A stretch of DNA of 64,000 nt from a virus, in the IMG/VR virus record IMGVR_UViG_3300013125_000002. The stretch is one strand, 5' to 3'. How positions within the stretch are numbered: the first letter of the stretch is position 1; each line of letters begins with the position of its first letter. This document shows positions 1-64,000 of this stretch, one piece after another. The notes under the pieces are model-generated. The model did not search any database and was not told the origin of the DNA. It worked only from the letters and a program-made list of their open reading frames with translations. The position numbers were made by a program, and so were the translations under genes.

Positions 1-292
1 AGTAGTAGCCCCTTCGGATCAGGCTGAGTTGATTCGCATCTAGAATCTCTGCTAATTTGATCAGCTCAGTGCCAGTTGCAGGGTCAGTGACACCAGAGAT
101 CGTGATGTCCTTTTGATAGACCACCACATCTCTATCCCGACGTGCTTTCCGCAACTGAAGGCGCAGCACCTGTCCCGACATGTTGCCACCACCTGCAGCT
201 GACCATTCTGCAGTAATGGTATTCCTGTCGATCTCGAACTTGCTGTACTCATCGAGATCAATTACCAAACTCAATGTGGTCGGGGCTGCCAT
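1..292 (-). CDS. Virion structural protein, N-terminal part (runs off window)
   Basis: Open frame MAAPTTLSLVIDLDEYSKF... from ATG at 292, directly after 304..921; function from context only. Confidence 0.6.
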   Translation of the reverse strand, partial: MAAPTTLSLVIDLDEYSKFEIDRNTITAEWSAAGGGNMSGQVLRLQLRKARRDRDVVVYQKDITISGVTDPATGTELIKLAEILDANQLSLIRRGYY

Positions 293-303
293 TTCTCACC
301 TGC

Positions 304-921
304 CTATGGGATCTCGAAGAGCTTGCTTGTGGCACTTGCAGGGACCGTCAGTGTTCTACGGTAATTCACTGCAGAGATGACAACGTCCACAACTGCACCC
401 TGTGCGATCTCAAGAACAAAGAAGCCATTCTGATCCGACTTTGCACTAATGAGACCTGACCCAATCCCACCACGGTTTGGAGTTGTTCCCACCAATGCAG
501 GGGCTGACAACACACGAGCACTAATAGATTCATTCACCAGGGCCTGACCATTGAGATCAACTAAGTACCCAGTGAGTGCATTCATCCCCAAGGTCACCGT
601 AGCTGGGATGACAGCTGCTTTCCCAAGATACGGATTGATCGCTGGAGCGGGCAGAGTCCCACCACTGACAAGGTACAAAAGTGTCCCTGGGGTGTTCAGC
701 TCTGCTGCCGAAAAAGCGATCTCATAGTAACCACCCCCGTTCTCACGGAAGTCAGTCACCAAGATTGACTTGGACCCGAAATCTCGATCTGAAGCCTTCT
801 TATAGGTGACTGTGATTTGGTCGAACGTGATCCCAGCTCGTGCCGCACCATCAGTGGCATTCACTGCCTTGAAAGGAAGCCAAGCTAGGACAGCCTGTTG
901 AACTGGGATGTACGTATTCAT
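304..921 (-). CDS. Hypothetical virion-module protein (beta-rich)
   Basis: 205-aa ORF, GGAGAG RBS, tightly packed in the structural operon. Confidence 0.65.
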   Translation of the reverse strand: MNTYIPVQQAVLAWLPFKAVNATDGAARAGITFDQITVTYKKASDRDFGSKSILVTDFRENGGGYYEIAFSAAELNTPGTLLYLVSGGTLPAPAINPYLGKAAVIPATVTLGMNALTGYLVDLNGQALVNESISARVLSAPALVGTTPNRGGIGSGLISAKSDQNGFFVLEIAQGAVVDVVISAVNYRRTLTVPASATSKLFEIP

Positions 922-929
922 AGTCTCTC

Positions 930-1469
930 CTACTGGCCAGCGTCCGGCTTATTCAGTGCCTTCATCTGCCGGAGAAGCTCCTGCATTACCTGCACAGTGA
1001 CCTTCTGGCTTTCCTTGCTCGCTGCGTAGACCTGCTCGGTACGGTTGGCGAATTGGTGCAGAAAGATCAAAGCCGCTGTTAGCAGAGCAAGAAGTGACGC
1101 AACAGCTGTAATGTTCTTACTCTGCTCCACAACCCTTTCCCACAAGCTCTTCTTCAATGGCTTCGTCTCCGCAGAAGGGATTTTGGTCTTCTTTGTGACC
1201 TCGCTGACTGCTTCCTCAGCTGCCTCAGCAGCGGCATCCGCAGCAGCAGCTGTTGACTGCTCGATGCGCGCAAAAAACTGGCGGCGCAACACATTCATGT
1301 TCTTGTCGCAGTCTTCTCGCTTTACCAGTTGCGAGACATGTTGGGTTAGTGTGTCGAGCTTGTCACTTTGAGCAGTCAGTTGCTTGTCTACACCCTTTAC
1401 CGCTTCGGTCAGCCCACCCACTTGGCCAACAAGTGTTAGCAGTACATTGTCTCTCTCAGTCGGTGGCAT
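930..1469 (-). CDS. Coiled-coil protein with one TM helix (holin/XhlA-like topology)
   Basis: N-terminal coiled coil, hydrophobic ITAVASLLALLTAALIFL, GGAGGA RBS. Confidence 0.55.
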   Translation of the reverse strand: MPPTERDNVLLTLVGQVGGLTEAVKGVDKQLTAQSDKLDTLTQHVSQLVKREDCDKNMNVLRRQFFARIEQSTAAAADAAAEAAEEAVSEVTKKTKIPSAETKPLKKSLWERVVEQSKNITAVASLLALLTAALIFLHQFANRTEQVYAASKESQKVTVQVMQELLRQMKALNKPDAGQ

Positions 1470-1641
1470 CTTGTCCTCCCCTTACTGGCGGATCATCTTC
1501 GTCAACCTGGAGAGGAAGACGGTTGATCTTAGGAACTCCCAAGCCAAAATGAAATCGTCCTGGTACGTCAAATACATCCCGTTCGAGTTCAGGTCGAATT
1601 CGAAGCAGGGTAACTTCTGAAGCTGGAAGAGTGGTTGGCAT
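1456..1641 (-). CDS. Small hypothetical protein
   Basis: Starts immediately after the stop of 1642..6390 and overlaps the next gene start. Confidence 0.45.
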   Translation of the reverse strand: MPTTLPASEVTLLRIRPELERDVFDVPGRFHFGLGVPKINRLPLQVDEDDPPVRGGQDATD

Positions 1642-4600
1642 CTATCGAGTCTTCCAGATCGAGACGTTGACAAGGTTGCCATTGAGATAGTTGCTTCCGC
1701 CTCGCTGATACCCGAGGTAGAGGTTCGTTCCTCCACCATGCGTCCAGTTCGATGACGTACCTCCCGTGTACGTAGGCCACGGGCCCGCATAACTGGACTG
1801 AAATGTGTGACCAAACGACCGATGCGTAGCTCCTGCAGGATCAGTGTAGAAGGCATTCTGCGAATCGTAGATGAGAATCGCGCCGGTCGCAGAACCAGTC
1901 ACCAGGTTGGCCAGGCTCGGGTTCTGCTGGAGAACGTGGCTGGAGTTATAAAGAGAGGCATCGGCCGTCGGCAGCCTGATGTTGATCTCCCCATTCTGAT
2001 CGGCTCCGTCCTCGAACTGGAGCGCGTAGGCCCCGCTAGCTCCGGGCACAGCGGTAACACCGATCGCGCCCTGCACTCGGTCCCAGCCGGTCATGCTTGC
2101 CGATGCCACGTAGTTCGAGGTAGGACCAGAGCAGGTCGCCGTAGCATTGCCTGTGGTTGGACAGTGCAGTCCGGTAACCGGAGGCTGCTGTGCTTCTGCA
2201 GACCATAGGTAGAGTGCGATTGTCCCATTCACCCCTGCGTAGCTGTAGTTCGGATCTGCATCTGCAGAAGCCCCGCCGATATAGACGTTGAAGGCAGCCG
2301 CAGTTGCCGTCCAGTCGAAGCAGCACAAGCACCAGCCACCTCCGACCCCCGTGGCGGTGGCGTTGGTGGCACCCGCGTACATCGTTCCCGGCGTGCAGGT
2401 GGAAACATTGAAATAGCCATAAGGGCTCGTGTTGTTAGTCGTCTGCACGAAAACCCAGTTGCGGGTTCCCTTCTTTGCGTAGATGCAGTTCCTAGCCGTC
2501 GCTGCTGATGGGGCCACGGACGCAGCAGCTGTCACAACATAGTGGCCAGAGACGGATCCATCCTCGACTAGAGAGTCAGCTGTGAGTGTCCCATCGGGGG
2601 CTGCAACCGAGTTGGCAACAACAGTAGCTTGTCCGCCAGTCCAACTATTGAAAGCAGTGCCGTACTTGGTGAGGTTGGTGACGGAAGCAGCAACTGGCTG
2701 CCCAAGTCCGAGCCGTGCGTTACCAGGAACGCCAACTGCTGTAGAGGCATAGGCGTAGGGGTATTGGTTCGCGCCGAAGCAGGCGACCTGCATCCCGTCC
2801 GACTGGTGACTGCCAACATCAAAGCAGCTGGCATTCGCGCGAGCGTAGGTGATCAGACTGTTTGTCTTGGCTCCGAACTTAGCATAGCTGGCCACATCCG
2901 CGTCGGTCAGAGCATAGTTATTGGTTATCATCAGGCCGGCGATGTCAACTGTGGATATACCGGCGGCTCCCTCGCCGACATCAATCGCTACGTTGGGATT
3001 GCCAATCGCATTTGCAGCGGTGCGGGCAGCGCCGTTGCCGAAAGCGGCGCCGTCCTGACTGATCTGGGCATTCCAGTGAGCCCCGTCCCAGACAAGCTTC
3101 AGGGCAACCAGGTGCCAGCGGCTGTCGGCGATCCCTGCCGCGGTGGTAATGATTCCCAGGTCACCGAAGTAGGAAATCCAGTAGTCGTCAGGGTGGTACT
3201 GCAGCGAGACACCGTATGGCGAGCCAGCACCAAAGTGCCGGAAAACGTTGCGCCGGAAACCGGGGGCCGGTGCTGCCACTCTGATCCACGCAGCGATAGA
3301 CCAGGGCTGCGTCCCCGAGACGTTGGCCGTCGTGGTCGCAGCCGAGGAGAAGATGTCACTCGTCCCTGAGACACCGATAGCAGGCTTCGTCAACCCAGTG
3401 CCCATGGGGTATGGGAGATCCGCGAACTGCACGGTCGGAGCCGCAGCACCAAGCACCGTGAGGTGGTTTCCGTTGCCCGAATGATCCCGGAGCCCGATGC
3501 CTGCACCGACGCTCGCTTCGTTAAGGTAGAAGTGCCCGGCCGTGTAGGCGTCGTCCGTCCAGTACGCGCCCTGTTGCGTGCTCTGCTGGTACTCGGTCAG
3601 CACTTCGCCAGCGGTCATCGCCTTGTTGATCTCGACCTTCACTTCACCGATCTGGCCATTGAAGTAGGTCAAGGCCCCGCGAGCGCCCGAGCCGATCGCA
3701 AAAGCTTGCGTGTTTGCTAGCGATCCAGTTGCCGTCTGGACCCCGTTGGTGGTCGCTTGCGCAGCAGCGTTGAGATATAGGATCGGTTTGGCCCAGGTAG
3801 CACCACTCCTTGGGAATGCACAAACTGCATGTGTCCACTGTCCCGTCGGGATCGCAGCTACGTCCGCCGTATTCGAATAAGTGTAGTTTCCGCCTACGTC
3901 GAGGATCATGCAGGTCAGCTTGCAGGCGGAATTCAGATACATCGAGTACCCTTGCGTATAGGCTGAAATTGTCTGCGTGCTGACAACAGCGTCATAGTTC
4001 GAACAGGTCTTCGGGTTGATCAGCGTCGATACCGTCGCCCCATTGGTCGGGTTCCCGAATGCGAGTGGGGTTGTGCTCGGCGCCTTCACACCCATCGTGT
4101 TCGCGGCGACGAAGTTCATGCTCCGTCGGCCCTGCCCCCTTGCGAGCAGCCCAGTGAATGCTTGGTACCGAGGAGACCCCGTCGGCGCGAGCGCGATCCC
4201 ATTGATTCGATCGTAGAGCGAGCCGCCAAGCGCAGTCATATCCCAGATCCAGGTATTCGCCGCGAGCGCCCCGGCTGGCTTCTCGAATCGCGGGATGGCC
4301 TGGGCGTTGAGGTAGCCGGCCTCGGTATTCGAGATAGTGATCAAGTTGTCCGTGTCAGTTGCGCCTCGCTGGTCTGGCGAGGGCCGTGTGTAGAGCTCGA
4401 CTCGCGAGATAGCGCCGTAGGAACAGTTGGAGCCTGTTGGATCGCAGCCGACGCTGAGGACGGTCCCGTTCAGGTCACGCTGGCTCGGAGCTTGGTAGAG
4501 CAGGCCCGAGGTCGCGTTGTGATTGCGCGGGCTGATGATGACCGGCGCCACCTTGTTGTCGACCGTCATCGCCGCATAGGTCTTGGGTGAGGAGTTGATG

Positions 4601-6390
4601 CCAGCCGCAACGTCGGTGTCCCAGGCAAATCGATACTGGCGATAGGTAGTGGTGTAGCTGAGCGGCTTGGCTCGGGCCATGAACTCGATCCCGCCGCCCT
4701 GGTCGTAAAGGATGCCTACCGGTTCGATCCCGACGGTGAGCCGCGCCTGCTGCCCGACCTGCCAGATCGTGCGAGGTGAGGACGGGGCCGCGACCCACGG
4801 CGCCGAGGAGACATCGGACAGGACTTCACCTCGAGTAAGCGCCTGGGGCATGAGCGCGGTCGCGACGCTCCAGTCGATCGTGTAATAAGAAGCGTTGCAG
4901 GTCTGCGAGACGTTGCCTGCCGTCGAGGTGCAAGGGTCAGTGACGTTGTTCTGCTCGTACTGGGCCTCGGCAAGCGCCATAACGCAGCTTCCATGCGTGG
5001 TCGCATAGATCGCAATGCCCTTGTTGTGGGTCGCAGTCGAATCACAGGCCGTGTAGCGCGTCCAAGTAGCTGCGTCGGTGAACGCCGTCGTTGTCCCCGC
5101 ATGCGACGTGTCGGCATAGAAGCCCACCCCGACACAGGTCCCCGAGATCTTCCTTGCATAGATGCTGGCGCACCAGCGCTCACCCGCGGCGATGGTTGCA
5201 ACTCCAGCCGCGACAGCCTTCGTCAAGCTCTGTGTGTCCGCCGAGAAGGTCAGAGAGTCAGCGGTCATCGATCCGTCGGGTGCTTCGTAGCCATTCGCCG
5301 CGACAACAGCGCCACTCACCGTCCACTTGCCCGCGCCCGACTGGTCAAGGTTATTAGGATAGCCGATGTCGTTGGTCGTCGAAGGGCTTCGCGGAAACCC
5401 CAGCCCCGCCGGGTTCGCCGTGCTGACCAATGTCGCATCGTAGCTTGCCGGCCACTGACCCGCAGCGTAGACGCCGAGCCGCTGGCCGAGGCTGTCCGAA
5501 GGGAGAATGCGCTTGGTCGTAGTCGTCTGGCTGTAGGTGATTCCGGTCGGGACCTTGAAAGCTTTGTACCACGTCCCGATTTCCGTCGTAGTGATCAGTC
5601 CGTCGGCGATCAGCGCTTCGGCCACGCTGCCGTTAAGGTAGTTGCCTCCCGCGTTGCTGTATCTGCCCAGCGTGAGATTGCCGTTATTCGTGACAGACCC
5701 CGAGACTGAAGACACGTCGATCGGAGACCCCACATCCTGATTGTCGATACTGAGAACCGCCGTCGAGGCACGATTGACTCGCACTACGATCAGATGCCAA
5801 CCGGGTGCGATAGCCGACGCTCCGAAAGCCGAGTTGATGGTGTGGGCCCCGTCGCTCAGGTACAACGTGGGGTTGATCGCCCCGTACAATTCGAACCCGG
5901 TACCGCCACCTGGACTGGTTCGCTTGCTGAAGAACCGATCACCCGCTTGCGTTGCGTTAACCAGCCCCCACCAGGCCATGGTGAAGTTGCCGGTTGTGAT
6001 GTCCCCGACCGTGCTGCTTGATGCGGCGAAGAGGGCGTCTGTCCCATTGAATCCAATCGCCTTCCGCGTGAAGCCGGCACTCATCGGAATCGGGGTGAAG
6101 AGCGAGTAGGTGGGCGAACCCGACGCGGTGAGCACCGCTGAGTCCCCGGAGAGGTCATCGGTGATGTTGCCCGACGCCTCCTGCATCTTCCAGCGCCATG
6201 CCTTCGACGCTGCCGCAGGCTTGCTCATCCAGTCCTGAGCCTGTTTGTTGAAGTACGTGATCGAGTCGTGGCGGTAGCCGGCGAGGAGCGAGTATCCGAC
6301 AGGTTGCTGCGAAGGCCAAAGCACGACAGCCGCAGCTGCGCCGATGGCAGCAATCGCAGCACTGTAGATGACGTAGCGGTAGCGGTTCAT
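1642..6390 (-). CDS. Giant LamG/concanavalin-A-repeat fibre or head-spike protein (paralogue 1)
   Basis: 1582 aa; LamG-like motifs (WHLIVVRV, WTHAV, WHLVAL), APDGxxTADSL carbohydrate-binding-type modules. Confidence 0.75.
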   Translation of the reverse strand: MNRYRYVIYSAAIAAIGAAAAVVLWPSQQPVGYSLLAGYRHDSITYFNKQAQDWMSKPAAASKAWRWKMQEASGNITDDLSGDSAVLTASGSPTYSLFTPIPMSAGFTRKAIGFNGTDALFAASSSTVGDITTGNFTMAWWGLVNATQAGDRFFSKRTSPGGGTGFELYGAINPTLYLSDGAHTINSAFGASAIAPGWHLIVVRVNRASTAVLSIDNQDVGSPIDVSSVSGSVTNNGNLTLGRYSNAGGNYLNGSVAEALIADGLITTTEIGTWYKAFKVPTGITYSQTTTTKRILPSDSLGQRLGVYAAGQWPASYDATLVSTANPAGLGFPRSPSTTNDIGYPNNLDQSGAGKWTVSGAVVAANGYEAPDGSMTADSLTFSADTQSLTKAVAAGVATIAAGERWCASIYARKISGTCVGVGFYADTSHAGTTTAFTDAATWTRYTACDSTATHNKGIAIYATTHGSCVMALAEAQYEQNNVTDPCTSTAGNVSQTCNASYYTIDWSVATALMPQALTRGEVLSDVSSAPWVAAPSSPRTIWQVGQQARLTVGIEPVGILYDQGGGIEFMARAKPLSYTTTYRQYRFAWDTDVAAGINSSPKTYAAMTVDNKVAPVIISPRNHNATSGLLYQAPSQRDLNGTVLSVGCDPTGSNCSYGAISRVELYTRPSPDQRGATDTDNLITISNTEAGYLNAQAIPRFEKPAGALAANTWIWDMTALGGSLYDRINGIALAPTGSPRYQAFTGLLARGQGRRSMNFVAANTMGVKAPSTTPLAFGNPTNGATVSTLINPKTCSNYDAVVSTQTISAYTQGYSMYLNSACKLTCMILDVGGNYTYSNTADVAAIPTGQWTHAVCAFPRSGATWAKPILYLNAAAQATTNGVQTATGSLANTQAFAIGSGARGALTYFNGQIGEVKVEINKAMTAGEVLTEYQQSTQQGAYWTDDAYTAGHFYLNEASVGAGIGLRDHSGNGNHLTVLGAAAPTVQFADLPYPMGTGLTKPAIGVSGTSDIFSSAATTTANVSGTQPWSIAAWIRVAAPAPGFRRNVFRHFGAGSPYGVSLQYHPDDYWISYFGDLGIITTAAGIADSRWHLVALKLVWDGAHWNAQISQDGAAFGNGAARTAANAIGNPNVAIDVGEGAAGISTVDIAGLMITNNYALTDADVASYAKFGAKTNSLITYARANASCFDVGSHQSDGMQVACFGANQYPYAYASTAVGVPGNARLGLGQPVAASVTNLTKYGTAFNSWTGGQATVVANSVAAPDGTLTADSLVEDGSVSGHYVVTAAASVAPSAATARNCIYAKKGTRNWVFVQTTNNTSPYGYFNVSTCTPGTMYAGATNATATGVGGGWCLCCFDWTATAAAFNVYIGGASADADPNYSYAGVNGTIALYLWSAEAQQPPVTGLHCPTTGNATATCSGPTSNYVASASMTGWDRVQGAIGVTAVPGASGAYALQFEDGADQNGEINIRLPTADASLYNSSHVLQQNPSLANLVTGSATGAILIYDSQNAFYTDPAGATHRSFGHTFQSSYAGPWPTYTGGTSSNWTHGGGTNLYLGYQRGGSNYLNGNLVNVSIWKTR

Positions 6391-6393
6391 GAG

Positions 6394-9300
6394 TTACCTG
6401 GTCTTCCAGATTGAAGTACGAACATGCAGACCATTGATCGTGTTACTAGCAGCGTTGTCCATCCCGAGATAGAGATTCGTCCCTGCAGCGGGAGTCCAGT
6501 TTGCAGTCGTGTCGGTCGAGTACGTGTCGAACTCGCCCGCGTAGCTCGACTGCTGCGAAACTGCGTAGGCCCGACGAGTTGTTGAATAGAACGCAGATTG
6601 CGAGTCGTAAGCCAGGATCACTCCGGTAGCCAAACTCGTCTGTGCGTTCGTCAAACGCACGTCCTGCTGCAGAACACCTGTCGAGCTGTACAAGAGAGCT
6701 TGGTTGGTCGGAGCTACGAGTCTGATTGCTCCATTCAGATCAGAGCCGTCATGGAGATCGAAAGCGTAGCCAGTCGCGTTGGTCGGAACTGTTACCGACG
6801 AGATCGTTCCTTGCGAGCGAGTCCAACCAGTTAGGTTTGCAGCCGCCACGTAGTTGCTGCTCGTGGCGTTGCAAGTCGCAGATGCAGTGGTTGTTGGGCA
6901 GTAAACACCAGGCCACGAGGCTGTTGCCGTGAGCGAAGCTCCCCACCAGTACACACTCTGGCCGTTGGTGGTGATCTTTGTTTCGATACGAGTATCATTG
7001 AGGACAGCCGCTCCAGAGACGCAGAAGCGTTGCCAAGCATTCGTCGCTGTGAATGCGGTGGTTGCGATCTCGCTGTTGTCACTATTCTTGACCAGGCGGA
7101 CAAAGCCAGCGACATCAGCAGCACCATTGCGCCTGAGATACTGGCAGTAGGTGTGCGTCGCTGCTGCAATCGTCCCGAACGCTTGTCGAAGATCACCATT
7201 GCCCGCGCTCGCAGTCACCGTGTCAGCAGTCGTGGTGCCGTCCGGTGCACTCGCTGTGTTCGCGGTGGCAGTGACGTTGGTCTTGACCCAGGTCGTTGTG
7301 GCGTCGTGGCTCTGCAGAGCAAGATTTGTCACTGCCGCATTAACAGGCTCACCAACAGTCCATCGCTCGTTGCCAGGAACACCAGCCACGCTACTGTAAG
7401 CCATCGGATAAGCGCTGGCTGGATAGCAACCAACTTGGATGCCGTCAACTGGATGGACGCCCTGTGTGTAGCAAGCGGTGTTGGTCCGTGCGTAGGTGAC
7501 TGCGCTACTGGTCTTCGTGCCGAAGACAGCATTCCAGTATGCAAGCACATCCGCATCAGTGAGGGCGTAGTTGGTGGCGCACATCGCACCAGCAACTTCG
7601 ACCATCACTGTCGCTTTGTAGACTACAGGTATGCCCAGTATGCTCGTGTTCTGACCAGCATCGCCACTGATAGTGGTGCCTGCAACGAAAGCAGCGCCAT
7701 CAAGGGAGATGTAAGGCGTCCAGTCGTTGCCACTCTTGGTTGCCTTGACAGCAACGAGATGCCATCGACCATCGCGGATGTTGGTGTTGATCCGCGTTAC
7801 ACAATAAACGGTATTGACACCCCACCAAAAGGTGGGCTTGCCGCAGCTAGCTCCTCGATCAGAGATGATACCCCAATCATCAGCAGCTACTTGGTCCTTG
7901 TACATCAGGTAGACGCCACCGCCTGCAGCATCGTCTGCGCACGTGCTGTCCGGAGTAATACGAGCCCAGACTGCAGCCGAGAACGACTGACCGTCAACCG
8001 GCTTGCATGTGCCAATATCGCTTGCCTCCGTATAGCTCGTCACAGTTCCAGCGGAGCTACCGAGGCTCGAGATAGCAGGCATCCAGTTGCCTTGCGGCCA
8101 AGGCATGTCTGCGTACTGCGGATCAGGAGTGCCAGAGACCGTAGAGAGATGCCCTGCAGTTACCGAATGATCTCGTACACCAACCCCAGCAGTGATCGCC
8201 CCCTCGTTCATCTTGTAGTGAGCTACAGAGTCCGATGTTTCGCGCCAGTATTGTCCTGTCTGGAATGAGCGAAGGTAGTCCGTCTTGACTGTGGTGTCGC
8301 TGTATGCACCACCTGCAAGAACCTGAACCTCGTGAACCTGGCCCGTAAGATAGTTGGCTCCGATTGATCCGAGACGTACCAAGCCTGTGTTAGCAAGGGT
8401 GCCTGTCGGATTCGTGCCTGAACAGGTAGTCGATAGTGTCACGTCACCGTAGTACAGCTTGGGATCGTCCCACGTCCCTGCAGTCTTGTTCAGACGACAA
8501 ACGATGTGACGCAGCTTGTACCCGGTCAGGGAGTTGACACTTGCCGGCCCGTGATAGCAGATGCGAGCGTTGGTACCGTCAGAAATGGCGCAGTAGTAGC
8601 GAGGATTGTTGGTAGTCCAAAGTCCATATCCCGCAACAGACGCATCCATCGTGTTGCCAACGATGCCCTGAGTTGCTGCGGAAGTGGGGTCATGTGAAAC
8701 GAGTGCTTGGATAACTGCACTCGTGGCAGTGCCGATAGATGCTGTTGAGTTGGCTGCAGCTTCGACATATTCGTTAGAAGCCCCAATGAACTGCACACCT
8801 CGTCGACCTTGGCCGCGAGCAATGAAACCTGACCAACGCTGATTCTTGTACGGAGGGTTGGTTGTGGTTCCGCCACTCTGCAAAGCAGCGTTGTGCAGTA
8901 CGTCAGTGACCTTCGCAGAATGCGAGACACCAGGATGCCAAATCCATGTGCTCGCAGTCGCTGATCCTGCTGGTTTCCACAGTAAGCCTGTGGCCAACGC
9001 AGGTGCTGCACTGAGATAATCGGCCTCCGTGTTACCGACAGAGATCACGTTGTCTGTGGTTGCTGTACGTGCTGAACTCTCCGGGCGGCCCCACACCTGA
9101 ACATCGATCAGGGAACTGTAGGAGCAGTTGTTCCCGTCAGCATCGCAGCCCAGAGTGAGTACGTGTTGGTTGTAGTCTTTGGTGGTGGGGAGATCAGGAG
9201 TGAGCCCCGTGGTTGGTGCTGCCATCCGAGCATGGAGAGCAGTCGGCATACGCTGGCTGTCTTTGAAAAACGCAGCATAAGCCTGAGAGTTAGTCACACC

Positions 9301-11049
9301 AGCTTGGTAATCCCAAGCAAGCGCATACGTGTGCTCACCAGTTACTGCAACAGGCTTGGCGATGGACGAGAACTCTAGACCCCCACCCTGATTGAACAAC
9401 ATACCGACGGGAATATCGCCATAAGCCAACTTGGCAAATCGCCCCAACATGAGCGCAACACGCGAAGTAGGTGATCCTACCCAAGGACGATCCACAACGG
9501 TTGCCGAAATCTCACCACGAGTGATGGTGCTTGGCATCAGGGTGTTGTTGATCTCTGTTGTGACCTGAGCATAGATCTTATCACAGGTCTGACTGGCATC
9601 CCCCACTGTAGTAGTGCAAGGATCGGTTACGTTGTTTTGCTGGTATTGAGCATCTGCCGCATGAACTGTGCAATCAGTGCCGTAGATACCCAACTGCTTG
9701 GCTTGGCCAGCATTCGTGCAGCAAGCACTGTAGTGAGCCCAAGAAGTCGTCAAATTGAAAGTAGTCGGCCATCCGATACCACCAGCACAAGCCGCAGTTA
9801 CCGATGGGCAACCACCTACACTCGACTTCTTGAGAAAGAGTGATCCGCACCAACGCTCGCCAGGTGCAATGACCCCTCCCCCAACAGCTGCCTTGTAGAT
9901 ATAGGCCCCATCACCATCGAAAGTCACTGCATCTGCGTTCATCGCCCCATCTGGAGCTTCCACGCTGTTAACTACGACAGTCACTCCAGAAGCGTCAGTC
10001 GACCATTGATCGAATTCATTGACGCGACCGAGTATATTGATCACCTGGGGCGAAGTACGAAATCCAGTTTGGAGAGGATTCCCCAGGGTACTGGCACCGC
10101 TGTCGTAGATCGCATGCCACTGGCCGGGGGCATAAACACCGAGCCCCGACGCCGAGACAGGTGCTTTCACAGTCGACGCTTGCGTGTATGTCACAGCCGG
10201 CGAGGTCGGCACTTTGAAGGCTTTGTACCAAGCTCGATTCTCGGCAAGGGTAGTCACGCCATTGGCGATGAGAACCTCACTCAACCCACCAGCGAACCAA
10301 TTAGCACCGCCGGTATCGGATCCGATGTTCAACGGGATAGCTGATGTTAATGATCCGCTACGTGCTGAGATGTCGAAGGTCACACCACCATCAACACCGT
10401 CGATGTAGGCAGTGGCGTTGCTTGCGCGAGTGAAGACAACGGTAACTAGGTGCCAGCCTGGGGTCAGCACACCGGTTACTGTCCCCGAAGCGAGGACCCC
10501 ATCTCCTACTTGAACACCAAGGGTTGTAGTACCAGCAAGAACTCGGATCGACCAGCCCGTGTTTCCAGTACGCTTGTCGATGATCCACTGATCTCCTGCA
10601 GGTGCTTCAAGGATTCTGATCCAGAAGCTCGCTGAGAAGTTGTTAGTGGTTTGATCCGCTACTGTGTTGTTCCCAGCTATGAACCTCGAGTCGGTGCCGT
10701 TGAACCAAATCGCCTTGCGAGTCCACCCTGCTGTTGTGGGAATGGGAGTGAACAGGGCATAGGCAGGAGTTCCTGCAGCAGTTAGAACTGCTGCATCACC
10801 ACTAAGATCGTCGGAGAGATTACCGGAGGTCTCCTGAGTCTTCCAACGATGCGTCTTGGTAGCCGCCGCCGGGGCCGTCAGCCAACCCTGAGCTTGACGT
10901 GTCAGATGAGCTGGTGACCTCATCTCAAGTCGACCAAGAAGCGGGCGCTCAGGTTGAGGATTAGACCCCTTGTATGTGATCCCTACTGCTGCTGTGGCCA
11001 GCACAGTGGCAGCAACAGTCGGTTTCCAGTTGCGGGTAAGCCAACTCAT
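6394..11049 (-). CDS. Giant LamG/concanavalin-A-repeat fibre or head-spike protein (paralogue 2)
   Basis: 1551 aa, colinear with 1642..6390 (shared NNVTDPCT and terminal SIWKTR). Confidence 0.75.
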   Translation of the reverse strand: MSWLTRNWKPTVAATVLATAAVGITYKGSNPQPERPLLGRLEMRSPAHLTRQAQGWLTAPAAATKTHRWKTQETSGNLSDDLSGDAAVLTAAGTPAYALFTPIPTTAGWTRKAIWFNGTDSRFIAGNNTVADQTTNNFSASFWIRILEAPAGDQWIIDKRTGNTGWSIRVLAGTTTLGVQVGDGVLASGTVTGVLTPGWHLVTVVFTRASNATAYIDGVDGGVTFDISARSGSLTSAIPLNIGSDTGGANWFAGGLSEVLIANGVTTLAENRAWYKAFKVPTSPAVTYTQASTVKAPVSASGLGVYAPGQWHAIYDSGASTLGNPLQTGFRTSPQVINILGRVNEFDQWSTDASGVTVVVNSVEAPDGAMNADAVTFDGDGAYIYKAAVGGGVIAPGERWCGSLFLKKSSVGGCPSVTAACAGGIGWPTTFNLTTSWAHYSACCTNAGQAKQLGIYGTDCTVHAADAQYQQNNVTDPCTTTVGDASQTCDKIYAQVTTEINNTLMPSTITRGEISATVVDRPWVGSPTSRVALMLGRFAKLAYGDIPVGMLFNQGGGLEFSSIAKPVAVTGEHTYALAWDYQAGVTNSQAYAAFFKDSQRMPTALHARMAAPTTGLTPDLPTTKDYNQHVLTLGCDADGNNCSYSSLIDVQVWGRPESSARTATTDNVISVGNTEADYLSAAPALATGLLWKPAGSATASTWIWHPGVSHSAKVTDVLHNAALQSGGTTTNPPYKNQRWSGFIARGQGRRGVQFIGASNEYVEAAANSTASIGTATSAVIQALVSHDPTSAATQGIVGNTMDASVAGYGLWTTNNPRYYCAISDGTNARICYHGPASVNSLTGYKLRHIVCRLNKTAGTWDDPKLYYGDVTLSTTCSGTNPTGTLANTGLVRLGSIGANYLTGQVHEVQVLAGGAYSDTTVKTDYLRSFQTGQYWRETSDSVAHYKMNEGAITAGVGVRDHSVTAGHLSTVSGTPDPQYADMPWPQGNWMPAISSLGSSAGTVTSYTEASDIGTCKPVDGQSFSAAVWARITPDSTCADDAAGGGVYLMYKDQVAADDWGIISDRGASCGKPTFWWGVNTVYCVTRINTNIRDGRWHLVAVKATKSGNDWTPYISLDGAAFVAGTTISGDAGQNTSILGIPVVYKATVMVEVAGAMCATNYALTDADVLAYWNAVFGTKTSSAVTYARTNTACYTQGVHPVDGIQVGCYPASAYPMAYSSVAGVPGNERWTVGEPVNAAVTNLALQSHDATTTWVKTNVTATANTASAPDGTTTADTVTASAGNGDLRQAFGTIAAATHTYCQYLRRNGAADVAGFVRLVKNSDNSEIATTAFTATNAWQRFCVSGAAVLNDTRIETKITTNGQSVYWWGASLTATASWPGVYCPTTTASATCNATSSNYVAAANLTGWTRSQGTISSVTVPTNATGYAFDLHDGSDLNGAIRLVAPTNQALLYSSTGVLQQDVRLTNAQTSLATGVILAYDSQSAFYSTTRRAYAVSQQSSYAGEFDTYSTDTTANWTPAAGTNLYLGMDNAASNTINGLHVRTSIWKTR

Positions 11050-11061
11050 CGAAGGACCTCG

Positions 11062-11814
11062 CTAGTTGATCAGAAGCAGCTTCCAACGACCAGCTGGGTT
11101 GCCAGCTATAGTCCGTGAGCGGACATATAGTGTCGTTTGGGAGTCAGAGCAGATCTGTACTCGATCTCCGGTCTGGATGAAGTCTCCCGTGTCATCATCA
11201 CCTGGAGCTACACCCAGATTGTAGTTGCCAAAGAGCAGATCACTCAGAAGAGCCCCAGCTGACCAGTTCGGATCAGCACGAAGCTCGTACAGTCTGTCAG
11301 CCTCCAGAACCCAGTGATCAGAACCCGCCCCTCCCCCCGCTACAGTCGTCACATCGGTTGCAGCCCCCGCACTAGAAAGAACTGGAGTTCTGTGGGGGCC
11401 AGATGGCTGAAGATCATCAGCTAGTGCTGCATCCCCCGCGATCACATCACAGGCAAAGAGAGTTGTCGCAAAACCACCTGCCCCAAATCCACGCACAGCG
11501 ATCTGAACGTAGTTGTCCAAGATCGGAAACGACAGACGCTTGGCGTAGTCACCTGTGAGGTGCTTGACCAAAGTCCCCGTCCCCTTTCGGGGGACCATTT
11601 GATCCGCACTGAAGCCATAAAGGAACTGGAACTCTACCCAATCAGCAGCCCCCAAAACCATGGTGATGTAAGCAGTGAGTTGAGTCAGCCCTCGGATATA
11701 GAGAGGCTCACTATACTGCCAGGCTGTAGTTACCGGCTGGGTAGGACTGGTGAGACCAAACCAGTGATTCTGCTGAATGGTGGAATCGTGAACAAGGCGG
11801 CCTTTAGGTTCCAT
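11062..11814 (-). CDS. Hypothetical virion protein
   Basis: 250-aa ORF with GAGG RBS in the structural operon. Confidence 0.6.
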   Translation of the reverse strand: MEPKGRLVHDSTIQQNHWFGLTSPTQPVTTAWQYSEPLYIRGLTQLTAYITMVLGAADWVEFQFLYGFSADQMVPRKGTGTLVKHLTGDYAKRLSFPILDNYVQIAVRGFGAGGFATTLFACDVIAGDAALADDLQPSGPHRTPVLSSAGAATDVTTVAGGGAGSDHWVLEADRLYELRADPNWSAGALLSDLLFGNYNLGVAPGDDDTGDFIQTGDRVQICSDSQTTLYVRSRTIAGNPAGRWKLLLIN

Positions 11815-11964
11815 GATTAACCTCTGCTCGTGGACACAAGGAGGCCACGTTGTCCAACATCACCACTTCAGCGAATCGGCCTCCGCAAGTTCCTCTCTTG
11901 GTGCATTTAGCTACCCGGATATGATCCTTCAGAGAGGAGTTCGTTTGCCAACAACCAACCTCGA

Positions 11965-12213
11965 CTAGGTGGCAGTCGGAGCAGGCGCCAGCGGGATCTG
12001 CGGATTGACCTCAAGCTTGCAGACCGTGTTCTGGAGGGCTGTCTCAGCCGTGGTGGCCTTGGTCTGCAGATCACCCACAAACCCCGCTGCTGACTTCAGG
12101 GCAGTGACCAGATCACCCACCACATCGAGCAGGTGGTTGTAGTTGCTGATCAGCTGAGCCACTTCCTGGGAGCCAAGGTCACCGACCACCTTCTGTGTCT
12201 TGAACGTTGCCAT
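11965..12213 (-). CDS. Small virion protein (possible head decoration)
   Basis: 82-aa ORF two genes downstream of the major capsid gene. Confidence 0.55.
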   Translation of the reverse strand: MATFKTQKVVGDLGSQEVAQLISNYNHLLDVVGDLVTALKSAAGFVGDLQTKATTAETALQNTVCKLEVNPQIPLAPAPTAT

Positions 12214-12228
12214 CTCTTCGATCTCCTG

Positions 12229-12885
12229 TTACTTGTTGACCTTTTTGGGGGTCTTCTTGAGTGGCTTCTTGGCCGGAGCCATCAGAACCACAGGTGTCTT
12301 CTCAACTTGAGCAGGAGGGGGCTCTGGCAGCACTTCCTGGGGCTTCTGAGCCAGCTCAGGGGCTGGTTGTGGTAGTGGAGCCTCGGTAACAAGCTCTGGC
12401 TCTCTCAGAGCATCCTGGGCAGCCACAGACGCCTTGGCAGCAGCCATCAGGTCTTCAGTCAAGACATCTGTCTCAACCTTGACCTCTGGGGCCTCCTGAA
12501 GTGCAGCTCGAGGGTCTTCCAGGACTGTGATCAGACCTGGGTACTTGGTTTGCAGCCCAGCCAGGTCCTCATACACGCTCCCAAGCACCGGAATAGAAGC
12601 TACTCCTCCTGCGTCGAAGGCAAACACAGTGCGCCCACTGAGTAGACTTCGATTCTTCATCCAACGGTGCTGAAGCTTGAGCGTGGAGGTTGTTGCTGTA
12701 GCCTTAGGAGAACTTGTCATCTGTGCCTTCTGTAGCGCTTGAGTGATCTGAAGGATCGAAGCGGGTAGTTTCTTCCGTTTCTGACCCTGTGTCTCCTCAC
12801 TCGGTGGTTGAGGTTTTTGCGCACACGTAATGCTGCAGACGTTGGCCCCTGGTCGAGTTGGTTTGCCGCAAATAATGCAAGGCAT
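12229..12885 (-). CDS. Hypothetical protein, N-terminal CxxC..CxxxC and Pro/Lys-rich tail
   Basis: 218-aa ORF following the capsid gene. Confidence 0.6.
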   Translation of the reverse strand: MPCIICGKPTRPGANVCSITCAQKPQPPSEETQGQKRKKLPASILQITQALQKAQMTSSPKATATTSTLKLQHRWMKNRSLLSGRTVFAFDAGGVASIPVLGSVYEDLAGLQTKYPGLITVLEDPRAALQEAPEVKVETDVLTEDLMAAAKASVAAQDALREPELVTEAPLPQPAPELAQKPQEVLPEPPPAQVEKTPVVLMAPAKKPLKKTPKKVNK

Positions 12886-12898
12886 GTCGTTCTAAAAT

Positions 12899-12930
12899 GC
12901 CCCAGGAGACCACTACCGATCTCCTGGGGC
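12899..12930 (-). terminator. Stem-loop after major capsid gene
   Basis: GCCCCAGGAGA...TCTCCTGGGGC inverted repeat followed by ATTTT on the minus strand. Confidence 0.55.
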
Positions 12931-12952
12931 GAGCTTACTTCTGGTTTGATGC

Positions 12953-14398
12953 CTACGACGGCATCTGACCGATGTTGATCATGCGGAGCCACTTCTTCGG
13001 CGCGAACATGATCGGGGTCCCGTAGAGCAGGATCATCCAGCGGTAGGCCGGAGCCAGAACCGCCAGGTCGAGCCGCATCATCGGGGCCAGCTGCCGGAAG
13101 GTGAGGACGTTCGGGGTCAGCTCACCCATGTAGGCGATGCTGGTGAACGACAGGAGGAAGTTCACGTCGTTCACCACGGTGTTGCCACCAGCCGCCTGCG
13201 AAGCTGCCGGAACCTGCATGATCAGGCTGTAGGAAGCTGCACCAGTCGGGACTGCCGCACCCGATGCCATGGGGGCTGTGCGGTAGATGCGGAAGAACTC
13301 GGTCGGGAAGGCACCGATAGCTGCCGCATTGGTCAGGGTGACTGCCACATGCACGCCAGCGTCCTTGTTGACCTGGGTGACATCCTGAACCGCCGCCATG
13401 ACCGGAGAGAAGGCCGACTCACCGAAGCGGTTGCAGGCTGTGCAGACGTAGGCGTAGGAGTTGGTGCCAGCAGCGGCGTTCTTGTTGAAGTCACCGTCCA
13501 CACCAGCCACACCAGTGGTGATCTGCTGCGGAACCGCCGGAGCGTTCGCATGTGTGGCTGCCGACGGTGGGCTCGGAAGCCGACGGATGAAGACATCCGG
13601 GTTGAACTCGATGGTCCCGGCTTGGGTTGCCATCGAGGTGACTGCCTGCCCGATGGTTCCATTGACAGGAGCCGGCAGGTTGATCCGCTCACGCGGATAC
13701 ATCGTCTTGACGAGATCACTCAGAACCCGGGTGCCCAGGAACAGATCCGTTGGGTAGCCGTAGTTCTCGATGATCATGTTCGAAGCTTCCTCGATGTCAG
13801 CTTCCTGCATCGGCTGACCCTCGAGATCGACGAACGAGGTGGCATCGACCAGGGCATCGAGACCATCCCACTGCTCACTCTCGCCGTCGAAAGCAAGCGA
13901 GCTGTCAGCAGTGAAGAGAGCGTTCTCGACACGCTCGAGAAGCCAGAGGATGCCGTTCTGGTTCTCGAGTGCGATCACATCCCAATGCGCCGGGTGAACC
14001 AGCGTGGCTGGATGGGTCACTTCCCTCGTGGTCCCGAGGAACTTCACGAGCTGCGTGCGTCTGGCGTAGTTGCTGTCTGTGCTGGGAGGAAGCTCTCCTT
14101 CCTGCGTGAACGCAAACGCGCCATTGGTGCCGTAGTCGATCAGCTGATTGTACTCCTCAACCGTCGAGTAGGCAGGGCTCTTCGGGATCTTCTTCCAGAA
14201 CTTGATGTGAGAGTTGGAGTACGTCACCACCTTGAGGCTGGCCTCGAGCGACTCCACACGGAGAGCGGAGCCACCCGTCTGGTTGGTCAGCTGATAGCCG
14301 GCCTCAAGAGCCTTCGACAACTCGGCCACATCCATGGCGGGTGCGGAACCGAAGCCGTTCAGCCCTTCGTAGTGACGCAGCGAAATCTGTCCGTACAT
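12953..14398 (-). CDS. Major capsid protein (SPO1/Twort/Herelleviridae-like)
   Basis: SKALEAG..TGGSALRVESLE..LK, PAYSTVEEY, LAPMMRLDLA..ILLYGTPIMFAPKKW motifs; follows scaffold and protease. Confidence 0.9.
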   Translation of the reverse strand: MYGQISLRHYEGLNGFGSAPAMDVAELSKALEAGYQLTNQTGGSALRVESLEASLKVVTYSNSHIKFWKKIPKSPAYSTVEEYNQLIDYGTNGAFAFTQEGELPPSTDSNYARRTQLVKFLGTTREVTHPATLVHPAHWDVIALENQNGILWLLERVENALFTADSSLAFDGESEQWDGLDALVDATSFVDLEGQPMQEADIEEASNMIIENYGYPTDLFLGTRVLSDLVKTMYPRERINLPAPVNGTIGQAVTSMATQAGTIEFNPDVFIRRLPSPPSAATHANAPAVPQQITTGVAGVDGDFNKNAAAGTNSYAYVCTACNRFGESAFSPVMAAVQDVTQVNKDAGVHVAVTLTNAAAIGAFPTEFFRIYRTAPMASGAAVPTGAASYSLIMQVPAASQAAGGNTVVNDVNFLLSFTSIAYMGELTPNVLTFRQLAPMMRLDLAVLAPAYRWMILLYGTPIMFAPKKWLRMINIGQMPS

Positions 14399-14438
14399 GT
14401 GATCCTCCTTCGCTTTCTGCGTCTGGGTTGTTGGCGGC

Positions 14439-15437
14439 TTAGCCCGCCTGGAAGCTCTTCATCACGAGATCTTCGACCGCCGGTCCCATCTGGCCGGTCA
14501 TCTCGAACTTGATCACGTCAAGCGAGTTCAGCTTGCCCTTCTCGACGAGATCACCCATGCGGTCCAGAACCTGGGCCTTGGTGAGCTGCTGCTCGCCCTG
14601 GCTCTTGCTCAGAACCTGCAGGTTTGGGCGGCCTGGTGCCGGGGCCACACGCATCTGGGACTTGGGGGCGCCAGCCGGAGCTTGAGCGATCTGCTCCTGC
14701 TGCTGGATCGTCCCCTGGATGCCGTGACCGATGTTGACGATGGCATCAGCCAGGCTCTTGTTGAACTCGCCCTGGTTGCTGGCGAACTCAGTGAGGGCGC
14801 CAAGAACCCGGCTGGTCACGTGGTCCGTGACCTGCTTGGTCACACGAGCCTCGAGCCCCTGCAGACCAGCAGCGAAGGACTTCGCGAACTCCGACAGGAA
14901 CTCGCTGACCTCGATCCCCTTGCGCAGGGTCTCGTTGGCTGCGACTTCGGACTGGAGAGACTTCCCGAACATCTCGTCTTCGGGCTCGTCATCGTCCTTC
15001 TTGTCCTTGTCGTCCTTCTTCTTGTCGTCCTTCTTGTCCTTGTCGTCCTTCTTGTCCTTGTCGTCGTCCTTGCCACCAGCCATGAATGGCGGCAGCTCGT
15101 CCTGACCCTTCGAGACTTCGCTGTGCTCGAGATCGCTCTTCAGAAGTGCAACCTCTTGCGGGGTCAGCGGCTGGCCCTTCATGACCTTCTCGGCGATGGA
15201 CTTGCGGACCTTCTTGGCGCCACCGTTGTAGTCGGTTCCGCCACCAGTGATGCTGTCATCCCAGCTGTCACCGATCTGGTCCTTGGTGCTCCCTGCCCAG
15301 CTCGAGACCTCGCTGTTGGGACCGGTGCAGATCTGCGACTTGTTCATGTCCGTCTGCTCCCCGGTCTCACCCTTGGCGAGAGCCTCCAGTCGAGCCAGGG
15401 ACTTGAAGAAGTCGTGCTGCGTGATCTTGTCGGACAT
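14439..15437 (-). CDS. Capsid scaffold protein
   Basis: Between protease and capsid; helical, K/D low-complexity tract; start chosen at MSDKITQ (GGAG RBS). Confidence 0.75.
   Translation of the reverse strand: MSDKITQHDFFKSLARLEALAKGETGEQTDMNKSQICTGPNSEVSSWAGSTKDQIGDSWDDSITGGGTDYNGGAKKVRKSIAEKVMKGQPLTPQEVALLKSDLEHSEVSKGQDELPPFMAGGKDDDKDKKDDKDKKDDKKKDDKDKKDDDEPEDEMFGKSLQSEVAANETLRKGIEVSEFLSEFAKSFAAGLQGLEARVTKQVTDHVTSRVLGALTEFASNQGEFNKSLADAIVNIGHGIQGTIQQQEQIAQAPAGAPKSQMRVAPAPGRPNLQVLSKSQGEQQLTKAQVLDRMGDLVEKGKLNSLDVIKFEMTGQMGPAVEDLVMKSFQAG
14990..15072 (-). repeat. Low-complexity GAC/AAG repeat encoding DDKDKK units
   Basis: Repeated ttgtccttgtcgtccttc units. Confidence 0.8.
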
Positions 15438-15453
15438 CTTCTTGTCTCCCTTG

Positions 15454-16332
15454 CTAGTTCCGGTTGATCTCAAAGACCGCTTCAGTCAGGACGATGGACT
15501 CGGTTCTTGAAAGTCCACGTTCCCTGTGAAGCAGATCCACACACTCATCGAATGAGAGTGACTTGTTTGCCCACTTCTGATCTCTGACCTTGGAGTCAAG
15601 ACTTTCAGGAACCAACGCCGCACCACTGGAAGTCGTAAACGCCTTCTGCTCATCCTCAGTCTTGTTCAGATCGAGATCACCCTCGTTCGAGGGAGCCTCT
15701 ACGATGCCCTTCTTGCAGGCGCCACAAGGCTTCTTGCAAACGCAAGCGACCGACTTTCCAAGTGCAGTCTCCGGCATGATCAATCCGGATTGATCATGTA
15801 CACACCACATATCAGCTGGAACTGCGTTCAGAGACTTCACAACGTCCAGCCATGTGTGGGTGTTGATCGGTGCAGCAGTGATCGCGATATCCTGAATCCA
15901 GCACTTCAGGATGCGACGACCCGCCCGACGGATGACCTTGCCTTGGATAGAGAAACCGAGCTTGCGAGTAGAGCCTGAGGCAGCGAGAGCGTTGGCCAAC
16001 TCCCAGATCGCATCAGCGACCTTGTGGGTGCCAGGCTCCCAAAGAAAGCCCTTGGTCCAAAGACCTTCTTTGGTGATCCTTGCTTCAGTTGGCTGACCGA
16101 CTTTGTTCTCAAAACCGGGCTTGTGGTCGTTATTGTAGTACCCGTACTGCAGAAAGTACTCAGTATCGATCCCACGTTGCTCAACGATCTCAGTCTGAAG
16201 ATCTTCATCCTCGGTGGAGGAGATGCCCTGAACCCACCGAGTGTGGCCGAGAGTCTTCTTGGCTGTGTCGCTCTTGTTGATATCGAGCGGTAGCCAGAAG
16301 TCAAACTCGTTACTTTTGATGAGATCAATCAT
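15454..16332 (-). CDS. Prohead maturation protease
   Basis: GISSTEDEDLQTE, YYNNDH, LGFSIQG, AITAAPIN motifs of HK97/Herelleviridae-type proteases. Confidence 0.88.
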   Translation of the reverse strand: MIDLIKSNEFDFWLPLDINKSDTAKKTLGHTRWVQGISSTEDEDLQTEIVEQRGIDTEYFLQYGYYNNDHKPGFENKVGQPTEARITKEGLWTKGFLWEPGTHKVADAIWELANALAASGSTRKLGFSIQGKVIRRAGRRILKCWIQDIAITAAPINTHTWLDVVKSLNAVPADMWCVHDQSGLIMPETALGKSVACVCKKPCGACKKGIVEAPSNEGDLDLNKTEDEQKAFTTSSGAALVPESLDSKVRDQKWANKSLSFDECVDLLHRERGLSRTESIVLTEAVFEINRN

Positions 16333-16426
16333 GCCCAGATACGCAAAGAGGGAGATCGGGCGGTAAAGCCCGTCTCCCTCTCTGGAGACCCTTTCGCTTT
16401 TCAGTCGATCCTATGCTCGACTGTCG

Positions 16427-16455
16427 AACCTACTGGTTCTAGAAATAGCTGTCAA
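16427..16455 (-). promoter_or_regulatory. Sigma70-type promoter upstream of protease-scaffold-capsid
   Basis: TTGACA-17 nt-TAGGTT; spacer contains the recurrent CTAGAACCAG motif. Confidence 0.55.
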
Positions 16456-16475
16456 GGATCTTCGTGGGATACGAT

Positions 16476-16715
16476 CTAGCGGCGAGGTAAGTTGCTGACT
16501 TTGCGGACAAATAGACTAGGATTTGAAGCGAAAGACTTCATAAGGTCTTGGTCTAAGACGATAGGAATGGGGTGCTCTTTGCCGCAGCCTTTGCAGATCG
16601 CATAGGCTCGTTGACCTCGAAACACAATGGTCTTGTTTCGAATCTTGGTTGTATCGCCTTGGGACTTCATGATGACTTCACCACAACTACAAGCGTAGAA
16701 GTGCTCTATCATCAC
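16476..16715 (-). CDS. Small zinc-ribbon protein
   Basis: CSCG...CKGCG; ATGA overlap with upstream gene. Confidence 0.6.
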   Translation of the reverse strand: MMIEHFYACSCGEVIMKSQGDTTKIRNKTIVFRGQRAYAICKGCGKEHPIPIVLDQDLMKSFASNPSLFVRKVSNLPRR

Positions 16716-17008
16716 AGTTTTCCATAACGGCGCTGAGCCTGCTCTGTCTGGGCTGTGTACTTGATCCTCTTCAGTTTCTCTATCTCAGCAGCGTCTGGTA
16801 CTGGCTTCTCCATCTCTGCTTCGATCTTGAGATCGCATATCTCCACGATGTCCTCAAGATTCTGACAGAGCTTGGCATGATGAAGTTGTGTCCCAGCAGC
16901 GGCTTTCGTCATGTCCTTTGATGGTGGAGGGAACTTACCTGTCTCCTCTGCATCCTTATGCTCATTGGCACGATCAATGTCATCCTCAGTGAAGAATCGC
17001 CCAGGCAT
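16712..17008 (-). CDS. Hypothetical protein
   Basis: 98 aa, AGGAG RBS. Confidence 0.6.
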   Translation of the reverse strand: MPGRFFTEDDIDRANEHKDAEETGKFPPPSKDMTKAAAGTQLHHAKLCQNLEDIVEICDLKIEAEMEKPVPDAAEIEKLKRIKYTAQTEQAQRRYGKL

Positions 17009-17018
17009 GAATCTACTC

Positions 17019-20000
17019 CTATGCCGTCACGAAGAGCCCCAAGCTCTTACGAACAGGCTTCTGAGGTGCAGAGGCCGCCTTCTCTTTGGCCTCACGAATC
17101 GCATGGAGCACTTCCTTGCGCTTCTCAGGCATCATCTGAGGCTTTGTCACCATGCCCGGAGAGGTTGCTCGGATGAAATCCATCTGCCGGTGCAGATTGT
17201 CCCAATGAGCGTGTTCAAAGGGACTGTCTGTGTGGCGATAGGTGTAGATGTCAAGTTGATCACCCAACTTCGGGTCACGAGCTGCCCGACCGTGAGCCTG
17301 GAGAAGAGTCGCTGCGTCATCTGGAGCACCAACAACGTGGAGTGTGTCAGCCTCCTGAAGGTTGTGCCCAGCTGCAGTATCCTTGTCGATGATCACAACA
17401 GGAATCTTGTACTCACCCTTGACGTACTTACCGGTCTTGTCATCGATCCTGTCTGAGTCTTCTTTCCACATCTTCTTCCGAGCATCGACAACTGTCCCCT
17501 TGAGCTGACCTCCATCCTTGATGTCCTTGGTCAGTAGCTCAGGGTTCTTCGCATCTCGCAGTGAGGTTGCCATACTGACATTGGCAATTCCCGCCTGATC
17601 AAGTGCATGTTGTACAGCTGCTGCCTGCTGGGGAGAGCTGACCACTACAATGTGCTTTCGCTTCTTGCCAGAGATCTTCTCACGCTTCTCTGTCTTCCCC
17701 TCATGCCGAATGCGAACTCCACCCTGGATCTCAGCCTTGAGGTTATGGACCAAAGACTGAATCTTGGGGTTGTCATCAGGATCAGCAGCATCGACATTGA
17801 GCCGATGAAGATTGGCAATCTCATTCTCAGCGTTCTGTCTTGCCCTCTTCATCTGTTCTCTACGACCGGCGGGATCATCTGCACTGATCTTGGCATACTT
17901 GATTCTTCTGCCATCCTCGGTCGTGAGAATGCCACCCTTCTGGGCCTTGTCCTGATGCTTCTTGTAGACAGCAGCCTGCTGAGCTTCGATCTGCTTCTGA
18001 GACACTCTTTGGATATCAGAACGGCGTACATGCACATCGTGATGATTGATCTTGAAGGAGACCTTCTTGACATCGTCACCACTCACATATGGACCGATCT
18101 GGTCCATGATGTCTCTGGCAAGAAGGTCACGCTGAGCGCTCGTGCTACCACCCTCGAGCTGCTTGAACATCTCGTAGGGGATGAATGGCCGAGGCTGGGC
18201 ACTCTTCTTCCCGACCTGGCGGCCTGCCTCCTTCTCATAGACTGGACGCATTCTCCCAGTTGGCTCTTTGGTCTTAGGGTTCACTGTCTCCTTGTAGATC
18301 GGAGCACCCTTCTCATCTACGGCAGGACGCTGCGCTGACCAGCGCACAAGATCATAGGCTTCACGAAGATTCTCACGAGCCGGAGTCGCTGTGAGGGCCA
18401 CTTTGTGCGTGGAAGGAATGCTGAAGATGCGCTTACCGATGTTCATTCGGTTGCGCCCACGCAGACCCAATAGCATCTGCGGTTCATCCACAACGATCCC
18501 ATTCGGTGGGCGACCAGAACCACCCATCTGGCGCTCGAGATACTCATTGTTCTCTGCTGCCGACTGGTGGTTCATGACAAAGATGGCGTGCTTGAGATGC
18601 TTCGTCTGCTTGAGCAGACTGTCGATTTGCCCCTTTGAGTAATGCTCCGGGACCTCGACGATATAGGCTCGACCTTCACCCTGCTTGGGGAGCTTGGGGT
18701 CGACAAACTTCCCTGTTGGCTCTTTGTTCTTGTCGAGGACTGGCTTCCAGTGAACGATGCTGATCTTCTCAGGATCGAAGAACTTTGCAGCCTCCTGGAC
18801 CCACTCACTGACCTTTGCTGGTGGAACGATCACCACCCCACGATAACCAGCGTTGGGACCCTTCATGTCTTGGTCGACTCGAGCCCCAAGATAGCCCAAC
18901 CCCGTCAGTGTCTTGCCAGCAGCAGTTGATCTGGTGATGACTCCACCACCACTTTGCATCAGCCAACGAATATCTGTCGCTTGGTTGCCACGTAGCTTCT
19001 CCCCAGACTTGAGCTGAGGCAGAATCTCCTGAGCAGTCCCAAGTCCACCTTTGGACAAGGGCTTGTCAATCCAGTCATTGGTCTTTTCGTTGATCTGAGA
19101 AGTGTCGTCCTTGATCGCGTTCAGCTTGGATGCCTTCTGCGCATCCTGTACCCACCGCTCAAGGTGAGGCACAAGTCTCTCACCACGGAATCGAATCGTT
19201 GCTCCCTCAGGCCCCGTCTCGACTGCGACCTCTTCACGTGACTTGATGCCCAAGCTCTTCAGCTTCTCGCGAACCAGCTTCTCTTGTTCACCCTCAGACA
19301 AGCCCTCTCCACCCACATGCATGGATAGGTCTCGGAGATCCTCATTGGCCTCACGACCTCGACGAACAGACTTCAGAGAGTAGAGGAACCCAGCAGCTGT
19401 CTGGAGACCACCAATCGTCTCTCCGACTAGCTTCTCCTGCTCATCCAGATAGCGGTTGTCCATCTGAAGAGCTGCCATTCGATCCCGAAGACCTTCGGTG
19501 TCGATCTTCTGGACATTCCTGGTGCTGAGTCCTGCTTTCTTCAGACGCTCGATCAACTCATCGTTGACAGCGATATCCCCCGAAGCCATCTGCTCACGCA
19601 AGACCTTCTGCGCATCTTCGATCTCGCCAAGCCTCTGAAGCGCACGCTCCTCAGCTGCATGTTGATTCACGCGATTCCACATCGTGATGTCGTGAACCAT
19701 CTGATCATAATGCTCGAGCGTGAACTTCTCTCGCTTGCCTGTCTTTGGGTTAGAGATGGTTGTAGTACCCTTCTCTGCTAGATCGTGAAGGTACGAAGCC
19801 ATGGCATAAGAGGCCAACTCTGGCCCAAGACTGTCGGTTAGCTTCTTCAGATCTGGGACACCCAGACCTGGAGCAAAACCAGACACAAACCCTGTGAGAG
19901 TGCTTGTGGCACCGTCATTCATGTAGCCCTTGACATTGCCGCCCGTCTCGTCTTTCCAGTGGGAAGCAAGAGCTTTGTAAAGGTTGGTCTCCCTGGGCAT

Positions 20001-21374
20001 CGACGCTGCTGTCTCTCGAATGTTGGATGCAGCAGCATAGATATCCTTCTCATCGATTCCCATGTCGAGAAGGTCCTGGTGATCAACAAGCACTGCGTGA
20101 AGACGCATCTCTTCTACGTCAGGATCCATGCCCTCTGGTTGTCTGGACGCATAGACCGCCTTCCGCTTCACATCTTCGATCTTCCTATCATAGGCATCGG
20201 TCTGTTTGAGTGTCTGAACCAGACTCTCAGCAGTCTTTTGCGCTGCTAGGATTTCTTTCTGATCCTTGATAGGAAGCTTAGGCTCCGAGGGGCGAATGGA
20301 AAGGTCCACAGCACCTGGCCCTGATAAGGCTTCACCACCACGCATCTGAGCCTCATGGATCTTGTCATCCATGATGTCGTGCATTGCGACCTGAACTTCC
20401 TGAGGGGTCTCAGCGTCAGCAAGCTTGTTGATATCCTCCCCCGAGAGGTTCATGTCGAGGTGCATCTCAGACGTGAAGTCTTTGACGTTGAGCTTGGGCT
20501 CTTTGCCCTGTTCAACTTGCTTCTTGGCGTCCTGCAGAGCCTCGATGGTCTTTCCCAGTACCTCTGATGCACGATCTCTCTTCTCTGACTTCATACGAGA
20601 AATGGCAAGATCGACTGCACCATCGATCTTCTTTTCATCCAGACCTGCTTGTCGAAGCTGTGTTGCGAGATGCTCCTTCACTCCCTCGAGCTGTTGGCCG
20701 AACAATGAAGCCGCATCTTTTCGGATACCCACGGCACCAAGCACATTGTCCTTCAGCCTCTTGGCTTGGCGCATCAGCTTTTTCTTGAGAGGAGCAGCCT
20801 CATCATGGATCTTCTTGATGTGTTCCTTGACCTTTGATTGCTTCTGAGTCGCCTCCATTTCCTCTGGAGTCGGAGGGGCCTTGGACTGCCGATCACCCAT
20901 CTTGGAAGCGAAGTGAAGATACTCTGCCCCCTTCCCACCAGTGACTCGTTCTTTGCCTGTCTCTGGATCAGTCTCTTTTTGTGGAGGCACTACACCAGCC
21001 CCACCCACAATAGCAGCCTTGTTGTCCGGTAGCCTGGCTACAAGAACGTGTCGATGAGACAGAGGTCCAGACTGAGGGGTACACCAGAAGGTACTCCCCA
21101 CTGGAACACTACTGATGACAATCTTGCCCTGCCCGTCCAGCTCAGGTCGGACTGGGGCTCCGTACCTGGCTCTGATCTTCGCGAAGTGGGCCTTCTCCTG
21201 GTGGCTGTACTGCTTCGCCTTCAGAAGGGGCTCCTCCGTTGGCAGCAGCTTCCTGCTCTTCTGAATCTCCTGCAGGCTCTTCCCAAGCAGATTGAGGAGT
21301 CGATTCGTCTGCGGGTCCACTACGATCAGTGGAATCAAGCTCGTCCTCTGCGTCAACATCATCCGGCTCCTCAT
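17019..21374 (-). CDS. Large SF2/SNF2-like helicase-domain protein (DarB/polyvalent type); start uncertain
   Basis: Motifs TAAGKT, VVDEPQ, LTATP, AAGHNLQ, QAHGRAAR. Confidence 0.8.
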   Translation of the reverse strand: MRSRMMLTQRTSLIPLIVVDPQTNRLLNLLGKSLQEIQKSRKLLPTEEPLLKAKQYSHQEKAHFAKIRARYGAPVRPELDGQGKIVISSVPVGSTFWCTPQSGPLSHRHVLVARLPDNKAAIVGGAGVVPPQKETDPETGKERVTGGKGAEYLHFASKMGDRQSKAPPTPEEMEATQKQSKVKEHIKKIHDEAAPLKKKLMRQAKRLKDNVLGAVGIRKDAASLFGQQLEGVKEHLATQLRQAGLDEKKIDGAVDLAISRMKSEKRDRASEVLGKTIEALQDAKKQVEQGKEPKLNVKDFTSEMHLDMNLSGEDINKLADAETPQEVQVAMHDIMDDKIHEAQMRGGEALSGPGAVDLSIRPSEPKLPIKDQKEILAAQKTAESLVQTLKQTDAYDRKIEDVKRKAVYASRQPEGMDPDVEEMRLHAVLVDHQDLLDMGIDEKDIYAAASNIRETAASMPRETNLYKALASHWKDETGGNVKGYMNDGATSTLTGFVSGFAPGLGVPDLKKLTDSLGPELASYAMASYLHDLAEKGTTTISNPKTGKREKFTLEHYDQMVHDITMWNRVNQHAAEERALQRLGEIEDAQKVLREQMASGDIAVNDELIERLKKAGLSTRNVQKIDTEGLRDRMAALQMDNRYLDEQEKLVGETIGGLQTAAGFLYSLKSVRRGREANEDLRDLSMHVGGEGLSEGEQEKLVREKLKSLGIKSREEVAVETGPEGATIRFRGERLVPHLERWVQDAQKASKLNAIKDDTSQINEKTNDWIDKPLSKGGLGTAQEILPQLKSGEKLRGNQATDIRWLMQSGGGVITRSTAAGKTLTGLGYLGARVDQDMKGPNAGYRGVVIVPPAKVSEWVQEAAKFFDPEKISIVHWKPVLDKNKEPTGKFVDPKLPKQGEGRAYIVEVPEHYSKGQIDSLLKQTKHLKHAIFVMNHQSAAENNEYLERQMGGSGRPPNGIVVDEPQMLLGLRGRNRMNIGKRIFSIPSTHKVALTATPARENLREAYDLVRWSAQRPAVDEKGAPIYKETVNPKTKEPTGRMRPVYEKEAGRQVGKKSAQPRPFIPYEMFKQLEGGSTSAQRDLLARDIMDQIGPYVSGDDVKKVSFKINHHDVHVRRSDIQRVSQKQIEAQQAAVYKKHQDKAQKGGILTTEDGRRIKYAKISADDPAGRREQMKRARQNAENEIANLHRLNVDAADPDDNPKIQSLVHNLKAEIQGGVRIRHEGKTEKREKISGKKRKHIVVVSSPQQAAAVQHALDQAGIANVSMATSLRDAKNPELLTKDIKDGGQLKGTVVDARKKMWKEDSDRIDDKTGKYVKGEYKIPVVIIDKDTAAGHNLQEADTLHVVGAPDDAATLLQAHGRAARDPKLGDQLDIYTYRHTDSPFEHAHWDNLHRQMDFIRATSPGMVTKPQMMPEKRKEVLHAIREAKEKAASAPQKPVRKSLGLFVTA

Positions 21375-24300
21375 GATCCGTCTCAGGGTTCGGGAGATCT
21401 AGCTTCCCACCCGCCATCTGATTCAGGTACTGCCACTCATGCTCACTCTCGTGGAGAGGATGACTGTGCAGCCACTCACTGAAGCCAACCTCGTGGTCAA
21501 ACCGATCTGGTGGATCTGCCACCACAGAATGAGCTGGCACCTCATCATCGTCGCCCGGTTCAGGTTCGTCAATGGACTTGAGCATCTTGCCACGAAGACC
21601 CTTGTCTTTGATCTTCTGCTTGAAGTCATCCAATGACATCTCTGTCAAGCTACCGAAGAACTTGGGGTTATCATACTGTCTGAGGTAGGCGGCCTTGGCT
21701 TCCTCTGGGGAGTCAAAACCAAGCATCACTTTGTCCTCATCGAACTCAGTGAAGTCTGGCTTCTTCATCTGGTGAATCACAAAGACCCGCTCAGAGTTCT
21801 TGTGTGGCCCCATGTAAACATCCACGGCATCCCCATCGACCCCCTTTGACCCACTCACATAGCCGTAGTCGTAGTTCATCTTGGTACGACCATGCTCTTT
21901 GGCATTAGGGTCATACCACTCGCGATAAGAACCCTTCTTGTTCTCAATCGCAATGTTCATGCCCTCATACTTGATCCGACCCATGAGGGGATGAGCCTTC
22001 TGCATGTCAGGATCAATGGCATTCATCCAAAGTGACTTAACCGCCACCGGATCGATGTAGCTCCGAAGAGCTGTAGCTGCGTGGGCCTTGCGGTCCTCAC
22101 CCTTACCGATGTAGTGGCCCAGAGCCTTTGCTGACTCAAGGGCCGCTTCCTCTGTCACACCCGAAAGGGTCTTGGCTGTAATCCGCCCCTGGCTGTACTG
22201 CTGGAGCAGTCTCTCAAAAGCTCGAGAGAAGATCTCCGTACCATGATAGGTGCGGAACTGCTTGGGCGTGACACCCAAGGTGGCCAAGGTTCTTCGAAGC
22301 TTATTGTACCCAATCTCTTGGAACTTGACCTGAGAGCCACGACGCACAGGCACTGAGAAGAGGTAGTCCGTTCTCTTCTTCCCCTCAGCCAGTGTCAGCT
22401 CCTGCAAGATCGACATCGACTTGGGATCGAGAACTACAACCTGCTGTTGGTCGACGCCCAACTTGCCAACGTAGGAAAACGTCGCCATGTTGCCTTTGAT
22501 CTTGACGTTCCCTACTTTGAGGGTCGTCAGACCAATCGTGCCCCTCTCTTCCTCATGGATCTTCCTACCAGCGCGCATGTAGGCTTGATCCAAAAGAGCA
22601 ACCATGAGCCCCAGTGCCCGATGCGCCAATTGCTTCGACTGCATCAGAGAACTATAGAACTTCCTCACCTTTGGGAGCTGCTGATCAAAGTGACGATTGT
22701 CCTGATTGAACTTCAACTCATCTCGCTCACGGAGATCACTATCGTAGTACCCGTGTTCGAAATGGGAGGTCTCGTCATTTGGGTCTGCCCGCCACCTGGC
22801 CCCCCACATCCGCAACGGAACAGCCTTGTTGTACTCTGGGTTCCATTCCGCATGCTCCGGAACGGCACGGTTCATCTTGCGACCTGAACGAGGATCGAAG
22901 AACTGCGGGTGTTGAATGGGATCAGGTTCGTCTCGATGTAGCTGTGGCGTTCCTAGCTTCTTGTCATAATGGGCATGCCCCACCGGAGCATTCGTTCCCT
23001 GAATGACATTCCCCACATGATCTCGGTAGTAATACCGATAGCTTCCAGGAACTCCCTCCCGTCTCCAGTACTTGTAGTGCTGGGAACGGGTGCCCTTCTG
23101 GGCTTTGCGGAGGATATCGAGAGCCTTCGAGAGACGATTCATGCTGAGGCTCTGCAGCAGCTGAATTGCCTTCGCCACAGGGGATAGTTTTGCCTGCATC
23201 GCTTGAAACTCCGGTAGGCCAGACAGCTTCTGATGAGCACTCAAGAAGAGATCAACCAGCTGGCTCTCTGTCGGGGGACGAGGAAACTCTCGTGTGTGCT
23301 TTGTGGCCAACTCAGCTGTGACCTCAGTAAATGGCCTGATGTTCTGGAGGTCTCCCTTGGGGGCCAAGGTCAGAATAGCGGCTCGCTCAGCTGCTGTGAG
23401 CAACGGATGCTGCTTGACCATCGTGACCCAAGAGTGCTTCTCCGATCCCGATAGCTTCTGAACCTTTGGCTCCTCAACTTCACGCTCAAAGGGTTCAACA
23501 AACTCATCCCCACCCTCTGACTGCCAATGGACAATGAAAGCTTGAGCTTGCTCAGGTGACTTGATCTCCTTCAATTCATGCAAAGCCAGAAATGAAGTGA
23601 CCTGTCTCTCATGATCTGCAGTGTCCGAAGCTACGTATTTGGCCAAACGATCTTCTTGTCTTCCTGACCACTCCTGCAGCGATTCTTCACGAGCAATCAG
23701 ATCATCTTCCGCTGACTGAGCATGAGCACCCTCACTGACAATCTCCTCATGGCCAGGTGGCAATTCTTCTCGGCTCACTTGGTCCAGTACGTCCATGGTT
23801 CGACCACTGTGGTCTACAGTCGAGATGAACTTACGTCGCTCTTTGACCTCGTCGAGGATCGCCTTGGTCTCTTTGAAGTGCTCCCACCACAAACAGTGTC
23901 CAAGGTAGGTACTGAATCGCCATCCCTTCTGGGGATCATAAGAGTTGACTGCACGTTTCACGGCCCGAAGCGTGGGGGAGTCAGGGTCAATCTCAATCTT
24001 CTTGGCTCTACCTGGCCCTCCATAGTAACCAAGGAGACGAGCCATGTTTCCAGGATCAAATACGTTATAGAGTGTCAGCTGACGCTGAGCAGAGAGAACC
24101 GCCAATCCGAAATGCTCTCGGATGATGTTCGCGCAGAGCTTCAGCTGCTCAGCCTCTGAGGCCTTGAGCTTGCGCACCCAGCGCAGACCTCTCCGCTGCC
24201 ACGGCTGCCCTGTCTGTCTCTTGACCGTGGCCTGGTAAGGCTCAAGGACTCGATGCCAGGTGAGTCTTCCCTGTTCCAGTGCTGTTGTGGTGGGTCGTAC

Positions 24301-24999
24301 CTGATCAATAGGAAACTCTTTGGCCGGCTTGACTCGCTGACCCGATGCCCGCTGCTGTCGGTACTCTTCCTTCAGCCACTCCTTGAAGTTCTGCTTGAAG
24401 AATGGACTTGGGACCCAGCTACCTGTTTGCTCTGGAAACCGATTGAACGGACTCTCGGCATGGTAGCGAATCGACATGCGCCCACTCGGAGAATCGATCC
24501 CCGACTGGCCTCGTTCCCTCACCTCAAACCAGGGTCTGCCAAAAGCGTCGTTGACCGTTGCAGTTGACGACCGACGACGCATCCAATTCTCAACAGCCTC
24601 GTAAGAGGGCAGATGAGTTACCGCATCTCGTGCTTTCGTACTACGGTGCGGAAGGATGATGAAGGGGCGCTTTGCTGAGGGCCTGACAACGAGCTTCAGC
24701 TCAGGCTTACCCTCTGCTGAGCGGATGATCGACACATCATCAGCACCCGACTTGAGGGCTTTCTCTCGTGCATGGTGGAACGCTTGCTCTGCTGTGTGCC
24801 CTCGAGCAACTGAATCCGAATGAGTGGTAACGGAGTGCTCATCTGAAACAGCAGAGGCTGCCCACCCATGGTTCTTTGGATGTCTGAGATCAGAGTACTT
24901 GTAGTTCCAGCGGTCGTTTTTCCACCACCGCAGAACATACTTCCCGCCTAGATGTTCCCCTCGGTGAGCTTTGACTAAATCGATCCAAAGAGCGAACAC
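21142..24999 (-). CDS. Polyvalent protein: sigma70-like + DNA topoisomerase IB + inorganic-pyrophosphatase-like (InPase) domains
   Basis: YDPQKGWRFSTY; RAG..GLTTL..GK..KQFRTY..LGH..SYIDP; IENKKGS..YGYV..GVDGDAVDV..FDEDKVMLGF. Confidence 0.85.
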   Translation of the reverse strand: MFALWIDLVKAHRGEHLGGKYVLRWWKNDRWNYKYSDLRHPKNHGWAASAVSDEHSVTTHSDSVARGHTAEQAFHHAREKALKSGADDVSIIRSAEGKPELKLVVRPSAKRPFIILPHRSTKARDAVTHLPSYEAVENWMRRRSSTATVNDAFGRPWFEVRERGQSGIDSPSGRMSIRYHAESPFNRFPEQTGSWVPSPFFKQNFKEWLKEEYRQQRASGQRVKPAKEFPIDQVRPTTTALEQGRLTWHRVLEPYQATVKRQTGQPWQRRGLRWVRKLKASEAEQLKLCANIIREHFGLAVLSAQRQLTLYNVFDPGNMARLLGYYGGPGRAKKIEIDPDSPTLRAVKRAVNSYDPQKGWRFSTYLGHCLWWEHFKETKAILDEVKERRKFISTVDHSGRTMDVLDQVSREELPPGHEEIVSEGAHAQSAEDDLIAREESLQEWSGRQEDRLAKYVASDTADHERQVTSFLALHELKEIKSPEQAQAFIVHWQSEGGDEFVEPFEREVEEPKVQKLSGSEKHSWVTMVKQHPLLTAAERAAILTLAPKGDLQNIRPFTEVTAELATKHTREFPRPPTESQLVDLFLSAHQKLSGLPEFQAMQAKLSPVAKAIQLLQSLSMNRLSKALDILRKAQKGTRSQHYKYWRREGVPGSYRYYYRDHVGNVIQGTNAPVGHAHYDKKLGTPQLHRDEPDPIQHPQFFDPRSGRKMNRAVPEHAEWNPEYNKAVPLRMWGARWRADPNDETSHFEHGYYDSDLRERDELKFNQDNRHFDQQLPKVRKFYSSLMQSKQLAHRALGLMVALLDQAYMRAGRKIHEEERGTIGLTTLKVGNVKIKGNMATFSYVGKLGVDQQQVVVLDPKSMSILQELTLAEGKKRTDYLFSVPVRRGSQVKFQEIGYNKLRRTLATLGVTPKQFRTYHGTEIFSRAFERLLQQYSQGRITAKTLSGVTEEAALESAKALGHYIGKGEDRKAHAATALRSYIDPVAVKSLWMNAIDPDMQKAHPLMGRIKYEGMNIAIENKKGSYREWYDPNAKEHGRTKMNYDYGYVSGSKGVDGDAVDVYMGPHKNSERVFVIHQMKKPDFTEFDEDKVMLGFDSPEEAKAAYLRQYDNPKFFGSLTEMSLDDFKQKIKDKGLRGKMLKSIDEPEPGDDDEVPAHSVVADPPDRFDHEVGFSEWLHSHPLHESEHEWQYLNQMAGGKLDLPNPETDHEEPDDVDAEDELDSTDRSGPADESTPQSAWEEPAGDSEEQEAAANGGAPSEGEAVQPPGEGPLREDQSQVRSPSPT

Positions 25000-25779
25000 T
25001 TACCACTCCAGACTGCTCGTCATCTGGCCACGAATCTGGTCCAGCTGCTTGGCATCACGGTTGTCCGTGAGATCCATCAGAGACCCACGGACATCCTCGC
25101 GGATGTAGTCATCGTCCATCCAAGGTTCGTAGTCATAGTCCTCACCCCAGATCGACTTTGCCACTTGGAGCAGTTGATCTCGATTCAGACTGTCCAAGTT
25201 CTCGAGAAGCTGTTGAGCACCGGGAGCCTGGGTAGCCACAGGTTCTGGCCCAACTGCCTTGAAAACCTCCTGAGTGGCCTTTCGATAACCGTCTTTGTCA
25301 CCACGTAGAGCAAACCTACGAAGATAGAAGATCGGATTTCCCTCAAGAGGGATTTTGAAACCCAGTGCCTCCGACCAGACCTCATTCTGATGCTCCCTTC
25401 GATCCAGCGCACAAGGTTCTTCAAATGGATGCTTCTCGCCTCGAAACCGAAGAGGATAGGTCAGACGCTTTTCGTCCAGATCACCCTCGTAGTCCTCGTC
25501 CGTATTCACAGGTGAGACCTGGGCACCCCCTACCGAAATTGAAGGACCAGACTTGCCAAAACTTGCCAGCTTGTCTTCGGCTTCTGATTCCTTGTCGGCA
25601 TCAGCAATCTGAGCATCCTCGTCTACACCATCTCCGTTGTCGTCCCCAGTGTCACCTGCGTCAGCTTGAGACTCTTTGGCATCCTGTTGCTTCATCTGAA
25701 GCTCTTCAGGATCACCACCACGAAACTCTCCCTCGCTCTTTGCAAGTAGCTCATTCATGGCATCGAGGATCGACATCAC
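25000..25779 (-). CDS. Acidic hypothetical protein (candidate internal head protein)
   Basis: 259 aa; LAKS and FGKS motifs. Confidence 0.6.
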   Translation of the reverse strand: MMSILDAMNELLAKSEGEFRGGDPEELQMKQQDAKESQADAGDTGDDNGDGVDEDAQIADADKESEAEDKLASFGKSGPSISVGGAQVSPVNTDEDYEGDLDEKRLTYPLRFRGEKHPFEEPCALDRREHQNEVWSEALGFKIPLEGNPIFYLRRFALRGDKDGYRKATQEVFKAVGPEPVATQAPGAQQLLENLDSLNRDQLLQVAKSIWGEDYDYEPWMDDDYIREDVRGSLMDLTDNRDAKQLDQIRGQMTSSLEW

Positions 25780-26679
25780 TCACACCTCAGGGAAAGCTTC
25801 CTCAGGTCGCAACAGAGTGAAGCGACCCATATCATTCCAACCCCAACCAGGGGGCACGTATCTCAAACGCCCAAAGCAGTGTGGGTGCAGCGGAGGCACC
25901 ACCGGCTTGGCATGCAATCTCCAAGGTCTCTGGTAATTCGTTCCCTCATTCTCCAACAGCTCCTTGAGCTTGAAGATCTTTGGGTTCCCAGTCTTGGGAT
26001 CGTAATAGATTCGCCGACAGTCATCACACATATCGGCATCATGTACAATAGCCACATCACTGTCGATCCCATCAGAGTCAGCGTAGATACCCTCCTTCTG
26101 AGAGATCGCAGTCATCACTCCACGCTGCTTAGCTGTGTGCAACTCTGTAGCAGCCAACCTCTCCCAGTTCCGATGAGGTTCCTTCAGAGCCTCCACTAGC
26201 TCTCTGGCTACTTGTCGATAAGTCTGATTTAGATCAGTACCAGTCTTGATCTTGTCAGAAATTGTAGACCTAACATGCCCTTCGGTTACTGTACGATGAG
26301 TCGCTTGTGCAAGTCTCTGGTAGAGACCATTCTTGATGTCGTCCATCAGACTGCGAAACTCAGTCTGAGCCGACAGCTCTGCCGCTTTGATCTGCAGCTT
26401 ATCTACGTCCGTGTAGCGACCAGTTGCTACTTCCTGGAGCTGCTTCCAGGTGAGCTTCTTGAACTCGGCCTCCTTGAGCAGAGATTGAAGCTTCCCAAGG
26501 ACGTAAGCATAGCGAATAGCTGATGCATTAACATCCATCGGAAGCTTACCGCTGGCCTTCAGATCATGGAGATCCTTCTCAGTGATCTCCTGATCCCCAA
26601 ACATCCTCCACATGAGCCATGTGGTGTGACAACGGATGATCTCGGCCAGCTTCTCAATCTGTGCTCTGGAGAGAACCAT
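25780..26679 (-). CDS. MuF/SPP1 gp7-like minor head protein
   Basis: RLAATE, CDDC and PPLHPHCFGRL motifs; head module position. Confidence 0.8.
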   Translation of the reverse strand: MVLSRAQIEKLAEIIRCHTTWLMWRMFGDQEITEKDLHDLKASGKLPMDVNASAIRYAYVLGKLQSLLKEAEFKKLTWKQLQEVATGRYTDVDKLQIKAAELSAQTEFRSLMDDIKNGLYQRLAQATHRTVTEGHVRSTISDKIKTGTDLNQTYRQVARELVEALKEPHRNWERLAATELHTAKQRGVMTAISQKEGIYADSDGIDSDVAIVHDADMCDDCRRIYYDPKTGNPKIFKLKELLENEGTNYQRPWRLHAKPVVPPLHPHCFGRLRYVPPGWGWNDMGRFTLLRPEEAFPEV

Positions 26680-26683
26680 GCAC

Positions 26684-27895
26684 CTAGCGGCTCACCATCA
26701 GAGGTTGTGAGAGACGCTTCTTTCTGTGCTCCGTGTCGAGTTTGGCTTCAGCTCTGTCCACCCCTAGGTGAGGCACTCCGGTCGGCTTTTGCTTCAAAAG
26801 CTCCTCAACTTCCTCCTTGCCACCATAACCATAGTCCTTCTTGAGATCATCAGAACTCTTCTTGATCTCAATGTAGAGCTGTGGTTGGGTACTTGGGGTT
26901 GAGGGCATGACCCCATTGATCTGTCCTTCTGTGACACCCGGAAGGACCTGTGACTTGAGGACTCGGCGTGGATCTTCTTCGGTGAAAACAAAGAGCTTGG
27001 AACCCGTCGGTTGGCTAGCTGGAGCTAGGCGGCGAGGACCAATCATATCTGGGCGAATCATCGTACTCTCCTGTGACTTCTCTGTTGTCTCAGCAACAGT
27101 GAGACTGTGGATCTTGGACGAACCATCACCATCAAACCCGAACAGGTTTCTCTCGCCCCTCTCATGCCCCCAGTCTTCGATCTTCAAACCACGAGAGCAT
27201 CCCCAATCACCTAGCTTCTTCAGCTCCTCTAGAAGTGGCTTCAGTTGTTCAGCAGCTTGGGGACTGACTACCATCTCGATCTTATACTGCTTACCATGCA
27301 GCGACTTGACGAAGAGATCATCGATAGAAAGAGACTTCGATGCATCGATCTCTTCACCCCAATTCCCTGCATGAAGAGCATGGAACTGCTGACGGGAGCT
27401 AGAGGGCACTGAGCTATTCTTGTAGAGATGCGGATTGGCCTTGTAGTGCAAGATCCAATCACGATGGTGCTGCTCCGTGTCCTGTACACCCTGACCTTCG
27501 AGATGCTGAATTGTCGACGAGGCCTGGTGGTACTTCTTGAGTGATTGATCTGCTCTGGCAGGATCGTTATTGAGGGTGTGGTAGAGATAGTAGTGGCGAG
27601 CGTGCCCCTGAATAGCCCTAGCTGCTGCTAGTTGGTGACCTGGTGAGGAGACATCAGGGCCTTTGATCTTCACCGATGGCTTCTCTTGAGACGAGAACGT
27701 TGGTGCTGGCTTCAGGGAAGCTTCACTCATGCGGGGGGCAGCCACGGTATCTTCGTGACCCGTCACGGCTGAGGGTTGGGCACTACGCTTCGCCACCATG
27801 GTTGCAGCATCAGCAGCTTTGACCAACGTACCCTGATCCCACAGGTCACCAGCATCCCCAATCCGGAACAGCATCGCATCGAGAAAAAGCTGCAT
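26684..27895 (-). CDS. Hypothetical protein (candidate internal head protein)
   Basis: 403 aa with multiple KS/KA motifs. Confidence 0.6.
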   Translation of the reverse strand: MQLFLDAMLFRIGDAGDLWDQGTLVKAADAATMVAKRSAQPSAVTGHEDTVAAPRMSEASLKPAPTFSSQEKPSVKIKGPDVSSPGHQLAAARAIQGHARHYYLYHTLNNDPARADQSLKKYHQASSTIQHLEGQGVQDTEQHHRDWILHYKANPHLYKNSSVPSSSRQQFHALHAGNWGEEIDASKSLSIDDLFVKSLHGKQYKIEMVVSPQAAEQLKPLLEELKKLGDWGCSRGLKIEDWGHERGERNLFGFDGDGSSKIHSLTVAETTEKSQESTMIRPDMIGPRRLAPASQPTGSKLFVFTEEDPRRVLKSQVLPGVTEGQINGVMPSTPSTQPQLYIEIKKSSDDLKKDYGYGGKEEVEELLKQKPTGVPHLGVDRAEAKLDTEHRKKRLSQPLMVSR

Positions 27896-28079
27896 GACCT
27901 ACTTCCTTCCCTGAAGCTGGAGTAGTGCTATCGAAAGAGCCGGTCCCCCATCCAGCAGAAAACGAACAGCATCTGGCTCTGGCATGTGGTAGTCCTCGAC
28001 CAGCATTCGAAGGACACGTTTGCCCTCAAGGGACATACCTGCTGCACCCTTCTTGAGCTGGACCCGACCTGAAACTGTG

Positions 28080-28319
28080 TTACTCGTCACGGCCACCGGC
28101 CAGTACCTCAGCAATCTCATTCGTCATACTGCTCATCATAAGATCGAATGAGTCGTTGACGAATGCTGCCAAATGAGATGCTGCCTCATTCTCATCTGGC
28201 AGTACGGCATCTTCGTGATCATGCGACTTCTTGAGTTTTGCAACTGCCAACTCAAGAGACTTGATCACCTCATCAGTGCCCATGCCTTCAGGCACCTGAA
28301 TCTTGACCTGGGATGGCAC
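28080..28319 (-). CDS. Hypothetical protein
   Basis: 79 aa, abuts upstream gene. Confidence 0.55.
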   Translation of the reverse strand: MPSQVKIQVPEGMGTDEVIKSLELAVAKLKKSHDHEDAVLPDENEAASHLAAFVNDSFDLMMSSMTNEIAEVLAGGRDE

Positions 28320-28784
28320 TTAGTCTCTGCTCGTGTGCCGAAATGGAACGCTGCCACCGCCTCTGCCAGCGTTCCAGTTCAACTCCTCGTTCATATGTCG
28401 CAGTACACGAAGAGCTACCAGGCCGCGCTCCTCTTCTGTGAGTCTGGCCATGGTACCGGCGATCTTCGGATCTACGAGCTGGAACTTCTGGGGAAGAATG
28501 AGAGTCAGAAGACCCTGCTCGAAGCTGGTCAGATTCCCACCGTCCTCTGCCTTGTGGATAAGAGAGACGACTTCCTGGGCCACGAACTCCGTGTCAAGTC
28601 GACCATCTGGATACCGACGAAGAGGTGTGCAGCCTTCGTTGCGCATGAGCAACGAATCTTGCTGTGGCGTCCGGTAGCTAACTGGGTGAGTGACTCCCTC
28701 ACGGTAGCTTGTGGACTTCACCACAGTCTCTTCATCACGACGAAGATTGAGAGGCACTCTGCCTGCGAATGGGTTGTTACTCAT
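28320..28784 (-). CDS. Hypothetical protein
   Basis: 154 aa, AGGAG RBS. Confidence 0.6.
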   Translation of the reverse strand: MSNNPFAGRVPLNLRRDEETVVKSTSYREGVTHPVSYRTPQQDSLLMRNEGCTPLRRYPDGRLDTEFVAQEVVSLIHKAEDGGNLTSFEQGLLTLILPQKFQLVDPKIAGTMARLTEEERGLVALRVLRHMNEELNWNAGRGGGSVPFRHTSRD

Positions 28785-28793
28785 CTTGATCTC

Positions 28794-30077
28794 CTACATA
28801 GCCACCCAAAGACTGAGACTCTTCTCCGTCTTCTTGGCCTGTTCACGTTCACGTTCACGAAGCCGTTCTTTCCGAATCACGTCCTTCTGTTTGGCTTGAG
28901 CCGGCTTCAGTCCTTCCTCATAGGCAGCATGAGCTGTCTCTGATCCCTTCACACCCTCACGACGCCTATCCATGAAAGACTGGAGATCTCCGATGCTCAC
29001 CACCCGCGCGATCTTCTTCCCACTACCCTCTTCTGCCATCCGATGATGAATCTCACTTCTTCTGGTTGCATGGGCCTGGAGGAGCTGCTGCTCAAAAGCA
29101 CGAGCATCCTTGGCAGAAAGACCAAGGGCTTGAGTCTCAGCCTCATTCGTAGGTATCCCTGCCCGAACCAGGTGAGTCTTGTACTTCTCGCGAAGCTCCT
29201 TGAGAGCGGCCTCTTCATTCTTGGCTTCGCGATTCGACTCTCGCTCTCGCCTCTCGACAGTCGAGACCCCCTCAGCCTTGATCCTCTCTTCGGCTGCTCT
29301 TGTAGAGACTGCTTGCTTGGCTTCATGTTCACGAACCAGACGCTTCTCTTCCTCTGTTCTCTGGTGGGGCTCTTTCTTGAGCGCTTGCTTCAGCGTCTTA
29401 CCAAGAGCCTTCTCGTGCTCTTTCCGGAGCTGGGAGCCCTCTCCAGGCTTCGGAGGGGCAAACTTGCCGACTACCTTCCGAACGACTACATGGTGCTGTT
29501 CAAAGCACTCTGGGCAGAGCTTCTGTGCAACAGCTGCTGGGTCTGGGGGGTCGATGGATTCCCGCTGCCCAGCCTTGGGGCCTTGTGTGTGAAGAAGAGT
29601 GACCGCAGTCTTCCGTTCTGTGACCTCTTCCACTCGGGTCTTGTTCCCCGTTGCAGGGTTCTCGATCTCTCTGACTTCAACTGTGGGCTTGTTGTGCTCA
29701 GGAAGAACAATCGCCTTGCAAGATCGACAGAAGTAGGATGGCCAGTGGCTTGATGTCTGTGCCTGGATGAACGCACGGGCACTGCGCTTGTCCTCTCTAG
29801 TCTTGGGAGAACGAAGACGCATCACCTGTTGGAACTCCTTTGGAAGTTCCTTCTTTCCAGGAACGATCTCCACTTGGACATCACCATGATCCGACGATAG
29901 ATGCGGAACATCCATCGCATTGGTGACAACCAAGGGCGGACTCTTCCCTGGGTAGATCTTCTCCCCAGTCACTGACAGATAGTACCGACCTCCCCGAGGG
30001 CCTGTCTGGTTCGGCTCTTTTTTGGCCTTCAGCAGGTCTACAGAGAGATCAAACAGTTGTGTAGCTGTGAGCAGCAT
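28794..30077 (-). CDS. Hypothetical protein with GPRGGRYY motif and CxxC pairs (candidate internal head protein)
   Basis: 427 aa; LLKA near N-terminus, TEKS near C-terminus. Confidence 0.6.
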   Translation of the reverse strand: MLLTATQLFDLSVDLLKAKKEPNQTGPRGGRYYLSVTGEKIYPGKSPPLVVTNAMDVPHLSSDHGDVQVEIVPGKKELPKEFQQVMRLRSPKTREDKRSARAFIQAQTSSHWPSYFCRSCKAIVLPEHNKPTVEVREIENPATGNKTRVEEVTERKTAVTLLHTQGPKAGQRESIDPPDPAAVAQKLCPECFEQHHVVVRKVVGKFAPPKPGEGSQLRKEHEKALGKTLKQALKKEPHQRTEEEKRLVREHEAKQAVSTRAAEERIKAEGVSTVERRERESNREAKNEEAALKELREKYKTHLVRAGIPTNEAETQALGLSAKDARAFEQQLLQAHATRRSEIHHRMAEEGSGKKIARVVSIGDLQSFMDRRREGVKGSETAHAAYEEGLKPAQAKQKDVIRKERLREREREQAKKTEKSLSLWVAM

Positions 30078-30081
30078 CAGA

Positions 30082-31068
30082 TCACCCGCAGCGCGGACAC
30101 CTCATGGTGTTGTCGCTTTTCTTCACCATCTGCCCACCACAACTCTTGCAGCACTGTGACTTGTTGATGACGCAGGTTGGGCACTCACCAAAGCTCTTGG
30201 CGAATGCACGACCGCAAGCTCCACACCTGATGTGCTCATGGGCCTTGGCGATCCGATGGGTACGCTCCGCCTCATCCTGCTTCAGCTCGTCGATGAGCTG
30301 GGGAGTGAGTGGACCTGTTGCAAGAGCCGAGATGTCCTTGGTGACAAGAGCACTACCCGACTCGAACGTTGAGCGGTGAGCAAGTGCTCGAGGGAGACGA
30401 GGCACCGAACGGGCTGTCACCGCCTTCTCAAGATCCGATTTCTCCACTGCCTTACTGATCTCCATCAGCTCATCGAAAGACTTGTTCATGGACTTTTCCT
30501 TGCTGAGGCCCGCCTGATGGAGCCCGATTGCAACAGCTTGCTTCTCACCACCTGGATGGCGGCCAAGGTGATGCATGTGGTGTGCGATCATCTCTGATGC
30601 CATCTCTTGTTTGGCATCTGTCTTCCTGGGCGGCTTCTTGATCTGACCATCCTTGGTCTTGTATCGAGCGATCCTGGAAAGGGAACCCTTAGGGTCCTTC
30701 GTTCCGTAGTGACGCCCATAGTGCTTCTCTGCTGCCTTTTCCAACTGATTCAGGCTGGCAGTCATACTCCCCGAAGCGACCGGAGCAGGTAGGGGCGTAG
30801 GTACAGCTCGTTGAAAGCCAAGATCCTTCATGTCCATGACCGTACCCTCAGCTATGGCTTTCTTTGCCGTCGGTGGGCTGACGATGTCTTTGACTTCTTT
30901 CGAAGGCAGAGCACCAAACTGATGAGAAGGCTTACCGACCGGTGTTCCGGCTCTCATAGCACCAGAACCCGAATAGGATGCTCCCTCTTTTCCGATCTTC
31001 ACTTCCCCCAGATATGCCTTCTGCTCATCCTCTGCCCAACTACCGAGGTGAATTGGCTGCTTTGGCAT
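30082..31068 (-). CDS. Hypothetical protein with C-terminal double zinc ribbon
   Basis: CGACG..CPTC..CKSCG..CPRCG; start at MPKQ (GGAG RBS). Confidence 0.6.
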   Translation of the reverse strand: MPKQPIHLGSWAEDEQKAYLGEVKIGKEGASYSGSGAMRAGTPVGKPSHQFGALPSKEVKDIVSPPTAKKAIAEGTVMDMKDLGFQRAVPTPLPAPVASGSMTASLNQLEKAAEKHYGRHYGTKDPKGSLSRIARYKTKDGQIKKPPRKTDAKQEMASEMIAHHMHHLGRHPGGEKQAVAIGLHQAGLSKEKSMNKSFDELMEISKAVEKSDLEKAVTARSVPRLPRALAHRSTFESGSALVTKDISALATGPLTPQLIDELKQDEAERTHRIAKAHEHIRCGACGRAFAKSFGECPTCVINKSQCCKSCGGQMVKKSDNTMRCPRCG

Positions 31069-32905
31069 CGGTCTTACTCCGCTGCTGGTCGATGAAGTCG
31101 TCAAATGTGACGACGATCTCCCTCATGGACTTGTTGAAGTTCGCAGCATACTGCGGAGTCTCCGACTGCCCTGGAACTGGAGTGGCTCCTGGTGGAAGAC
31201 TTTGTTGACCAGGCACACCACCAACCTGCTGCTCTGCACCCTCAGGCAGCTGCCCTTGGGCTCCCGCCATCTGCTGTTGCTGTGCATCTTGCTGTTGCAT
31301 CTGTTGCTGCTGCATTGCCATCTGCTGCTGTTGTTGCTGTTGCTGGGCAAATAGCTGTAGCAGCTGCACGTAGGTCGGGTTGATCGGGACATCACCAAGA
31401 GGAATGTCAGGGAGATCAAGCGAGCGTCGCGCTTCATTGAGAGTCATGTAGCTCGCGATCTGCTCCTTGAGCATCTCATGCTTTTCCTGCTCCGAAAGCT
31501 CATCGAGGCCTACGAACTCAAACACGAAGTGGTCATCGATCTTGTCAATGACATGACGATTGATCATCTTCGCAATGAAGCGAAGCAGTGGCTTGAGGCC
31601 ACGATCACGAGAAGCCTTGAGCTTCCACTCCTGCGACGACTCAAAGAGCGGGGTCTGTTGCACACCACCATGAAGATCGAAGTTGATTTCAGCAGGGTCG
31701 ATCAGAAAGACACCACAGGTGATCTTGATCAAATACTCGATCCAAGAATTGAACTCCATGTCCTTGTTGGTCATCTGGAGCCCAATCCACTCGATACCCT
31801 CTGACTGAGTGATCGGTGTCTTCCATGCGTTCTCTACACCCGAGACTGAAGCAACCCACTGGCGACGAAACGCCTCCAGCTGATCTGGGGTCCAGTTGTC
31901 ACCCTTGAAGTTCAGGATGCCTTTTGGATGTGAACCCTGTGTGAAGTATCGCTTGTTGTACTCCTCCGCAAAGAGAAGAGAAGTCACAATGGTGATGAGC
32001 TGTTCGATCTCACCAAATCCATAACCCTGGATGTAGATGTCCGTGCGCGGATTCCGAATGCCGAAAGTTAGCTCGTCCAGGCTGTAGACATTCTCGATCT
32101 GCCCATTGATGATCTGAACGTACTGGACATCCTTGTCGGTCAGAGGATCTCTCGACCCATACTGCTGTCCAGCGTAGAGACCAGCAAATCGCCCAGTCAG
32201 TGGTGCCACAGGATTGCGAACGTGATAGCTGAACCCCACACCAGCATCACGGTCTGTTGAGGCCAGTCGGATGGTCGAGGCATCAACCGCCAGAAACTCA
32301 AACGGGATGCCGTTATTTCTAGGGACTACCTCGAACGTCACTTGATCATAGTAGAGAGTATCTCTAACGATCTTCTTGAGAAACGCTTCGAAGTCGTCTC
32401 GAGGACCACGACTGTACGGGTTCTGGCGGCCAGGCTCACCACAATCGAGGACAAATGCCTCCAACTGCTTGATGAACTGACGCTCAGCTTCTGTCGTCAT
32501 GTGCTCAGGGTCTTTGTGCTTGATGATGAACCCAAGAGACTTGGTAGTCCGATAGGGCTGAGAGAACGAAGCAACCTGAGCAATTCGCGTATTGACGATT
32601 GCGGCAACGATGGAGAGCTGGTTTGCCACCCGCTTCAGCACATCATAAGTCAACGAGTAGCGACGATCCTTGTACCCCATTGCATACTGAAGAGACAAAG
32701 GATCGAAGAACGCTGACTTGGGGCCACGTTGAGGCTTGCCAGGTGCTACTGCTAGTGCCTTCTGCATAGCTCTAGGATCACCCTTAGCTATGGCCGGAAT
32801 ATGGGCCGTCAGCTCCTTGAGCCTCTGCACCTCTTCGTAGATCGCATCTGGTGACATCGAGATCGACTTCTGGATGTCAGTGTAGTCCACTGCAGGAGCT
32901 GCCAC
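31040..32905 (-). CDS. Portal protein (Herelleviridae-like)
   Basis: FLKKIVRDTLYYDQVTFE, AVDASTIR, IRNPRTD, YFTQG..PKGIL, SRDRGLKPLL, MTLNEAR. Confidence 0.9.
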   Translation of the reverse strand: MAAPAVDYTDIQKSISMSPDAIYEEVQRLKELTAHIPAIAKGDPRAMQKALAVAPGKPQRGPKSAFFDPLSLQYAMGYKDRRYSLTYDVLKRVANQLSIVAAIVNTRIAQVASFSQPYRTTKSLGFIIKHKDPEHMTTEAERQFIKQLEAFVLDCGEPGRQNPYSRGPRDDFEAFLKKIVRDTLYYDQVTFEVVPRNNGIPFEFLAVDASTIRLASTDRDAGVGFSYHVRNPVAPLTGRFAGLYAGQQYGSRDPLTDKDVQYVQIINGQIENVYSLDELTFGIRNPRTDIYIQGYGFGEIEQLITIVTSLLFAEEYNKRYFTQGSHPKGILNFKGDNWTPDQLEAFRRQWVASVSGVENAWKTPITQSEGIEWIGLQMTNKDMEFNSWIEYLIKITCGVFLIDPAEINFDLHGGVQQTPLFESSQEWKLKASRDRGLKPLLRFIAKMINRHVIDKIDDHFVFEFVGLDELSEQEKHEMLKEQIASYMTLNEARRSLDLPDIPLGDVPINPTYVQLLQLFAQQQQQQQQMAMQQQQMQQQDAQQQQMAGAQGQLPEGAEQQVGGVPGQQSLPPGATPVPGQSETPQYAANFNKSMREIVVTFDDFIDQQRSKTDAKAANSPR

Positions 32906-32908
32906 GTG

Positions 32909-34000
32909 CTACCTCCGATTCAAACTGAAGAGAGACTTGCGGATCGTCCCCTGCAGCCAACGATTGAACTCAGCTCTCATCCAAGGAGTGATCTGGACCT
33001 GGCCTGTTTCAACTTCCTCAGGTGAATAACCTTGTGTGAGAAGCCACTCCTTCTCACGCGGAGGAATCAAAGGCCCTTGTGCGAATCTAGGAGCCCCAGA
33101 GAAGCTCTTGATAGCATCCTGAGTCGGGTTCTTAGGCCCAGCGGAAGCTTGCTCTTCCTCGTGTTCAGAGGGTGTTCCTGCCGCCTGAAATGGGGTCTGT
33201 GGATTTGCCCAAACCTTCTGGACTGGACTCTGCTCGTCGCTATCGTCTTGACCACCGCCATCGCTCTGAGCAGAGTCCTGGGGCTCATCTTTGACACCTG
33301 GGACCGTCCCATGCCAATCCCGACCTTGGTCTGGGAGGTCCGGTGTATCACCCCCCGTGATGCCCTGTGCCTGACGTTCAAAGCTGTTGTCGTACTGTCG
33401 TTTGGCCTGTTCTGCAGAGGGGAACGTCGAACGGCCAGCCGACTCAACAGCTGCCCCAGCCTTGATCAAAGACGAATCGTCGAGCAATCGCCATAGATCA
33501 TCCACATGGTGCTGCTCGTCTTCGATATTTGACTCAATGATCTGGCGAGTTCCTTCGTTCTCCCCACACAAGACAAGCACTTCACGGTAAAGCTGAATGC
33601 CCTTCTGCTCTCGGTAGAGAAGTTCTTTCAGAATCTCTTCAGTGTCATGAAGTGTTACTGGACTTTCGATCTCTGTAGATGGGGATGCACCGAGAGCAAC
33701 TACTCTTGAGGCAACACGCTCAGCATGCCTTAGTTCATCGTCTCCATGTGACTTGAACTCTTCTGCGAGCACATCACGGGAATGACCACGAAGAACCAAG
33801 GCATAATGATGGTACCGAAGCCATTGGCTGTATTCAGCACTGACGATTCGATTGAGCTGCTTGATCATCTCAGATAAAGCAGCTGGCTTGAATTGACCCT
33901 CAAGCCTACCGGTTGTGTCCGGTTCTGTCTTCTGCAATGCCTGAGCTGCCTCATCTGGGAACTGGACACTCTTACTCAAGTAGAGTCTCATCGTCATCAC
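32909..34000 (-). CDS. Ferritin/bacterioferritin-like domain protein with disordered C-terminal half
   Basis: AEY..Y..Y, DELRHAERV, EQKGIQLY, EDEQHH di-iron carboxylate pattern. Confidence 0.75.
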   Translation of the reverse strand: MMTMRLYLSKSVQFPDEAAQALQKTEPDTTGRLEGQFKPAALSEMIKQLNRIVSAEYSQWLRYHHYALVLRGHSRDVLAEEFKSHGDDELRHAERVASRVVALGASPSTEIESPVTLHDTEEILKELLYREQKGIQLYREVLVLCGENEGTRQIIESNIEDEQHHVDDLWRLLDDSSLIKAGAAVESAGRSTFPSAEQAKRQYDNSFERQAQGITGGDTPDLPDQGRDWHGTVPGVKDEPQDSAQSDGGGQDDSDEQSPVQKVWANPQTPFQAAGTPSEHEEEQASAGPKNPTQDAIKSFSGAPRFAQGPLIPPREKEWLLTQGYSPEEVETGQVQITPWMRAEFNRWLQGTIRKSLFSLNRR

Positions 34001-35079
34001 CTTCTGATCCCAGGACGGACCATCGCTGATGCGATGCTGACTGCTTCGAGTGATTTCTGTGTTACAACACCACCGCCCTCACCAAGCTGACGATTGACGA
34101 TCTGCTGTCTCTGGATCTGTCCCTCTCGACCCGACCTGGCGCCCTCGACATGTGAAGCTGTGTGGCGGTTAAGAAGTCCGTGAGCAGCTCCTACTGCTCT
34201 GCCCGCCACCATGTTGAGAGCGGTCGTACCCCCGCCAGGAGTGTTGGCACTTGACCCCAACACATGCCCTGTGTTGTAGGCACCTAGAACATTGATGCCT
34301 CTGCGGGTGCCACTACTTCTGTCAGGTGCTGCGGGAGACAACTCCGGAGTCTTCTTGGTTGGTTTTGATCCTCCATCATCAGAACCACCAGAAGGCTTTG
34401 ATGCACCCGTTGATTCGTGGCCTGGAACCTTTGGAGCAACCATGGCAGTGGGGGTGGCCAAAGCTGCTTGGGGTTTGGATGCTTGTCTTGAAGCTTGGGC
34501 ATAACCCTGTCTGGCTCTGAAAGCATCCGCCTGCTGCTTGAACTGAACTCGACGCTCATCAAGCTTCATTAGCGCCGGAGTCTGTTGGGTCTGTTCTTTA
34601 CTACGAACTGACGAAGTTGAGGTTACAGGAGTGATCTTTGAGGGCTCTTCTGGCTTCTTGAGTTCAACTCGACCTCGAAACCCCGATGGCATCTCTGGAG
34701 TTTGCTGAGACGAAACATGCTGACCAGTTGGGCTTACTAAAGCATGTTCCGGTGAGACGACCTTTGGGGGTGTCTGGCTGGGTTTCATCTCATGAACTGA
34801 TTGTCCAGAAGGTGTGACAAGACTGCGAGCTGGTGAGACGACCTTATTCTTGGGCTGAGTCACATGACCAGCGGCACTTACCAACGGCCCTGTTGGCTTC
34901 TTTGGTTCGTTGGGACTAGAAATCAGTCCTGCCTTGATCAGAACAGCCTTCAGAAGTCCGTCGAAGTAAGACCAGGCAGGCTTCTTCTCTTGAGGATGTT
35001 TGGCTCGCTCCGACTGAAGAGACTTCTCGAGTCTCCCATCAGCTGCCGGCAATGCAATGTAGAGCACCGGGAGACTCAT
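33997..35079 (-). CDS. Low-complexity hypothetical protein
   Basis: 360 aa, ATGA overlap with next gene. Confidence 0.55.
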   Translation of the reverse strand: MSLPVLYIALPAADGRLEKSLQSERAKHPQEKKPAWSYFDGLLKAVLIKAGLISSPNEPKKPTGPLVSAAGHVTQPKNKVVSPARSLVTPSGQSVHEMKPSQTPPKVVSPEHALVSPTGQHVSSQQTPEMPSGFRGRVELKKPEEPSKITPVTSTSSVRSKEQTQQTPALMKLDERRVQFKQQADAFRARQGYAQASRQASKPQAALATPTAMVAPKVPGHESTGASKPSGGSDDGGSKPTKKTPELSPAAPDRSSGTRRGINVLGAYNTGHVLGSSANTPGGGTTALNMVAGRAVGAAHGLLNRHTASHVEGARSGREGQIQRQQIVNRQLGEGGGVVTQKSLEAVSIASAMVRPGIRR

Positions 35080-35088
35080 GAACTTCTC

Positions 35089-35790
35089 CTAGTCTTCAGC
35101 GAAGCCGCCTGCCCCTACAGGCTTGGGGTTGATCCCCGTGACTTGCTGACCTGCTAAGGGAGCCCGTTTCTGTGCAGCAACCCGCCGAACTTTGACCTCT
35201 TCCTTGGCGGAGCTGAGAGCAGTAGCTTGAGCAACCGCTTTCGAAACAGGTCGGCGAGTGACAGAAGGTGCAGCAGGAGCAGGGGCCACAGCCTGTTGAA
35301 TGGTGTTGGTGTGCCCCAACGAGAGCTTCTCGATCTTCGAGAAGTAGTCAGGTCCTTGACAGATGATCAGCTCTGTGTCTTCTGTCCCTGACGAAGCCAG
35401 CTCGTAGACCGCTCCTCGTGGGAGGACGACACTCTGGTGAACTCCTACCTCCTCAGGTGTCTTTCCATCAACAGCAACGAAAAGTCGTCCCGAAAGGACC
35501 CTGACCACACGGTCTTGATCCTTGTTGGTGATCTTTCCAGTGTTGTTTTTGGCACAGAGGTAGTAGTAGAGAACTTCGAAATCTGGACCCTCGAAGATGG
35601 TGATCTTCCACCCATTCTCCGTCGGTGTCCGTCGGGACATGTCAGCTAGCTGGACGGAGTGTGGACCCTGACGATTCATGATCTCACTATGTCTACGCCC
35701 AGCGCGAGGATCGATTTGCCGACGGGGTCTAGCTTGCTTGGCCGCCGCCCGCATGGGATTAAACGACATCATAGTCTCCTGTAGGTCCAT
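35089..35790 (-). CDS. Cupin-like beta-barrel protein
   Basis: VLSGRL..V...SVVLPRG..Y pattern. Confidence 0.55.
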   Translation of the reverse strand: MDLQETMMSFNPMRAAAKQARPRRQIDPRAGRRHSEIMNRQGPHSVQLADMSRRTPTENGWKITIFEGPDFEVLYYYLCAKNNTGKITNKDQDRVVRVLSGRLFVAVDGKTPEEVGVHQSVVLPRGAVYELASSGTEDTELIICQGPDYFSKIEKLSLGHTNTIQQAVAPAPAAPSVTRRPVSKAVAQATALSSAKEEVKVRRVAAQKRAPLAGQQVTGINPKPVGAGGFAED

Positions 35791-35863
35791 CAGTCGATCA
35801 CAATCTGGTTCTAGGATTGCAGGGACCCTCTAACTTGTCAACGATGTTGAAGAATCGGAAGAA

Positions 35864-36700
35864 CTAGAGAGTTTCGGGGGCGAGCTTGGTCTCGATATAG
35901 GCGACGGGATCGAGACCTGCTTCACGGATGGCACGCTGACGACGTTCCTGGAGCTTATCGATACGTTTCATAGCAACGTGCTTACAGTGTCGAGCGGGGT
36001 GGGACTTGCGGATGAGGTCCTTCTCAGTAGCTTCCTGCTCTGCAAGATACTGCTGGATCTGTTCTCGCTTCTGGGTCAAGGGACCGTCAGCAAACTGCTG
36101 ACGCTCAAGCACCAAAGCTTGGCCTTTTTGCCGCAGCTTCTCGATATTCTCGCTGAGAACTGCGATCTCATCCTCGACCTGCTTCGACCGAACCACATAC
36201 TCCTGCTCAGTCTGAATCATCTGGTCCAGTGCAACGCGACTCTGCGCCAACGCCTCAGCCAATTCCGTCAGCTTCTGGTGATGAGGCAGACCAGCAATGT
36301 CAGCATCAGCCTTGGCGATGATGATCTTTTGGTCATCGATGTTGTCCTCGATCACCGTCAGTCGACCATCAAGCCATCTTTGGATGCGCTCCTGACTCTG
36401 GTCCGGTTGAGTATCCGAAGCTGGCTCCTTGCCTTCCTTAGCCAGCATCTCCGCCTTGACGATCTCTGCAGTCTTGGCTACCCACGCGCGATAGTTCTTT
36501 CGAGCACAGCTGCAGAGAAGCTCCTGCTTGACCGTGTTGTTGCCCTTGACAGTCACCGTCTGCTGGCCGACGACACCACGCCCGTTGCAGTCCTTGCACC
36601 CTGGTTTTGCCCAGTCCACTGGCTTCGAAGAGGGCTTCCTCTTCTCCACCTCAACCATGATGGGTTCCGGAATGTCGCCTTGTACTCTGATCTTTGCCAT
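35864..36700 (-). CDS. Zinc-finger plus coiled-coil protein
   Basis: CKDCNGRG..CSC, long heptad region. Confidence 0.6.
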   Translation of the reverse strand: MAKIRVQGDIPEPIMVEVEKRKPSSKPVDWAKPGCKDCNGRGVVGQQTVTVKGNNTVKQELLCSCARKNYRAWVAKTAEIVKAEMLAKEGKEPASDTQPDQSQERIQRWLDGRLTVIEDNIDDQKIIIAKADADIAGLPHHQKLTELAEALAQSRVALDQMIQTEQEYVVRSKQVEDEIAVLSENIEKLRQKGQALVLERQQFADGPLTQKREQIQQYLAEQEATEKDLIRKSHPARHCKHVAMKRIDKLQERRQRAIREAGLDPVAYIETKLAPETL

Positions 36701-36738
36701 GGTTTCCTCTCCAGCAGTAGGTGTGTGCCAACAAGTGG

Positions 36739-36972
36739 CTAGTGGCTAGGTCTCCGAGACCTTAACTTCCGTAGTTGTCTGATCTCCAAGAATGAGGGCT
36801 GCTGTGCCTCTCTTTGGCGGGCAAGAGCACGCTGAGCTTCACGAGTTGCTGTCTCTTGAGCTTGAGAGCCTGAGCAAGTGCAGGGCTGCACTACTCCAGC
36901 TTCTTCGTAGTAGACAGCCCCGCAAAAGGTACACCTAAAGCTCAGCCCAGATGATGGATTTAATACTGACAA
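36739..36972 (-). CDS. Small zinc-binding hypothetical protein
   Basis: CTFCG..CTC; GAGGGG RBS. Confidence 0.5.
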   Translation of the reverse strand: MSVLNPSSGLSFRCTFCGAVYYEEAGVVQPCTCSGSQAQETATREAQRALARQREAQQPSFLEIRQLRKLRSRRPSH

Positions 36973-37000
36973 CCGATCCCCTCGTGCCCAAAGATGGATC

Positions 37001-37030
37001 AGGGTAGGCTGGTTCTAGGTAGGTTGTCAA
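37001..37030 (-). promoter_or_regulatory. Sigma70-type promoter
   Basis: TTGACA-18 nt-TACCCT with CTAGAACCAG in the spacer. Confidence 0.45.
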
Positions 37031-37311
37031 GCCCGACTGAATGACTGACCGATGCCTTGACCTTCAAGGATTTCAGCAGCCCAGTGCCCAGGCCAATCAT
37101 GTCGATCTCGAATGAGCCCATTGGGGATCTTCTCGAACAACATGAGACTCGCCTCGATCTTGTCAGAGGGACTCGGTTCCTCTGTGTGAGCACAGCCAGC
37201 TGCAACGAAAGTCCCATCCCCAAGCTGCAGCAGGGCCACCTTCCCCTTACTGGCTTTCACTTTCCCTTCGGAGATCATCTGACACAGTGGACAATCTAGC
37301 ATGTGGATCAC
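37027..37311 (-). CDS. Hypothetical protein (possible degenerate HIT-like)
   Basis: DCPLC near N-terminus, PGHW near C-terminus. Confidence 0.45.
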   Translation of the reverse strand: MIHMLDCPLCQMISEGKVKASKGKVALLQLGDGTFVAAGCAHTEEPSPSDKIEASLMLFEKIPNGLIRDRHDWPGHWAAEILEGQGIGQSFSRA

Positions 37312-37536
37312 CTAGTTCATCTGAGCAGGAAGCTGAGGAATCTTGAAGCTCACCTTACCGTTGTCATCAAACCAACCATAAGCCAGAAGCTGTCCGTCTT
37401 TGGTCCTGACCTCACCAGCCACGTCAGTTGACGTAGCCTCGACCTTCGCAGCAGTACGAAAAACACACTTTGCAGCGAGGAACAAAGCTTGGTTTCGTGC
37501 ATGCACCTGAGTGCGGTCTACTACTTCGATCTTCAT
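37312..37536 (-). CDS. Hypothetical protein
   Basis: 74 aa, tightly packed. Confidence 0.5.
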   Translation of the reverse strand: MKIEVVDRTQVHARNQALFLAAKCVFRTAAKVEATSTDVAGEVRTKDGQLLAYGWFDDNGKVSFKIPQLPAQMN

Positions 37537-37545
37537 GGATACCCC

Positions 37546-37770
37546 CTACTCAGACTGAAGTCTCTGGCTAGACTGATGTCTGATCTCTTTATGGAAGTAC
37601 TTCCCTATCGATTCCGCCGAAAGGAGCAGCGGATAGTGGCACGCCAATCCTGGATAGAGATAAGCAGACCCATTCTTGAACTGGACGATCAGGTCATCAT
37701 CTCGGGTACCGATGGCCAGAATGTGTGACGACTCGACCTCAGACCACTCGTTCGCTTCGAATGGGTTCAT
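37546..37770 (-). CDS. KTSC domain protein
   Basis: VESSHILAIG..LIVQFKNGSAYLY..LLSAESIGKYFHKEIR. Confidence 0.85.
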   Translation of the reverse strand: MNPFEANEWSEVESSHILAIGTRDDDLIVQFKNGSAYLYPGLACHYPLLLSAESIGKYFHKEIRHQSSQRLQSE

Positions 37771-37996
37771 TCCAGACTCGTTTATTGGTGCAGCTCTTAC
37801 AGAGCTTGGTGAGCTTCTCGCCATCCTTCTGCAGCCCGCAACCAACCTCGACCTCTTTACCACAATCCTCACAGAAGTGGCAATGACTTCTGATCTCAGA
37901 AGCTAGCTCCAGCAGTTCTGCCGAAAGCAAAGGAATGTGATTCTTGATTGCTTCTGAGATAGCTGTGATTTTCTGTGAGATTTCCAAAAGCTTCAT
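37739..37996 (-). CDS. Zinc-finger hypothetical protein
   Basis: CEDCG..CKSC. Confidence 0.5.
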   Translation of the reverse strand: MKLLEISQKITAISEAIKNHIPLLSAELLELASEIRSHCHFCEDCGKEVEVGCGLQKDGEKLTKLCKSCTNKRVWNEPIRSERVV

Positions 37997-38112
37997 TGGT
38001 CACCATGAGAAACCACCAGAAACCAAGAATAGTTTCTGGTGGTTCATCTGGAATTTGGGAAAAGGAAGAGGAAAAATGAGGCATCATCGGCCATGGTGTG
38101 CCTCCCCGTCCA

Positions 38113-38463
38113 TCACAGTTTGAGACCGCTAGGCGACTGGGCACGAGGGGGTGACGTGGGAGTCGCTGATTTCTCAAACTGTGATCTCAGAACCATCAAA
38201 CCATCCTCGGTTGCTGGGATGGTCATGATTCTGAGAGCCGAGAACCCCGCCAGATGATAGTTGCTACCATCCTGGGTTCTCGCCCCCGACACCCCACCAC
38301 GAGGGTGAGGATCGTGAGCAGTAGCGGCGGCTGGTACTGCCCCAGCAATCACTCGGTTATGAACCGAGCAGGTCTCTTTCTCCATCCCACCGCAACAGTT
38401 GTCACCAAAGATGATCTTCAATGACAACTCAAGCACCGTACTCCCCTCTACTCTGAGTGTCAA
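38113..38463 (-). CDS. Hypothetical protein
   Basis: 116 aa, start overlaps upstream stop. Confidence 0.4.
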   Translation of the reverse strand: MTLRVEGSTVLELSLKIIFGDNCCGGMEKETCSVHNRVIAGAVPAAATAHDPHPRGGVSGARTQDGSNYHLAGFSALRIMTIPATEDGLMVLRSQFEKSATPTSPPRAQSPSGLKL

Positions 38464-38699
38464 CCATCTTTTTGTGAGAGTTGCCGACCGTGAGAGAGCC
38501 CTTCAAGATACCATAGGAAATCACGACGGGGGACTGTCCCCTGACACTTCTTGCACTGATACCGTCGGTCTCGAATGGGCTGGCCAGGGGCAAGAGGTAG
38601 AGGAACAAACTCATGGGGAGCTTGACAGCCACGGAGTCTCTTTCGATTCTCCTCAGCTTCCTTGAAGACTGCTTTGATCCCGTCGAGTGTATCCGACAT
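38460..38699 (-). CDS. Small Cys/His zinc-binding protein
   Basis: C..PHEF..YQCKKCQG; GGAGG RBS. Confidence 0.55.
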   Translation of the reverse strand: MSDTLDGIKAVFKEAEENRKRLRGCQAPHEFVPLPLAPGQPIRDRRYQCKKCQGTVPRRDFLWYLEGLSHGRQLSQKDG

Positions 38700-38749
38700 G
38701 AGATTCCTCCCACTCACCAACCTACCCTCTGATCCCTCCTGTGGCAACT

Positions 38750-38929
38750 CTACTCCTCGAGATCTCGAGCCTTCAGTGTACCCCGCCCCTCATCGGCTTT
38801 GCAGGTCTGCACCGCCTTGATCACCATCTCACCAACCTTCTTGTTGAGTGCCTCGACGAACTCTGCTGAAGTCCGCAGCTGGGCAACCTTGACCAGCTCC
38901 TTCACCTTGCTGACAACAACCAGAATCAT
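38750..38929 (-). CDS. Bacterial-type histone-fold protein (Bd0055-like), 59 aa, absent from ORF track
   Basis: MILVVVSKVKELVKVAQLRTSAEFVEALNKKVGEMVIKAVQTCKADEGRGTLKARDLEE; AGGAGAG RBS; RxTLxxRD clamp. Confidence 0.85.
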   Translation of the reverse strand: MILVVVSKVKELVKVAQLRTSAEFVEALNKKVGEMVIKAVQTCKADEGRGTLKARDLEE

Positions 38930-38957
38930 GGAACTCTCCTTTGTGGGCTCCTACTTT

Positions 38958-38989
38958 TATAATACGAATGAAGGGGCTTTCAGAGACAC
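38958..38989 (-). promoter_or_regulatory. Phage-specific promoter motif copy 1
   Basis: GTGTC-N16-TTCGTATTATA, same spacing in three intergenic copies. Confidence 0.7.
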
Positions 38990-39059
38990 ATCGAGAGGCA
39001 CTTTTTACTGAAGCAACAGAGAGCGTGCGGTACCGCACGTTAAGGGGAGAGTTCTAGAA

Positions 39060-39767
39060 TCAGGCTGTACGTCGATGCAGGTCCAGGAAGAGGTCGGAAG
39101 GTTCGATGGACAGGATGCGTGCTGCCAGACCTTCCACAGCACTCCTACGCTGCTCTGGTGTGTCTCTATCGACATCCCAGGGCATATCAAGAATCGTGAC
39201 CCCCTGCTGACGCAGAACCGCCACCATGTGGTCAATCTCTCGGTCAAGCATCTTGAGGTACTCGAGGTCGATGCCCCTCTCACACTGCCGACCAGTCTGG
39301 TTCTCCATGCGCCTGCTGATACGACGATTGCAGGTTTCAGGATCAACAAGCACCCGCACGCAAACCGTTGGCAAAAGAACCGAAGCAGTCATGGCATGGT
39401 AGATCGACTGATAGGTTGCAAATTCTCGCTCTGACATGAGACCCATCGTCCGCTGTAGCCGTGCGAAGGCAGTGTCCCCGTAATAGCTGCGGTCCAGAAC
39501 AGCACAGCCCTTCATCTGCATCGCATGCCACTGAGCTAGCTGGTGCATCCGAAAGCGCAGACCAAGAAGATGAAGCTGCATGGTGAGAGACCAACGATTT
39601 GGGTCGCTGTAGTAGTCCGCGAGATAGGGGTTTGCTCCCGCCCTCTCATCAGGCTCTTTCAGAGTGAGGGTTGTCGGTCCTAAGGCAGCCCCTAGTTCAG
39701 CAGAGAGTGTTGACTTGCCCGCTCCGATCAAACCTTCTACAGCAATCACTGGCCGGCTGTCTCTCAT
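39060..39767 (-). CDS. Deoxynucleoside kinase
   Basis: IAVEGLIGAGKSTL P-loop, EP, LDRSYYGD, RISRR lid. Confidence 0.9.
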   Translation of the reverse strand: MRDSRPVIAVEGLIGAGKSTLSAELGAALGPTTLTLKEPDERAGANPYLADYYSDPNRWSLTMQLHLLGLRFRMHQLAQWHAMQMKGCAVLDRSYYGDTAFARLQRTMGLMSEREFATYQSIYHAMTASVLLPTVCVRVLVDPETCNRRISRRMENQTGRQCERGIDLEYLKMLDREIDHMVAVLRQQGVTILDMPWDVDRDTPEQRRSAVEGLAARILSIEPSDLFLDLHRRTA

Positions 39768-40075
39768 GGTGATCTCCTATTCTGACTCATCCATTTGATC
39801 AGCCCACCGTGTTGCATTATCCACAGACCCATTCGGCAGGGCTGACTCCCTCCATGTGACTGGTACTCACCGCACGGTGTCTCACCCCATGGAGTGACCC
39901 AGACGGAACTCCCGTCTTTGATCTTGGAATCTTGCCCATGAACAGAACAGATCGCTTGCAGTCCATCAAAGGTCAGGAACTTACACTGCTGAGGCGGGGC
40001 TTCACCGTGGAGGGAGCCATCTGGCAACACTACTGCCAAATAGGTGCAACACCATCCACAGCGAAGACACTTCAT
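39764..40075 (-). CDS. YkgJ/CxxCxxCC-family cysteine-cluster protein
   Basis: CLRCGWCC..CKFL..CSVH. Confidence 0.65.
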   Translation of the reverse strand: MKCLRCGWCCTYLAVVLPDGSLHGEAPPQQCKFLTFDGLQAICSVHGQDSKIKDGSSVWVTPWGETPCGEYQSHGGSQPCRMGLWIMQHGGLIKWMSQNRRSP

Positions 40076-40290
40076 TGTTCCTTCTTGAAAACCTTGCAAC
40101 GGAGAGCGAACGCCAACTCACCCTCATGAACACCGACCACCCTCACTACCGGAGTGCCAGGAAGTCTGATCTCGTATCCATCCTCATGAAGAACCTGGAC
40201 CAGAGCTTCAGCAATCTGCTGTGCCTGGGCTCGCTCTTCAGGTGTCACCGGAAGGGCCGGCTCTTTCTCTTCAGAATCACCAAGGGGCAT
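40072..40290 (-). CDS. Hypothetical protein
   Basis: 72 aa, GGAGG RBS. Confidence 0.5.
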   Translation of the reverse strand: MPLGDSEEKEPALPVTPEERAQAQQIAEALVQVLHEDGYEIRLPGTPVVRVVGVHEGELAFALRCKVFKKEQ

Positions 40291-40537
40291 AGCTTCCTCC
40301 TGCTAGGACAAATCCCAGCTGATGTGAATGGGAAGAACAGGGAGCACACAAATCCAAAGATCGAACTTCTGCAACTCAAGTCTAGTGAATGCACCAACCC
40401 ATAAGTCAGCTAGCTTCAGCTCCAAAGCTACCTGAAGACGACTAGTGATCTTCACACTACCCAGGGTGATCATCCACATTCCCCAGACGTGGGCTTCACC
40501 ATCCTCTACGGATTGGAAACGAAGTTCAAGAGGATTC

Positions 40538-40813
40538 TCAGAGGACCAGCTCGAGAAGACTCACACGTGGCCAATAGAGCTTGGGTCTGGCCTTGGAGCC
40601 AGGCAGAGCCGGGACCTGAACAAGATAGCTGTCATGATCTCGAGACAGGCTCCTCGGATCGACTGAATCCGAGTACTTCACCCGCTCGTCACTCGTGACA
40701 CCAGGCTTCTCATGAGCAGGAACAACCCGAACGACCGTTCCCACCTTGGTCTTCGTGCTCCCTGCGGCCTGGCTTTGCCATCCCACTCGATCTCCCACCT
40801 TGAAGGTCTTCAT
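40538..40813 (-). CDS. SH3-like small protein
   Basis: FKVGDRV..GTVV..SYLV..YWPR. Confidence 0.6.
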   Translation of the reverse strand: MKTFKVGDRVGWQSQAAGSTKTKVGTVVRVVPAHEKPGVTSDERVKYSDSVDPRSLSRDHDSYLVQVPALPGSKARPKLYWPRVSLLELVL

Positions 40814-41106
40814 AGTCGTCTCTCCTCATCAATCTTCTTGTTCAAGATCCGCGCTGTTTGCCATCCAACTACACATTTCGGATCAACTGGCCGCGAATGA
40901 CGAGACCGCTTGGGCCATGCAGTGGTCCACAGATCAAGTACATCCTTCCGAAAGACTCGAGTCCGCCAAGACCACCGGCCTGGATTGGGGTACGGAATCC
41001 AAAAGGTCACATTGTAGGCGTACTCGTCTGCCCCAAGAACGATGGCCAAGTAGCCATCTCGGAACCATCTTCTGATCTTGAGAATCGAGTAGCGCGGATA
41101 GGTCAT
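40810..41106 (-). CDS. Hypothetical protein
   Basis: 98 aa, first gene after promoter motif copy 2. Confidence 0.5.
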   Translation of the reverse strand: MTYPRYSILKIRRWFRDGYLAIVLGADEYAYNVTFWIPYPNPGRWSWRTRVFRKDVLDLWTTAWPKRSRHSRPVDPKCVVGWQTARILNKKIDEERRL

Positions 41107-41160
41107 CAGTTCAACTGAGACTCGGGTTTCCGTTCAAGGTTGTTCTCTGCCCCTACTATC

Positions 41161-41192
41161 TATAATACGAAGATGACCTATCCGTCGGACAC
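41161..41192 (-). promoter_or_regulatory. Phage-specific promoter motif copy 2
   Basis: GTGTC-N16-TTCGTATTATA. Confidence 0.7.
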
Positions 41193-41275
41193 CTTGCGCT
41201 TACGAATCCAACGGACAAGAGCAGAGATACCCAACAGGGTCAGCAGCACTTCAAATCCCCCACACAGACAAAGGA

Positions 41276-41581
41276 TCACTCTTCTGCCTCCTTAGCCCGA
41301 GCTGCATCTTCCCTACGGGCTTCAGTCCAATGAACCCGGGATGCAACTCGGACAGACTGCTCAGCAATATCTGCCAGTCTGATCAATGCATTGCCTCTCT
41401 CCCAAGCAGACATTGCTCGAAAGAAGTTGATCAAGCTTGCGTACTGTTCTGGGAGTCCGACAGTAGTCGAGAGAGGATCACAAAGATATGCAATCAGCCA
41501 GAGTGCTTTACTTCCATCATCTGCTGTGAGTCCCTCGAAGCTAGAAACCCACACCTCAACTTGAGTGCGATCATATCCCAT
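41276..41581 (-). CDS. Hypothetical protein
   Basis: 101 aa. Confidence 0.5.
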   Translation of the reverse strand: MGYDRTQVEVWVSSFEGLTADDGSKALWLIAYLCDPLSTTVGLPEQYASLINFFRAMSAWERGNALIRLADIAEQSVRVASRVHWTEARREDAARAKEAEE

Positions 41582-41673
41582 TCGTCACCCCGATGATTTG
41601 GTTACAGTCTCAAAATCATCGGAGAGAGTCAAGCTGATCTTGTAGAGGGAGGATTCTAGAACTTATGAAAAAA

Positions 41674-41754
41674 CGGAAGGCGGAGGAATCGAACCCCAGG
41701 TCTTGCGGCCTCCACCGGGTTCAAGCCGGCTTTGCCACCATGGCGGCGCCTTCC
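41674..41754 (-). tRNA. tRNA-Ser(UGA), 8/4 allo-tRNA type
   Basis: 8-bp acceptor GGAAGGCG/CGCCTTCC, 4-bp T stem, loop CTTGAAC, long V arm, G73. Confidence 0.8.
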
Positions 41755-41978
41755 AAACCCTGAAGCCTTTCAGCCCACTGCTCCATAGCTCGCATCGCTA
41801 ATTGCAGATCAGTGAACTGGGCGTCGAGGGTCAATGTCCACTCGGGGTGCTTGACGATCCCCCGATACTTGATCCCGTCTCCGTACCAAGGTTGCACAAA
41901 AAGAGTCAGAGTAGCAACCCTAGCAATCCATGGTAGCTGGCCAACACCAGTAGGTTGCTGCCAGTCCAGCTTGGCCAC
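41721..41978 (-). CDS. Hypothetical protein (3' end overlaps tRNA-Ser)
   Basis: 85 aa, start abuts HNH stop. Confidence 0.45.
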   Translation of the reverse strand: MAKLDWQQPTGVGQLPWIARVATLTLFVQPWYGDGIKYRGIVKHPEWTLTLDAQFTDLQLAMRAMEQWAERLQGLEGAAMVAKPA

Positions 41979-42487
41979 TATGGCACCAACTCAGCGGTCC
42001 AGTACTCTCGCCACTCGACAGGAATCGAGTCCACCTCCCGCAGAGCCACATTGAAGACAGGAACCCATGTCGGTCTCACAGGCTGTGCCCGAAGGGTCAT
42101 TCCTGCCTCACGAAGAGTCAGGTCAGCCTTCTTGTGGTTGCAGCTCTGGCAAGCCATGACGATGTTCTCCCACTCGGTCTTGCCACCCCGAGACTTCGGG
42201 ATGACGTGATCGAAGGTCAGAACTACATCCTTGCCATGGGCTCCACAGTACTGGCAGCGGAACCTATCCCGGGCGAGGACATTCTGACGAGAGAACTTGA
42301 TCCTCTTCTTCTTGGCGTCGATGGCATGCGTGATCCTCACAACCGCCGGCATGCCGACGTTGAAGTGAACCTCACGCCCGTACTCCTCGAGCACCTCTAC
42401 CTTGTTCTTGGCAAGGTAGGCCATCGCCCGTTGCCAGGGCACAGTGTTGATCGGCTGGTACCCCTGATCTAAGACTAAGGTTTGCAC
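41978..42487 (-). CDS. HNH endonuclease (McrA-like)
   Basis: FSRQNVLARDRFRCQYCG..TFDHVIPKSRGG..WENIVMACQSCNHKK; start set at GTG of MQTLVL. Confidence 0.9.
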   Translation of the reverse strand: MQTLVLDQGYQPINTVPWQRAMAYLAKNKVEVLEEYGREVHFNVGMPAVVRITHAIDAKKKRIKFSRQNVLARDRFRCQYCGAHGKDVVLTFDHVIPKSRGGKTEWENIVMACQSCNHKKADLTLREAGMTLRAQPVRPTWVPVFNVALREVDSIPVEWREYWTAELVP

Positions 42488-42529
42488 GAGATCACCTGTG
42501 AACAGTTGGTCATGGTCGATTGTACCAGA

Positions 42530-42604
42530 TAGAGCGGGTCGGATTCGAACCGACACTGTCCGGAGTTTGAAGCCGGGGCCTCCTACCCGTTGGGCTACCG
42601 CTCC
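42530..42604 (-). tRNA. tRNA-Leu(CAA), short variable loop
   Basis: Cloverleaf, loop TTCAAAC, 31:39 mismatch. Confidence 0.75.
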
Positions 42605-42608
42605 ATAA

Positions 42609-42684
42609 TACCAGGGATGGGATTCGAACCCACACTGCCGAGATCCTTAGTCTCGTGCCTCCTACCAAGTTGGGCTACCCTGGC
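42609..42684 (-). tRNA. tRNA-Leu(AAG), short variable loop
   Basis: CGAGA-CTAAGGA-TCTCG. Confidence 0.85.
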
Positions 42685-42688
42685 ATAG

Positions 42689-42762
42689 TCGGGATGACTG
42701 GATTTGAACCAGTGACCTCTTGGACCCCATCCAAGCGTTCTTCCAGGCTGAACTACATCCCG
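42689..42762 (-). tRNA. tRNA-Pro(GGG)
   Basis: CTTGG-ATGGGGT-CCAAG. Confidence 0.9.
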
Positions 42763-42766
42763 TTAG

Positions 42767-42840
42767 TACCCCCGACGCGGCTCGAACGCGCACTTGATCT
42801 CCTTTTAGGGGAGAGCCTCTTCCTCTTGGGCTACAGGGGT
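42767..42840 (-). tRNA. tRNA-Leu(UAA), short variable loop
   Basis: TCTCC-CCTAAAA-GGAGA. Confidence 0.8.
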
Positions 42841-42846
42841 AGAAAC

Positions 42847-42878
42847 TCCCACCTCTGCCAGCGATAACAGAGGTGGGA
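42847..42878 (-). terminator. Hairpin after Ro60 gene (terminator or processing stem)
   Basis: TCCCACCTCTG...CAGAGGTGGGA. Confidence 0.5.
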
Positions 42879-42885
42879 TCAGAAC

Positions 42886-44538
42886 TTACTGCTTGGCGAA
42901 TTCGCTGATCAGGTTAGGTGCTGCTGTGTCAAACCCGACCACATCCAGCATCCCTGCGTCATCAGGATCAGCAATCGTGAAGTTGTTGGCTACCATCCCC
43001 ACGACTACAAGCTTGGCTGGAATGCCCATCTTCTGCCGATATTGCTGAAGAGCCTGCACCGGCTGAATCTCCCCAGCCCACGTCTCCGAGTCAGTGTAGA
43101 TCTCGAAGAGGTCAACTGGGATCTTGTGCTTTGCTGCATCCAACATTGGCAGCGCACAATCAGTACCACCGAATGACAGCCTCTCCGTGTACCGACAGAT
43201 GTCGTCGAGCCTCATCGTGGGGCTGATCTTCAGCGTCGTGATTGCATTACCTTCGTACCCAAGGCCATGCAATGATGCTCTGCCGCTGGTGAAGCCCTTG
43301 ATCACCCACTGCTGCTCCACCCGTGCCCTCACCATCGCCATTGCTGACGAAGCTACTCGAGGTGTCAGTCCCATAACTCCTGCCACCATCCCACCACCCA
43401 TCGACCCCGAGACATCGAGTGCCAGGTAATGACGCTTGCCAGTCGGCTCCACAGCCCAGAAGGACACGTAGAACGACTCGTTGAGAGCGTCAACTACCTG
43501 CTGGACCAGGTCCCAGGTATTGCTGCCCCGAAGCCCATGACCCGCCGAGTAGGTCAGCATCGCTGTCAGCACCTGGATCGGATGCACCCTTGCCTTCTTG
43601 AGCTGCTCCAGATCGACCAGTCGCTTCGCCACCTCACCAACTGCTAATGCCATTGGCTTGAGCAGCCCAACCCGCGTCATGGTAGCCAGGTTCCGCAGAA
43701 GAGCCGTCAGCCCCAGGCTAGGAAGCATCGCCTCCCAGACCTCGGCGTGATTCAGCATCTCCGTTGGAATCGCTTCCCGAGGCAACCGGTAGTCCTGGAT
43801 CAGCTTGACCATCTCCTTGACGCTGGTGATGGTCTTGGCCTTCTCGAACGCCCAGATGACTCGAGCTGCCTCCGGCACTGCACCAACCTCTGGTAGGTCG
43901 TTCTCCTTGCCCTTGACCATCCAGCGGACGACCGTCTGGTGGTCTGAAGAGCCTGGCTTGACGTGTGCCAGCCTAAGCACGTCTCGATGTGACCAGCCAT
44001 CACGGGCCTGGTACTTGACCGTCTGGTACGCCACATCCTTCGCCTGTTGCTCGTTGTACCAGCGAGCAATCGCCCGACGGGCTCCTGGACCCCAGCCACC
44101 GAAGGCCTGCATCGCCTCGCAAAAGTGGAAGAGGTGTGTTCCGATCCGGCAGACCTTCGGCAGAGCCTGGTAGGCTGCTTGCTTGGTCTCGACATTCCCA
44201 AGCTTGGCTGCCATCGCCAATGCAAAGATCGCCGGATCGTTCTTCGGTGCTCTTCCTGCATCGGAGATGTCAGTGATCAACTTGACCAGGCGAACGCCAT
44301 CAGCCTTGATGCACCGCTCGATGGCCTTGGCGTTCTCCTTGGTGAGCTTACGCTCGGTGGCATAGTAGCTCCCACCCTCACTCCCGAGGATCAGGAACCG
44401 CTGTGCCTGCACCCAGATGTCGACTGGGAAAGTGACTCCCCCTGCCGAGTTCTCCACCATGTCGTTCTCACGACCTGGGATCACCTCGTTCTGCGGAGTC
44501 TGCCGACGGTTGACGTGGGACGAGTACTGAACGGGCAT
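42886..44538 (-). CDS. rsr: Ro60/TROVE-domain RNA-binding protein with vWA domain
   Basis: ENSAGG..RFLILGSEGGSYY, VKYQARDGWSHRDVLRLAH, ALDVSGSM, GGTDCALPM, YTDSETW, MLDVVGFD. Confidence 0.95.
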   Translation of the reverse strand: MPVQYSSHVNRRQTPQNEVIPGRENDMVENSAGGVTFPVDIWVQAQRFLILGSEGGSYYATERKLTKENAKAIERCIKADGVRLVKLITDISDAGRAPKNDPAIFALAMAAKLGNVETKQAAYQALPKVCRIGTHLFHFCEAMQAFGGWGPGARRAIARWYNEQQAKDVAYQTVKYQARDGWSHRDVLRLAHVKPGSSDHQTVVRWMVKGKENDLPEVGAVPEAARVIWAFEKAKTITSVKEMVKLIQDYRLPREAIPTEMLNHAEVWEAMLPSLGLTALLRNLATMTRVGLLKPMALAVGEVAKRLVDLEQLKKARVHPIQVLTAMLTYSAGHGLRGSNTWDLVQQVVDALNESFYVSFWAVEPTGKRHYLALDVSGSMGGGMVAGVMGLTPRVASSAMAMVRARVEQQWVIKGFTSGRASLHGLGYEGNAITTLKISPTMRLDDICRYTERLSFGGTDCALPMLDAAKHKIPVDLFEIYTDSETWAGEIQPVQALQQYRQKMGIPAKLVVVGMVANNFTIADPDDAGMLDVVGFDTAAPNLISEFAKQ

Positions 44539-44578
44539 GTGACCCCTCCTTACCGGCCCTCACTAAGAGAGCAAAAAT

Positions 44579-44643
44579 GATGAGCAAGTTGTTGCCGCTA
44601 GGGTGGCTTCACCAAAGAGGTAACCTAGAAGCTCCGGCCCATC
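44579..44643 (-). ncRNA. Minimal Y-RNA-like gene 1
   Basis: GATGGGCCGG..GGTTAC..CTTGCTCATC bulged-helix Ro-binding motif, directly upstream of rsr. Confidence 0.7.
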
Positions 44644-44645
44644 GG

Positions 44646-44765
44646 TTCATCAGAACAGCTAGCGCCTCAGCGAGGTTGGTGATCCTTGGAGTGCCTTTCG
44701 GCCATATCTCAGCATTGGTAGATAACCAAAGATCATTCGGCCAAGGAGCTAGCTATTCCGATGAA
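44646..44765 (-). ncRNA. Y-RNA-like gene 2 within a long closing stem
   Basis: GGCCGAATGATC.TTGGTTATC..CCAAGGATCA..CTCGCT. Confidence 0.7.
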
Positions 44766-44811
44766 GTAATCCTCATATGTTCACAGTACGTCAGACTTGT
44801 CAACCACAAAG

Positions 44812-44885
44812 TGGCAGCAGCTGGTAACGATCCAGCAATCTTTCGGTTATGAGCCGAATGAGGAGACCATCTCCTCCCTGCTGCC
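44812..44885 (-). tRNA. tRNA-Met(CAU), atypical D arm and T loop
   Basis: TTCGG-CTCATAA-CCGAA; T loop ATCGTTA. Confidence 0.7.
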
Positions 44886-44890
44886 ATGGG

Positions 44891-44969
44891 TGCGAGGAGA
44901 GGGAATCGAACCCTCACGCCGAAGCGATAGCTCCTAAGGCTACTGCGTCTACCATTCCGCCATCCTCGC
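44891..44969 (-). tRNA. tRNA-Leu(UAG)
   Basis: GTAGC-CTTAGGA-GCTAT, V arm present. Confidence 0.9.
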
Positions 44970-44970
44970 A

Positions 44971-45048
44971 TGGTACCCCCGGCAGGACTTGAACCTGCAA
45001 GTCTCTCGGTTCGTAGCCGAGTGTCCTAATCCATTAGACGACGGGGGC
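44971..45048 (-). tRNA. tRNA-Arg(ACG)
   Basis: CTCGG-CTACGAA-CCGAG, CCA encoded. Confidence 0.92.
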
Positions 45049-45063
45049 GTAGGTAGTAGGCGG

Positions 45064-45135
45064 TTGGCCCAGTCGGATTTGAACCGACGACTCCCAGCTT
45101 GTAAGGCTAGTACTCTTCCACTGAGTTATGGGCCA
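45064..45135 (-). tRNA. tRNA-Val(UAC)
   Basis: CTAGC-CTTACAA-GCTGG; overlaps HNH stop. Confidence 0.85.
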
Positions 45136-45511
45136 AAACACACTTCTGCATTCTGTACCTAGCAACTTCTAATCGATGAGCTTCAGTGCATCGCACGCAA
45201 CGGCATGGTGCGGTTTCACTGCGGTATCTGGTGTCAGTCCCATGTGGGGAAAGACGCTGTAGTCGAGTAGCCTCTTTGTGACACTCCCCACACAACACCA
45301 CACACTTCTTCAACTCCAACTCCCGTCGTTGTTTGGACCAAGACCAAATTCGGTGAGACACTTTCTTGGTCGGGTCTTTGTGATGCACCTCTAGTTGATC
45401 CTCTGATCCGCACCCAACACATGGACCATGCTCTTTAATCCATGCATTACGGTTTTCTGACTTCCATCGGAGTTGGTATTGTTTACGTTCCTCTGGATCT
45501 TTGTAAGGCAT
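45107..45511 (-). mobile_element. Free-standing HNH homing endonuclease
   Basis: CVGCGS..LEVHHKDP..KCVVLCGECH, HGT..Y..CRC..C; ATG lies inside a tRNA-Val 5' half. Confidence 0.85.
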
Positions 45512-45538
45512 GCGCTCTTCCAGTTGAGCTAACCGCCC
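45501..45538 (-). pseudogene. 5' half of a disrupted tRNA-Val(UAC)
   Basis: GGGCGGTTAGCTCAACTGGAAGAGCGCATGCCTTACAA with no matching 3' half adjacent. Confidence 0.8.
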
Positions 45539-45705
45539 ACAGGACAATCCTGCTGCACGAGTGAAGGCTTGATCTCAACCTTCACACGCTGATGGAGAGT
45601 GAGCTTCTGGCACTTGCCCAGACACTTCAGGGGTACCTGATCCTTGTCGCTCCATCGCTCCCATCTCTGTACATTCCCACACTTCGTACACCTGAACTCT
45701 TCCAT
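45529..45705 (-). CDS. 58-aa zinc-ribbon protein (not in ORF track)
   Basis: MEEFRCTKCG...KCLGKC; GGAGAGG RBS. Confidence 0.6.
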   Translation of the reverse strand: MEEFRCTKCGNVQRWERWSDKDQVPLKCLGKCQKLTLHQRVKVEIKPSLVQQDCPVGG

Positions 45706-45720
45706 GATCCTCTCCTTGAG

Positions 45721-45794
45721 TGGTCGTGATAGGATTTGAACCTATGACCTTCTGGGTGTGATCCAGATGTGCTTCCAGGCTACACCACACGACC
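45721..45794 (-). tRNA. tRNA-Val(CAC)
   Basis: TCTGG-ATCACAC-CCAGA. Confidence 0.88.
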
Positions 45795-45799
45795 GATAG

Positions 45800-45872
45800 T
45801 GCTGCTGGGAGGAATTGAACCTCCGTGTGCCGATTCCGGAGACCGGTGCGTTGTCCACTACGCTACAGCAGC
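45800..45872 (-). tRNA. tRNA-Arg(CCG)
   Basis: CCGGT-CTCCGGA-ATCGG. Confidence 0.88.
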
Positions 45873-45876
45873 TCAA

Positions 45877-45948
45877 TACCCCGACCCAGAATCGAACTGG
45901 GACTTGCGGTTTAGGAAACCGCCGTGATCTCCATTTCACTATCGGGGC
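45877..45948 (-). tRNA. tRNA-Arg(CCU)
   Basis: GCGGT-TTCCTAA-ACCGC. Confidence 0.9.
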
Positions 45949-45949
45949 A

Positions 45950-46021
45950 CACCACCGGAAGGAATCGAACCCTCGTCTTCCGGGTAGAAACCGGAGGCCC
46001 TGTCCATTAGACGACGGTGGC
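45950..46021 (-). tRNA. tRNA-Arg(UCU)
   Basis: TCCGG-TTTCTAC-CCGGA. Confidence 0.9.
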
Positions 46022-46026
46022 ACTAG

Positions 46027-46094
46027 AGGCGCCGGAGCGAGTTGAACGCTCCTCCACGGTTTTGCAGACCGTGTTGCTCCCGGAACGCAGCGCC
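46027..46094 (-). tRNA. tRNA-Cys(GCA), truncated D arm
   Basis: ACGGT-CTGCAAA-ACCGT, U73, 68 nt. Confidence 0.8.
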
Positions 46095-46098
46095 ATAC

Positions 46099-46169
46099 AG
46101 CTGGGCAAGGGATGATCTTAGGCATTGGTCAGATTAGAAGTCTGGTAACCTATGATCTTCGGCTCAGCT
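46099..46169 (-). ncRNA. Minimal Y-RNA-like gene 3
   Basis: AGCTGAGCCGAAGATC.TAGGTTAC..CCTAAGATC..CTTGCCCAGCT. Confidence 0.7.
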
Positions 46170-46172
46170 CGG

Positions 46173-46240
46173 CAGGTCACCGGAGACTCGAACTCCGCAA
46201 GCTGGGTTTTGGAGACCCGGCCGTACCCTGTACGTGACCC
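46173..46240 (-). tRNA. tRNA-Trp(CCA), truncated D arm
   Basis: GGGT-CTCCAAA-ACCC, G73, 68 nt. Confidence 0.8.
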
Positions 46241-46387
46241 ACGATGACCTCTGATCGCACCCACTCAACGCTGCCCCTGCACCTCGGGAATACAGATGAG
46301 AAAGTAACGATCAACCGGTGTGCTCTGGCCGAGGTCTCCGCCAGCCGGTAGAGGCGCGGATGTCATGCCTGACTCGCCTTCCTCTAG

Positions 46388-46460
46388 AGCCGCCACCGAG
46401 AATCGAACTCGGCCTTTCAGTTTACCAAACTGATGTCCCGACCACGTGGACCTTGGCGGC
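46388..46460 (-). tRNA. tRNA-Thr(GGU)
   Basis: TCAGT-TTGGTAA-ACTGA. Confidence 0.88.
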
Positions 46461-46467
46461 AAAACTT

Positions 46468-46540
46468 TGGAGCCAGCGAGGATCGAACTCGCAACCTCTG
46501 CCGTGCAAAGGCAGCGCTCTCCCAATTGAGCTATGACCCC
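46468..46540 (-). tRNA. tRNA-Ala(UGC)
   Basis: CTGCC-TTTGCAC-GGCAG, G3:U70. Confidence 0.92.
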
Positions 46541-46547
46541 GAGTCAG

Positions 46548-46650
46548 TGGAATGGCCAGGAGTTGAACCCAGCTCCCCTTAGGCAGCTCCTGCAAGCCAC
46601 CCATCAGGGATCGCGCCAAGTGGTGCAGGCCACCCTCTCGCGACACCCCA
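46548..46650 (-). ncRNA. tRNA-like RNA with acceptor stem and T arm but no canonical D or anticodon arm
   Basis: GGGGTG/CATTCC stem, GGGTTCAACTCC T loop, long internal hairpin. Confidence 0.55.
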
Positions 46651-46656
46651 TAACAG

Positions 46657-46728
46657 TGGGCACTACTGGAATCGAACCAGTGGTCTCCTGCGTGTCGAGC
46701 AGGTGTCTTTCCATTCGACCAAGCGCCC
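46657..46728 (-). tRNA. tRNA-Val(GAC)
   Basis: CCTGC-TCGACAC-GCAGG. Confidence 0.88.
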
Positions 46729-46731
46729 ATT

Positions 46732-46804
46732 TACTCCCAACGGGGTTCGAACCCGTGATCTCCGGCTTGAAAGGCCAGCGACTTGACCGCTCGTCCATGG
46801 GAGC
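46732..46804 (-). tRNA. tRNA-Glu(UUC)
   Basis: CTGGC-CTTTCAA-GCCGG. Confidence 0.9.
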
Positions 46805-46808
46805 ATAG

Positions 46809-46880
46809 TGATCCTGGAGGGAGTCGAACCCTCATTTCCTGATCGAGAGTCAGGTTGCCTACCGTTAGCAAGACAGGACC
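46809..46880 (-). tRNA. tRNA-Glu(CUC)
   Basis: CCTGA-CTCTCGA-TCAGG. Confidence 0.85.
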
Positions 46881-46881
46881 A

Positions 46882-46957
46882 TGGAGCTGGCTATCGGACT
46901 TGAACCGATCACCTGCTGCTTACAAGGCAGCTGCTCTACCGGATGGGCTAAGCCAGC
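46882..46957 (-). tRNA. tRNA-Thr(UGU)
   Basis: GCTGC-CTTGTAA-GCAGC, CCA encoded. Confidence 0.92.
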
Positions 46958-46962
46958 ACGAG

Positions 46963-47034
46963 AGCCCTCATTCGGAATCGAACCGAATTCTCGGCCTTAC
47001 GAGAGCCGCGCGTCACCATTTACGCTTTGAGGGC
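46963..47034 (-). tRNA. tRNA-Thr(CGU)
   Basis: CGGCT-CTCGTAA-GGCCG. Confidence 0.88.
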
Positions 47035-47069
47035 ATGACTCACCAACTTTGACCCCTTCGTTGGTGATC

Positions 47070-47150
47070 GCGCAGCCTTTACCAGTCTAGCCTTTCGGCA
47101 GCAAGCCGGACGAATCCGACACGATCTTGAGATCATCAGGGGCCCTGCGC
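47070..47150 (-). ncRNA. Orphan multibranch structured RNA
   Basis: GCGCAG/CTGCGC closing stem enclosing UUCG- and GAAA-capped hairpins. Confidence 0.5.
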
Positions 47151-47152
47151 AG

Positions 47153-47227
47153 TACCACCGAGAGGATTTGAACCTCCAACCTCCTCGACCTGAACGAGGC
47201 GCCTCTACCAAATTGGGCTACGGTGGC
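47153..47227 (-). tRNA. tRNA-Leu(CAG), short variable loop
   Basis: CCTCG-TTCAGGT-CGAGG. Confidence 0.88.
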
Positions 47228-47233
47228 ATGTAG

Positions 47234-47307
47234 TCGAGGTGGTCAGATTCGAACTGACGTGCTCCTGCTCCCGAAGCAGGCGAGGGACCAGACTCCTCTA
47301 CACCTCG
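47234..47307 (-). tRNA. tRNA-Pro(CGG)
   Basis: CCTGC-TTCGGGA-GCAGG. Confidence 0.88.
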
Positions 47308-47312
47308 ATAAG

Positions 47313-47384
47313 AGCGAGTGGAGGGAATTGAACCCTCGACCAACTGGTTGGAAGCCAGTGACTCTGCCACTGAGTTACACTCGC
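47313..47384 (-). tRNA. tRNA-Gly(UCC)
   Basis: ACTGG-CTTCCAA-CCAGT. Confidence 0.92.
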
Positions 47385-47393
47385 AAAGATCAA

Positions 47394-47465
47394 AGTGACC
47401 GGAGGGAGTTGAACCCTCTCTTCAGGCTTGGGAAGCCCGCGTGCCTCCGTGAACACCCCGGTCAC
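47394..47465 (-). tRNA. tRNA-Gly(CCC)
   Basis: CGGGC-TTCCCAA-GCCTG. Confidence 0.85.
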
Positions 47466-47471
47466 AAGTTA

Positions 47472-47558
47472 GGGCCGCCAACGATGAGGACTGGACTGAT
47501 CTTTCAGTGAGTCGACGGCACTGATTGACCAGGGTTGATCTCATCATTGGCTAAGCCC
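47472..47558 (-). ncRNA. Orphan rod-shaped RNA
   Basis: GCCAATGATGAG/CTCATCGTTGGC stem with internal loops. Confidence 0.45.
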
Positions 47559-47560
47559 AG

Positions 47561-47644
47561 CGGAGAGCCTGGGAATCGAACCCAGCGGGTCTTTCGGCCC
47601 TCCCGCGCTTCCAACGCGGTTGCGCACCTTGCTTCTCGCTCTCC
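47561..47644 (-). tRNA. tRNA-Ser(GGA)
   Basis: CCGCG-TTGGAAG-CGCGG, long V arm, atypical D arm. Confidence 0.82.
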
Positions 47645-47652
47645 AAGATCAG

Positions 47653-47734
47653 CGGAAGGTGCAGGAATCGAACCTGCTGCGTCTTTCGGCGCTGATGGCT
47701 TCAAACCACTCCCGTACCTTACGGGTCACCTTCC
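47653..47734 (-). tRNA. tRNA-Ser(UGA), 7/5 or 8/4 fold
   Basis: GTGG-TTTGAAG-CCAT, long V arm, G73. Confidence 0.8.
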
Positions 47735-47805
47735 AGCTAACCGATCTCCTCTGAGTCACAAAGAGTGTAGTCCTTGCGATTGACCATACTCAGCGAGATC
47801 GGCAA

Positions 47806-47877
47806 TGCAGCTGCCGGGAGTTGAACCCGGGCCTCAACCTTGGCAAGGTCGCATGCGGCCACCAACACTTCAGCTGC
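47806..47877 (-). tRNA. tRNA-Gly(GCC)
   Basis: CGACC-TTGCCAA-GGTTG. Confidence 0.88.
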
Positions 47878-47878
47878 G

Positions 47879-47950
47879 TAGCGGGAAAAGGAGTTGAACC
47901 TTGTCCTCTGGGTTATGAACCCAGCGTGCAGCCACTACACTATTCCCGCA
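47879..47950 (-). tRNA. Initiator tRNA-fMet(CAU)
   Basis: 1:72 mismatch, three G:C pairs in anticodon stem (CTGGG-TTCATAA-CCCAG). Confidence 0.82.
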
Positions 47951-47951
47951 G

Positions 47952-48023
47952 CGGGCACGAAGGGGATCGAACCCTCCTCGGCGGATCGACAGTCCGCTGG
48001 CCTCACCAGATGCCTACGTGCCC
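47952..48023 (-). tRNA. tRNA-Asp(GUC)
   Basis: GCGGA-CTGTCGA-TCCGC. Confidence 0.88.
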
Positions 48024-48088
48024 ATTCACCGGCTTGTTCTGGGCTTAATAAGATGATCCCGGCAAACCGGCCAATCCAAGATCATCAG

Positions 48089-48170
48089 CGGAAGCTAGAC
48101 GAATCGAACGCCCGGTCTTTCGGCCGCCCTCGGGTTCGAGCCGAGTTAGGGACCCTCCCTGGTAGCTTCC
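48089..48170 (-). tRNA. tRNA-Ser(CGA), probable 8/4 allo-tRNA
   Basis: GGAAGCTA/TAGCTTCC 8 bp, CTCGG-CTCGAAC-CCGAG, long V arm. Confidence 0.8.
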
Positions 48171-48177
48171 AGAGCGC

Positions 48178-48274
48178 CGCCGCTTCATCGTCAAGGTCCT
48201 TGTCCAAGTTGATCAGACTCTTCCTCAGACCTCTTGGCCTTCAAAGGGCCGCGTTGGTCACGAATGAAGCAGCG
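48178..48274 (-). ncRNA. Orphan structured RNA
   Basis: CGCTGCTTCAT/ATGAAGCGGCG closing stem with internal hairpins. Confidence 0.45.
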
Positions 48275-48276
48275 AG

Positions 48277-48347
48277 TGGACCCACTGGGATTTGAACCCA
48301 GAATACAGCCATGCCGAGGCTGCGTGATCCCATTTCACTATGAGCCC
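48277..48347 (-). tRNA. tRNA-Ala(GGC)
   Basis: CAGCC-TCGGCAT-GGCTG, G3:U70. Confidence 0.88.
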
Positions 48348-48420
48348 GAGATGCTCCCCGCTTAGACTCACCTGCGCTGCTTTTGCCCGCTTCGGTAAAT
48401 CTGCGCTAGAGCAATGAGAT

Positions 48421-48549
48421 GAGTGAGCAAGGGGGAGAGTTGGATGTTTTAGTGTCCTTCCATTAGACGACAGAACCCGTGGGTCCCGCTGGGACTCGAA
48501 CCCAGATCACTCGCTTAGCAGGCGATAACCCAACTCAATCGGCCCACTC
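48421..48549 (-). ncRNA. yrlA: YrlA-type Y RNA (permuted tRNA-like domain)
   Basis: GGGCCGAT..GGTTATC, then T arm, capped acceptor-like hairpin, D arm, then CTTGCTC. Confidence 0.85.
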
Positions 48550-48551
48550 GG

Positions 48552-48623
48552 TGGAGTCGGAGGGAGTCGAACCCTCACCTCAGCGTTGCGAACGCCGCGT
48601 GCTCCCGCTAGCACTACGACCCC
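48552..48623 (-). tRNA. tRNA-Ala(CGC)
   Basis: CGGCG-TTCGCAA-CGCTG, G3:U70. Confidence 0.9.
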
Positions 48624-48630
48624 AAAAGAT

Positions 48631-48770
48631 CGAAGCAGGCAAGGGGTTGACCTGAGCGTTGAGATTGGATTCGAACCAACGTCTCCGGGTTTATTGGACC
48701 CGGCGCTCTACCTCTAAGCTACTCCTGTAGGGTTTGGCACAGGATAACTCAGATCATTCGGCTTGCTTCG
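48631..48770 (-). ncRNA. Y RNA with an unpermuted tRNA-like domain
   Basis: AGCCGAATGATCTGAGTTATC..CTCAGGTCA..CTTGCC enclosing D, anticodon-like and T arms in native order. Confidence 0.75.
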
Positions 48771-48771
48771 G

Positions 48772-48844
48772 GGCGGGGGAGGGGAGTCGAACCCCCTAAT
48801 GCCAGGGCCACAACCTGGTGCTTAGCCGTTTAGCTTCCCTCGCC
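48772..48844 (-). tRNA. tRNA-His(GUG)
   Basis: CCAGG-TTGTGGC-CCTGG, G-1:C73. Confidence 0.88.
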
Positions 48845-48849
48845 ATGAG

Positions 48850-48920
48850 TCGCTGGAGACAGAGTCGAACTGTCGTTTACCGGTTATCGGCCGATCGTTC
48901 TTCCGTTGAACTACCCAGCG
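48850..48920 (-). tRNA. tRNA-Ile(GAU)
   Basis: ATCGG-CCGATAA-CCGGT. Confidence 0.85.
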
Positions 48921-48928
48921 ATCTTTAG

Positions 48929-48999
48929 CTCCGAGACCGGGATTCGAACCCAGAAGTCGTGGTTAACAGCCACGCATGATTCCATTTCATCATCTCGGA
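48929..48999 (-). tRNA. tRNA-Asn(GUU) copy 1
   Basis: CGTGG-CTGTTAA-CCACG, U1:A72. Confidence 0.88.
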
Positions 49000-49014
49000 A
49001 TGATCCTACACTAG

Positions 49015-49088
49015 CGAGTCGGACAGGATTTGAACCTGTGTCAGGTGGGTTAACGGCCCACTGCTCAACCAGACTGAGCTACCGACCC
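49015..49088 (-). tRNA. tRNA-Asn(GUU) copy 2
   Basis: GTGGG-CCGTTAA-CCCAC, G1:C72. Confidence 0.85.
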
Positions 49089-49090
49089 AT

Positions 49091-49191
49091 GCGATGGGCA
49101 AAGAATGATGCTGGTGCCTCCATAGGCGATGCCCCATAGATTGGGGCATTCTGGAATCGAACCGGATAATCCAACACCAACGGCTCATCGT
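49091..49191 (-). ncRNA. yrlA: Compact YrlA-type Y RNA
   Basis: GAGCCGTT..GGATTATC, T arm, ATGCCCCA/TGGGGCAT hairpin, D-like arm, TTTGCCC. Confidence 0.75.
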
Positions 49192-49193
49192 AG

Positions 49194-49267
49194 TCGGGGA
49201 GACAGGATTTGAACCTGCGGCATCTAGCTCCCAAAGCTAGCGTTCTACCAGGCTGAACTACTCCCCG
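49194..49267 (-). tRNA. tRNA-Pro(UGG)
   Basis: CTAGC-TTTGGGA-GCTAG. Confidence 0.92.
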
Positions 49268-49270
49268 ATT

Positions 49271-49413
49271 TGCCCAAGTGAGCTTTACGTCGTGCATCTA
49301 CTCTAATCAGTGGATCTCAAGATGCAGCATGGGGTGATGTCTGGAGCTAGCACGACTTGCCGCCAGATCATGAGTCCCACCTAAGTCCTGAGTCACTGGA
49401 TCGGCCTTGGGCA
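49271..49413 (-). ncRNA. Orphan structured RNA (~143 nt)
   Basis: TGCCCAAG/CTTGGGCA closing stem, internal helices GACTCA, TCTGG/CCAGA, TGCATCT/AGATGCA. Confidence 0.5.
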
Positions 49414-49450
49414 TCCGATCTCGACTCCGTGGTTGCGGAGTCTTCACTGA

Positions 49451-49506
49451 GCATCAACAGCCGGCCTTACCCTACCCTACCGGAGGTGTACCGGATCAGT
49501 TGATGC
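49451..49506 (-). ncRNA. Orphan small structured element
   Basis: GCATCAAC/GTTGATGC stem enclosing a CCGG hairpin and GGTAGGGTAGGGTAAGG. Confidence 0.35.
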
Positions 49507-49508
49507 AG

Positions 49509-49582
49509 ATCCCCCAGTTGGATTCGAACCAACGACCTTCGGGTTCAAAGCCCGACGCTACCGCCAGCTGAGCTATGGGGGA
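49509..49582 (-). tRNA. tRNA-Gln(UUG)
   Basis: TCGGG-CTTTGAA-CCCGA. Confidence 0.88.
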
Positions 49583-49587
49583 AGAAG

Positions 49588-49660
49588 TGGAGCGAAGTGG
49601 AGTCGAACCACTGTATCGGCATTTTCAGTGCCGCGCCTTGTCCGCATCGGCCATCGCTCC
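49588..49660 (-). tRNA. tRNA-Phe(GAA)
   Basis: CGGCA-CTGAAAA-TGCCG. Confidence 0.88.
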
Positions 49661-49665
49661 ATGTG

Positions 49666-49736
49666 TGGACCCGGAGTGAATCGAACACTCACCCACCGGT
49701 TATGAGCCAGCTGCTCGACCTTCGAGCTACGGGTCC
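49666..49736 (-). tRNA. tRNA(CAU), probably Ile2 (lysidine)
   Basis: CTGG-CTCATAA-CCGG, GGACCCG acceptor. Confidence 0.75.
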
Positions 49737-49751
49737 ATCGACCATGATCAA

Positions 49752-49771
49752 CTATTCAGTTGTCAAGATCA
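49752..49771 (-). promoter_or_regulatory. rrn-type boxA-like antitermination element
   Basis: TGATCTTGACAACTGAATAG resembles boxA-containing rRNA leader/spacer sequences. Confidence 0.5.
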
Positions 49772-49834
49772 GCGAAGCACTGAGAAACGGTCTCAGCTCC
49801 CATCAGCAGGCAGCCTACTGATGCTTCCTTCTAG

Positions 49835-49906
49835 TTCCGGGACAAGGGTTCGAACCTTGATTGGCGGAGTCAGAGTCCGCTGTCCTGCCAATTGAACGAC
49901 CCCGGA
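49835..49906 (-). tRNA. tRNA-Gln(CUG)
   Basis: GCGGA-CTCTGAC-TCCGC. Confidence 0.92.
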
Positions 49907-50065
49907 TCAATGAATCAAATACCTCCAACCTCGACGTTGACTTTTACTCCAACGTCTCTTCCACCACCAGCGTTTTCTTGGTCCCCTTCCATGCACCTGA
50001 CCACAGTTGGAACAGCCACCTCTGAGAATGAACCGCATCCAACTTCGGTCAGGATCAGCCATCAG

Positions 50066-50138
50066 TGGGCTCGGACGGATTCGAACCGTCACCTCATCGG
50101 GTAAGAGCCGAGAATGCAGCCGTAACACCTCGAGCCCA
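50066..50138 (-). tRNA. tRNA-Lys(CUU)
   Basis: TCGG-CTCTTAC-CCGA. Confidence 0.85.
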
Positions 50139-50173
50139 GTACTTCCACGCCTGGATCAGTTCCTCAAGCATCG

Positions 50174-50249
50174 TGGTGCCTCCGGCAGGACTCGAACCTG
50201 CGTCTCGATGGGTAAAAGCCATGTGCGCTGGCCGCTGCGCCACGGAGGC
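50174..50249 (-). tRNA. tRNA-Lys(UUU)
   Basis: ATGG-CTTTTAC-CCAT, CCA encoded. Confidence 0.85.
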
Positions 50250-50302
50250 AATAGCTCTCGAACCAACCGGTGCATTTGAGCTTGTGCATGATCTTGCCTC
50301 CG

Positions 50303-50374
50303 TGGGTGGTCTAGGAGTCGAACCTAGATTTGCGGGGTTACGGCCCGGTGCTCTACCAGTTGAACTAACCACCC
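50303..50374 (-). tRNA. tRNA-Tyr(GUA), short variable loop; first tRNA of the operon
   Basis: GGG-CCGTAAC-CCC anticodon arm. Confidence 0.8.
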
Positions 50375-50375
50375 C

Positions 50376-50412
50376 AAATGCGAAAAGGCCGCCAGGTTTC
50401 CCAGGCGGCCTC
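50376..50412 (-). terminator. Intrinsic terminator (attenuator) immediately before the tRNA array
   Basis: AGGCCGCCTGG-GAAA-CCTGGCGGCCT-TTTCGCATTT. Confidence 0.85.
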
Positions 50413-50438
50413 TCGAGTTCTACTCTGCTTCCTCTCGA

Positions 50439-50591
50439 TTAGCCGCCTGGCGCTCCATGCTCGAGAGGATTCGGGTACTGCTTGGTACCCAGATCCACCG
50501 AGCTGACGGGGCGCGCACTAAACGCACACGTCCCGCGCCAGCTCTGAATGGCTGCCCTGGACAATGTGCGTTTGGCGGCTTCGCGTCTCAT
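50439..50591 (-). CDS. 50-aa attenuator leader peptide containing all 20 amino acids (not in ORF track)
   Basis: MRREAAKRTLSRAAIQSWRGTCAFSARPVSSVDLGTKQYPNPLEHGAPGG*; last codons CCAGGCGGC complement the terminator 5' arm. Confidence 0.75.
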   Translation of the reverse strand: MRREAAKRTLSRAAIQSWRGTCAFSARPVSSVDLGTKQYPNPLEHGAPGG

Positions 50592-50595
50592 GATT

Positions 50596-50629
50596 CTTCA
50601 CTTGTGAACCATGTGGTCGCGTTTGTCAA
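50596..50629 (-). promoter_or_regulatory. Probable promoter of the leader/tRNA operon
   Basis: TTGACA at 50624-50629; -10 region weak and overlapped by TTCAC-AA-GTGAA palindrome. Confidence 0.5.
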
Positions 50630-50945
50630 TCCCCTTTTTTGAACTTTCCGTTTGACTTGATCTTCGTAGTCGGGAGCGTCTGGTACAGCCCCAGCCGTAG
50701 GTAGCTCCAGCCCCGGCTATCACACACCCGACGAACACTGGAATGGCCCGCGGTCGCGAACCCTGCACACGGACGGGCTCGAACGACGTGAGCGAGAACG
50801 TGTATGCCGGGTGGCGTAGCGCCTCGCGCTTGGTTGCAAACCGTGCGGCGTCGGCAACGTTCTGGGTACAGCGCGGCCCGATACCCGTCCACTCTCTGAA
50901 GTAGCCGCTCCGCGGACATTTGAGAACCCAGTTCCGCTTGGTCAT
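50598..50945 (-). CDS. Hypothetical protein
   Basis: 115 aa, abuts upstream gene. Confidence 0.45.
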   Translation of the reverse strand: MTKRNWVLKCPRSGYFREWTGIGPRCTQNVADAARFATKREALRHPAYTFSLTSFEPVRVQGSRPRAIPVFVGCVIAGAGATYGWGCTRRSRLRRSSQTESSKKGIDKRDHMVHK

Positions 50946-50946
50946 C

Positions 50947-51345
50947 TTACGCCTCCCTTTCCAGATCAGTCGGCTCTACACGCTGAGGCAGGACCGGCGA
51001 GATGAACAGACCCAGCGCGTTGCGTCGGCCATGCTCGGTCTCGTTGGCCTTGCTACGCTTCTGGATCTGGAAGTCCACCGGCAGACCTGAATGCTGCGAG
51101 AGGTAGAGTGAGATCGACGAGCACATGACCGACCACAGGGCGTTGTGCTGCTGGTGGCAGTCGGGGAAGAGCCGGTCGTACTCCTCGTCATCAAGGATCG
51201 CACGCACGTCCACATCACGGTAGTCGCGGCGCTCGAGGCAGGACCCCACGAGGAACACGCCGCCATTGAACGCCTGCGCGATCACACAGCACGCCTGATT
51301 CAGATTGAAGAAGTGTGGGGCTGGCAGCCAGTTTGCGCGTTCCAT
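50947..51345 (-). CDS. Minimal nucleotidyltransferase (Pol-beta superfamily)
   Basis: FLVGS..RDYRDVDVR..PVDFQ (hG[GS]..DxD..D). Confidence 0.7.
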   Translation of the reverse strand: MERANWLPAPHFFNLNQACCVIAQAFNGGVFLVGSCLERRDYRDVDVRAILDDEEYDRLFPDCHQQHNALWSVMCSSISLYLSQHSGLPVDFQIQKRSKANETEHGRRNALGLFISPVLPQRVEPTDLEREA

Positions 51346-51347
51346 GC

Positions 51348-51956
51348 TTACCTCTTTTTGGATATGCGACTGCCTAGCGCAGGCAAAAGCCGCAGGTTAC
51401 CGGTGACGAGTCGCCGCTCCAAATCCTTGGCTTCGACGAGCTCGTCAAGACGTTTCTTGACCGCCTCAATCGCTTTGCGGATCTCAAGCACCGTGCGCCA
51501 GGCCGCGTGAGAGTAGGGAATCACCGTCCCGCTCTCCCCCCAGAACTTTTTCGTGGTGTGGACTGGAGTACCGTCGTGCATGGTTGGCGGTTCTTCTGGT
51601 TCTGGGTCGCCGGCCGTGGTCCGAAAGAAGTCACGCTCGATCTGCCCGCCCTTGGTGTCTGCTATCTCGTGGCGAGACGCCGTAAACTCGAGCTGACTGG
51701 TATCGTCCTGGCCGTGGTAAGTGGGCGATCCGGAGATCATGATGATCTGGCGCCAGACGATTTCGCGGAGCGTCTCGGCCAGAGTGCGAGTTTCTCGCTT
51801 GCACTGATCTAGCGTGTCCGCCTCGGCACGCTGACCCTTCACCTCGCCGAAGAACAGCTTCTTGTCGCGATCGAAGAAAATCCGGATGCGACCGTTAACG
51901 GAATCGTAGATCGAGTCCACTTCATACGGCTTGAGCTTACGTGGCATGGTCGTCAT
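51348..51956 (-). CDS. Hypothetical protein
   Basis: ~200 aa, GAGG RBS before MTTMP. Confidence 0.55.
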   Translation of the reverse strand: MTTMPRKLKPYEVDSIYDSVNGRIRIFFDRDKKLFFGEVKGQRAEADTLDQCKRETRTLAETLREIVWRQIIMISGSPTYHGQDDTSQLEFTASRHEIADTKGGQIERDFFRTTAGDPEPEEPPTMHDGTPVHTTKKFWGESGTVIPYSHAAWRTVLEIRKAIEAVKKRLDELVEAKDLERRLVTGNLRLLPALGSRISKKR

Positions 51957-52475
51957 CCTCGGGCGCGAGGCCCAACTCACGCAGCTGCTCCTGCCAATTC
52001 AGGAGCATCTCCATTCGCGAGCAGTCGTTGTTTTGCCCGTAGCTGTACCACCGTCCAGGCGCATCGGCTGGTACGCGTAGAGCAGAGCCAGCCGGCTGTG
52101 CCGAGCGGCAAGCTCCGGTTGGCGACGTGAGTGTCCTTCGCCGTGAAGGGCTTGCCGTCGGCTCGGGTAGGCCCGCAGGCCAGGCGCATGTGTAGAGATA
52201 GGCAACCTGCTGAGCCCCACGCAATGCTGGACGTGCTTCAATTGCTCCAAGAGTAGGGACGTACATCCGCTGGCCAATGAATCTCAGACACTCAACCAAC
52301 TTCTCACTGTCGACGTAGTTGGGGGGCACCTTCCTCACTTCTGTCTTGCCTCTATGATCTTTGCCCTCACCTTTGTTCAGAATCCAGTACTCATAGCTTT
52401 CCCAGATCGCTTCTGGCGAACAGGGAAGAGGAAAACATCGACAACAAAGGCTGGTTGATGCTGGCACCCGAGCAC

Positions 52476-53291
52476 CTATCGCTTTCTGTCTTGAAGTGGC
52501 TGACCAGAAGCGATGAAGGCCTCCAGCTCTTCCTGGGTCATCCAGCCATCGATCTGAGTAGTCCGACCAGTGTTCACCCAGAAGTGAAGTGAACCATCCT
52601 TCCGACGGTTGGGAGAGCAACAGAGTGCTGTTGGGTAGTACCTACCGTTGGAGGTCTTTTTGATCGCCTCGTTGATCCGTTTGAGGAGGTCTTTGCCAAG
52701 ATCCTCATCAGCAAACTGCTGATCAACTTCTGCTTCGGTTTCCTTGGCGATCTTCTGTACCGCCAAGAACTTCCGGTAGGCTCGGTTATCGGGTGGTTCG
52801 GAAAAGGGGTTCCAATTGAAGAAAGTCGAAAGAGCATTGCCCCCAAAAACACCACCACAGTGGGCTGCCCCCAACACCTCAAGAAGCTTCTCCTCAGGGG
52901 CACCCACAGCACTGCTAGCCGCCTTCGTCATCGAGGCAACAGGATCGTTTGGGTCCCATTCCAGGACGACATGGGTGATGAGTTTAGCAAGCTTCGCACA
53001 TTCCTTCTTCTGATCTTGCCCTGGGTGGTAATACCCATCAAAGTAGCAAGAACCCGTTCCAAGAACGAGATCACCAACACCAGGGAGGTTGCACCCACCC
53101 TCGCTCTTGTAGATGCTGCACTCATGCGTGTGGAACGCACCAGTGAGATGGTAGGTCCCAACTTGTGAGATCACAGTTTGGAACAATCTCGAGACATGAA
53201 AAAGAAGCTTTGGGACTGGTTCGAATCCATAAGCCCCAGGACGACCATCCTCGTCTAGCTTCTTGGGCTTGGCTTCGTTGGTGAACGTCAT
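52476..53291 (-). CDS. Hypothetical protein
   Basis: 271 aa, start abuts upstream stop. Confidence 0.6.
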   Translation of the reverse strand: MTFTNEAKPKKLDEDGRPGAYGFEPVPKLLFHVSRLFQTVISQVGTYHLTGAFHTHECSIYKSEGGCNLPGVGDLVLGTGSCYFDGYYHPGQDQKKECAKLAKLITHVVLEWDPNDPVASMTKAASSAVGAPEEKLLEVLGAAHCGGVFGGNALSTFFNWNPFSEPPDNRAYRKFLAVQKIAKETEAEVDQQFADEDLGKDLLKRINEAIKKTSNGRYYPTALCCSPNRRKDGSLHFWVNTGRTTQIDGWMTQEELEAFIASGQPLQDRKR

Positions 53292-54415
53292 TAGTCTTCC
53301 CCTTCCTTCTTGTCCGTGTAGAGATGAGCCAGACGCTCACCCTCGGTTGGTCCCTTCCAGAATGCCTCAATCCACATCCGCTTGCGAAGCGTCCTTCCTG
53401 GTCCATAGGCCTGGTCCCGCCAGTGCCCACGCACCACGAAACGCTTCTTGATTGTCCAGGCTGACTCGTCCAAATACTGAGACCGAGCCGCTTGAACTAG
53501 CTCCTTGGAAAGTTTGATCTCCTTGCCGAGGAGCCAAACTATAGGCTTCCTCTCGAAGGTAGTTTCGGTCTTGGAAGCTCGCCGCTTGGCCTTCTTGGTC
53601 GTGTACTGAACTTGCCTCTCTCCCTTGCCTCGCTCTGCAACATAGAGACAGAGATTGATGATGAGCTTCCAGCAACGATTCATGTTCTCGATCTCCTCTG
53701 CCGAAAGTGCAAAGGAGTCTGGGCCTCCGATCTCATTCTGGTTAGAGCGGCTGATGTTCTCGAGCCACTCACCAAGAGTCATCGAAGAGTCTTCATCCGG
53801 CAGGCGTACCTGAGAGAACGAGATCGAACCACGCTTCCCGAGCATCAGAAGCATGGCTGATGGTTCCTTGAAGAGAGTAGAGCCCCTTGTCACAACCGCC
53901 ATGGTGACAGGATCGGGTTGGCTATCATAGGGGCTGATCATGGCCAACAAGGCGACGGACAGCGCTGCCAGCTGCAGCAACCGCTTCCGCAGCTCTACTT
54001 TGGCGTGCGGGTTGTCACGCTGCACCTCATCTAGCTTCACCACGCGCTTTCGGAGCATGCGACGCCACTCCTCGATTCCCCACGTCCCGTTAGCCTCCCC
54101 CCACAAGAACGTCTGGATCTCCCTCGCGGCACAAATCGCATCCCTGATCTTCGCGTCCTCTACATCGACCAGCCCCGCCTCCAACTCCGCGACCCGCTTC
54201 TCAGCCACACGGAGGTTCAACACCAGCTCTTCGCAGCGTACTTTGTAGGTCTGATCCGGAAAGTGATGCTCACCTAAGTAGGCAAGCTTCTCCAGCTCAG
54301 CGATCTGCTGCTTGAGCTGAGCTGTATCCTCTTCCTTTGTGAGCGCATCTCGACAGCCACGAACATAGCAGTCACATGCACCGCCACAGTCCTCGTGGTC
54401 ACACCTCTTGTCCAT
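53291..54415 (-). CDS. Composite hypothetical protein with a MazG-like helical segment
   Basis: W..ML..ELRKRLLQLAALSVA; C-terminal VRGHWR..GPGR..WIEAFWKG. Confidence 0.5.
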   Translation of the reverse strand: MDKRCDHEDCGGACDCYVRGCRDALTKEEDTAQLKQQIAELEKLAYLGEHHFPDQTYKVRCEELVLNLRVAEKRVAELEAGLVDVEDAKIRDAICAAREIQTFLWGEANGTWGIEEWRRMLRKRVVKLDEVQRDNPHAKVELRKRLLQLAALSVALLAMISPYDSQPDPVTMAVVTRGSTLFKEPSAMLLMLGKRGSISFSQVRLPDEDSSMTLGEWLENISRSNQNEIGGPDSFALSAEEIENMNRCWKLIINLCLYVAERGKGERQVQYTTKKAKRRASKTETTFERKPIVWLLGKEIKLSKELVQAARSQYLDESAWTIKKRFVVRGHWRDQAYGPGRTLRKRMWIEAFWKGPTEGERLAHLYTDKKEGED

Positions 54416-54419
54416 GGCC

Positions 54420-54902
54420 CTACTCCTTGCCGATGATCTTCTTCACCAGGTCCACCGGAACTACCACACTTGACAACCTGCCATCAACAAAAACACCACC
54501 TGCCTTGGGGTCCGTGTAGAGCTTCTTCAGCTCCTCGACTGCAGACACATGCTGGTTGAAGAGATCCGACAGTCCCTTGAAGGCCTTGTGCCACATCTCA
54601 TGGAGCATGTGATCTCCATGGATGTCCTTCACACCCTCTGGGACAGTCGGCTCAGGCTGCCACCAGTTCTCACCCTCCTCCTGGTGGTATGCTTGATCCT
54701 CTGGGTGGGGCGCAGGATAGATCACGAAAGCTGGTGCTCCAATGGAACACCCATCCAGCATCGAGAGCACACTGAAAATAGCCCCAGCCACCTTGTCCTC
54801 AGCTGTTACAGCGCGTGCCTCTCTGATCCAGTACTTGGCGATCACCACCAAGTGCTCGAGGAACATCTCCCGCATCTCTTCCTGCGTGTACTGTCGGCTC
54901 AT
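54420..54902 (-). CDS. Hypothetical protein
   Basis: 160 aa. Confidence 0.6.
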   Translation of the reverse strand: MSRQYTQEEMREMFLEHLVVIAKYWIREARAVTAEDKVAGAIFSVLSMLDGCSIGAPAFVIYPAPHPEDQAYHQEEGENWWQPEPTVPEGVKDIHGDHMLHEMWHKAFKGLSDLFNQHVSAVEELKKLYTDPKAGGVFVDGRLSSVVVPVDLVKKIIGKE

Positions 54903-54903
54903 C

Positions 54904-55333
54904 TCAGTCTCCGCTAGGCTTCTTCTGGGTCATGGAGGCGATGAAACTACGAATCTGAGCACCGCCCTTGGAGTCACTTCTGGCTGCTTCCTTCTCGAGC
55001 GTGTCCAGAAACATCGACATCACTCTTCGCTTGTTGTCCTCTCTATGCCTCTCCACGTTCTGGATCAGATTTTCAACCTGCTCTGCACGCTCCCGCTTCA
55101 CATCACCTGGTGTCCGCGTCGAGGTCAACTTGAGACCCTGCAGTCGCTCGTAGTCAACCCGAAGCTCCCGGAGCTTCTCAACCCCCCAGCTCCTGGTTCA
55201 TATCGTTCCAGCGCATCTCAAGAAGGAGCTTCAGGCTCTCGAAGCCATTGTTCCCGGCAAGAAGTGCCAGCCGAACATACTGCTCCGAGAGCCCAAACTT
55301 CTCGAAGAGCGGGATGATCTCAGAGAGCTTCAT
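54904..55333 (-). pseudogene. Hypothetical gene split by a frameshift in a G6 run (or sequencing indel)
   Basis: MKLSEIIPLF.. stops after G6 at 55182-55187; removing one G joins it to ORF 54904..55128. Confidence 0.55.
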
Positions 55334-55653
55334 CAGATGATCCCCAGGTAGTCTTCCAGAAGGTCATGAAGAATAGCTGCTGCCTCACGGGGCAGAACTA
55401 GCACTTGAAGCTCACCTCCCCGAGTAGAAAAGGTCAGCATCACGGACCCCATCTGGGGCAGGTTCTCTGGCAGCTCGACAAGGCTGACGAGCCGCTCACT
55501 GAACTTCGGATTCCCAGCTGCATCAAGCTTCTCAGCAACCTGGAACTTGACTGCCTTGGAGAAGAGAATCTGACCCTCGACCTGCTGCATCTTTGCATCA
55601 GAGTCATCTTTGTGCTCGATGACTGCCTTCTGCTCTTCGATCTTGTTTTCCAT
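55333..55653 (-). CDS. Hypothetical protein
   Basis: Start at MENKIEEQ. Confidence 0.55.
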   Translation of the reverse strand: MENKIEEQKAVIEHKDDSDAKMQQVEGQILFSKAVKFQVAEKLDAAGNPKFSERLVSLVELPENLPQMGSVMLTFSTRGGELQVLVLPREAAAILHDLLEDYLGII

Positions 55654-56311
55654 GTCGTCCACCCTTTTTGTGATCCCCCTTTGGAACCCCCACCAAGCAT
55701 TCAACTCGATGGGGGCTGATCCTACATTTTATTTATCCCACCTATCCGCACCTCGTCCCACCATCCCGCCCGTCCCCAGTTCCAACCCTAACACCAGCCT
55801 CCTATCTCCTATACGTCCTTCCAGCCCCGCAATTGATCCTATGCCCCTTCATTCGGGCATCCCTTCTCGTCAGGCCCAACCCCCAACAGACCGCTACTGA
55901 TCCACCTTAGCAACGAACAGGCTAACCCACGCACAAGCCAACAAACTAACGCACGGCCAGACGTTCATCCGCCCCTACTCCCCAGTCTGCCCTCCGCGCC
56001 TCCCCACCTGCTGCCAACCAGACCCGGGGAGACCGTGCTCAACATGCTAGTTTGCCGCGTGTTCCCTCGAAAGCACTCTTTGCCGGTCGATGGCCACGCA
56101 AGCGGGGATCTAGCGGATCAGCGAACACCAGGATGGGGCCGGTCAGGTCAGCCTCGAAATGCAGAACCGGGGCGAGCAAGGGCCACTGCTCCAGGTCGCG
56201 ATCCGACGCCGCCGCCCTCACCATCATTTTCTGCTGGTCCCGGGAGGCGCCGGGCACCTCCTCAAAGCCGCGTACCGTGGACAGCTGGATGGTGCGTCCG
56301 GGGCCCGCCGG

Positions 56312-56378
56312 TGTTCACATGGGGATTGACATGTTCACGAATATGGACAATTGTTCATGAATGGCCAGAGATGTTCAC
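56312..56378 (+). repeat. Four TGTTCA(C/T) direct repeats at exactly 20-bp period
   Basis: Starts at 56312, 56332, 56352, 56372. Confidence 0.8.
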
Positions 56379-56410
56379 GGACCGTCCGGGCTCCCACACC
56401 GCCCCACGGA

Positions 56411-56767
56411 TCAGTCCTTCTTGTCCTGATCCTGTTGAGTCTCATCGACCACCAAGATCTGGACAGCCGCCATCACCTTGGAGATGAGTGCAGTCTTCAC
56501 CTCAATCACAGCGTCCTTCAGAGCGTTGTGCATGGCCGTGTAGATCTTGCCATCGAACCGCTTTTTCATCTCCTCATAGACCCCAGTGCAGTAGTCAGAG
56601 ACGAGCTGCTCGAAGCTCACCCGCACCCGCTTCTGAATCTCCTCCGCAAGGTCCTGGCGAAGAGTAATCTTGGTGATTCGACCCCAGCTGTCATGTGCTG
56701 TCTGACCGACTGTCTCCTCCACGTACTTCTTGACGGTCTCACCGATCTCCCTGGTGTAGTTCCTCAC
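56411..56767 (-). CDS. Hypothetical helical protein
   Basis: 118 aa; start uncertain. Confidence 0.5.
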   Translation of the reverse strand: MRNYTREIGETVKKYVEETVGQTAHDSWGRITKITLRQDLAEEIQKRVRVSFEQLVSDYCTGVYEEMKKRFDGKIYTAMHNALKDAVIEVKTALISKVMAAVQILVVDETQQDQDKKD

Positions 56768-57289
56768 CTCGAACTTGATATCGTTCTCAAAGTGGTCACG
56801 GACGAAGGCTTTGGCGACCGACCTCCTTTGTGAAGATCAGCTTCCGATCCAACGTTCCATCAGACGTTTCTTCCGTCCGACTTAACACCCCTCGCGAGGC
56901 CTGCCATTCTCCCGTTCAAGCAAACATTCCGACAACTAATCAAGCCTCAATCCGTTCGGACTTCTCAACGTCCCAGCGGCCGTCCCTTCCTTCACCACCT
57001 AGCTCCATTCGCACGTTCTCACCAACACACCACCGCGCCCTTATTCCTATCTAGTGATCTCGCAAACCTGCGCGCCGACAACCAACCTGTCCGCTACCTC
57101 TCGCCCGATCCTATCGCCCTTCGCTATTCCGAGCACTCAGACCGACCTACTGGCATTCTGTCCGTTGCTCGATCACAACCCCGCACTAGCGAACCTGCCA
57201 CCATTCCGTCGAACTGGCCCTCCAACAAACCGGCCGACACAGCCTCCTACCTCCAATCGCCCAATCCCGGCCACGTACTCCATCACCCT

Positions 57290-57321
57290 TATAATACGAA
57301 TGGCCCCTCCCTCTCGGACAC
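57290..57321 (-). promoter_or_regulatory. Phage-specific promoter motif copy 3
   Basis: GTGTC-N16-TTCGTATTATA. Confidence 0.7.
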
Positions 57322-57381
57322 CGGACACTACTTCCCCCATCTTTCCTCATCCCCCTGAGAACATGGGTCCTAGCTCAGGCA

Positions 57382-57674
57382 CTGGTTCTAGAACTCAGCC
57401 TCGCATAGATGAACAGCATCATTCAGCCGGGATTATCCTGACCGATAGTCCGTCCTACTACACAGTCCCTCCGGGGACCCGCTGAGAAGGTTCCTTCCCC
57501 ATTTTGATCCCCCCTCATTCATGGGTGGGGGTACCTCCGAGAGGCGACTCAACTTAGACGTGGCTTCCCCTCTCAAACTGGTTCTAGGTTTCACCAGCTG
57601 CTACCCACAATATATTTGACAATTTATCAACGATTTAATTGACCATTTAATCGCATATTGTGTTCTGGTTCTAG
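57382..57674. other. AT-rich core flanked by three CTGGTTCTAG repeats (candidate origin or packaging site)
   Basis: Repeats at 57382, 57578, 57665; AT-rich 57608-57660; no long ORF. Confidence 0.45.
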
Positions 57675-58070
57675 ATTCGGTCTTACGGGGGTCATACACC
57701 AAAAATCGCCTACGCCAAGGAAGTCGGTCTGCTAAGGGTGGGGTCTAGCCTCCAGTGTTTGTGCCATGGGGGTCACCACAACATGGCCTATATCGCTTCT
57801 CAGCTGCAATACACGCTACATTGTGGTTCATAGTCGCTAGGACTTAGGGGTAGCTGGGGAGCTGGTTCAACACTCTCACATGGGCACTCGCACACGAGGA
57901 GGCTTTGGTTCGGGTCACTCATGGGCACATGGGATCTGGTTCGCTTTGAGGGAAGGAGAAGAGGAAGGAAGGAGCTTAGGGACTCCGGAGCTTCCCTTGT
58001 TGGTTGCTTGTGTCCTTTGAATCTTCCCCTGGGCATTACCTCTTGCCTTAGGTCTCTTCCTGCTTGCCTT

Positions 58071-58148
58071 TTGCGATCTCATTGCGACCCTTTTAGGTAG
58101 GCTATTGCGAGATCTGAATTGCGTTGTATGTGCTTGATCTTATTGCGA
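58071..58148 (+). repeat. Five (A)TTGCG(A) direct repeats
   Basis: At 58071, 58081, 58104, 58118, 58142. Confidence 0.65.
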
Positions 58149-58390
58149 GAATTGGGATGTATGTATGGTAAAGCGAGGGCAGGATCGGAGTATCGTAAAG
58201 CCCTTGAAATGATAGGTATATCGGAGACATTGATCCTCACGTATAGTATGGTGAGAAGCTGTGAGTGATCTGGCTGTGGTGCTTTGGTGATACAGGGGCT
58301 GTATGTAAGATATGTAGTTGGATCTTATTGAAAAGAGAGCGTATAGATGAGGATTCTAGAATCCATAGATCTAGAGCCTGCGTAGCTCCT

Positions 58391-58768
58391 TCATGGTGTT
58401 GTATGCGTGACCAGAACCATGTCATCTGGCTTGAGAGCTTTGAGACAGGTGCTGCATCTCCACTCATCCGGGAGCTTGTCACTGACTCTCCCTGGGGCCT
58501 TGATTGCCCTGCCTCCATCCTCCTTGTGCCTTGGTATGGGGCTTTGGTGGACTGCTTGCTGCTCACACCTCCAGACCTGGGACCAATACCTCAGAGACTT
58601 CTCATCCTGTATGCGTAGGGCCTCCTGGTAAGCTGTATAGGCTGCGTTCCCTGGTAAGTGATAGTTCGAGAGCCTCATCTCCTTCTGGATGGCTTGGAGG
58701 GCTTCATCGAGCCGTATGTGGGCTTGGAGAAACTCCGATAGATAGTCATTGTGCGCTGGCTCTGGCAT
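58391..58768 (-). CDS. Hypothetical protein
   Basis: 125 aa, GAGG RBS. Confidence 0.5.
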   Translation of the reverse strand: MPEPAHNDYLSEFLQAHIRLDEALQAIQKEMRLSNYHLPGNAAYTAYQEALRIQDEKSLRYWSQVWRCEQQAVHQSPIPRHKEDGGRAIKAPGRVSDKLPDEWRCSTCLKALKPDDMVLVTHTTP

Positions 58769-58805
58769 GGGCTTTTCCTCTTTAGGTATGTAGGATGATG
58801 TGAGA

Positions 58806-59012
58806 CTACTTGGTATAGAGGCTGGCCAGGTCAGCTAGCAGCCTCTTGATCACGGGATCACTTGTATAGTGGTCGAGTGTCGGGAGCAGTGCCTGGGCTC
58901 GGCTGACCAAGTTGTCAATATCATTCAGAAGCGGCTCGAGCTGCTGCTGTATGGGTCTTGTGGCCTGTATAGCTGCTGAGGGCTTGGGCTTTCGGTAGAT
59001 CTGCTTGCTCAT
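58806..59012 (-). CDS. Hypothetical protein
   Basis: 68 aa, ATGA overlap. Confidence 0.5.
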   Translation of the reverse strand: MSKQIYRKPKPSAAIQATRPIQQQLEPLLNDIDNLVSRAQALLPTLDHYTSDPVIKRLLADLASLYTK

Positions 59013-59227
59013 AGCACAGGCTGGAAGCTTGTTCGTATGCCCCAGTGGCTATTGCACCCAGGGCAAGCGTATAGGGACTCGAACTCGATCCTGTGGACAG
59101 TAGGAGTGTATAGGACAGCTCCGGCTGACAAGATCAGCAACTGGCAACAAGGGCACTTGGAGTAGTTGTGGCCTGCGGCCACGTTCCTGCGGAGTATAGG
59201 TCGCTTGGGATTGCCCAGGGTCTTCAT
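59009..59227 (-). CDS. Zinc-ribbon hypothetical protein
   Basis: CPCC..CPGC. Confidence 0.5.
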   Translation of the reverse strand: MKTLGNPKRPILRRNVAAGHNYSKCPCCQLLILSAGAVLYTPTVHRIEFESLYACPGCNSHWGIRTSFQPVL

Positions 59228-59400
59228 GATGCTTTGCCTTTGCTCAAAGCCTGTATGGCTTCATCCGGGGACATGGTGGGATTGATCTTGCCTTCACTCA
59301 CGTATCGATCAATGTCCCTATATGTGAGATTGCCAGCTGCGTTCCACAGCTCGAGCCTCCAGATGCAGCTAACGCACTGCGTCTTCCACGTATGGTTTCT

Positions 59401-59667
59401 TCATGGCAGCTCCCAGTATGTATGGGCTCTTCTGATCTTCATTGCTGGTGTGGTGTGAAGCTTTCGCAGCACAGCGAGCGTTGCTATGAAGTCCTCACGT
59501 GCAGTGGCGGTTGCCTCAGTCGTTGGAAGCGCTGAGGGATAGTCGATGATCAAAGTCCCAGCTGTTATGGCAGGTGGCGGTTTGAAGAAGTCCACTCGCG
59601 CTTTGAACTTCTCGCACTCAAAGAACAATTCATCATGCTTGATCCAACCAGCTGGCTGTATAGCCAT
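59401..59667 (-). CDS. Hypothetical protein; frame stays open past the TGA to 59224
   Basis: 88 aa plus a 58-codon in-frame continuation. Confidence 0.5.
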   Translation of the reverse strand: MAIQPAGWIKHDELFFECEKFKARVDFFKPPPAITAGTLIIDYPSALPTTEATATAREDFIATLAVLRKLHTTPAMKIRRAHTYWELP

Positions 59668-59670
59668 GAC

Positions 59671-59994
59671 TCATCTGGAGCTGAGGAGCTGAGAGACAGT
59701 GCTAAGGGCCTCTCTCAGCATGCGTAGCGTTCGCTCGGAGTTGGTCTCATCCCACAGCCCCTTGGGTATGGATTCTAGAACTAGTATGGCTGTGGTGAGA
59801 GCGATCTCCTCGTCCTGGAGCTGCTGTATGTTGCCCTTGAGATCCTTGACGTATGTGGTGCCAAGGATGTGCTCGGACAAAGGATCATCCACTTGCTTCT
59901 CGAAGTTGTCCAGTATGGCTTGGAGCTTGGGCTGACATTCCTCGATCCTCCGCTCCATGATCCTCAAGCACTCGATGACTCGTTCCTTTTTCAT
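59671..59994 (-). CDS. Hypothetical helical protein
   Basis: 107 aa, ATGA overlap. Confidence 0.55.
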   Translation of the reverse strand: MKKERVIECLRIMERRIEECQPKLQAILDNFEKQVDDPLSEHILGTTYVKDLKGNIQQLQDEEIALTTAILVLESIPKGLWDETNSERTLRMLREALSTVSQLLSSR

Positions 59995-60230
59995 AGCGCT
60001 AGCTCCGGGACCTCGTGCTCATGCTTCTTGTTCTCTTCGATATACAGCTCCATCAGCTTGCAGGTGAGCTTTGGGATCAGGTCTTTGGGCAAGCGCAGGC
60101 TGTGTGAGGTAGACCCCTGTATTGTCTTCCCTTTTGACCCCATGGTCACATCATCCCTGATGTATGTGATCTTCACCCTGTCTGGATCGAATGGATCTTT
60201 CTCGACAGTAATGCGCTCACTCGTTGGCAT
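59991..60230 (-). CDS. Hypothetical protein
   Basis: Start at MPTSERIT (GGAG RBS). Confidence 0.5.
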   Translation of the reverse strand: MPTSERITVEKDPFDPDRVKITYIRDDVTMGSKGKTIQGSTSHSLRLPKDLIPKLTCKLMELYIEENKKHEHEVPELAL

Positions 60231-60498
60231 CCTGCTCCGCTCCTTGGGGTAGATGTATGTGGTTGAGTCGTGCCATGTCGACCACGAACTTATAGCCATC
60301 CGAGGCCTTGCGTAGGGACAGCACAGCTTCCTTGAAGGACTCGAAGGCAGGACCCTCGTTGGTCTTATTGCCGATGGCCTTTCGCAGCTCAGAGAGCCGG
60401 TAGTCGTGTTGGTCCCAGGCTTGCTGCAGGGCTCGATGTGCATCTCGGTAAGCGCGAGTGATGATGGACTCAGCGGCTGTGGCGGTTTCAGGTGGCAT
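60217..60498 (-). CDS. Hypothetical protein
   Basis: 93 aa, AAGGA RBS. Confidence 0.5.
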   Translation of the reverse strand: MPPETATAAESIITRAYRDAHRALQQAWDQHDYRLSELRKAIGNKTNEGPAFESFKEAVLSLRKASDGYKFVVDMARLNHIHLPQGAEQDANE

Positions 60499-60782
60499 GT
60501 ATGTGATCCTTAGAACATGGGCTGCTCATCCAGAGGGATCTCATTGTGTGACCACACAATACCCTGTTGGTCGACCATGAACAACAAGATCGTCAAGTCA
60601 ATTCCCATGGCCTTGTATGGCTTAGCAAACGATCTGAGCTTACTCACGATCAGCATTTCCATTTCATTGGATGTATCGCCCAGCTCGCCTGTTGCGACCA
60701 ACGCATCCCAATCGAACTCGAGCAGCAGCTCAAGATGGTGCTTTGCCGGCTGTATGAGGGAAGCTGGATTTGGTGGAAGTGC

Positions 60783-61235
60783 TTATTTGAAGCCTTTTGT
60801 CTCACACACCTCAATGTGCGAGAGGTGTCTGTTGAAGATCGATTTCAGCTCAGGCTCAAGGTGTTGAGCAACCTTAGGATCTGTTCCGAACCTCTGTATT
60901 GCTGTCTCACACAGGATCATTTGGTTACCCCGAGGCCCAGCTGGGAAACTAACCAAGTATGCGTATGGTGGTACCCCGATCTTTATGATCTTTCCCAACC
61001 AGCGCTGAGTTTCGGAAATGGTTGCTCGCACATACTCACCCACTTTGTACATGGGCTCAGAGTGGGCTGGTGCTGGTGGTTGGGTCGACCCCACCCAGAA
61101 AGCCCCCTCAGCTCGACGTTTTTGCACTTCCTTGAATGCGATCTTCTTTGCCATCACTCGTGCCATCGCAGAAGCTCTCAGCTTAGCGATCTCGATCCTC
61201 AACAGGAGATTACACTCGGCCACCGTAAAGATCAA
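60783..61235 (-). CDS. Hypothetical protein with SH3-like segment
   Basis: YKVGEYV..GKI..YLVSF. Confidence 0.45.
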   Translation of the reverse strand: MIFTVAECNLLLRIEIAKLRASAMARVMAKKIAFKEVQKRRAEGAFWVGSTQPPAPAHSEPMYKVGEYVRATISETQRWLGKIIKIGVPPYAYLVSFPAGPRGNQMILCETAIQRFGTDPKVAQHLEPELKSIFNRHLSHIEVCETKGFK

Positions 61236-61503
61236 CTTTCAAGTCACGTATGGAGCAGTATTCCCCAGCCTTCCTCCGTGCGACGTATGCTCGCAGCAAT
61301 CGCTGCTATTTTCCCAAAGTGATCTTAATACGCTGCTTATCTACAGGTCGAGGAAACCGTAGCTGCTCAACAGCAAGCTGGTAGATCTGAGTCTCAGTCT
61401 TGACGTTGTGTATGTCCGCCCCAGCAACGGCCAGAGCTTCGAGGATGAGCCATGCATCCTCGGCACGAAGTTGCACCATGGGCCACCCCCTCCAATCCCC
61501 AAC

Positions 61504-62064
61504 TCAAAGTTGCCAATAGGCATTGCGCTTCCTCGCTTCGACCTTCCGTACCCACACCTCATAGAAGTAGTGGATGGATGCTTCCTCTTCCTTAAGAACC
61601 TGCTCGGTTGGGTAGATAGTATTGATCCTACTCAAAGCCAACCCTGCCTTGAGCTTTGCGATCTCGTATTGCTGCTTTTTGGTAGGCCTTGGAGGTCCTT
61701 CCTCTTTGCCAGCGTAGTATATGGGGTCAACACCAAGAGCTACACCTTCCCACCCAGGAACTGGAACACTCGGTCTGTATGGTGACCCCAGGATGCGTTG
61801 ACGTAACTCATTGGCCGACTCTCCATGCCTGCGCGAGACAGGCATGGGTGATGTTGCAGGGGCTGGCTGTATGGGGCCCGCTTTCGGCTCACCCTTTCGG
61901 CTGAGGCGCGAGATGTCAATAGCACGAGCGCTAGGATAGCCATCAATCTGGATTCTGATCTTACCCCACCCAGATTGATAATCCTCAACCACAGTGGCCA
62001 TGCACCCGAGGCACATGTTGCCCCCAGTGATCTGGACACGCTCGCCCTTGAGAAAGAGTGGCAT
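61504..62064 (-). CDS. KOW-like N-terminal domain protein
   Basis: FLKGERVQITGG..G..ATVV. Confidence 0.55.
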   Translation of the reverse strand: MPLFLKGERVQITGGNMCLGCMATVVEDYQSGWGKIRIQIDGYPSARAIDISRLSRKGEPKAGPIQPAPATSPMPVSRRHGESANELRQRILGSPYRPSVPVPGWEGVALGVDPIYYAGKEEGPPRPTKKQQYEIAKLKAGLALSRINTIYPTEQVLKEEEASIHYFYEVWVRKVEARKRNAYWQL

Positions 62065-62900
62065 CAGCTCGTCTTGCCCTTCACAGCCCAGTATGCGTCC
62101 TGCCTCTCGATCTTTTGCTTTTCAAAACTCGAAGTCAGATCAGTAAGAGGGATCGATTGGGATGGGAACATAGGTAGCACAGCTTCGATCCCCTGGTCAG
62201 CTATTGCACTCAGAATGCGCTTCAGATCTGACTCGCGTATAAGGCACTCTCCTACTTGAGGTCGATCATCACAACTCTTCAGCGTACAGAGACATCTTCC
62301 TGTCTCATCCCAACTATCTGTAACTTCCCAAACAGTCATCCGAGGGATCGGATAGTGAAACGAGTTTGTATGTGAAGTCGGCTCACCAAATGAAAACTCC
62401 ACTTGGGTTTCATCACCCACAAATCCTGCTCCACGAAGGTACCACCCCTCAGACGCCCACGTGCAACTAGGCAATTCTTGAGTTTCAAGAGTCATAATGA
62501 TCAACTTCGCTAAATTAGAAAGATCAGGACAGGGAATATTGAACTGGGACTGGGTAGATCGAACGATCCTCTCAGCAAACCATCCTGCATCAGGATCACC
62601 AGGAAGCCATAATAGGCCAGGAGGCAACGAGTCACCCTTTAGACCACAGGCTACAAGCCACGATGTGAATGTGGAGCGCACAGCAGCATTAGTCACAACC
62701 TGAGAGAACACGGACGCATCAAATGCGATGTGCAGAGTGAGCATCTGGATTGGGCGGCCAAGCCCATCTCCATACAGCTCCCACTCTGCATTCGTTAGCG
62801 AGAAGCCACAGGGCTTCAACTCATCATGAAGCTTCCGATGAACTAGGCTCGTGTTCGCTGCTGGAATTAACACCCATGTCGGGTGTGACCCCCTGGGCAT
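62064..62900 (-). CDS. Hypothetical protein
   Basis: 278 aa. Confidence 0.55.
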   Translation of the reverse strand: MPRGSHPTWVLIPAANTSLVHRKLHDELKPCGFSLTNAEWELYGDGLGRPIQMLTLHIAFDASVFSQVVTNAAVRSTFTSWLVACGLKGDSLPPGLLWLPGDPDAGWFAERIVRSTQSQFNIPCPDLSNLAKLIIMTLETQELPSCTWASEGWYLRGAGFVGDETQVEFSFGEPTSHTNSFHYPIPRMTVWEVTDSWDETGRCLCTLKSCDDRPQVGECLIRESDLKRILSAIADQGIEAVLPMFPSQSIPLTDLTSSFEKQKIERQDAYWAVKGKTS

Positions 62901-63522
62901 CGCACTCCTCCGCCGTTGTATCGATCACAAGTTCAGGCACAGGATCAGCGGGTGGAGAGAGCTTGGCCTTGAGGATAGCCATGGCCACGAGCGCTTGAGC
63001 CTCTGGGCTCCAGTGTTCAATGGCATCAGTTCGCACTGTGACATCGACCTTGTGTGGCTCTTTGCTCACGAGCCCAATGTCAGTCAGCAGTTTGATCTGG
63101 TTGTTGCGAGCATTCTGGATCACATCCAAGAACTGCCGACGCTGCACAGAACCCTTGTCAGCATCGTGGTAGTCCTGCCAGGCTCGCAATTCGACCTCCT
63201 CGAATACCGAGAGGCTTTCTCCAATCATCTGGGCGTGCTCAAACCCAGATACCCGACGCTTGTTCTCTTCGCGAATTGCCTCAAGATCACGTTTGATGGT
63301 CATGTGACCAACGTTGAGGATCTTCGCAATAGAACGGTAGCCCAAACCACGTAGACGTAAGCGGGCGACTTGTTTTCGACGGTCTTCGATCTCTTCCTTG
63401 GACGCTTTTGCAGGTGGCCTGAGCTTGGCGGGTCGGCGTCTTGGGATCAGCACAGGGGGCAAGGGTGTTGTGTTGGCCTGTTGAACCATAGCTTTCATTG
63501 GAGTTCTGGCCATTTGGAGCAC
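62824..63522 (-). CDS. HTH protein, candidate terminase small subunit
   Basis: RRKQVARLRLRGLGYRSIAKILNVGHMTIKRDL followed by a helical hairpin and KVDV tail. Confidence 0.55.
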   Translation of the reverse strand: MLQMARTPMKAMVQQANTTPLPPVLIPRRRPAKLRPPAKASKEEIEDRRKQVARLRLRGLGYRSIAKILNVGHMTIKRDLEAIREENKRRVSGFEHAQMIGESLSVFEEVELRAWQDYHDADKGSVQRRQFLDVIQNARNNQIKLLTDIGLVSKEPHKVDVTVRTDAIEHWSPEAQALVAMAILKAKLSPPADPVPELVIDTTAEECDAQGVTPDMGVNSSSEHEPSSSEAS

Positions 63523-63588
63523 TACCCTTGCGTTACAGGTGTACCATTAGTTCCAGCTATACACGAGTTGGACTTGGTACGTCAAGCG

Positions 63589-63840
63589 TCATGTCGGAGG
63601 AAGTGTATGGAATCGACAGGCGATGCTCGATGCCAAACAGTGGATCTCGATCTCTGTGAGCACACTCACGTGGCGAGCACACCACTCCCCCCGGAAGAAT
63701 GAACAAGTGCCACAGACCCGACCCTTTGCTTCCTTGATGATCCCTTCTGCTGCCTTTTGTAGAAGAGCCATGAACTTCTTGTGGGCATCAGATGCAGGCC
63801 CTACGACAAAAGAGGTTTTGCGCGCCATACAGATCACCAC
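63589..63840 (-). CDS. Cys-rich hypothetical protein
   Basis: CGTCSFF..WC..AC.F. Confidence 0.5.
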   Translation of the reverse strand: MVICMARKTSFVVGPASDAHKKFMALLQKAAEGIIKEAKGRVCGTCSFFRGEWCARHVSVLTEIEIHCLASSIACRFHTLPPT

Positions 63841-64000
63841 GAGAGGTCGTCATCCCCGTGAATCTCGCATGCCTTGGCTTTGCGTAGTTCCTCCAGCTCA
63901 GCCTGAATAGCAGGATCTTCGTAGACACTGCGAGAGAGTGAATCCACTCCTGTGTTCTTCTCCCGTGGGATCCATTTGAATGTGACCGACTTGCCGAACT
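63834..64000 (-). CDS. RNase HI-like protein, C-terminal fragment
   Basis: VTFKWIPREKNTGVDSLSR matches the RNase H C-terminal motif. Confidence 0.7.
   Translation of the reverse strand, partial: FGKSVTFKWIPREKNTGVDSLSRSVYEDPAIQAELEELRKAKACEIHGDDDLSW

Follow-up and report, generated by a model that had tools for sequence, protein, structure and literature searches.

SPO1 gp28 and T4 gp55 are free-standing phage factors of the sigma-70 family. In poxviruses, the virion packages a type IB topoisomerase together with the early transcription factor and SNF2-type ATPases, and the topoisomerase boosts early transcription there. The prohead protease of T4 and of phiKZ-like phages cuts at sites of the x-E type. 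The polyvalent proteins described by Iyer, Burroughs, Anand, de Souza and Aravind in 2017 are predicted to be delivered with phage DNA (PMC5512222). Sigma factors are absent from that survey, and a topoisomerase appears in it only in the title of a reference; it counts InPase among the polyvalent-protein domains associated with virions and proposes that the domain removes pyrophosphate in support of early transcription or replication (PMC5512222). In the literature we found neither a sigma module nor a topoisomerase IB described as head cargo of a phage.

The window analyzed here, a 64,000-nucleotide stretch of viral DNA (IMG/VR record IMGVR_UViG_3300013125_000002), encodes a protein that joins a sigma-like module to a type IB topoisomerase and a pyrophosphatase. 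We read it as "polyvalent" cargo from the head module of a phage of about 150 kb related to the SPO1 group and hold that reading, jointly with the cleavage, ejection and transcription scenario set out below, at roughly an even chance. The genes that matter for the argument are:

31040..32905, minus strand: portal protein, where the head module begins (Pfam Phage_portal, E 6.3e-22; phrog_12, E 1.9e-57)
25780..26679, minus strand: MuF-like head morphogenesis gene by its language-model neighbours; conserved syntenic partner
21142..24999, minus strand: sigma-topoisomerase-pyrophosphatase ORF (P0001), 1285 aa, with 11 homologs of matching architecture
17019..21374, minus strand: giant SNF2-like neighbour (Pfam SNF2-rel_dom); conserved syntenic partner
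15454..16332, minus strand: prohead protease by homology to SP-10, the presumed processing enzyme
12953..14398, minus strand: major capsid protein, in which L-S-K↓A (residues 27-30) is a candidate site of maturation

The sequence-only reading had placed the gene in the head module near MuF. Its place in the head module is clear, since it sits between the portal and the prohead protease. IMG/VR contigs L005 and L007 keep the order portal, further genes, MuF-like gene, ORF259, sigma-topoisomerase gene, SNF2, protease, scaffold and capsid protein; L006 covers this order from the sigma-topoisomerase gene onward, and a distant locus keeps MuF-like, sigma-like and SNF2 genes in that order. In L001, L002, L005 and L007 a homolog of the MuF-like gene is found upstream of the sigma gene. 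The SNF2 gene comes closely after it in L002 (where the two are adjacent), L006 and L007, with two genes between in L001 and L005. The MuF identity itself is weakly supported: Phage_Mu_F clusters make up 9 of the 30 language-model neighbours of ORF 25780-26679, but the ORF has no Pfam or PHROG match. Bacillus phage SP-10, in contrast, has portal, protease, a hypothetical gene at the scaffold position and capsid protein without such an insert.

The GTG start of the 1285-aa ORF abuts the stop codon of the upstream gene and is also the start in the 11 homologs, as aligned in A1, the 12-sequence alignment that we used throughout for residue conservation in this protein. The polypeptide runs from a leader through an orphan domain, a sigma-like module, a type IB topoisomerase and an InPase to a variable tail, and residues 1-750 have no Pfam match. 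Its parts are:

24970..24999, minus strand: leader at the N-terminus (residues 1-10) that closes with hydrophobic-x-K, the next residue being A; may be a propeptide or serve in targeting
24214..24969, minus strand: orphan alpha+beta domain, residues 11-262, opening with a KY..R...W.Y.Y beta-hairpin
23824..24168, minus strand: sigma2-like domain, residues 278-392 (regions 1.2/2.1, insert, 2.2, 2.3-2.4)
23518..23712, minus strand: three-helix middle bundle, residues 430-494, sigma3-like by position, from the secondary structure of the model
23188..23451, minus strand: sigma4-like domain, residues 517-604, by structure matches
23092..23187, minus strand: sigma/Topo junction, residues 605-636, with conserved hydrophobic-x-K-(A/G) sites K610 and K632
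22729..23091, minus strand: second hairpin, KY..R...Y.Y.Y, and N-terminal region of the topoisomerase, residues 637-757
22000..22728, minus strand: type IB topoisomerase catalytic domain, residues 758-1000 (Pfam PF01028, PDB matches, catalytic pentad)
21577..21999, minus strand: K1001 junction site and InPase, residues 1001-1141, ending at a conserved M-(L/I)-K-(S/A)
21142..21576, minus strand: variable acidic C-terminal tail, residues 1142-1285, missing from most homologs and swapped for other modules in some

Four modules thus share one polypeptide, and the make-up of the relatives varies: some gain S-AdoMet lyase, GNAT or Zeta-toxin-like modules, and others lack sigma or InPase. The protein resembles polyvalent proteins in having many unrelated domains in one chain, an InPase among them, and in being encoded among head genes with MuF-like and SNF2 genes nearby, but it carries a conserved junction motif of capsid-protease type where they carry an in-built peptidase domain (PMC5512222). 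The orphan domain was modelled confidently by AF2 (pLDDT 88, pTM 0.74), and the model matched no known fold. A profile of this domain matched 62 of the 97 proteins that we collected. The most widespread part of the N-terminal 760 residues is the region 637-757, whose profile matched 88 of the 97.

Residues ~278-604 are best read as a diverged sigma-70-family module made of sigma2, a helical middle and sigma4. Five weak but concordant lines point this way and uphold the earlier proposal of a sigma-like N-terminal region: a profile comparison with PDB sequences, language-model neighbours, two structure searches, and matches of distant relatives to Sigma70_r2. No standard HMM calls sigma on this protein; the Pfam sigma families did not match it even at E ≤ 10. 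In the comparison of the A1 profile with PDB sequences, sigma factors alone matched profile positions 305-429, with RpoS the best (E 0.003), and hhalign against region 2.2 of E. coli RpoS gave E 1.4e-4. Pfam Sigma70_r2 was found at E ≤ 0.01 in 3 of 37 relatives, among which P0089 (30.5 bits) and P0017 (24.5 bits) exceed its 24-bit cut-off. Foldseek aligned the whole model to the PDB, with sigma-factor chains making up nearly all of the best 50 matches (best E 0.016). An independent structure search, VIA, found sigma2 and sigma4 in the right order. It matched sigma2 to the N-terminal domain of SigE (Z 8.0, rmsd 3.0, 80/80) and to the sigma70 fragment 1sig (Z 7.9, rmsd 2.2, 71 aligned), and sigma4 to SigF sigma4 (Z 6.8, rmsd 2.1, 57/57), SigR region 4 (Z 6.6, 65/65), and CnrH and SigD4 (Z 6.5-6.7); the aligner's own notes warn that values of 6.5-8.0 are common for helical models. 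Several isolated sigma4 structures matched residues 517-604 over their full length, at Z 6.5-6.8 (all below 8), rmsd 2.1-3.9 and with no sequence-profile match. The middle bundle drew generic helical-bundle matches only. At least 26 of the 30 language-model neighbours belong to Sigma70_r2/r4 clusters, and Sigma70_r4 clusters are present among them.

The region-2 motif quoted in the sequence-only reading lies at residues 350-365 and is invariant in 12/12 sequences, and the whole region 2.2-2.3 segment is highly conserved. Among the aromatics of the melting region, Y365 is invariant, W372 nearly so, and W371 is present in most of the 12. The sigma2 domain has both the sequence signature and the fold, though the protein itself lacks a Pfam Sigma70_r2 match. 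After the middle bundle comes a conserved acidic loop (493-517) in which Q493, S494, G496, G497, F500, E502 and P503 are invariant. The region-4-like segment that had been quoted (~534-592) falls within the stretch that structurally matches sigma4 domains. In its 2.2-2.3 signature, and in the canonical order of its sigma2 and putative sigma4 folds with an acidic loop between, the module is like the free-standing sigma-70-family factors.

It differs from them in being embedded in 1285 aa behind a 250-aa orphan domain, in a head-module gene rather than among regulatory genes. An insert of ~25 residues separates regions 2.1 and 2.2, and in the region-2.2 helix a short segment stands in place of the first half, where sigma-70 has its main core-binding residues. 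In sigma4 the "turn" is ~10 residues long and the recognition helix is poor in basic residues. These departures from free-standing factors, together with a score below the Pfam threshold, set the module apart, and the replaced half-helix and the long-turn, basic-poor sigma4 weaken the case for a classical sigma function.

The topoisomerase and pyrophosphatase were both identified as the sequence-only reading had them. Pfam PF01028 (Topoisom_I) matched residues 758-962 with E 6.6e-26 and 91.5 bits against a cut-off of 23.7, and the closest PDB sequences were chains 6z01 and 2f4q, with weaker matches to 2h7f and 1a41. R809, K846, R916, H962 and Y981 are invariant in A1; we take these to be the R-K-R-H-Y pentad from their motif context, with the human and vaccinia enzymes as guide. 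Core homology and pentad together indicate a type IB topoisomerase, like the bacterial and poxvirus enzymes (2f4q from Deinococcus, 2h7f from variola, 1a41 from vaccinia). Unlike those enzymes, it belongs to a phage and shares its chain with a sigma-like module and a pyrophosphatase, and a KY..R...Y.Y.Y hairpin common to other cargo modules lies ahead of it. The topoisomerase of the poxvirus virion is the nearest functional analogy. Pfam PF18823 (InPase) matched residues 1006-1131 with E 2.9e-40 and 137.7 bits against a cut-off of 26.8. The putative acidic metal ligands D1055, D1057, D1060, D1087, E1088 and D1089 are invariant, family I pyrophosphatases matched weakly over the D-x-D-x-x-D stretch, and homology and ligands alike point to membership in the InPase family. 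The domain also matched PDB 9b41, the gp19 portal (E 3.9e-24). The same InPase family thus occurs in another virion protein, as in the portal-InPase fusions (9b41 gp19; BcepF1 in PMC5512222), but here it stands at the end of a cargo polyprotein and not on a portal.

All six hydrophobic-x-K-(A/S) motifs that had been listed are present, and those at the junctions are conserved: 12/12 homologs have K10, K610 and K1001, 10/12 have K1141, and 8/12 have K632 as aligned, with the remaining four gap-shifted. K625, in contrast, is kept in only 2/12, and the number of motifs in this protein alone is not above chance (7 observed vs 4.2 in shuffles, p ~0.1). Across the head-module ORFs the motif is enriched 2.4-fold (62 observed vs 26 expected), as against 38 vs 31 elsewhere. 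The candidate sites sit in low-confidence or inter-domain segments. The leader has a model pLDDT of ~50 and the sigma/Topo junction has low pLDDT at the model end, while K610 is modelled within a helix; the M-L-K-S site lies near the natural C-terminus of most homologs. K10 is invariant across 37 divergent relatives, and the K of the leader motif is always at position 7-17 wherever the module is N-terminal. Spacers of variable length follow K10 among the relatives, which speaks for a free linear motif. In the family, 73 of 80 hairpins have a hydrophobic-x-K-(A/S) motif within 45 residues upstream. Free-standing topoisomerase genes start at the K632 (sigma/Topo) junction, several with a leader and motif of their own. 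Conserved K-A pairs could also be structural.

The protease and the capsid protein tie this motif to the Herelleviridae. The prohead protease shares 42% identity (E 5e-31) with the protein annotated in Bacillus phage SP-10 as procapsid protease, and the major capsid protein is ~45% identical to Herelleviridae capsid proteins. SP-10 and SPO1 gp6.1 have the L-x-K↓A site of the capsid protein unchanged, and V-V-K↓S of staphylococcal phage 812 aligns with it. In that phage the 439-aa deposited capsid chain (9row) begins directly after V-V-K of the 463-aa chain (5lii), and we judge from these chain lengths that its capsid protein is cut at the position aligned with L-S-K↓A. The 1285-aa protein has its N-terminal leader with the K-(A/S) motif in common with the protease, ORF427, ORF259 and ORF403, and with the capsid protein, where it is further from the N-terminus. 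Hydrophobic-x-K-(A/S) is therefore the type of site that the capsid protease would be expected to use, and it recurs at the N-terminus and at every domain junction of the 1285-aa protein, at conserved and apparently accessible positions where cleavage is predicted. The proposal of protease sites at the junctions is supported in part and indirectly: the conserved motifs, the capsid site aligned with phage 812, the head-module enrichment and the starts of the free-standing topoisomerase genes argue for it, but the motif count alone is not significant.

In lying near head genes with a short N-terminal leader and predicted cutting at a short capsid-protease consensus, the protein is like the T4 internal proteins, with their capsid-targeting sequence, and the ejection proteins of SPN3US and phiKZ (PMC5694885, PMC10052503, PMC9026906). 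Its motif, hydrophobic-x-K↓(A/S), has Lys at P1, a feature in common with the Herelleviridae capsid protein that sets it apart from T4 and phiKZ-like cargo, and here one polypeptide would give several different enzymes. As proposed for this phage, and as with the virion RNA polymerases of N4 and of phiKZ type, the capsid would bring what the first transcripts need (PMC5512222, PMC13282480). Those phages bring a polymerase, whereas the present phage would supply two helper enzymes and, for the host polymerase, no more than a specificity or docking factor.

We propose that the protein is produced late and enters the prohead, where a protease of Herelleviridae type would cut after the Lys of hydrophobic-x-K↓(A/S) at 10, 610, 632, 1001 and 1141. 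The pieces would leave the capsid along with the DNA. In the new cell the sigma-like piece (~11-610) would associate with the host's core RNA polymerase and initiate or promote transcription of the incoming DNA. Supercoils arising as this long, end-anchored molecule is transcribed would be removed by the topoisomerase, and the by-product pyrophosphate by the pyrophosphatase. Packaging, cleavage, ejection, polymerase binding, sigma activity and the role in transcription are all steps that we infer, and for the scenario as a whole, a packaged, cut and injected sigma/topoisomerase/pyrophosphatase cargo, we consider the case for and against about equally strong. On this reading the phage may send a transcription starter kit into the cell along with its genome.

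The protein might instead work uncleaved, its sigma-derived module docking on RNA polymerase or promoter-like DNA and holding the topoisomerase and pyrophosphatase there, with the K-(A/S) pairs left over from leaders or having a structural role. The 12 close homologs and ~20 further architectures having both sigma2 and Topo preserve the order NTD-sigma2-Topo(-InPase), so the fusion may be under selection in its own right; the model puts K610 in a helix, and the N4 vRNAP is packaged unprocessed despite its peptidase domain (PMC5512222). We nevertheless think this rather unlikely, given that the capsid maturation position bears the same motif, that Topo and NTD-sigma modules also occur as separate genes (P0089, P0016 and others), and that the variable spacers after K10 argue for a free linear motif. 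Fainter still is the prospect that the sigma2 and sigma4 folds merely aim the topoisomerase at sites on the phage genome, making no contact with RNA polymerase. Sigma2 alone does bind single-stranded -10 DNA and sigma4 alone duplex DNA (PDB 3ugo is among the matches), and without the first half of helix 2.2 the module could have lost core binding. An NTD-sigma protein with no topoisomerase exists, however (P0089), and the best-conserved stretch is region 2.2. In sigma factors that region faces the polymerase, not the DNA.

That conservation bears equally on the idea of a degenerate sigma that occupies the host core or displaces the host sigma and so shuts off host transcription. Its promoter-reading parts do look degenerate, with a non-canonical sigma4 helix-turn-helix and an altered 2.4 helix, and host sigma function is commonly targeted by phages (PMC13282480). 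But the melting-region aromatics and the 2.2-2.3 segment are conserved as expected of a working surface, and a stoichiometric blocker would probably be ineffective when few cargo copies meet thousands of polymerases per cell, so we consider a decoy improbable. We give similarly little credence to a protein that is expressed late, acts within the cell (such as a late sigma carrying enzymes for late transcription, replication or concatemer processing before packaging) and owes its place in the head module to an accident of the operon. The gene does lie within a late-type operon, and SPO1 and such relatives use phage sigma factors after infection. Against this, the position between portal and protease beside the MuF-like and SNF2 genes is conserved, and the leader with the K-(A/S) motif recurs in the protease, the capsid protein and the other ORFs named above. 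Reports of InPase, moreover, are confined to polyvalent or virion proteins of phage type and to portal fusions (PMC5512222; the PDB 9b41 portal match).

Past the K1141 site, P0004, P0009 and P0010 have long C-terminal extensions in A1, which are other modules added there. P0004 carries PF23780 (S-AdoMet lyase); we tentatively place this domain past K1141, where the sole large extra segment of P0004 lies in the alignment.

The sigma-Topo-InPase gene (21142-24999, minus strand) occupies one uninterrupted frame of 1285 codons, and its GTG start abuts the stop of the upstream gene. Both the gene and its start are sound because 11 full-length homologs share the start and the Pfam domains, with 43–59% identity over the N-terminal 760 residues. 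If the SNF2-like ORF is read from its earliest possible start, it overlaps the last ~77 codons, an acidic stretch of the tail with little conservation that most homologs lack. The overlap with that longest version spans 21142-21374 (233 nt) in a different frame, and the overlapped SNF2 N-terminus includes an L-L-K-A motif. A tblastn search of 50,697 phage records returned no deposited phage matching at least 80% of the 1285-aa protein, and each listed match was confined to the InPase region. In PHROGs, the InPase part hit 10 families and the topoisomerase part hit one family of unknown function (E 7.5e-10).

The two enzymatic domains named in the sequence-only reading were recovered with Pfam.

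Enzymatic domains of the sigma-Topo-InPase protein
Residues 758-962, Topoisom_I, 91.5 bits
Residues 1006-1131, InPase, 137.7 bits

The R-K-R-H-Y set that had been proposed for the topoisomerase corresponds to R809, K846, R916, H962 and Y981, which lie in type IB pentad sequence contexts and are invariant in 12/12 sequences (the protein and 11 homologs of the same architecture). The same is true of six acidic InPase residues (D1055, D1057, D1060, D1087, E1088 and D1089). Judging from these residues, both domains look catalytically intact. Against the PDB, the family profile matched type IB topoisomerases, namely 6z01 (whose entry title reads 'DNA topoisomerase I' and nothing more), Deinococcus 2f4q and the variola and vaccinia enzymes, and also a phage portal with an InPase domain. 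We hold the domain identities with high confidence.

The sigma-like module is invisible to standard annotation. Pfam searches with N-terminal pieces of 500, 300, 181 and 311 residues gave no match at E ≤ 10, leaving the first 750 residues blank. When the profile of the 12-sequence alignment was searched against all PDB sequences, profile positions 305-429 matched sigma factors only, with RpoS best (E 0.003). Compared directly with E. coli RpoS, residues 345-367, a stretch invariant within the family, aligned with region 2.2 (E 1.4e-4). A profile from a wider alignment that included distant relatives gave weaker sigma matches (E about 0.05) than the 12-sequence profile; its distant rows are probably imperfectly aligned. 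Among 37 relatives, three matched Pfam Sigma70_r2 at E ≤ 0.01, and the distant relatives P0089 (30.5 bits) and P0017 (24.5 bits) passed the Pfam threshold, with matches at the position aligned with the sigma-like segment.

Structure comparisons agreed with this. With an AlphaFold model of residues 262-625 (pLDDT 78), Foldseek returned sigma-factor chains as nearly all of the first 50 PDB matches, spanning the whole model, with weak E-values (best 0.016). The independent VIA structure search matched residues 278-385 to the N-terminal sigma2 domain of SigE (Z 8.0, rmsd 3.0, 80/80 residues) and to the sigma-70 fragment 1sig (Z 7.9, rmsd 2.2), and residues 517-604 to isolated sigma4 domains (Z 6.5–6.8; 57/57 residues of SigF and 65/65 of SigR region 4). 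Among the 30 named clusters closest in language-model space, at least 26 were Sigma70_r2 or r4. A bundle of three helices and an acidic loop, which is conserved, separate the sigma2-like and sigma4-like domains, at the positions expected for sigma3 and the 3.2 linker.

Each of these lines is individually weak, and since several independent ones converge, a sigma-70-family origin of the module is very likely. The earlier call of a sigma70 region 2 is well supported by the RpoS alignment, the Sigma70_r2 matches in relatives and the VIA score. The region-4-like segment may be a sigma4 domain: its fold matches all score below Z 8, and it is atypical in detail, having a long turn and a last helix with few basic residues. 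Overall, profile and AlphaFold analysis favor a sigma-like N-terminal region, through relatives and fold matches rather than through any Pfam match to the protein itself. Function is less certain than origin, given the odd sigma4, an insert of about 25 residues between regions 2.1 and 2.2, and the replacement of the first half of helix 2.2. When the sigma2-like domain was paired with residues 235-345 of E. coli beta-prime, a stand-in host and a small interface, complex prediction gave no answer (score 0.00), which counts neither for nor against binding.

Residues 11-262 are confidently modeled as an alpha+beta domain (pLDDT 88, pTM 0.74). Residues 1-262 had no convincing fold match in the Foldseek PDB search (best E 0.069), VIA (best Z 5.3) or the ESM Atlas (TM ≤ 0.28). 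This orphan domain opens with a KY..R...W.Y.Y beta-hairpin that is invariant in 37 relatives. The same hairpin starts the topoisomerase part (residues 643-658) and the neighboring ORF 28794-30077, each time after a K-[A/S] motif.

Hairpin copies following a K-[A/S] motif
24940-24895, minus strand, start of the orphan N-terminal domain
23073-23026, minus strand, start of the topoisomerase part
ORF 28794-30077, residues about 29-42

The hairpin downstream of K-[A/S] looks like a portable leader module shared by three cargo modules of this phage. An exhaustive search of 1.8 billion cluster representatives with the N-terminal 760 residues yielded 86 relatives. Modules were then tallied with a home-made profile for each in 97 proteins, mostly representatives of 50%-identity clusters.

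Modules in the 97 family proteins
Orphan N-terminal domain, 62
Sigma2-like segment, 36
Topoisomerase N-terminal region, 88
Topoisomerase catalytic part, 74
InPase, 32

Most of these proteins carry the hairpin, in the form KY..R, 5–11 residues, then [WY].Y.Y (80 hairpins). The catalytic part, present in 74/97 collected proteins, marks a widespread and previously uncharacterized phage topoisomerase IB family. Module combinations are many, including the N-terminal domain plus sigma without topoisomerase and free-standing topoisomerases, and some relatives carry an extra S-AdoMet lyase, GNAT or Zeta-toxin-like module. In this the family resembles the polyvalent proteins, of which module shuffling is a hallmark (PMC5512222). 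That survey never mentions sigma, and topoisomerase appears there only in a reference title (PMC5512222). The homolog P0004 (1532 aa) has an S-AdoMet lyase domain (PF23780) of the T3 SAMase type of anti-restriction enzyme. The domain is probably placed after InPase and the conserved M-L-K-S site, since the sole large extra segment lies there. Such a lyase fits an early-acting, delivered protein.

Hydrophobic-x-K-(A/S) motifs had been noted at the domain junctions as candidate protease sites. As a bare count they say little: [LIVMF]-x-K-[ASG] occurs 7 times in this protein against 4.2 expected, which is not significant, and we rejected the count as stand-alone evidence. For the head-module ORFs as a group, the motif occurs 62 times against 26 expected (38 against 31 elsewhere), with extreme enrichment in the scaffold-like protein (15 against 2.3), which also has a conserved copy near its C-terminus. 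K10, K610 and K1001 are conserved in 12/12 homologs, K1141 in 10/12 and K632 in 8/12 as aligned, the remaining homologs being gap-displaced, and the conserved sites coincide with module borders. The junction proposal gains support at these lysines; K625 (L-S-K-A) was rejected as a site because it is not conserved.

K10 is invariant in 37 divergent relatives and falls at position 7–17 whenever its module is N-terminal. A Pro/Ala/Gly-rich spacer of very variable length follows before the hairpin, and where the module sits internally the same K motif precedes it. K10 shows the pattern of a free linear motif. Of the 80 hairpins in the family, 73 are preceded by the motif at a distance of no more than 45 residues. 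Free-standing topoisomerase genes start at the K632 junction, and several have their own leader and motif.

The capsid protein (12953-14398, minus strand) links the motif to the prohead protease by sequence comparison. Its residues 27-30 are L-S-K-A, invariant with SP-10 and SPO1 gp6.1 and aligned with V-V-K-S of the phage 812 capsid protein. The full-length phage 812 chain 5lii (463 aa) contains V-V-K-S, and the later-deposited 9row (439 aa) begins at the S after K. These PDB chain lengths imply that the mature N-terminus lies after that lysine. In the library searched, no paper stated a Herelleviridae capsid cleavage site. The motif also lies within the first ~30 residues of the prohead protease, ORF259, ORF403 and ORF427, and the early motif of the protease, ORF427 and the small ORF79 is present in the relatives compared.

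The phage genome is roughly 150 kb, and the capsid proteins of SPO1-like Herelleviridae share about 45% identity with its own. The prohead protease (15454-16332, minus strand) shares 42% identity with the protein annotated as procapsid protease in Bacillus phage SP-10. SP-10 has the order portal, protease, a hypothetical gene at the scaffold position, and capsid protein. Here, by contrast, portal and protease are about 14.7 kb apart, and the stretch is filled with additional genes: several of unknown function, a MuF-like gene (25780-26679, minus strand), the sigma-Topo-InPase gene and the gene for a 1451-residue SNF2-like protein (17019-21374, minus strand). This agrees with the head-module placement in the sequence-only reading. 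The same order occurs in IMG/VR viral contigs and one ENA contig and is complete in two related loci, L005 and L007; in L005, two further genes separate the sigma-Topo-InPase and SNF2 genes. The MuF-like/sigma-like/SNF2 trio is also present in a far more distant contig. For the SNF2 neighbor, PDB sequences yielded nothing informative, leaving a RapA-like link to RNA polymerase unsupported.

The MuF-like genes of two related loci, L001 (6666-8069) and L005 (7514-8917), are 70% identical to ORF 25780-26679 and add a C-terminal Peptidase_C39, a further case of modules being exchanged within the cargo block. The gene immediately upstream of the portal gene (32909-34000, minus strand) encodes a 363-residue protein with a ferritin/rubrerythrin-like domain (Pfam E 4.2e-21) and, at residue 8, an L-S-K-S motif. 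Tandem genes downstream of the capsid gene (1642-6390 and 6394-11049, minus strand) encode giant proteins of 1582 and 1551 aa with Laminin_G_3/concanavalin-like lectin domains, probably fibre or decoration proteins.

We propose that the polyprotein would enter the prohead as cargo, where the prohead protease would cleave it C-terminal to Lys. The predicted products are the N-terminal domain plus sigma protein (about 600 residues), the topoisomerase (about 370) and the pyrophosphatase (about 140), with the C-terminal tail discarded. The three pieces would leave the capsid together with the DNA. The sigma piece would then initiate transcription with, or dock on, host core polymerase, while the topoisomerase would relax transcription-driven supercoils on long DNA whose trailing end is still in the capsid. 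The pyrophosphatase would clear pyrophosphate, a role already suggested for InPase (PMC5512222). We give this chain as a whole, from cargo uptake to aid in transcription, roughly even chances.

Its parts differ in strength. Packaging in the virion is likely, in keeping with the gene's place in the head module; the competing view is a late protein that is not packaged. For cleavage at the K-[A/S] sites the balance is slightly favorable, conservation at module borders supporting it; the rival here is an uncleaved tether keeping the enzymes on the polymerase. RNA polymerase binding by the sigma-like module is tentative, a little short of even, and true promoter-specific sigma activity is rather unlikely. 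The sigma-like module could also be a polymerase decoy; a low cargo copy number would suit a specificity factor with two enzymes better than a stoichiometric inhibitor. Alternatively, a sigma-derived module might target the topoisomerase to DNA, a reading at variance with relatives that have sigma without topoisomerase. The fullest form of our proposal is a capsid pre-loaded with the phage's own sigma, as a protease-cut polyprotein with topoisomerase IB and pyrophosphatase beside a giant SNF2 ATPase, so that host RNA polymerase is reprogrammed at DNA entry; we regard it as doubtful.

Precedents exist for polyvalent cargo proteins, for InPase and for cargo processing by prohead proteases. New here are two putative, persistently linked cargo domains, one of the sigma-70 family and one a type IB topoisomerase, together with an apparent junction code that has Lys at P1 and is linked to a protease of the Herelleviridae type, and the candidate leader-plus-hairpin module. 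In the library searched, no paper described a sigma factor packaged in virions or a topoisomerase IB packaged by a phage. If the proposal is true, this would be the first sigma factor known as virion cargo. Phages are known to begin infection via host sigma-70 promoters or an injected whole RNA polymerase (N4, phiKZ, crAss-like); injecting a sigma-like factor would add a third and cheaper way to take control of host transcription at once. Poxvirus cores package type IB topoisomerase, early transcription factor and SNF2-type ATPases. The parallel with the sigma-like, TopoIB and SNF2-like genes is striking, and the proposal, if true, would give bacterial viruses a counterpart to the early transcription system that poxviruses package in their virions. 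The fusion also yields a testable idea: for its transcription, a genome that is still entering and anchored at its end may need supercoils relieved locally and pyrophosphate removed. Hydrophobic-x-K|A/S would provide a concrete protease code for predicting capsid cargo in SPO1-related phages, and the portable leader-plus-hairpin module is a further outcome.

The 10-mer CTAGAACCAG has six exact copies, all intergenic and on the coding strand (about 0.1 expected by chance, an estimate).

Exact copies of CTAGAACCAG
16433-16442, minus strand
35805-35814, minus strand
37009-37018, minus strand
57382-57391, minus strand
57578-57587, minus strand
57665-57674, minus strand

Allowing one mismatch raises the count to 10, where 4 are expected. 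Of the exact copies, three are grouped at 57.3–57.7 kb, and the remaining ones precede the protease operon and the genes that end at 35790 and 36972; TTGACA occurs just upstream of three copies. The element may be a phage-specific promoter or operator, perhaps one targeted by the sigma-like protein. A 232-residue ORF (62824-63522, minus strand) with a weak Sigma70_ECF match (ECF-sigma C-terminal/HTH; 21.8 bits, E 2e-4) may encode a further, small regulator of transcription.

Forty-five tRNA genes, all on the minus strand with a few ORFs in between, form an array (42528-50374) that serves nearly all amino acids (20 identities, with several isoacceptors each). Within it lies a Ro60/TROVE protein with a vWA domain (42886-44538, minus strand; Pfam E 1.8e-58 and 4.7e-42). 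Because the usual partners of Ro60 are Y RNAs, a phage Y-RNA-like gene may be nearby. The start of the array is flanked by genes for a deoxynucleoside kinase (39060-39767, minus strand; E 8.6e-33) and an HNH endonuclease (41978-42556, minus strand; E 1.2e-16).

Follow-up and report, generated by a model that had tools for sequence, protein, structure and literature searches.

A phage gene for a minimal α3-truncated histone-fold protein of the HBb/Bd0055 type and its possible role as a nucleoid-associated protein

Whether a phage carries a histone of the kind known from Bdellovibrio, and what it would do with it, is the question raised by a very short gene in a 64,000-nt stretch of viral DNA (IMG/VR record IMGVR_UViG_3300013125_000002), the whole of which is called the window here. 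An earlier note, made from the letters of the sequence, had described a 59-aa open reading frame (ORF) with an AGGAGAG ribosome-binding site and had proposed that it encodes a histone like Bd0055 (HBb). The ORF and its ribosome-binding site were found as described, together with the other signals and genes around them (Table 1). At 59 aa the gene lies just under the default ORF cut-off of 60 aa, and its absence from the ORF track had been explained correctly in this way.

Table 1. Features of the histone locus and copies of the promoter-like motif in the 64-kb window.
Feature	Coordinates	Strand	Basis
Histone-fold coding sequence, 59 aa, stop codon included	38750..38929	minus	ORF list; ATG start, TAG stop
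Shine-Dalgarno sequence AGGAGAG, 4 nt 5′ of the histone ATG	38934..38940	minus	Read from the sequence
Bipartite promoter-like motif GTGTC-N16-TTCGTATTATA, copy 1; last base 28 nt before the histone ATG	38958..38989	minus	Three exact copies in the window
Motif copy 2; heads a run of small genes ending in the deoxynucleoside kinase gene	41161..41192	minus	Motif scan
Motif copy 3; no convincing ORF in the following 500 nt or so	57290..57321	minus	Motif scan
GC-rich hairpin CGTGCG-GTAC-CGCACG, terminator-like, with a weak T tract; between the kinase stop and the histone promoter motif	39024..39039	minus	Terminator scan and sequence
Deoxynucleoside kinase gene, upstream of the histone gene	39060-39767	minus	PF01712 (dNK), E 8.6e-33
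Next downstream gene, 79 aa, one CxxC pair	38460..38699	minus	Gene calls on identical contigs

When the protein was compared by phmmer with all PDB sequences, HBb/Bd0055 (8fvx/8cmp) was matched with an E-value of 3.4e-9, residues 2-57 of the query aligning with residues 4-59 at approximately 45% identity, and further matches were obtained with HTkC of Thermococcus (9f2c, 9e-6) and HLp of Leptospira (9qt0, 0.025). The alignment to Bd0055 that had been made by eye was thus reproduced over nearly the whole length of the protein. Sixty-six relatives were found at E ≤1e-3 among 1.84 billion cluster representatives, the best of them with 64% identity, and a profile built from 39 relatives matched HBb (8e-21), HTkC (1e-19) and HLp (2e-17), the archaeal histones HMfA/B at about 1e-4, and also reached NF-YB. 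The protein itself gave no match to the Pfam families PF00808 (CBFD_NFYB_HMF) and PF09123 (DUF1931) at E-values up to 1 and was not recognised by PHROGs; eight of the 39 relatives match PF00808 and five match PF09123 at E ≤0.01.

The fold was then predicted with AlphaFold2 on the family alignment, and the model reached a pLDDT of 93.6, with helices at residues 6-15 and 22-45 and a one-turn helix at residues 54-56. The lack of a predicted histone fold had been named beforehand as a result that would speak against the proposal, and the opposite was obtained. In the Foldseek comparison with Bd0055 that had been suggested as a check, the top five matches of the model were all HBb entries (TM 0.88-0.91, rmsd 1.0 Å), followed by HLp and HTkC and then by classical histones and NF-Y/TAF proteins, all of them of the histone fold; the best HBb match had a TM of 0.91. 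A structure search of BFVD gave weak matches to proteins of uncultured phages (best E 0.03, TM 0.81-0.85). In the α3-truncated histones helix 2 is shortened and helix 3 has no more than 3-4 residues (Schwab et al., 2024, PMC11390915), and in the model helix 3 is formed by residues 54-56 and helix 2 by 24 residues. The RxTxxxxD motif (RD clamp) is also present, as R49, T51 and D56 within GRGTLKARD, and T51 is invariant across the 39 relatives. The identity of the protein and its assignment to the HBb-type histone fold are therefore held with near certainty.

The genome in which this gene lies was characterized by its other genes. The contig encodes, on the same strand as the histone, proteins of the head (the major head protein, phrog_752, E 1e-98), the portal and the tail, and all of the long ORFs with an assigned function are on the minus strand of the window. 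The major head protein shares 41-46% of its residues with its counterparts in Bacillus Herelleviridae, and the identical histone was found on contigs from lake metagenomes that reach 152 kb. Hence, the window belongs to a large, uncultured phage of lake water, with a genome of about 150 kb and a capsid distantly similar to that of Herelleviridae; the 64 kb analysed cover part of a genome that is 152 kb or longer, and the remainder may encode a partner histone or further DNA-binding proteins. A search of the six frames of the 64-kb window with the family HMM found no second histone-fold ORF, and a homodimer is therefore expected. The search matches, the model and the phage genes on the contig together bear out the central proposal of the earlier note, that of a phage-encoded histone-fold protein of the Bd0055 type.

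Megablast of 18 kb against 50,697 GenBank phage records gave no nucleotide match, and tblastn of the histone against the same records, at E-values up to 10, gave none either, so that no copy was detectable in the cultured phages included there. Additionally, the window contains 45 co-oriented tRNA genes in one array (42528-50374, minus strand), with a full-length Ro60/TROVE gene (42886-44538) and an HNH endonuclease gene (41978-42556) inside or beside it, and a gene for a 1285-aa protein (21142-24999, minus strand), residues 1000-1140 of which match domains of minor head, virion and DarB-like polyvalent proteins.

Relatives with 55-70% identity, the closest to the histone, are encoded at the same place in related uncultured phages, where the portal gene follows a few kb downstream. 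The order shared by L010/L012, L007, L017, L018 and L019 is that of histone, KTSC-domain gene, cupin-like gene, one or two large genes and portal gene (38929, 37872, 35790 and 32905 for the histone, KTSC, cupin-like and portal genes of the window). The highest identity was that of L010/L012, an IMG/VR contig in which the histone is 70% and the kinase 71% identical and the synteny extends over at least 10 genes; the other relatives in the shared order are P0080 (67%), P0002 (63%), P0104 (60%) and P0097 (55%, present in 35 collection blocks). Other members of the family have different surroundings. P0004 has DNA polymerase A, RecA and sigma-like genes around it and stands in a series of small ORFs on the same strand, and the members in four other large IMG/VR phages (L013-L016, 168-196 kb) are found in unrelated contexts and elsewhere in the tree, their neighbours belonging to no informative families. 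In L019 (6980-10312) the portal gene carries an intein with a LAGLIDADG domain and is followed by an ART-PolyVal protein.

The phylogeny that the earlier note had called for was obtained as a maximum-likelihood tree of 147 singlets, in which all six synteny-checked phage rows fell into one 36-row group, apart from the rows named as Elusimicrobiota, on a branch that is weak (SH-aLRT 74-78) and drawn from only 59 columns. Between the histone of the window and its orthologue in L010, pN was 0.20 and pS 0.78 (saturated), values that indicate strong purifying selection. The syntenic phage relatives, together with this saturated divergence at a pN of 0.20, point to an old and conserved phage gene, not to a recent capture from a host. 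The gene is a genuine one of the phage, kept under selection, and encodes a minimal α3-truncated histone-fold protein of the HBb/Bd0055 “bacterial dimer” type.

Cellular matches were sought by a pattern scan in one genome per GTDB species, and the hits were confined to MAGs of Elusimicrobiota, Oligoflexales, Chlamydiae and a few others, with 36-51% identity (54% over a partial match of 35 residues). A homologue with 47% identity was also seen in L140 (CAYOEM010000013.1, 74 kb), a contig binned as a Polynucleobacter MAG, which could be phage DNA placed in the bin of its host, or else placed there wrongly. The histone looks inherited within the phage lineage and carries no signal of a host; the suggestion that the host belongs to a histone-bearing lineage was not upheld, the nearest relatives being those of syntenic phages and the full-length cellular matches reaching at most 51%.

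The conserved position of the gene, 5.8-8.3 kb upstream of the portal in five related phages, would suit a component of the virion, one that goes into the capsid with the genome and either condenses it there or accompanies the DNA into the cell, as the histones of Marseilleviridae do. Several unrelated small genes lie, however, between the histone and the head genes, and the motif in front of it is shared with the nucleotide-kinase operon, not with the head genes. The DNA in the capsids of tailed phages is packed at near-crystalline density, and such a capsid generally leaves little room for a stoichiometric protein. A place in the virion is accordingly considered quite improbable.

The expression signals were examined next to the gene and throughout the window. 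The histone ORF is the first gene 3′ of a copy of the bipartite motif GTGTC-N16-TTCGTATTATA, all three exact copies of which are on the coding strand. By chance 0.14 matches would be expected, even at a tolerance of three mismatches, and in 100 shuffled sequences three were never reached, in agreement with the claim that the gene comes first after a motif specific to the phage. The motif does not fit the sigma-70 consensus; the scan found no consensus promoter near the gene, and a stricter script scan found none anywhere in the 64-kb window. It is called promoter-like from its recurrence, its constant strand and its place before genes. When metagenome contigs were scanned for the exact pattern, mostly chance matches were returned. 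The region upstream of the histone in L010 (5900-5985) is diverged, with TAAAATGCCTCT present twice and TTTGTACTATAGG before the ribosome-binding site, and the exact motif of the window is absent from it. As for the third copy in the window, the region of 56767-57321 (minus strand) comprises this copy and the gap that follows it, precedes a 118-aa ORF at 56411-56767, and may be a leader or a non-coding RNA.

The 79-aa gene downstream of the histone is probably co-transcribed with it; it gave no match to a Pfam family and no BLAST match near the histone in the syntenic relative L012. Since the motif is common to the histone operon and to the operon that ends in the deoxynucleoside kinase gene, expression in the DNA-metabolism phase is suggested. 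The histone would then be made together with the genes of DNA metabolism and, given a promoter-like motif of its own and a strong ribosome-binding site, would be made in quantity.

The motif and the ribosome-binding site would equally serve a takeover of the host, in which the histone compacts the host chromosome or displaces the nucleoid proteins of the host and thereby shuts off transcription or replication; if the host has an HBb-type histone, mixed dimers with it might also be formed. The contact residues shared with HBb, described below, imply non-specific binding and would not distinguish phage from host DNA. This reading is nonetheless judged unlikely: the gene adjoins the head-morphogenesis module, its motif is common to a nucleotide-metabolism operon and does not lie in an obvious early take-over region, and the search for close relatives in cellular genomes yielded none, with full-length matches of at most 51%.

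To relate the protein to what is known of DNA binding, its residues were mapped onto HBb through the phmmer alignment. The HBb residues with the most DNA contacts are N22, R57, S9, T53, T8, S24, K10, K12, K52 and K16 (PMC11317129, Hu et al.). Seven of the ten are kept, S9, K10, K12 and K16 corresponding to S7, K8, K10 and K14 of the window protein, and S24, T53 and R57 to S21, T51 and R55; the three changed positions are N22 (R19), T8 (V6) and K52 (G50). The three lysines of helix 1 (K8, K10 and K14) are 89-97% conserved among the relatives. The clamp of HBb, R51-D58 reinforced by D49 (PMC11317129), has its counterpart in R49-D56 with D46. Two features were counted against the preferred explanation, namely that the lysine of the loop 2 “KT” (HBb K52) is a glycine and that the net charge is only +2.

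The mode of assembly was judged from the interface positions of the tetrameric histones. In HLp the face-to-face tetramer is stabilised by R49, N53 and R55 (HLp numbering; PMC12701072), and the residues of the window protein at these positions are T42, D46 and R49, so that the clamp arginine alone is kept. A face-to-face histone was ruled out by T42 and D46. Since the tetramer signature of the face-to-face histones is absent, a DNA-bending homodimer is the best reading, and by analogy with HBb the protein is probably a DNA-binding dimer, an assignment made with good confidence.

Additionally, the variation within the putative phage clade was analysed. Residues K8, K10, K14, R19, S21, T51, K53 and R55 are kept in 86-97% of the 36-row phage group; the cellular relatives mostly have G, K or R at position 53, E or Q at position 55 and R or K at position 42, the last being the face-to-face signature. 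Most members of the clade carry an acidic C-terminal tail of 8-33 residues, with up to 16 D/E in 31 residues (P0059, P0086, P0047, P0002 and P0077 among the carriers), and with this tail the whole protein comes close to neutral in spite of its more basic core. The tail is absent from the window protein and its two nearest relatives. In about one third of the clade (P0003, P0016, P0020, P0045 and others) the clamp residues R49 and D56 are replaced together by M and H, as if the two contacting positions had changed in concert; the window protein keeps R and D.

These acidic tails could bind proteins, and Schwab et al. have cautioned that not all prokaryotic histone-fold proteins need organise genomes. 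The protein could accordingly be a protein-protein module without a direct role on DNA, as TAFs and NF-Y are, for example a regulator acting on a phage or host transcription factor. Such a role is considered very improbable: the DNA-contact positions of HBb are nearly invariant across the putative phage clade, and this is hard to explain without DNA binding.

How an HBb-type dimer acts on DNA has itself been disputed. One set of crystals suggested straight, coated filaments, and later crystal, solution and molecular dynamics (MD) data on HBb showed a DNA-bending dimer (PMC11317129; PMC11390915). The coating of DNA by Bd0055-type histones, which the earlier note took as established, is part of this dispute. 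On the coating model a protective role was weighed, in which filaments of the histone hide the phage DNA from restriction enzymes, CRISPR nucleases or DNA sensors. It draws on one HBb-DNA crystal form and the model of Hocher et al., with dimers arranged along straight DNA (PMC11390915, PMC11317129), and on the more basic core of the putative phage clade (+4.1 against +2). Later solution and MD data on HBb favour bending by a single dimer (PMC11317129), and the core of the window copy has a charge of only +2. A coat would, moreover, require the protein in stoichiometric amounts. A protective coat is thus given no better a chance than the takeover of the host, and is likewise thought unlikely.

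The explanation that we prefer, by a modest balance of probability when taken as a whole, is that of an HBb-type dimer which bends the phage DNA and serves as the phage's own nucleoid-associated protein. According to the folds of HBb and other histones, the protein would form a homodimer by the histone handshake, and the dimer would bind the backbone and the minor groove without sequence preference, as HBb does. The predicted contacts are S7, K8, K10 and K14 at the start of helix 1, R19, T20 and S21 in loop 1, T51 in loop 2 and R55 in helix 3. The solution and MD data on HBb suggest that the DNA would be bent and compacted in the manner of HU/IHF, rather than wrapped, and the DNA acted on would be that of the phage, replicating or soon to be packaged. 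The part of this explanation that concerns the role on phage DNA in vivo is put forward tentatively, at slightly less than an even chance.

A more elaborate form of the same idea was also considered, in which the histone is the core of a “phage chromatin”: it would load selectively on the phage's own, possibly base-modified, DNA during replication and then either shield it from the nucleases of the host or enter the capsid with it, the acidic tails and the M/H clamps of the relatives tuning the loading. This is regarded as a doubtful proposal, somewhat less probable than the takeover of the host or the protective coat and a little more so than the virion component.

Phage histone-fold proteins similar to Bd0055 are already known computationally from 2024-2025. 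An HMM survey of IMG/VR describes Bd0055-like histone-fold proteins in Caudoviricetes (bioRxiv 2024.12.06.627149; hLife 2025, PMC13681535), with 84 bacterial-like proteins and a cluster named “BBVHFP” of predicted dimers (PMC13681535). As far as the text of that survey goes, the present analysis adds that the gene keeps its place upstream of the portal throughout a lineage whose head protein is Herelleviridae-like, that a promoter-like motif precedes it in the window, and that the relatives vary in their tails and in the M/H replacement of the clamp; the residue-level assignment to the dimer type is also new. These results do not change existing knowledge in kind. It was only in 2023-2024 that histones came to be recognised in bacteria, how they bind DNA is a matter of debate, and the copies in phages are known from computer surveys only. 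The locus offers a clean, minimal example of 59 residues, with a gene that has long been established in a line of large phages and is not a stray capture from a host. The motif and the natural variants, with acidic tails or the M/H clamp, make up a compact system in which to ask what the histone fold does for a phage.

Among known phage proteins, TF1 of SPO1 is a small, abundant, dimeric DNA-bending protein of the HU type, from a large SPO1-like myovirus. It is proposed as a functional analogue of the window histone, the folds of the two being unrelated. An HU-type gene at the same position in Herelleviridae was sought, and the “DNA binding protein” encoded upstream of the portal in the Bacillus phage YungSlug, a distant relative in culture, proved to be SpoIIID-like. 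As this protein is not HU-like, the analogy with TF1 is left without positional support; no HU gene (PF00216) was found in the relative G001, the genome of which is 53% complete.

The “phage histones” of Schwab et al. (2024), such as A0A2E7QIQ9, resemble the window protein in being α3-truncated and encoded by tailed phages, but they have a C-terminal helical tetramerisation domain and lack RxTxxxD. Membership of this category was rejected, as the window protein ends three residues after the clamp aspartate and has the RxTxxxD motif. HLp of Leptospira perolatii (9qt0) and HTkC of Thermococcus kodakarensis (9f2c) share the α3-truncated fold (TM 0.82-0.84); both are tetramers that wrap DNA, and the window protein differs from them in lacking the first two interface residues.

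The greatest likeness is to HBb (8fvx, 8cmp, 9ezz, 9f0e), which has 64 aa against 59 and with which the protein shares seven of ten DNA-contact residues and the clamp with its extra aspartate; the structures superpose with a TM of 0.91, and neither protein has the residues of the face-to-face tetramer. The window protein differs in a loop 1 that is one residue shorter, in a loop 2 that is one residue longer, and in lacking the short C-terminal loop after helix 3, its sequence ending in DLEE. Furthermore, HBb is encoded by a bacterium and the window protein by a phage. Bacterial dimer histones are by definition restricted to bacteria, and here the gene was found on a contig that carries the head, portal and tail genes of a phage. 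The viral counterpart, BBVHFP, consists of HBb-like singlets on metagenome contigs of tailed phages, predicted to be dimers, in which a C-terminal helix replaces the flexible loop of HBb (PMC13681535); the window protein has no C-terminal extension. An HBb-like fold encoded by Caudoviricetes was found in the present case, relatives of the protein are present in IMG/VR contigs, and, since the histone lies on a phage contig, it is grouped with BBVHFP.

What the first reader, a model, noticed from the sequence alone, without database searches (positions are those of the whole stretch)
50376..50629. Pan-tRNA-sensing attenuator: an all-20-amino-acid leader peptide gating the tRNA / Y RNA / Ro60 operon
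Seen: on the minus strand a TTGACA element is followed by a 50-codon ORF (50591-50439), then a GC-rich terminator with a U tract ending a few nt before the first tRNA. The peptide contains all 20 amino acids; C, W, F, Y, H, N, D, I and M occur exactly once. It uses 40 different sense codons, against about 34 expected for 50 uniform draws from 61, and covers synonymous isoacceptors (AGA/AGG/CGC; ACA/ACG/ACC; GGG/GGA/GGT/GGC; CCC/CCG/CCT/CCA; AAA/AAG; GAA/GAG; GCA/GCC/GCG). Its last codons CCA GGC GGC are the perfect complement of the terminator 5' arm GCCGCCTGG, including the position where the terminator has a T:T mismatch, and TCGAG/CTCGA extends this helix. Established: trp/his-type attenuation, where ribosome position selects terminator or antiterminator. 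Inference: a ribosome reaching the stop masks the antiterminator so the array stays off; stalling at any upstream codon (cleaved or uncharged tRNA) frees it and the replacement tRNA set is transcribed. Classical leaders sense one amino acid; this would sense most of the tRNA pool. I know of no description of this for phage tRNA arrays. Codons CGG, TTA, CTA, TCA, GTA, CAA and ATA are not sampled.
Basis: partly seen in the sequence, partly recalled or inferred. Interest (0 to 1): 0.95.

Follow-up and report, generated by a model that had tools for sequence, protein, structure and literature searches.

The report
All-codon test gene gating phage tRNAs
Just ahead of its 45 tRNA genes this lake-water phage carries a 50-codon mini-gene that evolution keeps stocked with all 20 amino acids and nearly every tRNA type, and whose end overlaps a stop/go RNA switch. 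The phage therefore probably makes its own tRNAs whenever ribosomes decode slowly.

Summary

**Relatives.** I found nine related leaders, eight with DNA and one known only as a protein. Each DNA copy sits directly before a tRNA array in the same gene order, starting with tRNA-Tyr.

**The ORF is read as codons:**
- All nine peptides (49-54 aa) contain all 20 amino acids. Single Asp, Cys, His, Ile and Asn residues move between positions. Drift that keeps shared ancestry would preserve this in about 1 in 10,000 to 100,000 trials.
- The eight ORFs sample 34-41 of 44 tRNA classes. Real genes of the same length sample 25 ± 3.
- Only this frame shows the effect.
- In-ORF indels among the seven close members are multiples of three, while the amino-acid sequence is weakly constrained.

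**The switch.** The stop codon always abuts a 10-bp segment that pairs with the terminator's 5' arm (-27 versus -20 kcal/mol). One compensatory A:U to U:A change supports this pairing.

**Verdict.** This is a trp-type leader-peptide attenuator acting as a whole-tRNA-pool, or elongation-speed, sensor.

**Not shown:** translation, the transcription start, readthrough, and control of Ro60 and the Y RNAs.

I found no publication. Unchecked notes from this scan report similar leaders in other phages.

The parts
50624..50629 (-). TTGACA, the -35 element. It is preceded by AAAAAAGGGGA, an A tract that resembles an UP element.
   Evidence: TTGAC(A/T) lies 35-38 nt before the start codon in 8 of 9 DNA copies although the spacer sequence differs; it is 48 nt in L102. 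Its function as a promoter is inferred.
50601..50606 (-). Candidate -10 hexamer (CACAAG, weak), 17 nt after the -35 and 9 nt before the ATG.
   Evidence: Relatives have TACACA, TACAAA, TACACC or TAAAGT at the same place, 7-9 nt before the ATG. The ORF has no Shine-Dalgarno sequence, although genes of this phage usually have GGAG or GAGG. This suggests a leaderless or nearly leaderless mRNA. Inference only.
50439..50591 (-). 50-codon leader ORF with TAA stop. It holds all 20 amino acids, 40 distinct codons and 37 of 44 tRNA isoacceptor classes.
   Evidence: Homologous ORFs of 49-54 codons exist in 8 further leaders.
50574..50580 (-). Segment 1 (AGCCGCC, codons 4-6). It can pair with segment 2 and so act as an anti-antiterminator when no ribosome is present.
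   Evidence: It is paired with segment 2 in the minimum-energy fold of the free leader in 5 of 8 members and in the consensus fold. There is no covariation, and the pairing is weakened in L093, L098 and L102.
50507..50538 (-). Conserved hairpin C inside the ORF (codons for W-x-G-T-C-x-F-x-x-R-P).
   Evidence: Consensus fold with three pairs changed on both sides. The whole leader folds with z = -6.05.
50459..50503 (-). Conserved hairpin D inside the ORF (GCTCGRGGG...CCCTCGAGC).
   Evidence: Consensus fold with three pairs changed on both sides.
50441..50450 (-). Segment 2 (CCAGGCGGC plus the U of the stop codon), the 5' strand of the antiterminator. It is the last three sense codons, Pro-Gly-Gly.
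   Evidence: It forms 10 bp with segment 3 in 8 of 8 members, and the stop codon always follows directly.
50413..50438 (-). Extension helix of the antiterminator (UCGAG 50438-50434 with CUCGA 50417-50413) and its loop.
   Evidence: A helix of 4-6 bp forms in every member. The register shifts in L097, L098 and L102.
50401..50410 (-). Segment 3 (GGCCGCCUGG), shared by the antiterminator and the terminator.
   Evidence: It starts 30-32 nt after the stop codon in all 8 members.
50387..50396 (-). Segment 4 (CCUGGCGGCC), the 3' arm of the terminator. It has a U:U mismatch opposite segment 3.
   Evidence: The terminator hairpin is worth -18.2 to -22.6 kcal/mol and the antiterminator -26.6 to -28.5 kcal/mol in all 8 members.
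50376..50386 (-). U tract (UUUUCGCAUUU). Relatives have 6-8 U.
50302..50374 (-). tRNA-Tyr(GUA), the first gene of the 45-tRNA array that continues down to 42528.
   Evidence: The array starts Tyr, Lys, Lys, Gln in L090 and L102 and Lys, Lys, Gln in L091, where ARAGORN missed the long-arm tRNA-Tyr I read by eye.

Best explanation
This is a ribosome-mediated (leader-peptide) transcription attenuator placed in front of the phage's tRNA array. Its leader ORF has been shaped to sample the whole decoding repertoire.

Proposed sequence of events:
1. Transcription starts from a TTGACA promoter at or just before the AUG. There is no Shine-Dalgarno sequence, so the mRNA is probably leaderless.
2. A ribosome translates 50 codons that include all 20 amino acids and 37 of the 44 tRNA classes, almost each of them only once.
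3. The last three codons plus the stop codon form segment 2. Segment 2 is the perfect partner of the terminator's 5' arm (segment 3).
4. If the ribosome keeps pace with RNA polymerase, it is parked on the last codons or the stop codon when segment 3 emerges. Segment 2 is then covered, segments 3 and 4 fold, and transcription ends 8 nt before tRNA-Tyr.
5. If decoding of any part of the ORF is slow (a tRNA species depleted, cleaved or uncharged, or elongation generally slowed), segment 2 is still free. It forms the stronger 2:3 helix and polymerase reads into the tRNA genes.
6. Without any ribosome, segment 1 and the two internal hairpins sequester segment 2, and termination follows.

The result would be a feedback loop in which the phage makes tRNAs when decoding is limiting.

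What is shown:
- The ORF is conserved as a reading frame.
- Amino-acid and isoacceptor coverage is under selection.
- The overlapping alternative helices and their geometry are conserved.

What is inferred:
- That the ORF is translated.
- The transcription start.
- The polarity of the switch.
- That the signal is tRNA supply.
For: **1. A family linked to the array.** There are nine leaders. Each of the eight with DNA lies directly 5' of a tRNA array beginning with tRNA-Tyr (read by eye in some copies), and the Tyr/Lys/Lys/Gln order was confirmed in L090, L091 and L102. The upstream genes differ between members.

**2. The ORF is a coding frame.**
- Only this frame is open in the seven members tested.
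- Six of six in-ORF gap events among the seven close members are 3 or 6 nt. Gaps 3' of the stop are mostly 1, 2, 4 or 5 nt.
- Start and stop positions are conserved, with TAA, TAG and TGA all in use.

**3. The peptide sequence itself is weakly constrained.** Non-synonymous codon differences outnumber synonymous ones about 2:1, and the three codon positions differ about equally.

**4. Completeness.**
- All nine peptides hold all 20 amino acids.
- Asp occupies 7 different alignment columns and none is shared by all members.
- Cys, His, Ile and Asn are each lost at the common column in one or two members and are present elsewhere.
- Null with the same mutated sites, the same number of base changes and shared events collapsed: 17 of 150,000 runs keep all members complete.
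- Column shuffle: 1 of 100,000.

**5. tRNA-class coverage.**
- The eight ORFs cover 34-41 of 44 classes.
- Real genes cover 25.2 ± 2.8 (maximum 34) and uniform random codons 29.3 ± 2.2.
- Under drift, coverage would regress to about 30 ± 1. The observed mean is 38, reached in 0 of 20,000 runs.
- Synonymous codon choice is over-dispersed given the peptide (P = 0.03 to 0.0002 in 7 of 8 members).
- The other five frames of the same DNA give 24-33 classes.
- The ORF is the top outlier among all small ORFs in the window, in L090 and in L091.

**6. The switch.**
- The 2:3 helix of 10 bp is paired in 8 of 8 members and is 6-10 kcal/mol stronger than the terminator.
- The stop codon is always flush with segment 2, and segment 3 always lies 30-32 nt downstream.
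- In L095 a synonymous CCA to CCT change in segment 2 matches a T to A change in segment 3. That change also perfects the terminator.
- Folding with a ribosome mask gives terminator probability about 1 in 8 of 8 members once the A site is within the last 6-7 codons.

**7. No other promoter for tRNA-Tyr.** The terminator ends 8 nt before tRNA-Tyr, which leaves no room for one.
Against: - No RNA or ribosome data exist for this phage or for any relative.
- Covariation in the antiterminator is a single event. On the shuffle control it is not significant (70 of 500), because the helix hardly varies.
- The 1:2 pairing shows no covariation and is weakened in three members.
- The free leader at equilibrium is finely balanced. 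Terminator probability ranges from 0.04 to 0.98 among members.
- A mid-ORF zone of stall positions (A site at about codons 27-39), and several other positions in four members, still predict the terminator. So 'any stall gives readthrough' is not supported by equilibrium folding.
- The -10 element is weak, and the generic sigma-70 scan calls no promoter here.
- The ORF has no Shine-Dalgarno sequence. L102 starts with GUG, 48 nt after the -35.
- Rare amino acids are represented by single codons. Classical leaders use runs of the sensed codon.
- In the window and in L095 the single His codon lies at the edge of the zone where a stalled ribosome would already cover segment 2.
- A shorter relative (L267: 30 codons, 17 amino-acid kinds) lies before one tRNA and is not significantly diverse.
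Confidence: 0.65

Rival explanations
1. This is an ordinary small protein gene whose 50-aa product has a function of its own, followed by a normal, somewhat leaky terminator. The full amino-acid set and the complementarity to the terminator arm would be by-products.
For: The ORF is conserved in frame and length in nine members. Motifs such as W-x-G-T-C-x-F-x-x-R-P and P-G-G are conserved. Gene callers called it in four assemblies.
Against: - The peptide is weakly constrained, at about 2 non-synonymous to 1 synonymous codon change.
- The conserved residues coincide with RNA hairpins C and D and with segment 2.
- A function of the peptide cannot explain over-dispersed synonymous codons or isoacceptor coverage of 34-41 of 44.
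- It also cannot explain single residues that move position but are never lost.
- No Pfam or PHROG family matches it.
Confidence: 0.06
2. This is a structured non-coding RNA of about 215 nt with its own promoter and terminator. The open frame would be incidental.
For: The leader folds far better than shuffled sequence (-109.5 kcal/mol, z = -6.05). Hairpins C and D carry compensatory changes. There is no Shine-Dalgarno sequence. Nucleotide conservation is higher than that of neighbouring proteins: 85% between the window and L090, against 47% amino-acid identity for Ro60.
Against: - All in-ORF indels among the seven close members are multiples of three, unlike those in the 3' part.
- Only one frame is open in the seven members tested.
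- The exceptional amino-acid and tRNA-class diversity is confined to that frame and is maintained against drift.
- No Rfam family matches.
- A trans-acting role for the terminated leader RNA is not excluded. It could coexist with attenuation.
Confidence: 0.05
3. The ORF is translated and senses decoding, but the output is not the terminator/antiterminator choice proposed. Ribosome position might instead control processing or stability of the tRNA precursor. It might control Rho access to an untranslated transcript. The polarity of the switch might also be the reverse of what I propose.
For: Equilibrium folding does not give a uniform antiterminator for all stall positions. The terminator of the window copy has a mismatch and only four U, so it may be weak. 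A second conserved element with GGAGG and an ATG lies between tRNA-Tyr and tRNA-Lys.
Against: The stop codon is flush with segment 2 in 8 of 8 members. Spacing to segment 3 is fixed at 30-32 nt. The 2:3 helix is stronger than 3:4 in 8 of 8 members. One compensatory change links segments 2, 3 and 4. This is the specific anatomy of trp-type attenuators. Six to eight U follow the hairpin in most relatives.
Confidence: 0.15
4. A chance ORF lies next to an ordinary terminator of the upstream genes.
For: Within the window, 3 of 116 ORFs of 45-55 aa contain all 20 amino acids. GC-rich repeats such as GCCGCC and GGCGGC pair easily.
Against: The ORF, its completeness and its coverage are conserved in nine members against nulls that keep shared ancestry. 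It is the top outlier of 600 ORFs. The upstream genes differ between members while the leader stays with the array.
Confidence: 0.02

Closest known systems
Leader-peptide transcription attenuators of amino-acid operons (trpL, hisL, pheL, leuL, thrL; multivalent ilvGMEDA leader)
   Same: A short translated ORF lies in the 5' leader. Four segments form mutually exclusive 1:2, 2:3 and 3:4 helices. The stop codon is placed so that a terminating ribosome covers segment 2. An intrinsic terminator lies just before the regulated genes. (This anatomy is known from the literature; the features were tested here.)
   Different: - The ORF is longer, at 50 codons against 14-32.
- It has no run of one regulatory codon. 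It holds every amino acid and 34-41 of 44 tRNA classes, mostly once each.
- The regulated genes are tRNAs, not biosynthetic enzymes.
- It is phage-encoded.
- It is probably leaderless.
- No Rfam leader family matches it.
Leader peptides that sense general translation stress by ribosome stalling (for example ermCL or catA86L for antibiotics, the PA5471.1 leader of armZ/MexXY, the bmrB leader of bmrCD). Named from my own knowledge.
   Same: The position of a ribosome on a short leader ORF reports the state of translation, not the level of one metabolite, and switches expression of downstream genes.
   Different: Those respond to drug-bound ribosomes at particular peptide motifs. Many act on translation initiation and not on termination. 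None is composed to represent the whole codon table, and none controls tRNA genes.
T-box riboswitches
   Same: They couple tRNA status to a choice between terminator and antiterminator.
   Different: A T-box binds one specific uncharged tRNA directly and needs no ribosome. Here there is no specifier loop, no T-box motif and no Rfam hit. The proposed sensing is through decoding and covers most tRNAs at once.
Leader-peptide attenuators before tRNA arrays noted earlier in this scan in other phage genomes (e1-5391745, e1-5727550, e1-5365171 and others). These are AI notes and I did not check them.
   Same: The idea is the same: a small translated ORF plus a switchable terminator in front of phage tRNA genes. 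Two of these notes describe leaders with all 20 amino acids (40 and 31 codons).
   Different: They lie in other genomes. A sequence look-up found no look-alike outside this genome, so this family is at least not close to them. Here a single leader precedes a near-complete tRNA set, whereas several of those notes describe separate codon-matched leaders, one per tRNA block.

Membership tests
Ribosome-mediated (leader-peptide) transcription attenuator, trp type | A short ORF in the 5' leader that is translated | tested here: inconclusive
   Evolutionary signs of translation are strong: 3n indels, only this frame open in the seven members tested, and frame-specific codon diversity. There are no ribosome or RNA data, and the ORF has no Shine-Dalgarno sequence.
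Ribosome-mediated (leader-peptide) transcription attenuator, trp type | An intrinsic terminator between the leader ORF and the regulated genes | tested here: met
   A GC-rich hairpin (-18 to -23 kcal/mol) followed by 4-8 U ends 5-13 nt before tRNA-Tyr in all 8 DNA copies. Termination activity itself was not tested.
Ribosome-mediated (leader-peptide) transcription attenuator, trp type | An antiterminator helix that excludes the terminator and whose 5' strand is covered by a ribosome at the end of the ORF | tested here: met
   The 10-bp 2:3 helix is paired in 8 of 8 members and is stronger than 3:4. The stop codon is flush with segment 2. With the ribosome mask on the last 6-7 codons, terminator probability is about 1.
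Ribosome-mediated (leader-peptide) transcription attenuator, trp type | An anti-antiterminator (1:2) or pause hairpin that gives termination without translation | tested here: inconclusive
   The 1:2 helix appears in the consensus fold and in 5 of 8 minimum-energy folds. It shows no covariation and is weakened in three members. Terminator probability of the free leader ranges from 0.04 to 0.98.
Ribosome-mediated (leader-peptide) transcription attenuator, trp type | Regulatory codons: an enrichment of the codons of the sensed amino acid | tested here: not met
   There is no run or enrichment of any codon. Instead the codon table is covered almost evenly: 40-44 distinct codons in 50-54 among the seven close members, 39 of 50 in L102. 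This is the respect in which it is a variant and not a plain member.
Ribosome-mediated (leader-peptide) transcription attenuator, trp type | Regulated genes are functionally tied to the sensed quantity | tested here: met
   The downstream genes are 36-45 tRNAs covering nearly all anticodons. The link is logical and has not been shown by experiment.
T-box riboswitch | Match to the T-box covariance model (specifier loop and T-box sequence) | tested here: not met
   No Rfam family other than tRNA reaches E <= 1 in 50376-50700.
Known Rfam leader families (Trp, His, Thr, Leu, Phe leaders and others) | Match to the covariance model | tested here: not met
   no match in the leader region.

The most novel reading that the evidence does not exclude
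A leaderless 50-codon 'speedometer' ORF is kept by selection as a near-uniform sample of the whole codon and tRNA repertoire. It races RNA polymerase to a terminator and so sets transcription of a near-complete phage tRNA set by feedback. Any shortfall in decoding switches the replacement tRNA set on. Such a shortfall could come from host tRNA turnover, from tRNA-cleaving defence nucleases or from amino-acid starvation. Together with the non-homologous cases noted elsewhere in this scan, this would be a general and so far undescribed way for large phages to regulate their tRNA genes.
Probability: 0.5. Interest if true: 0.92.

Novelty: new variant of a known kind. Interest (0 to 1): 0.87.

Why it matters
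How phages regulate their tRNA arrays is largely unknown. The current view of why they carry them (codon-usage matching, replacing tRNAs degraded during infection, evading tRNA-targeting defence) does not say when the tRNAs are made.

A leader ORF that samples all 20 amino acids and about 85-90% of tRNA classes would be the first sensor of the whole decoding capacity of a cell, as opposed to one amino acid. It would extend trp-type attenuation to RNA genes. It would also explain how a phage can supply tRNAs on demand.

The idea is directly testable with a 250-nt DNA fragment in reporter or cell-free systems. The sequence family gives natural variants to compare. The 'every codon once' design is also an unusual and clear example of selection on the composition of an ORF and not on its product.

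Tried and rejected
- **Cultured phages.** No similar DNA is present in the phage collection.
- **Whole genome.** No whole genome is held for this window.
- **Identical copies.** L001-L003 are 100% identical over the leader, so they give no microvariation.
- **Upstream 132-aa gene as a marker.** It has 347 homologues, but none of 60 viral loci checked has a tRNA array downstream. It is not syntenic with the leader.
- **The 115-aa ORF overlapping the promoter.** It has no homologue.
- **Sequencing runs.** No RNA holder is listed, only lake-water DNA runs.
- **A DNA pattern that was too loose.** Its viral run did yield L102, but only after nhmmer filtering.
- **Analogous leaders in cultured phages with Ro60 and tRNA arrays.**
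  - Mycobacterium phage I3 has none in the right place or orientation.
  - In Gordonia phage Sixama the only candidate is on the opposite strand at z = 2.4.
- **Covariation statistics for the antiterminator.** Not significant (70 of 500), because the helix is nearly invariant.
- **Pair count on the full consensus structure.** The call failed on a length slip and I did not repeat it.
- **Ribosome-mask equilibrium folding.** It supports the 'ribosome at the end gives the terminator' half of the model but is mixed for upstream stalls.
- **Pfam, PHROGs and Rfam.** No hits on the ORF or the leader.
- **Literature.** Six full-text searches found no description of a pan-amino-acid leader or of attenuation of tRNA arrays.
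Full report
**Observation.** On the minus strand the window shows, in order:
- TTGACA at 50629-50624;
- an ATG at 50591;
- a 50-codon ORF ending in TAA at 50441-50439;
- the hairpin GGCCGCCUGG-GAAA-CCUGGCGGCC at 50410-50387, with a U:U mismatch;
- the tract UUUUCGCAUUU;
- tRNA-Tyr, 8 nt after the last T of the terminator's T run.

tRNA-Tyr is the first of 45 tRNA genes. The peptide contains all 20 amino acids, nine of them once, and uses 40 distinct codons. The last three sense codons, CCA GGC GGC, are the exact complement of GCCGCCUGG in the terminator 5' arm. UCGAG and CUCGA extend that helix.

**Is it more than chance within the window?**
- Having all 20 amino acids is not rare by itself: 3 of 116 ORFs of 45-55 aa in the window do.
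- I grouped codons into the 44 bacterial isoacceptor classes. NNY counts as one class; NNA and NNG are separate; CGA goes with CGY; AUA is its own class. The ORF samples 37 of them.
- Real genes of this phage sample 25.2 ± 2.8 classes in 50 codons, with a maximum of 34 in 20,000 draws. Uniform random codons give 29.3 ± 2.2.
- In an unbiased scan of all 600 ORFs of 30-90 codons in six frames, this ORF is the top outlier at z = 3.73. The next is 2.52.

**Relatives.**
- The phage has no cultured relative, and the other copies in public assemblies are identical.
- A search with the Ro60 gene found a viral contig (L090) with a Ro60 only 47% identical but a tRNA array in the same order, starting Tyr, Lys, Lys, Gln. 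Upstream of it lies a clearly homologous leader.
- An exhaustive profile search with the 50-aa peptide found four called proteins of 49-54 aa.
- Peptide-pattern and DNA-pattern searches plus nhmmer added further loci.
- In all there are nine distinct leaders: the window, L092, L096, L093 (the same contig as L090), L095, L097 (the same contig as L091), L098, the more distant L102, and P0127, which is known only as a protein.
- There is also a short relative, L267.
- Every leader with DNA sits directly 5' of tRNA-Tyr at the head of an array. The upstream genes differ: an orphan ORF here, a J-domain gene in L090, and others elsewhere.

**The ORF is maintained as a reading frame.**
- Only this frame is open in the seven members tested.
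- Among the seven close members, all six gap events inside the ORF are 3 or 6 nt. Behind the stop codon the length differences are mostly 1, 2, 4 or 5 nt.
- Start and stop positions are conserved while the stop codon itself varies between TAA, TAG and TGA.
- The amino-acid sequence is only weakly constrained. Non-synonymous codon differences outnumber synonymous ones about 2:1, and the three codon positions differ about equally.
- The best-conserved residues coincide with two RNA hairpins and with segment 2.

**Completeness and coverage are under selection.**
- All nine peptides contain all 20 amino acids.
- The single-copy residues move about:
  - Asp occupies seven different alignment columns, none shared by all.
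  - L097 has lost the common Cys and has one elsewhere.
  - L093 has lost the common His and the common Ile and has both elsewhere.
  - L095 and P0127 have moved Asn.
- I used a null that keeps the mutated sites, keeps the number of base changes per codon and treats shared derived codons as one event. All seven other members stay complete in 17 of 150,000 runs.
- Shuffling alignment columns among eight sequences keeps all of them complete in 1 of 100,000 runs.
- tRNA-class coverage is 37, 38, 38, 37, 34, 41, 40 and 38 of 44. This is within 1-4 of the maximum that each peptide allows.
- Synonymous choice is over-dispersed in 7 of 8 members (P = 0.03 to 0.0002).
- The other five frames of the same DNA give 24-33 classes and 14-19 amino-acid kinds.
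- Under the drift null, coverage would regress to about 30 ± 1. The observed mean of 38 was reached in 0 of 20,000 runs.
- A function of the peptide or of the RNA structure does not predict these properties. A function exercised through decoding does.

**The RNA switch.**
- The whole leader is highly structured (-109.5 kcal/mol, z = -6.05).
- The consensus fold has a 1:2 closing helix (AGCCGCC of codons 4-6 with GGCGGCU at the ORF end), two internal hairpins with six compensatory pairs in total, and the terminator.
- In all eight DNA copies segment 2 (CCWGGCGGC plus the U of the stop codon) pairs over 10 bp with segment 3. A second helix of 4-6 bp extends it, with a shifted register in three members.
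- This antiterminator is worth -26.6 to -28.5 kcal/mol, against -18.2 to -22.6 for the terminator.
- The stop codon is flush with segment 2 in every member, and segment 3 begins 30-32 nt after it.
- In L095 a synonymous CCA to CCT change in segment 2 is matched by T to A in segment 3. That change also turns the terminator's mismatch into a pair.
- This is the only compensatory event in that helix. By the shuffle control it is not significant (70 of 500).

**Modelling ribosome position.**
- I masked a 28-nt footprint and computed equilibrium pairing.
- Once the A site is within the last 6-7 codons or on the stop codon, terminator probability is about 1 in all eight members.
- For stalls further upstream, the antiterminator dominates at nearly all positions in L092 and L096 and at most positions in the window and L102.
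- A mid-ORF zone (A site at about codons 27-39), and several other positions in L093, L095, L097 and L098, still predict the terminator.
- The free leader is finely balanced, with terminator probability between 0.04 and 0.98.
- Equilibrium folding therefore supports one half of the model firmly and the other half only partly. The decision is presumably kinetic.
- I read the system as a race. These figures are general knowledge of bacterial rates, not measured here: fifty codons take about 3 s, and polymerase needs a similar time to reach the terminator. The ORF's total transit time, summed over a near-uniform sample of all tRNAs, would then decide whether segment 2 is covered when segment 3 emerges.

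**Promoter and initiation (inferred).**
- TTGAC(A/T) lies 35-38 nt before the start codon in eight copies, although the spacer sequence varies. An A or T tract precedes it.
- A weak -10-like hexamer lies 7-9 nt before the AUG. It reads TACACA, TACAAA, TACACC or CACAAG, and a good TAAAGT in L267.
- Genes of this phage usually carry GGAG or GAGG, but the leader ORF has none.
- A leaderless or nearly leaderless mRNA is the simplest reading.
- L102 differs: it starts with GUG, 48 nt after the -35, with a purine-rich stretch upstream.
- The generic promoter scan calls nothing here.

**Limits.**
- No RNA run holds this phage, so translation, the 5' end, termination and readthrough are all unobserved.
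- Whether the same transcript reaches the Y-RNA-like genes and Ro60 (44538-42886) is open. I saw no minus-strand terminator in the array, but TTGACA sites occur at 49766, 44803 and 42932.
- The short relative L267 has 30 codons and 17 amino-acid kinds and is not significantly diverse. It precedes a 140-nt unknown stretch and a single tRNA-Ile, in a contig with only five tRNAs. The all-codon property therefore belongs to the 50-codon subfamily in front of large arrays.
- I found no analogous ORF before the arrays of Mycobacterium phage I3 or Gordonia phage Sixama.

**Comparison with what is known.**
- The anatomy is that of trp-type leader-peptide attenuators. It departs from them in the defining 'regulatory codon' feature (even coverage in place of a run), in ORF length, in the regulated genes (tRNAs) and probably in leaderless initiation.
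- It is not a T-box, and it matches no Rfam family.
- Six full-text searches found no description of a leader with all amino acids or of attenuation of tRNA arrays.
- Notes from this scan report leader-peptide attenuators before tRNA arrays in at least eight other phage genomes. Two of them have all-20-amino-acid leaders of 31 and 40 codons. These are unchecked AI notes on other DNA. A sequence look-up found no look-alike of this family outside this genome.

**Verdict.** It is a new variant of a known kind of regulation. My confidence is about 0.9 that the ORF is a translated element selected for codon coverage, and about 0.65 that it works as the proposed attenuator.

Noticed in passing
window 50301-50240 (minus strand); same position in L092, L093, L095-L098, L102: The spacer between tRNA-Tyr and the two tRNA-Lys genes is conserved. 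It reads GGAGG, then 5-7 nt, then ATG-xxx-AAG-CTC-AAA-CGC/TGC ... AGC-TAT-TGC (M-x-K-L-K-R/C ... S-Y-C), and the frame runs into tRNA-Lys(UUU). It holds one AAG and one AAA codon just before the CUU and UUU tRNA-Lys genes. GGAGGCAA is complementary to TTGCCTCC at the 5' acceptor strand of tRNA-Lys. It could be a second, Lys-related translated element or a processing structure. No terminator is visible.
   Followed up: partly
window 50947-51345 (minus strand): This 132-aa protein has no Pfam or PHROG family but 347 homologues at E <= 0.001, many at 55-70% identity, in phage and metagenome contigs. It has invariant G-S and R-D-V-D motifs. It is widespread in phages, is not linked to tRNA arrays, and its function is unknown.
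   Followed up: partly
window 50598-50945 (minus strand): This 115-aa ORF starts 1 nt after the 132-aa gene. Gene callers call it, but it has no homologue in 5.8 billion proteins. Its last 32 nt overlap the leader's -35 and -10 region.
   Followed up: partly
L092:1452-1830 versus L096:94-480: These two leaders differ by one base in the ORF but are followed by clearly different tRNA-Tyr genes, both with long variable arms. This suggests recombination at the boundary between terminator and tRNA. The window, L093 and L098 have a short-arm tRNA-Tyr instead.
   Followed up: no
L091:4841-4930: A long-arm tRNA-Tyr(GUA) directly after the leader was not reported by ARAGORN.
   Followed up: no
window 37030, 35841 and 16455 (minus strand): TTGACA is followed within 7-26 nt by the same 10-mer, CTAGAACCAG, at three places. 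This may be a phage-specific promoter or operator motif.
   Followed up: no
window 53291-54415 (minus strand): This 374-aa protein carries a precomputed hit to Pfam PF26125 (AcrVA2-like) in the identical public contig. My own Pfam scan gave only a weak MerR-type hit.
   Followed up: no
L267:865-1010 (minus strand): In the short relative, about 140 nt of GC-rich sequence with no Rfam match above threshold lie between the leader's terminator and tRNA-Ile.
   Followed up: partly
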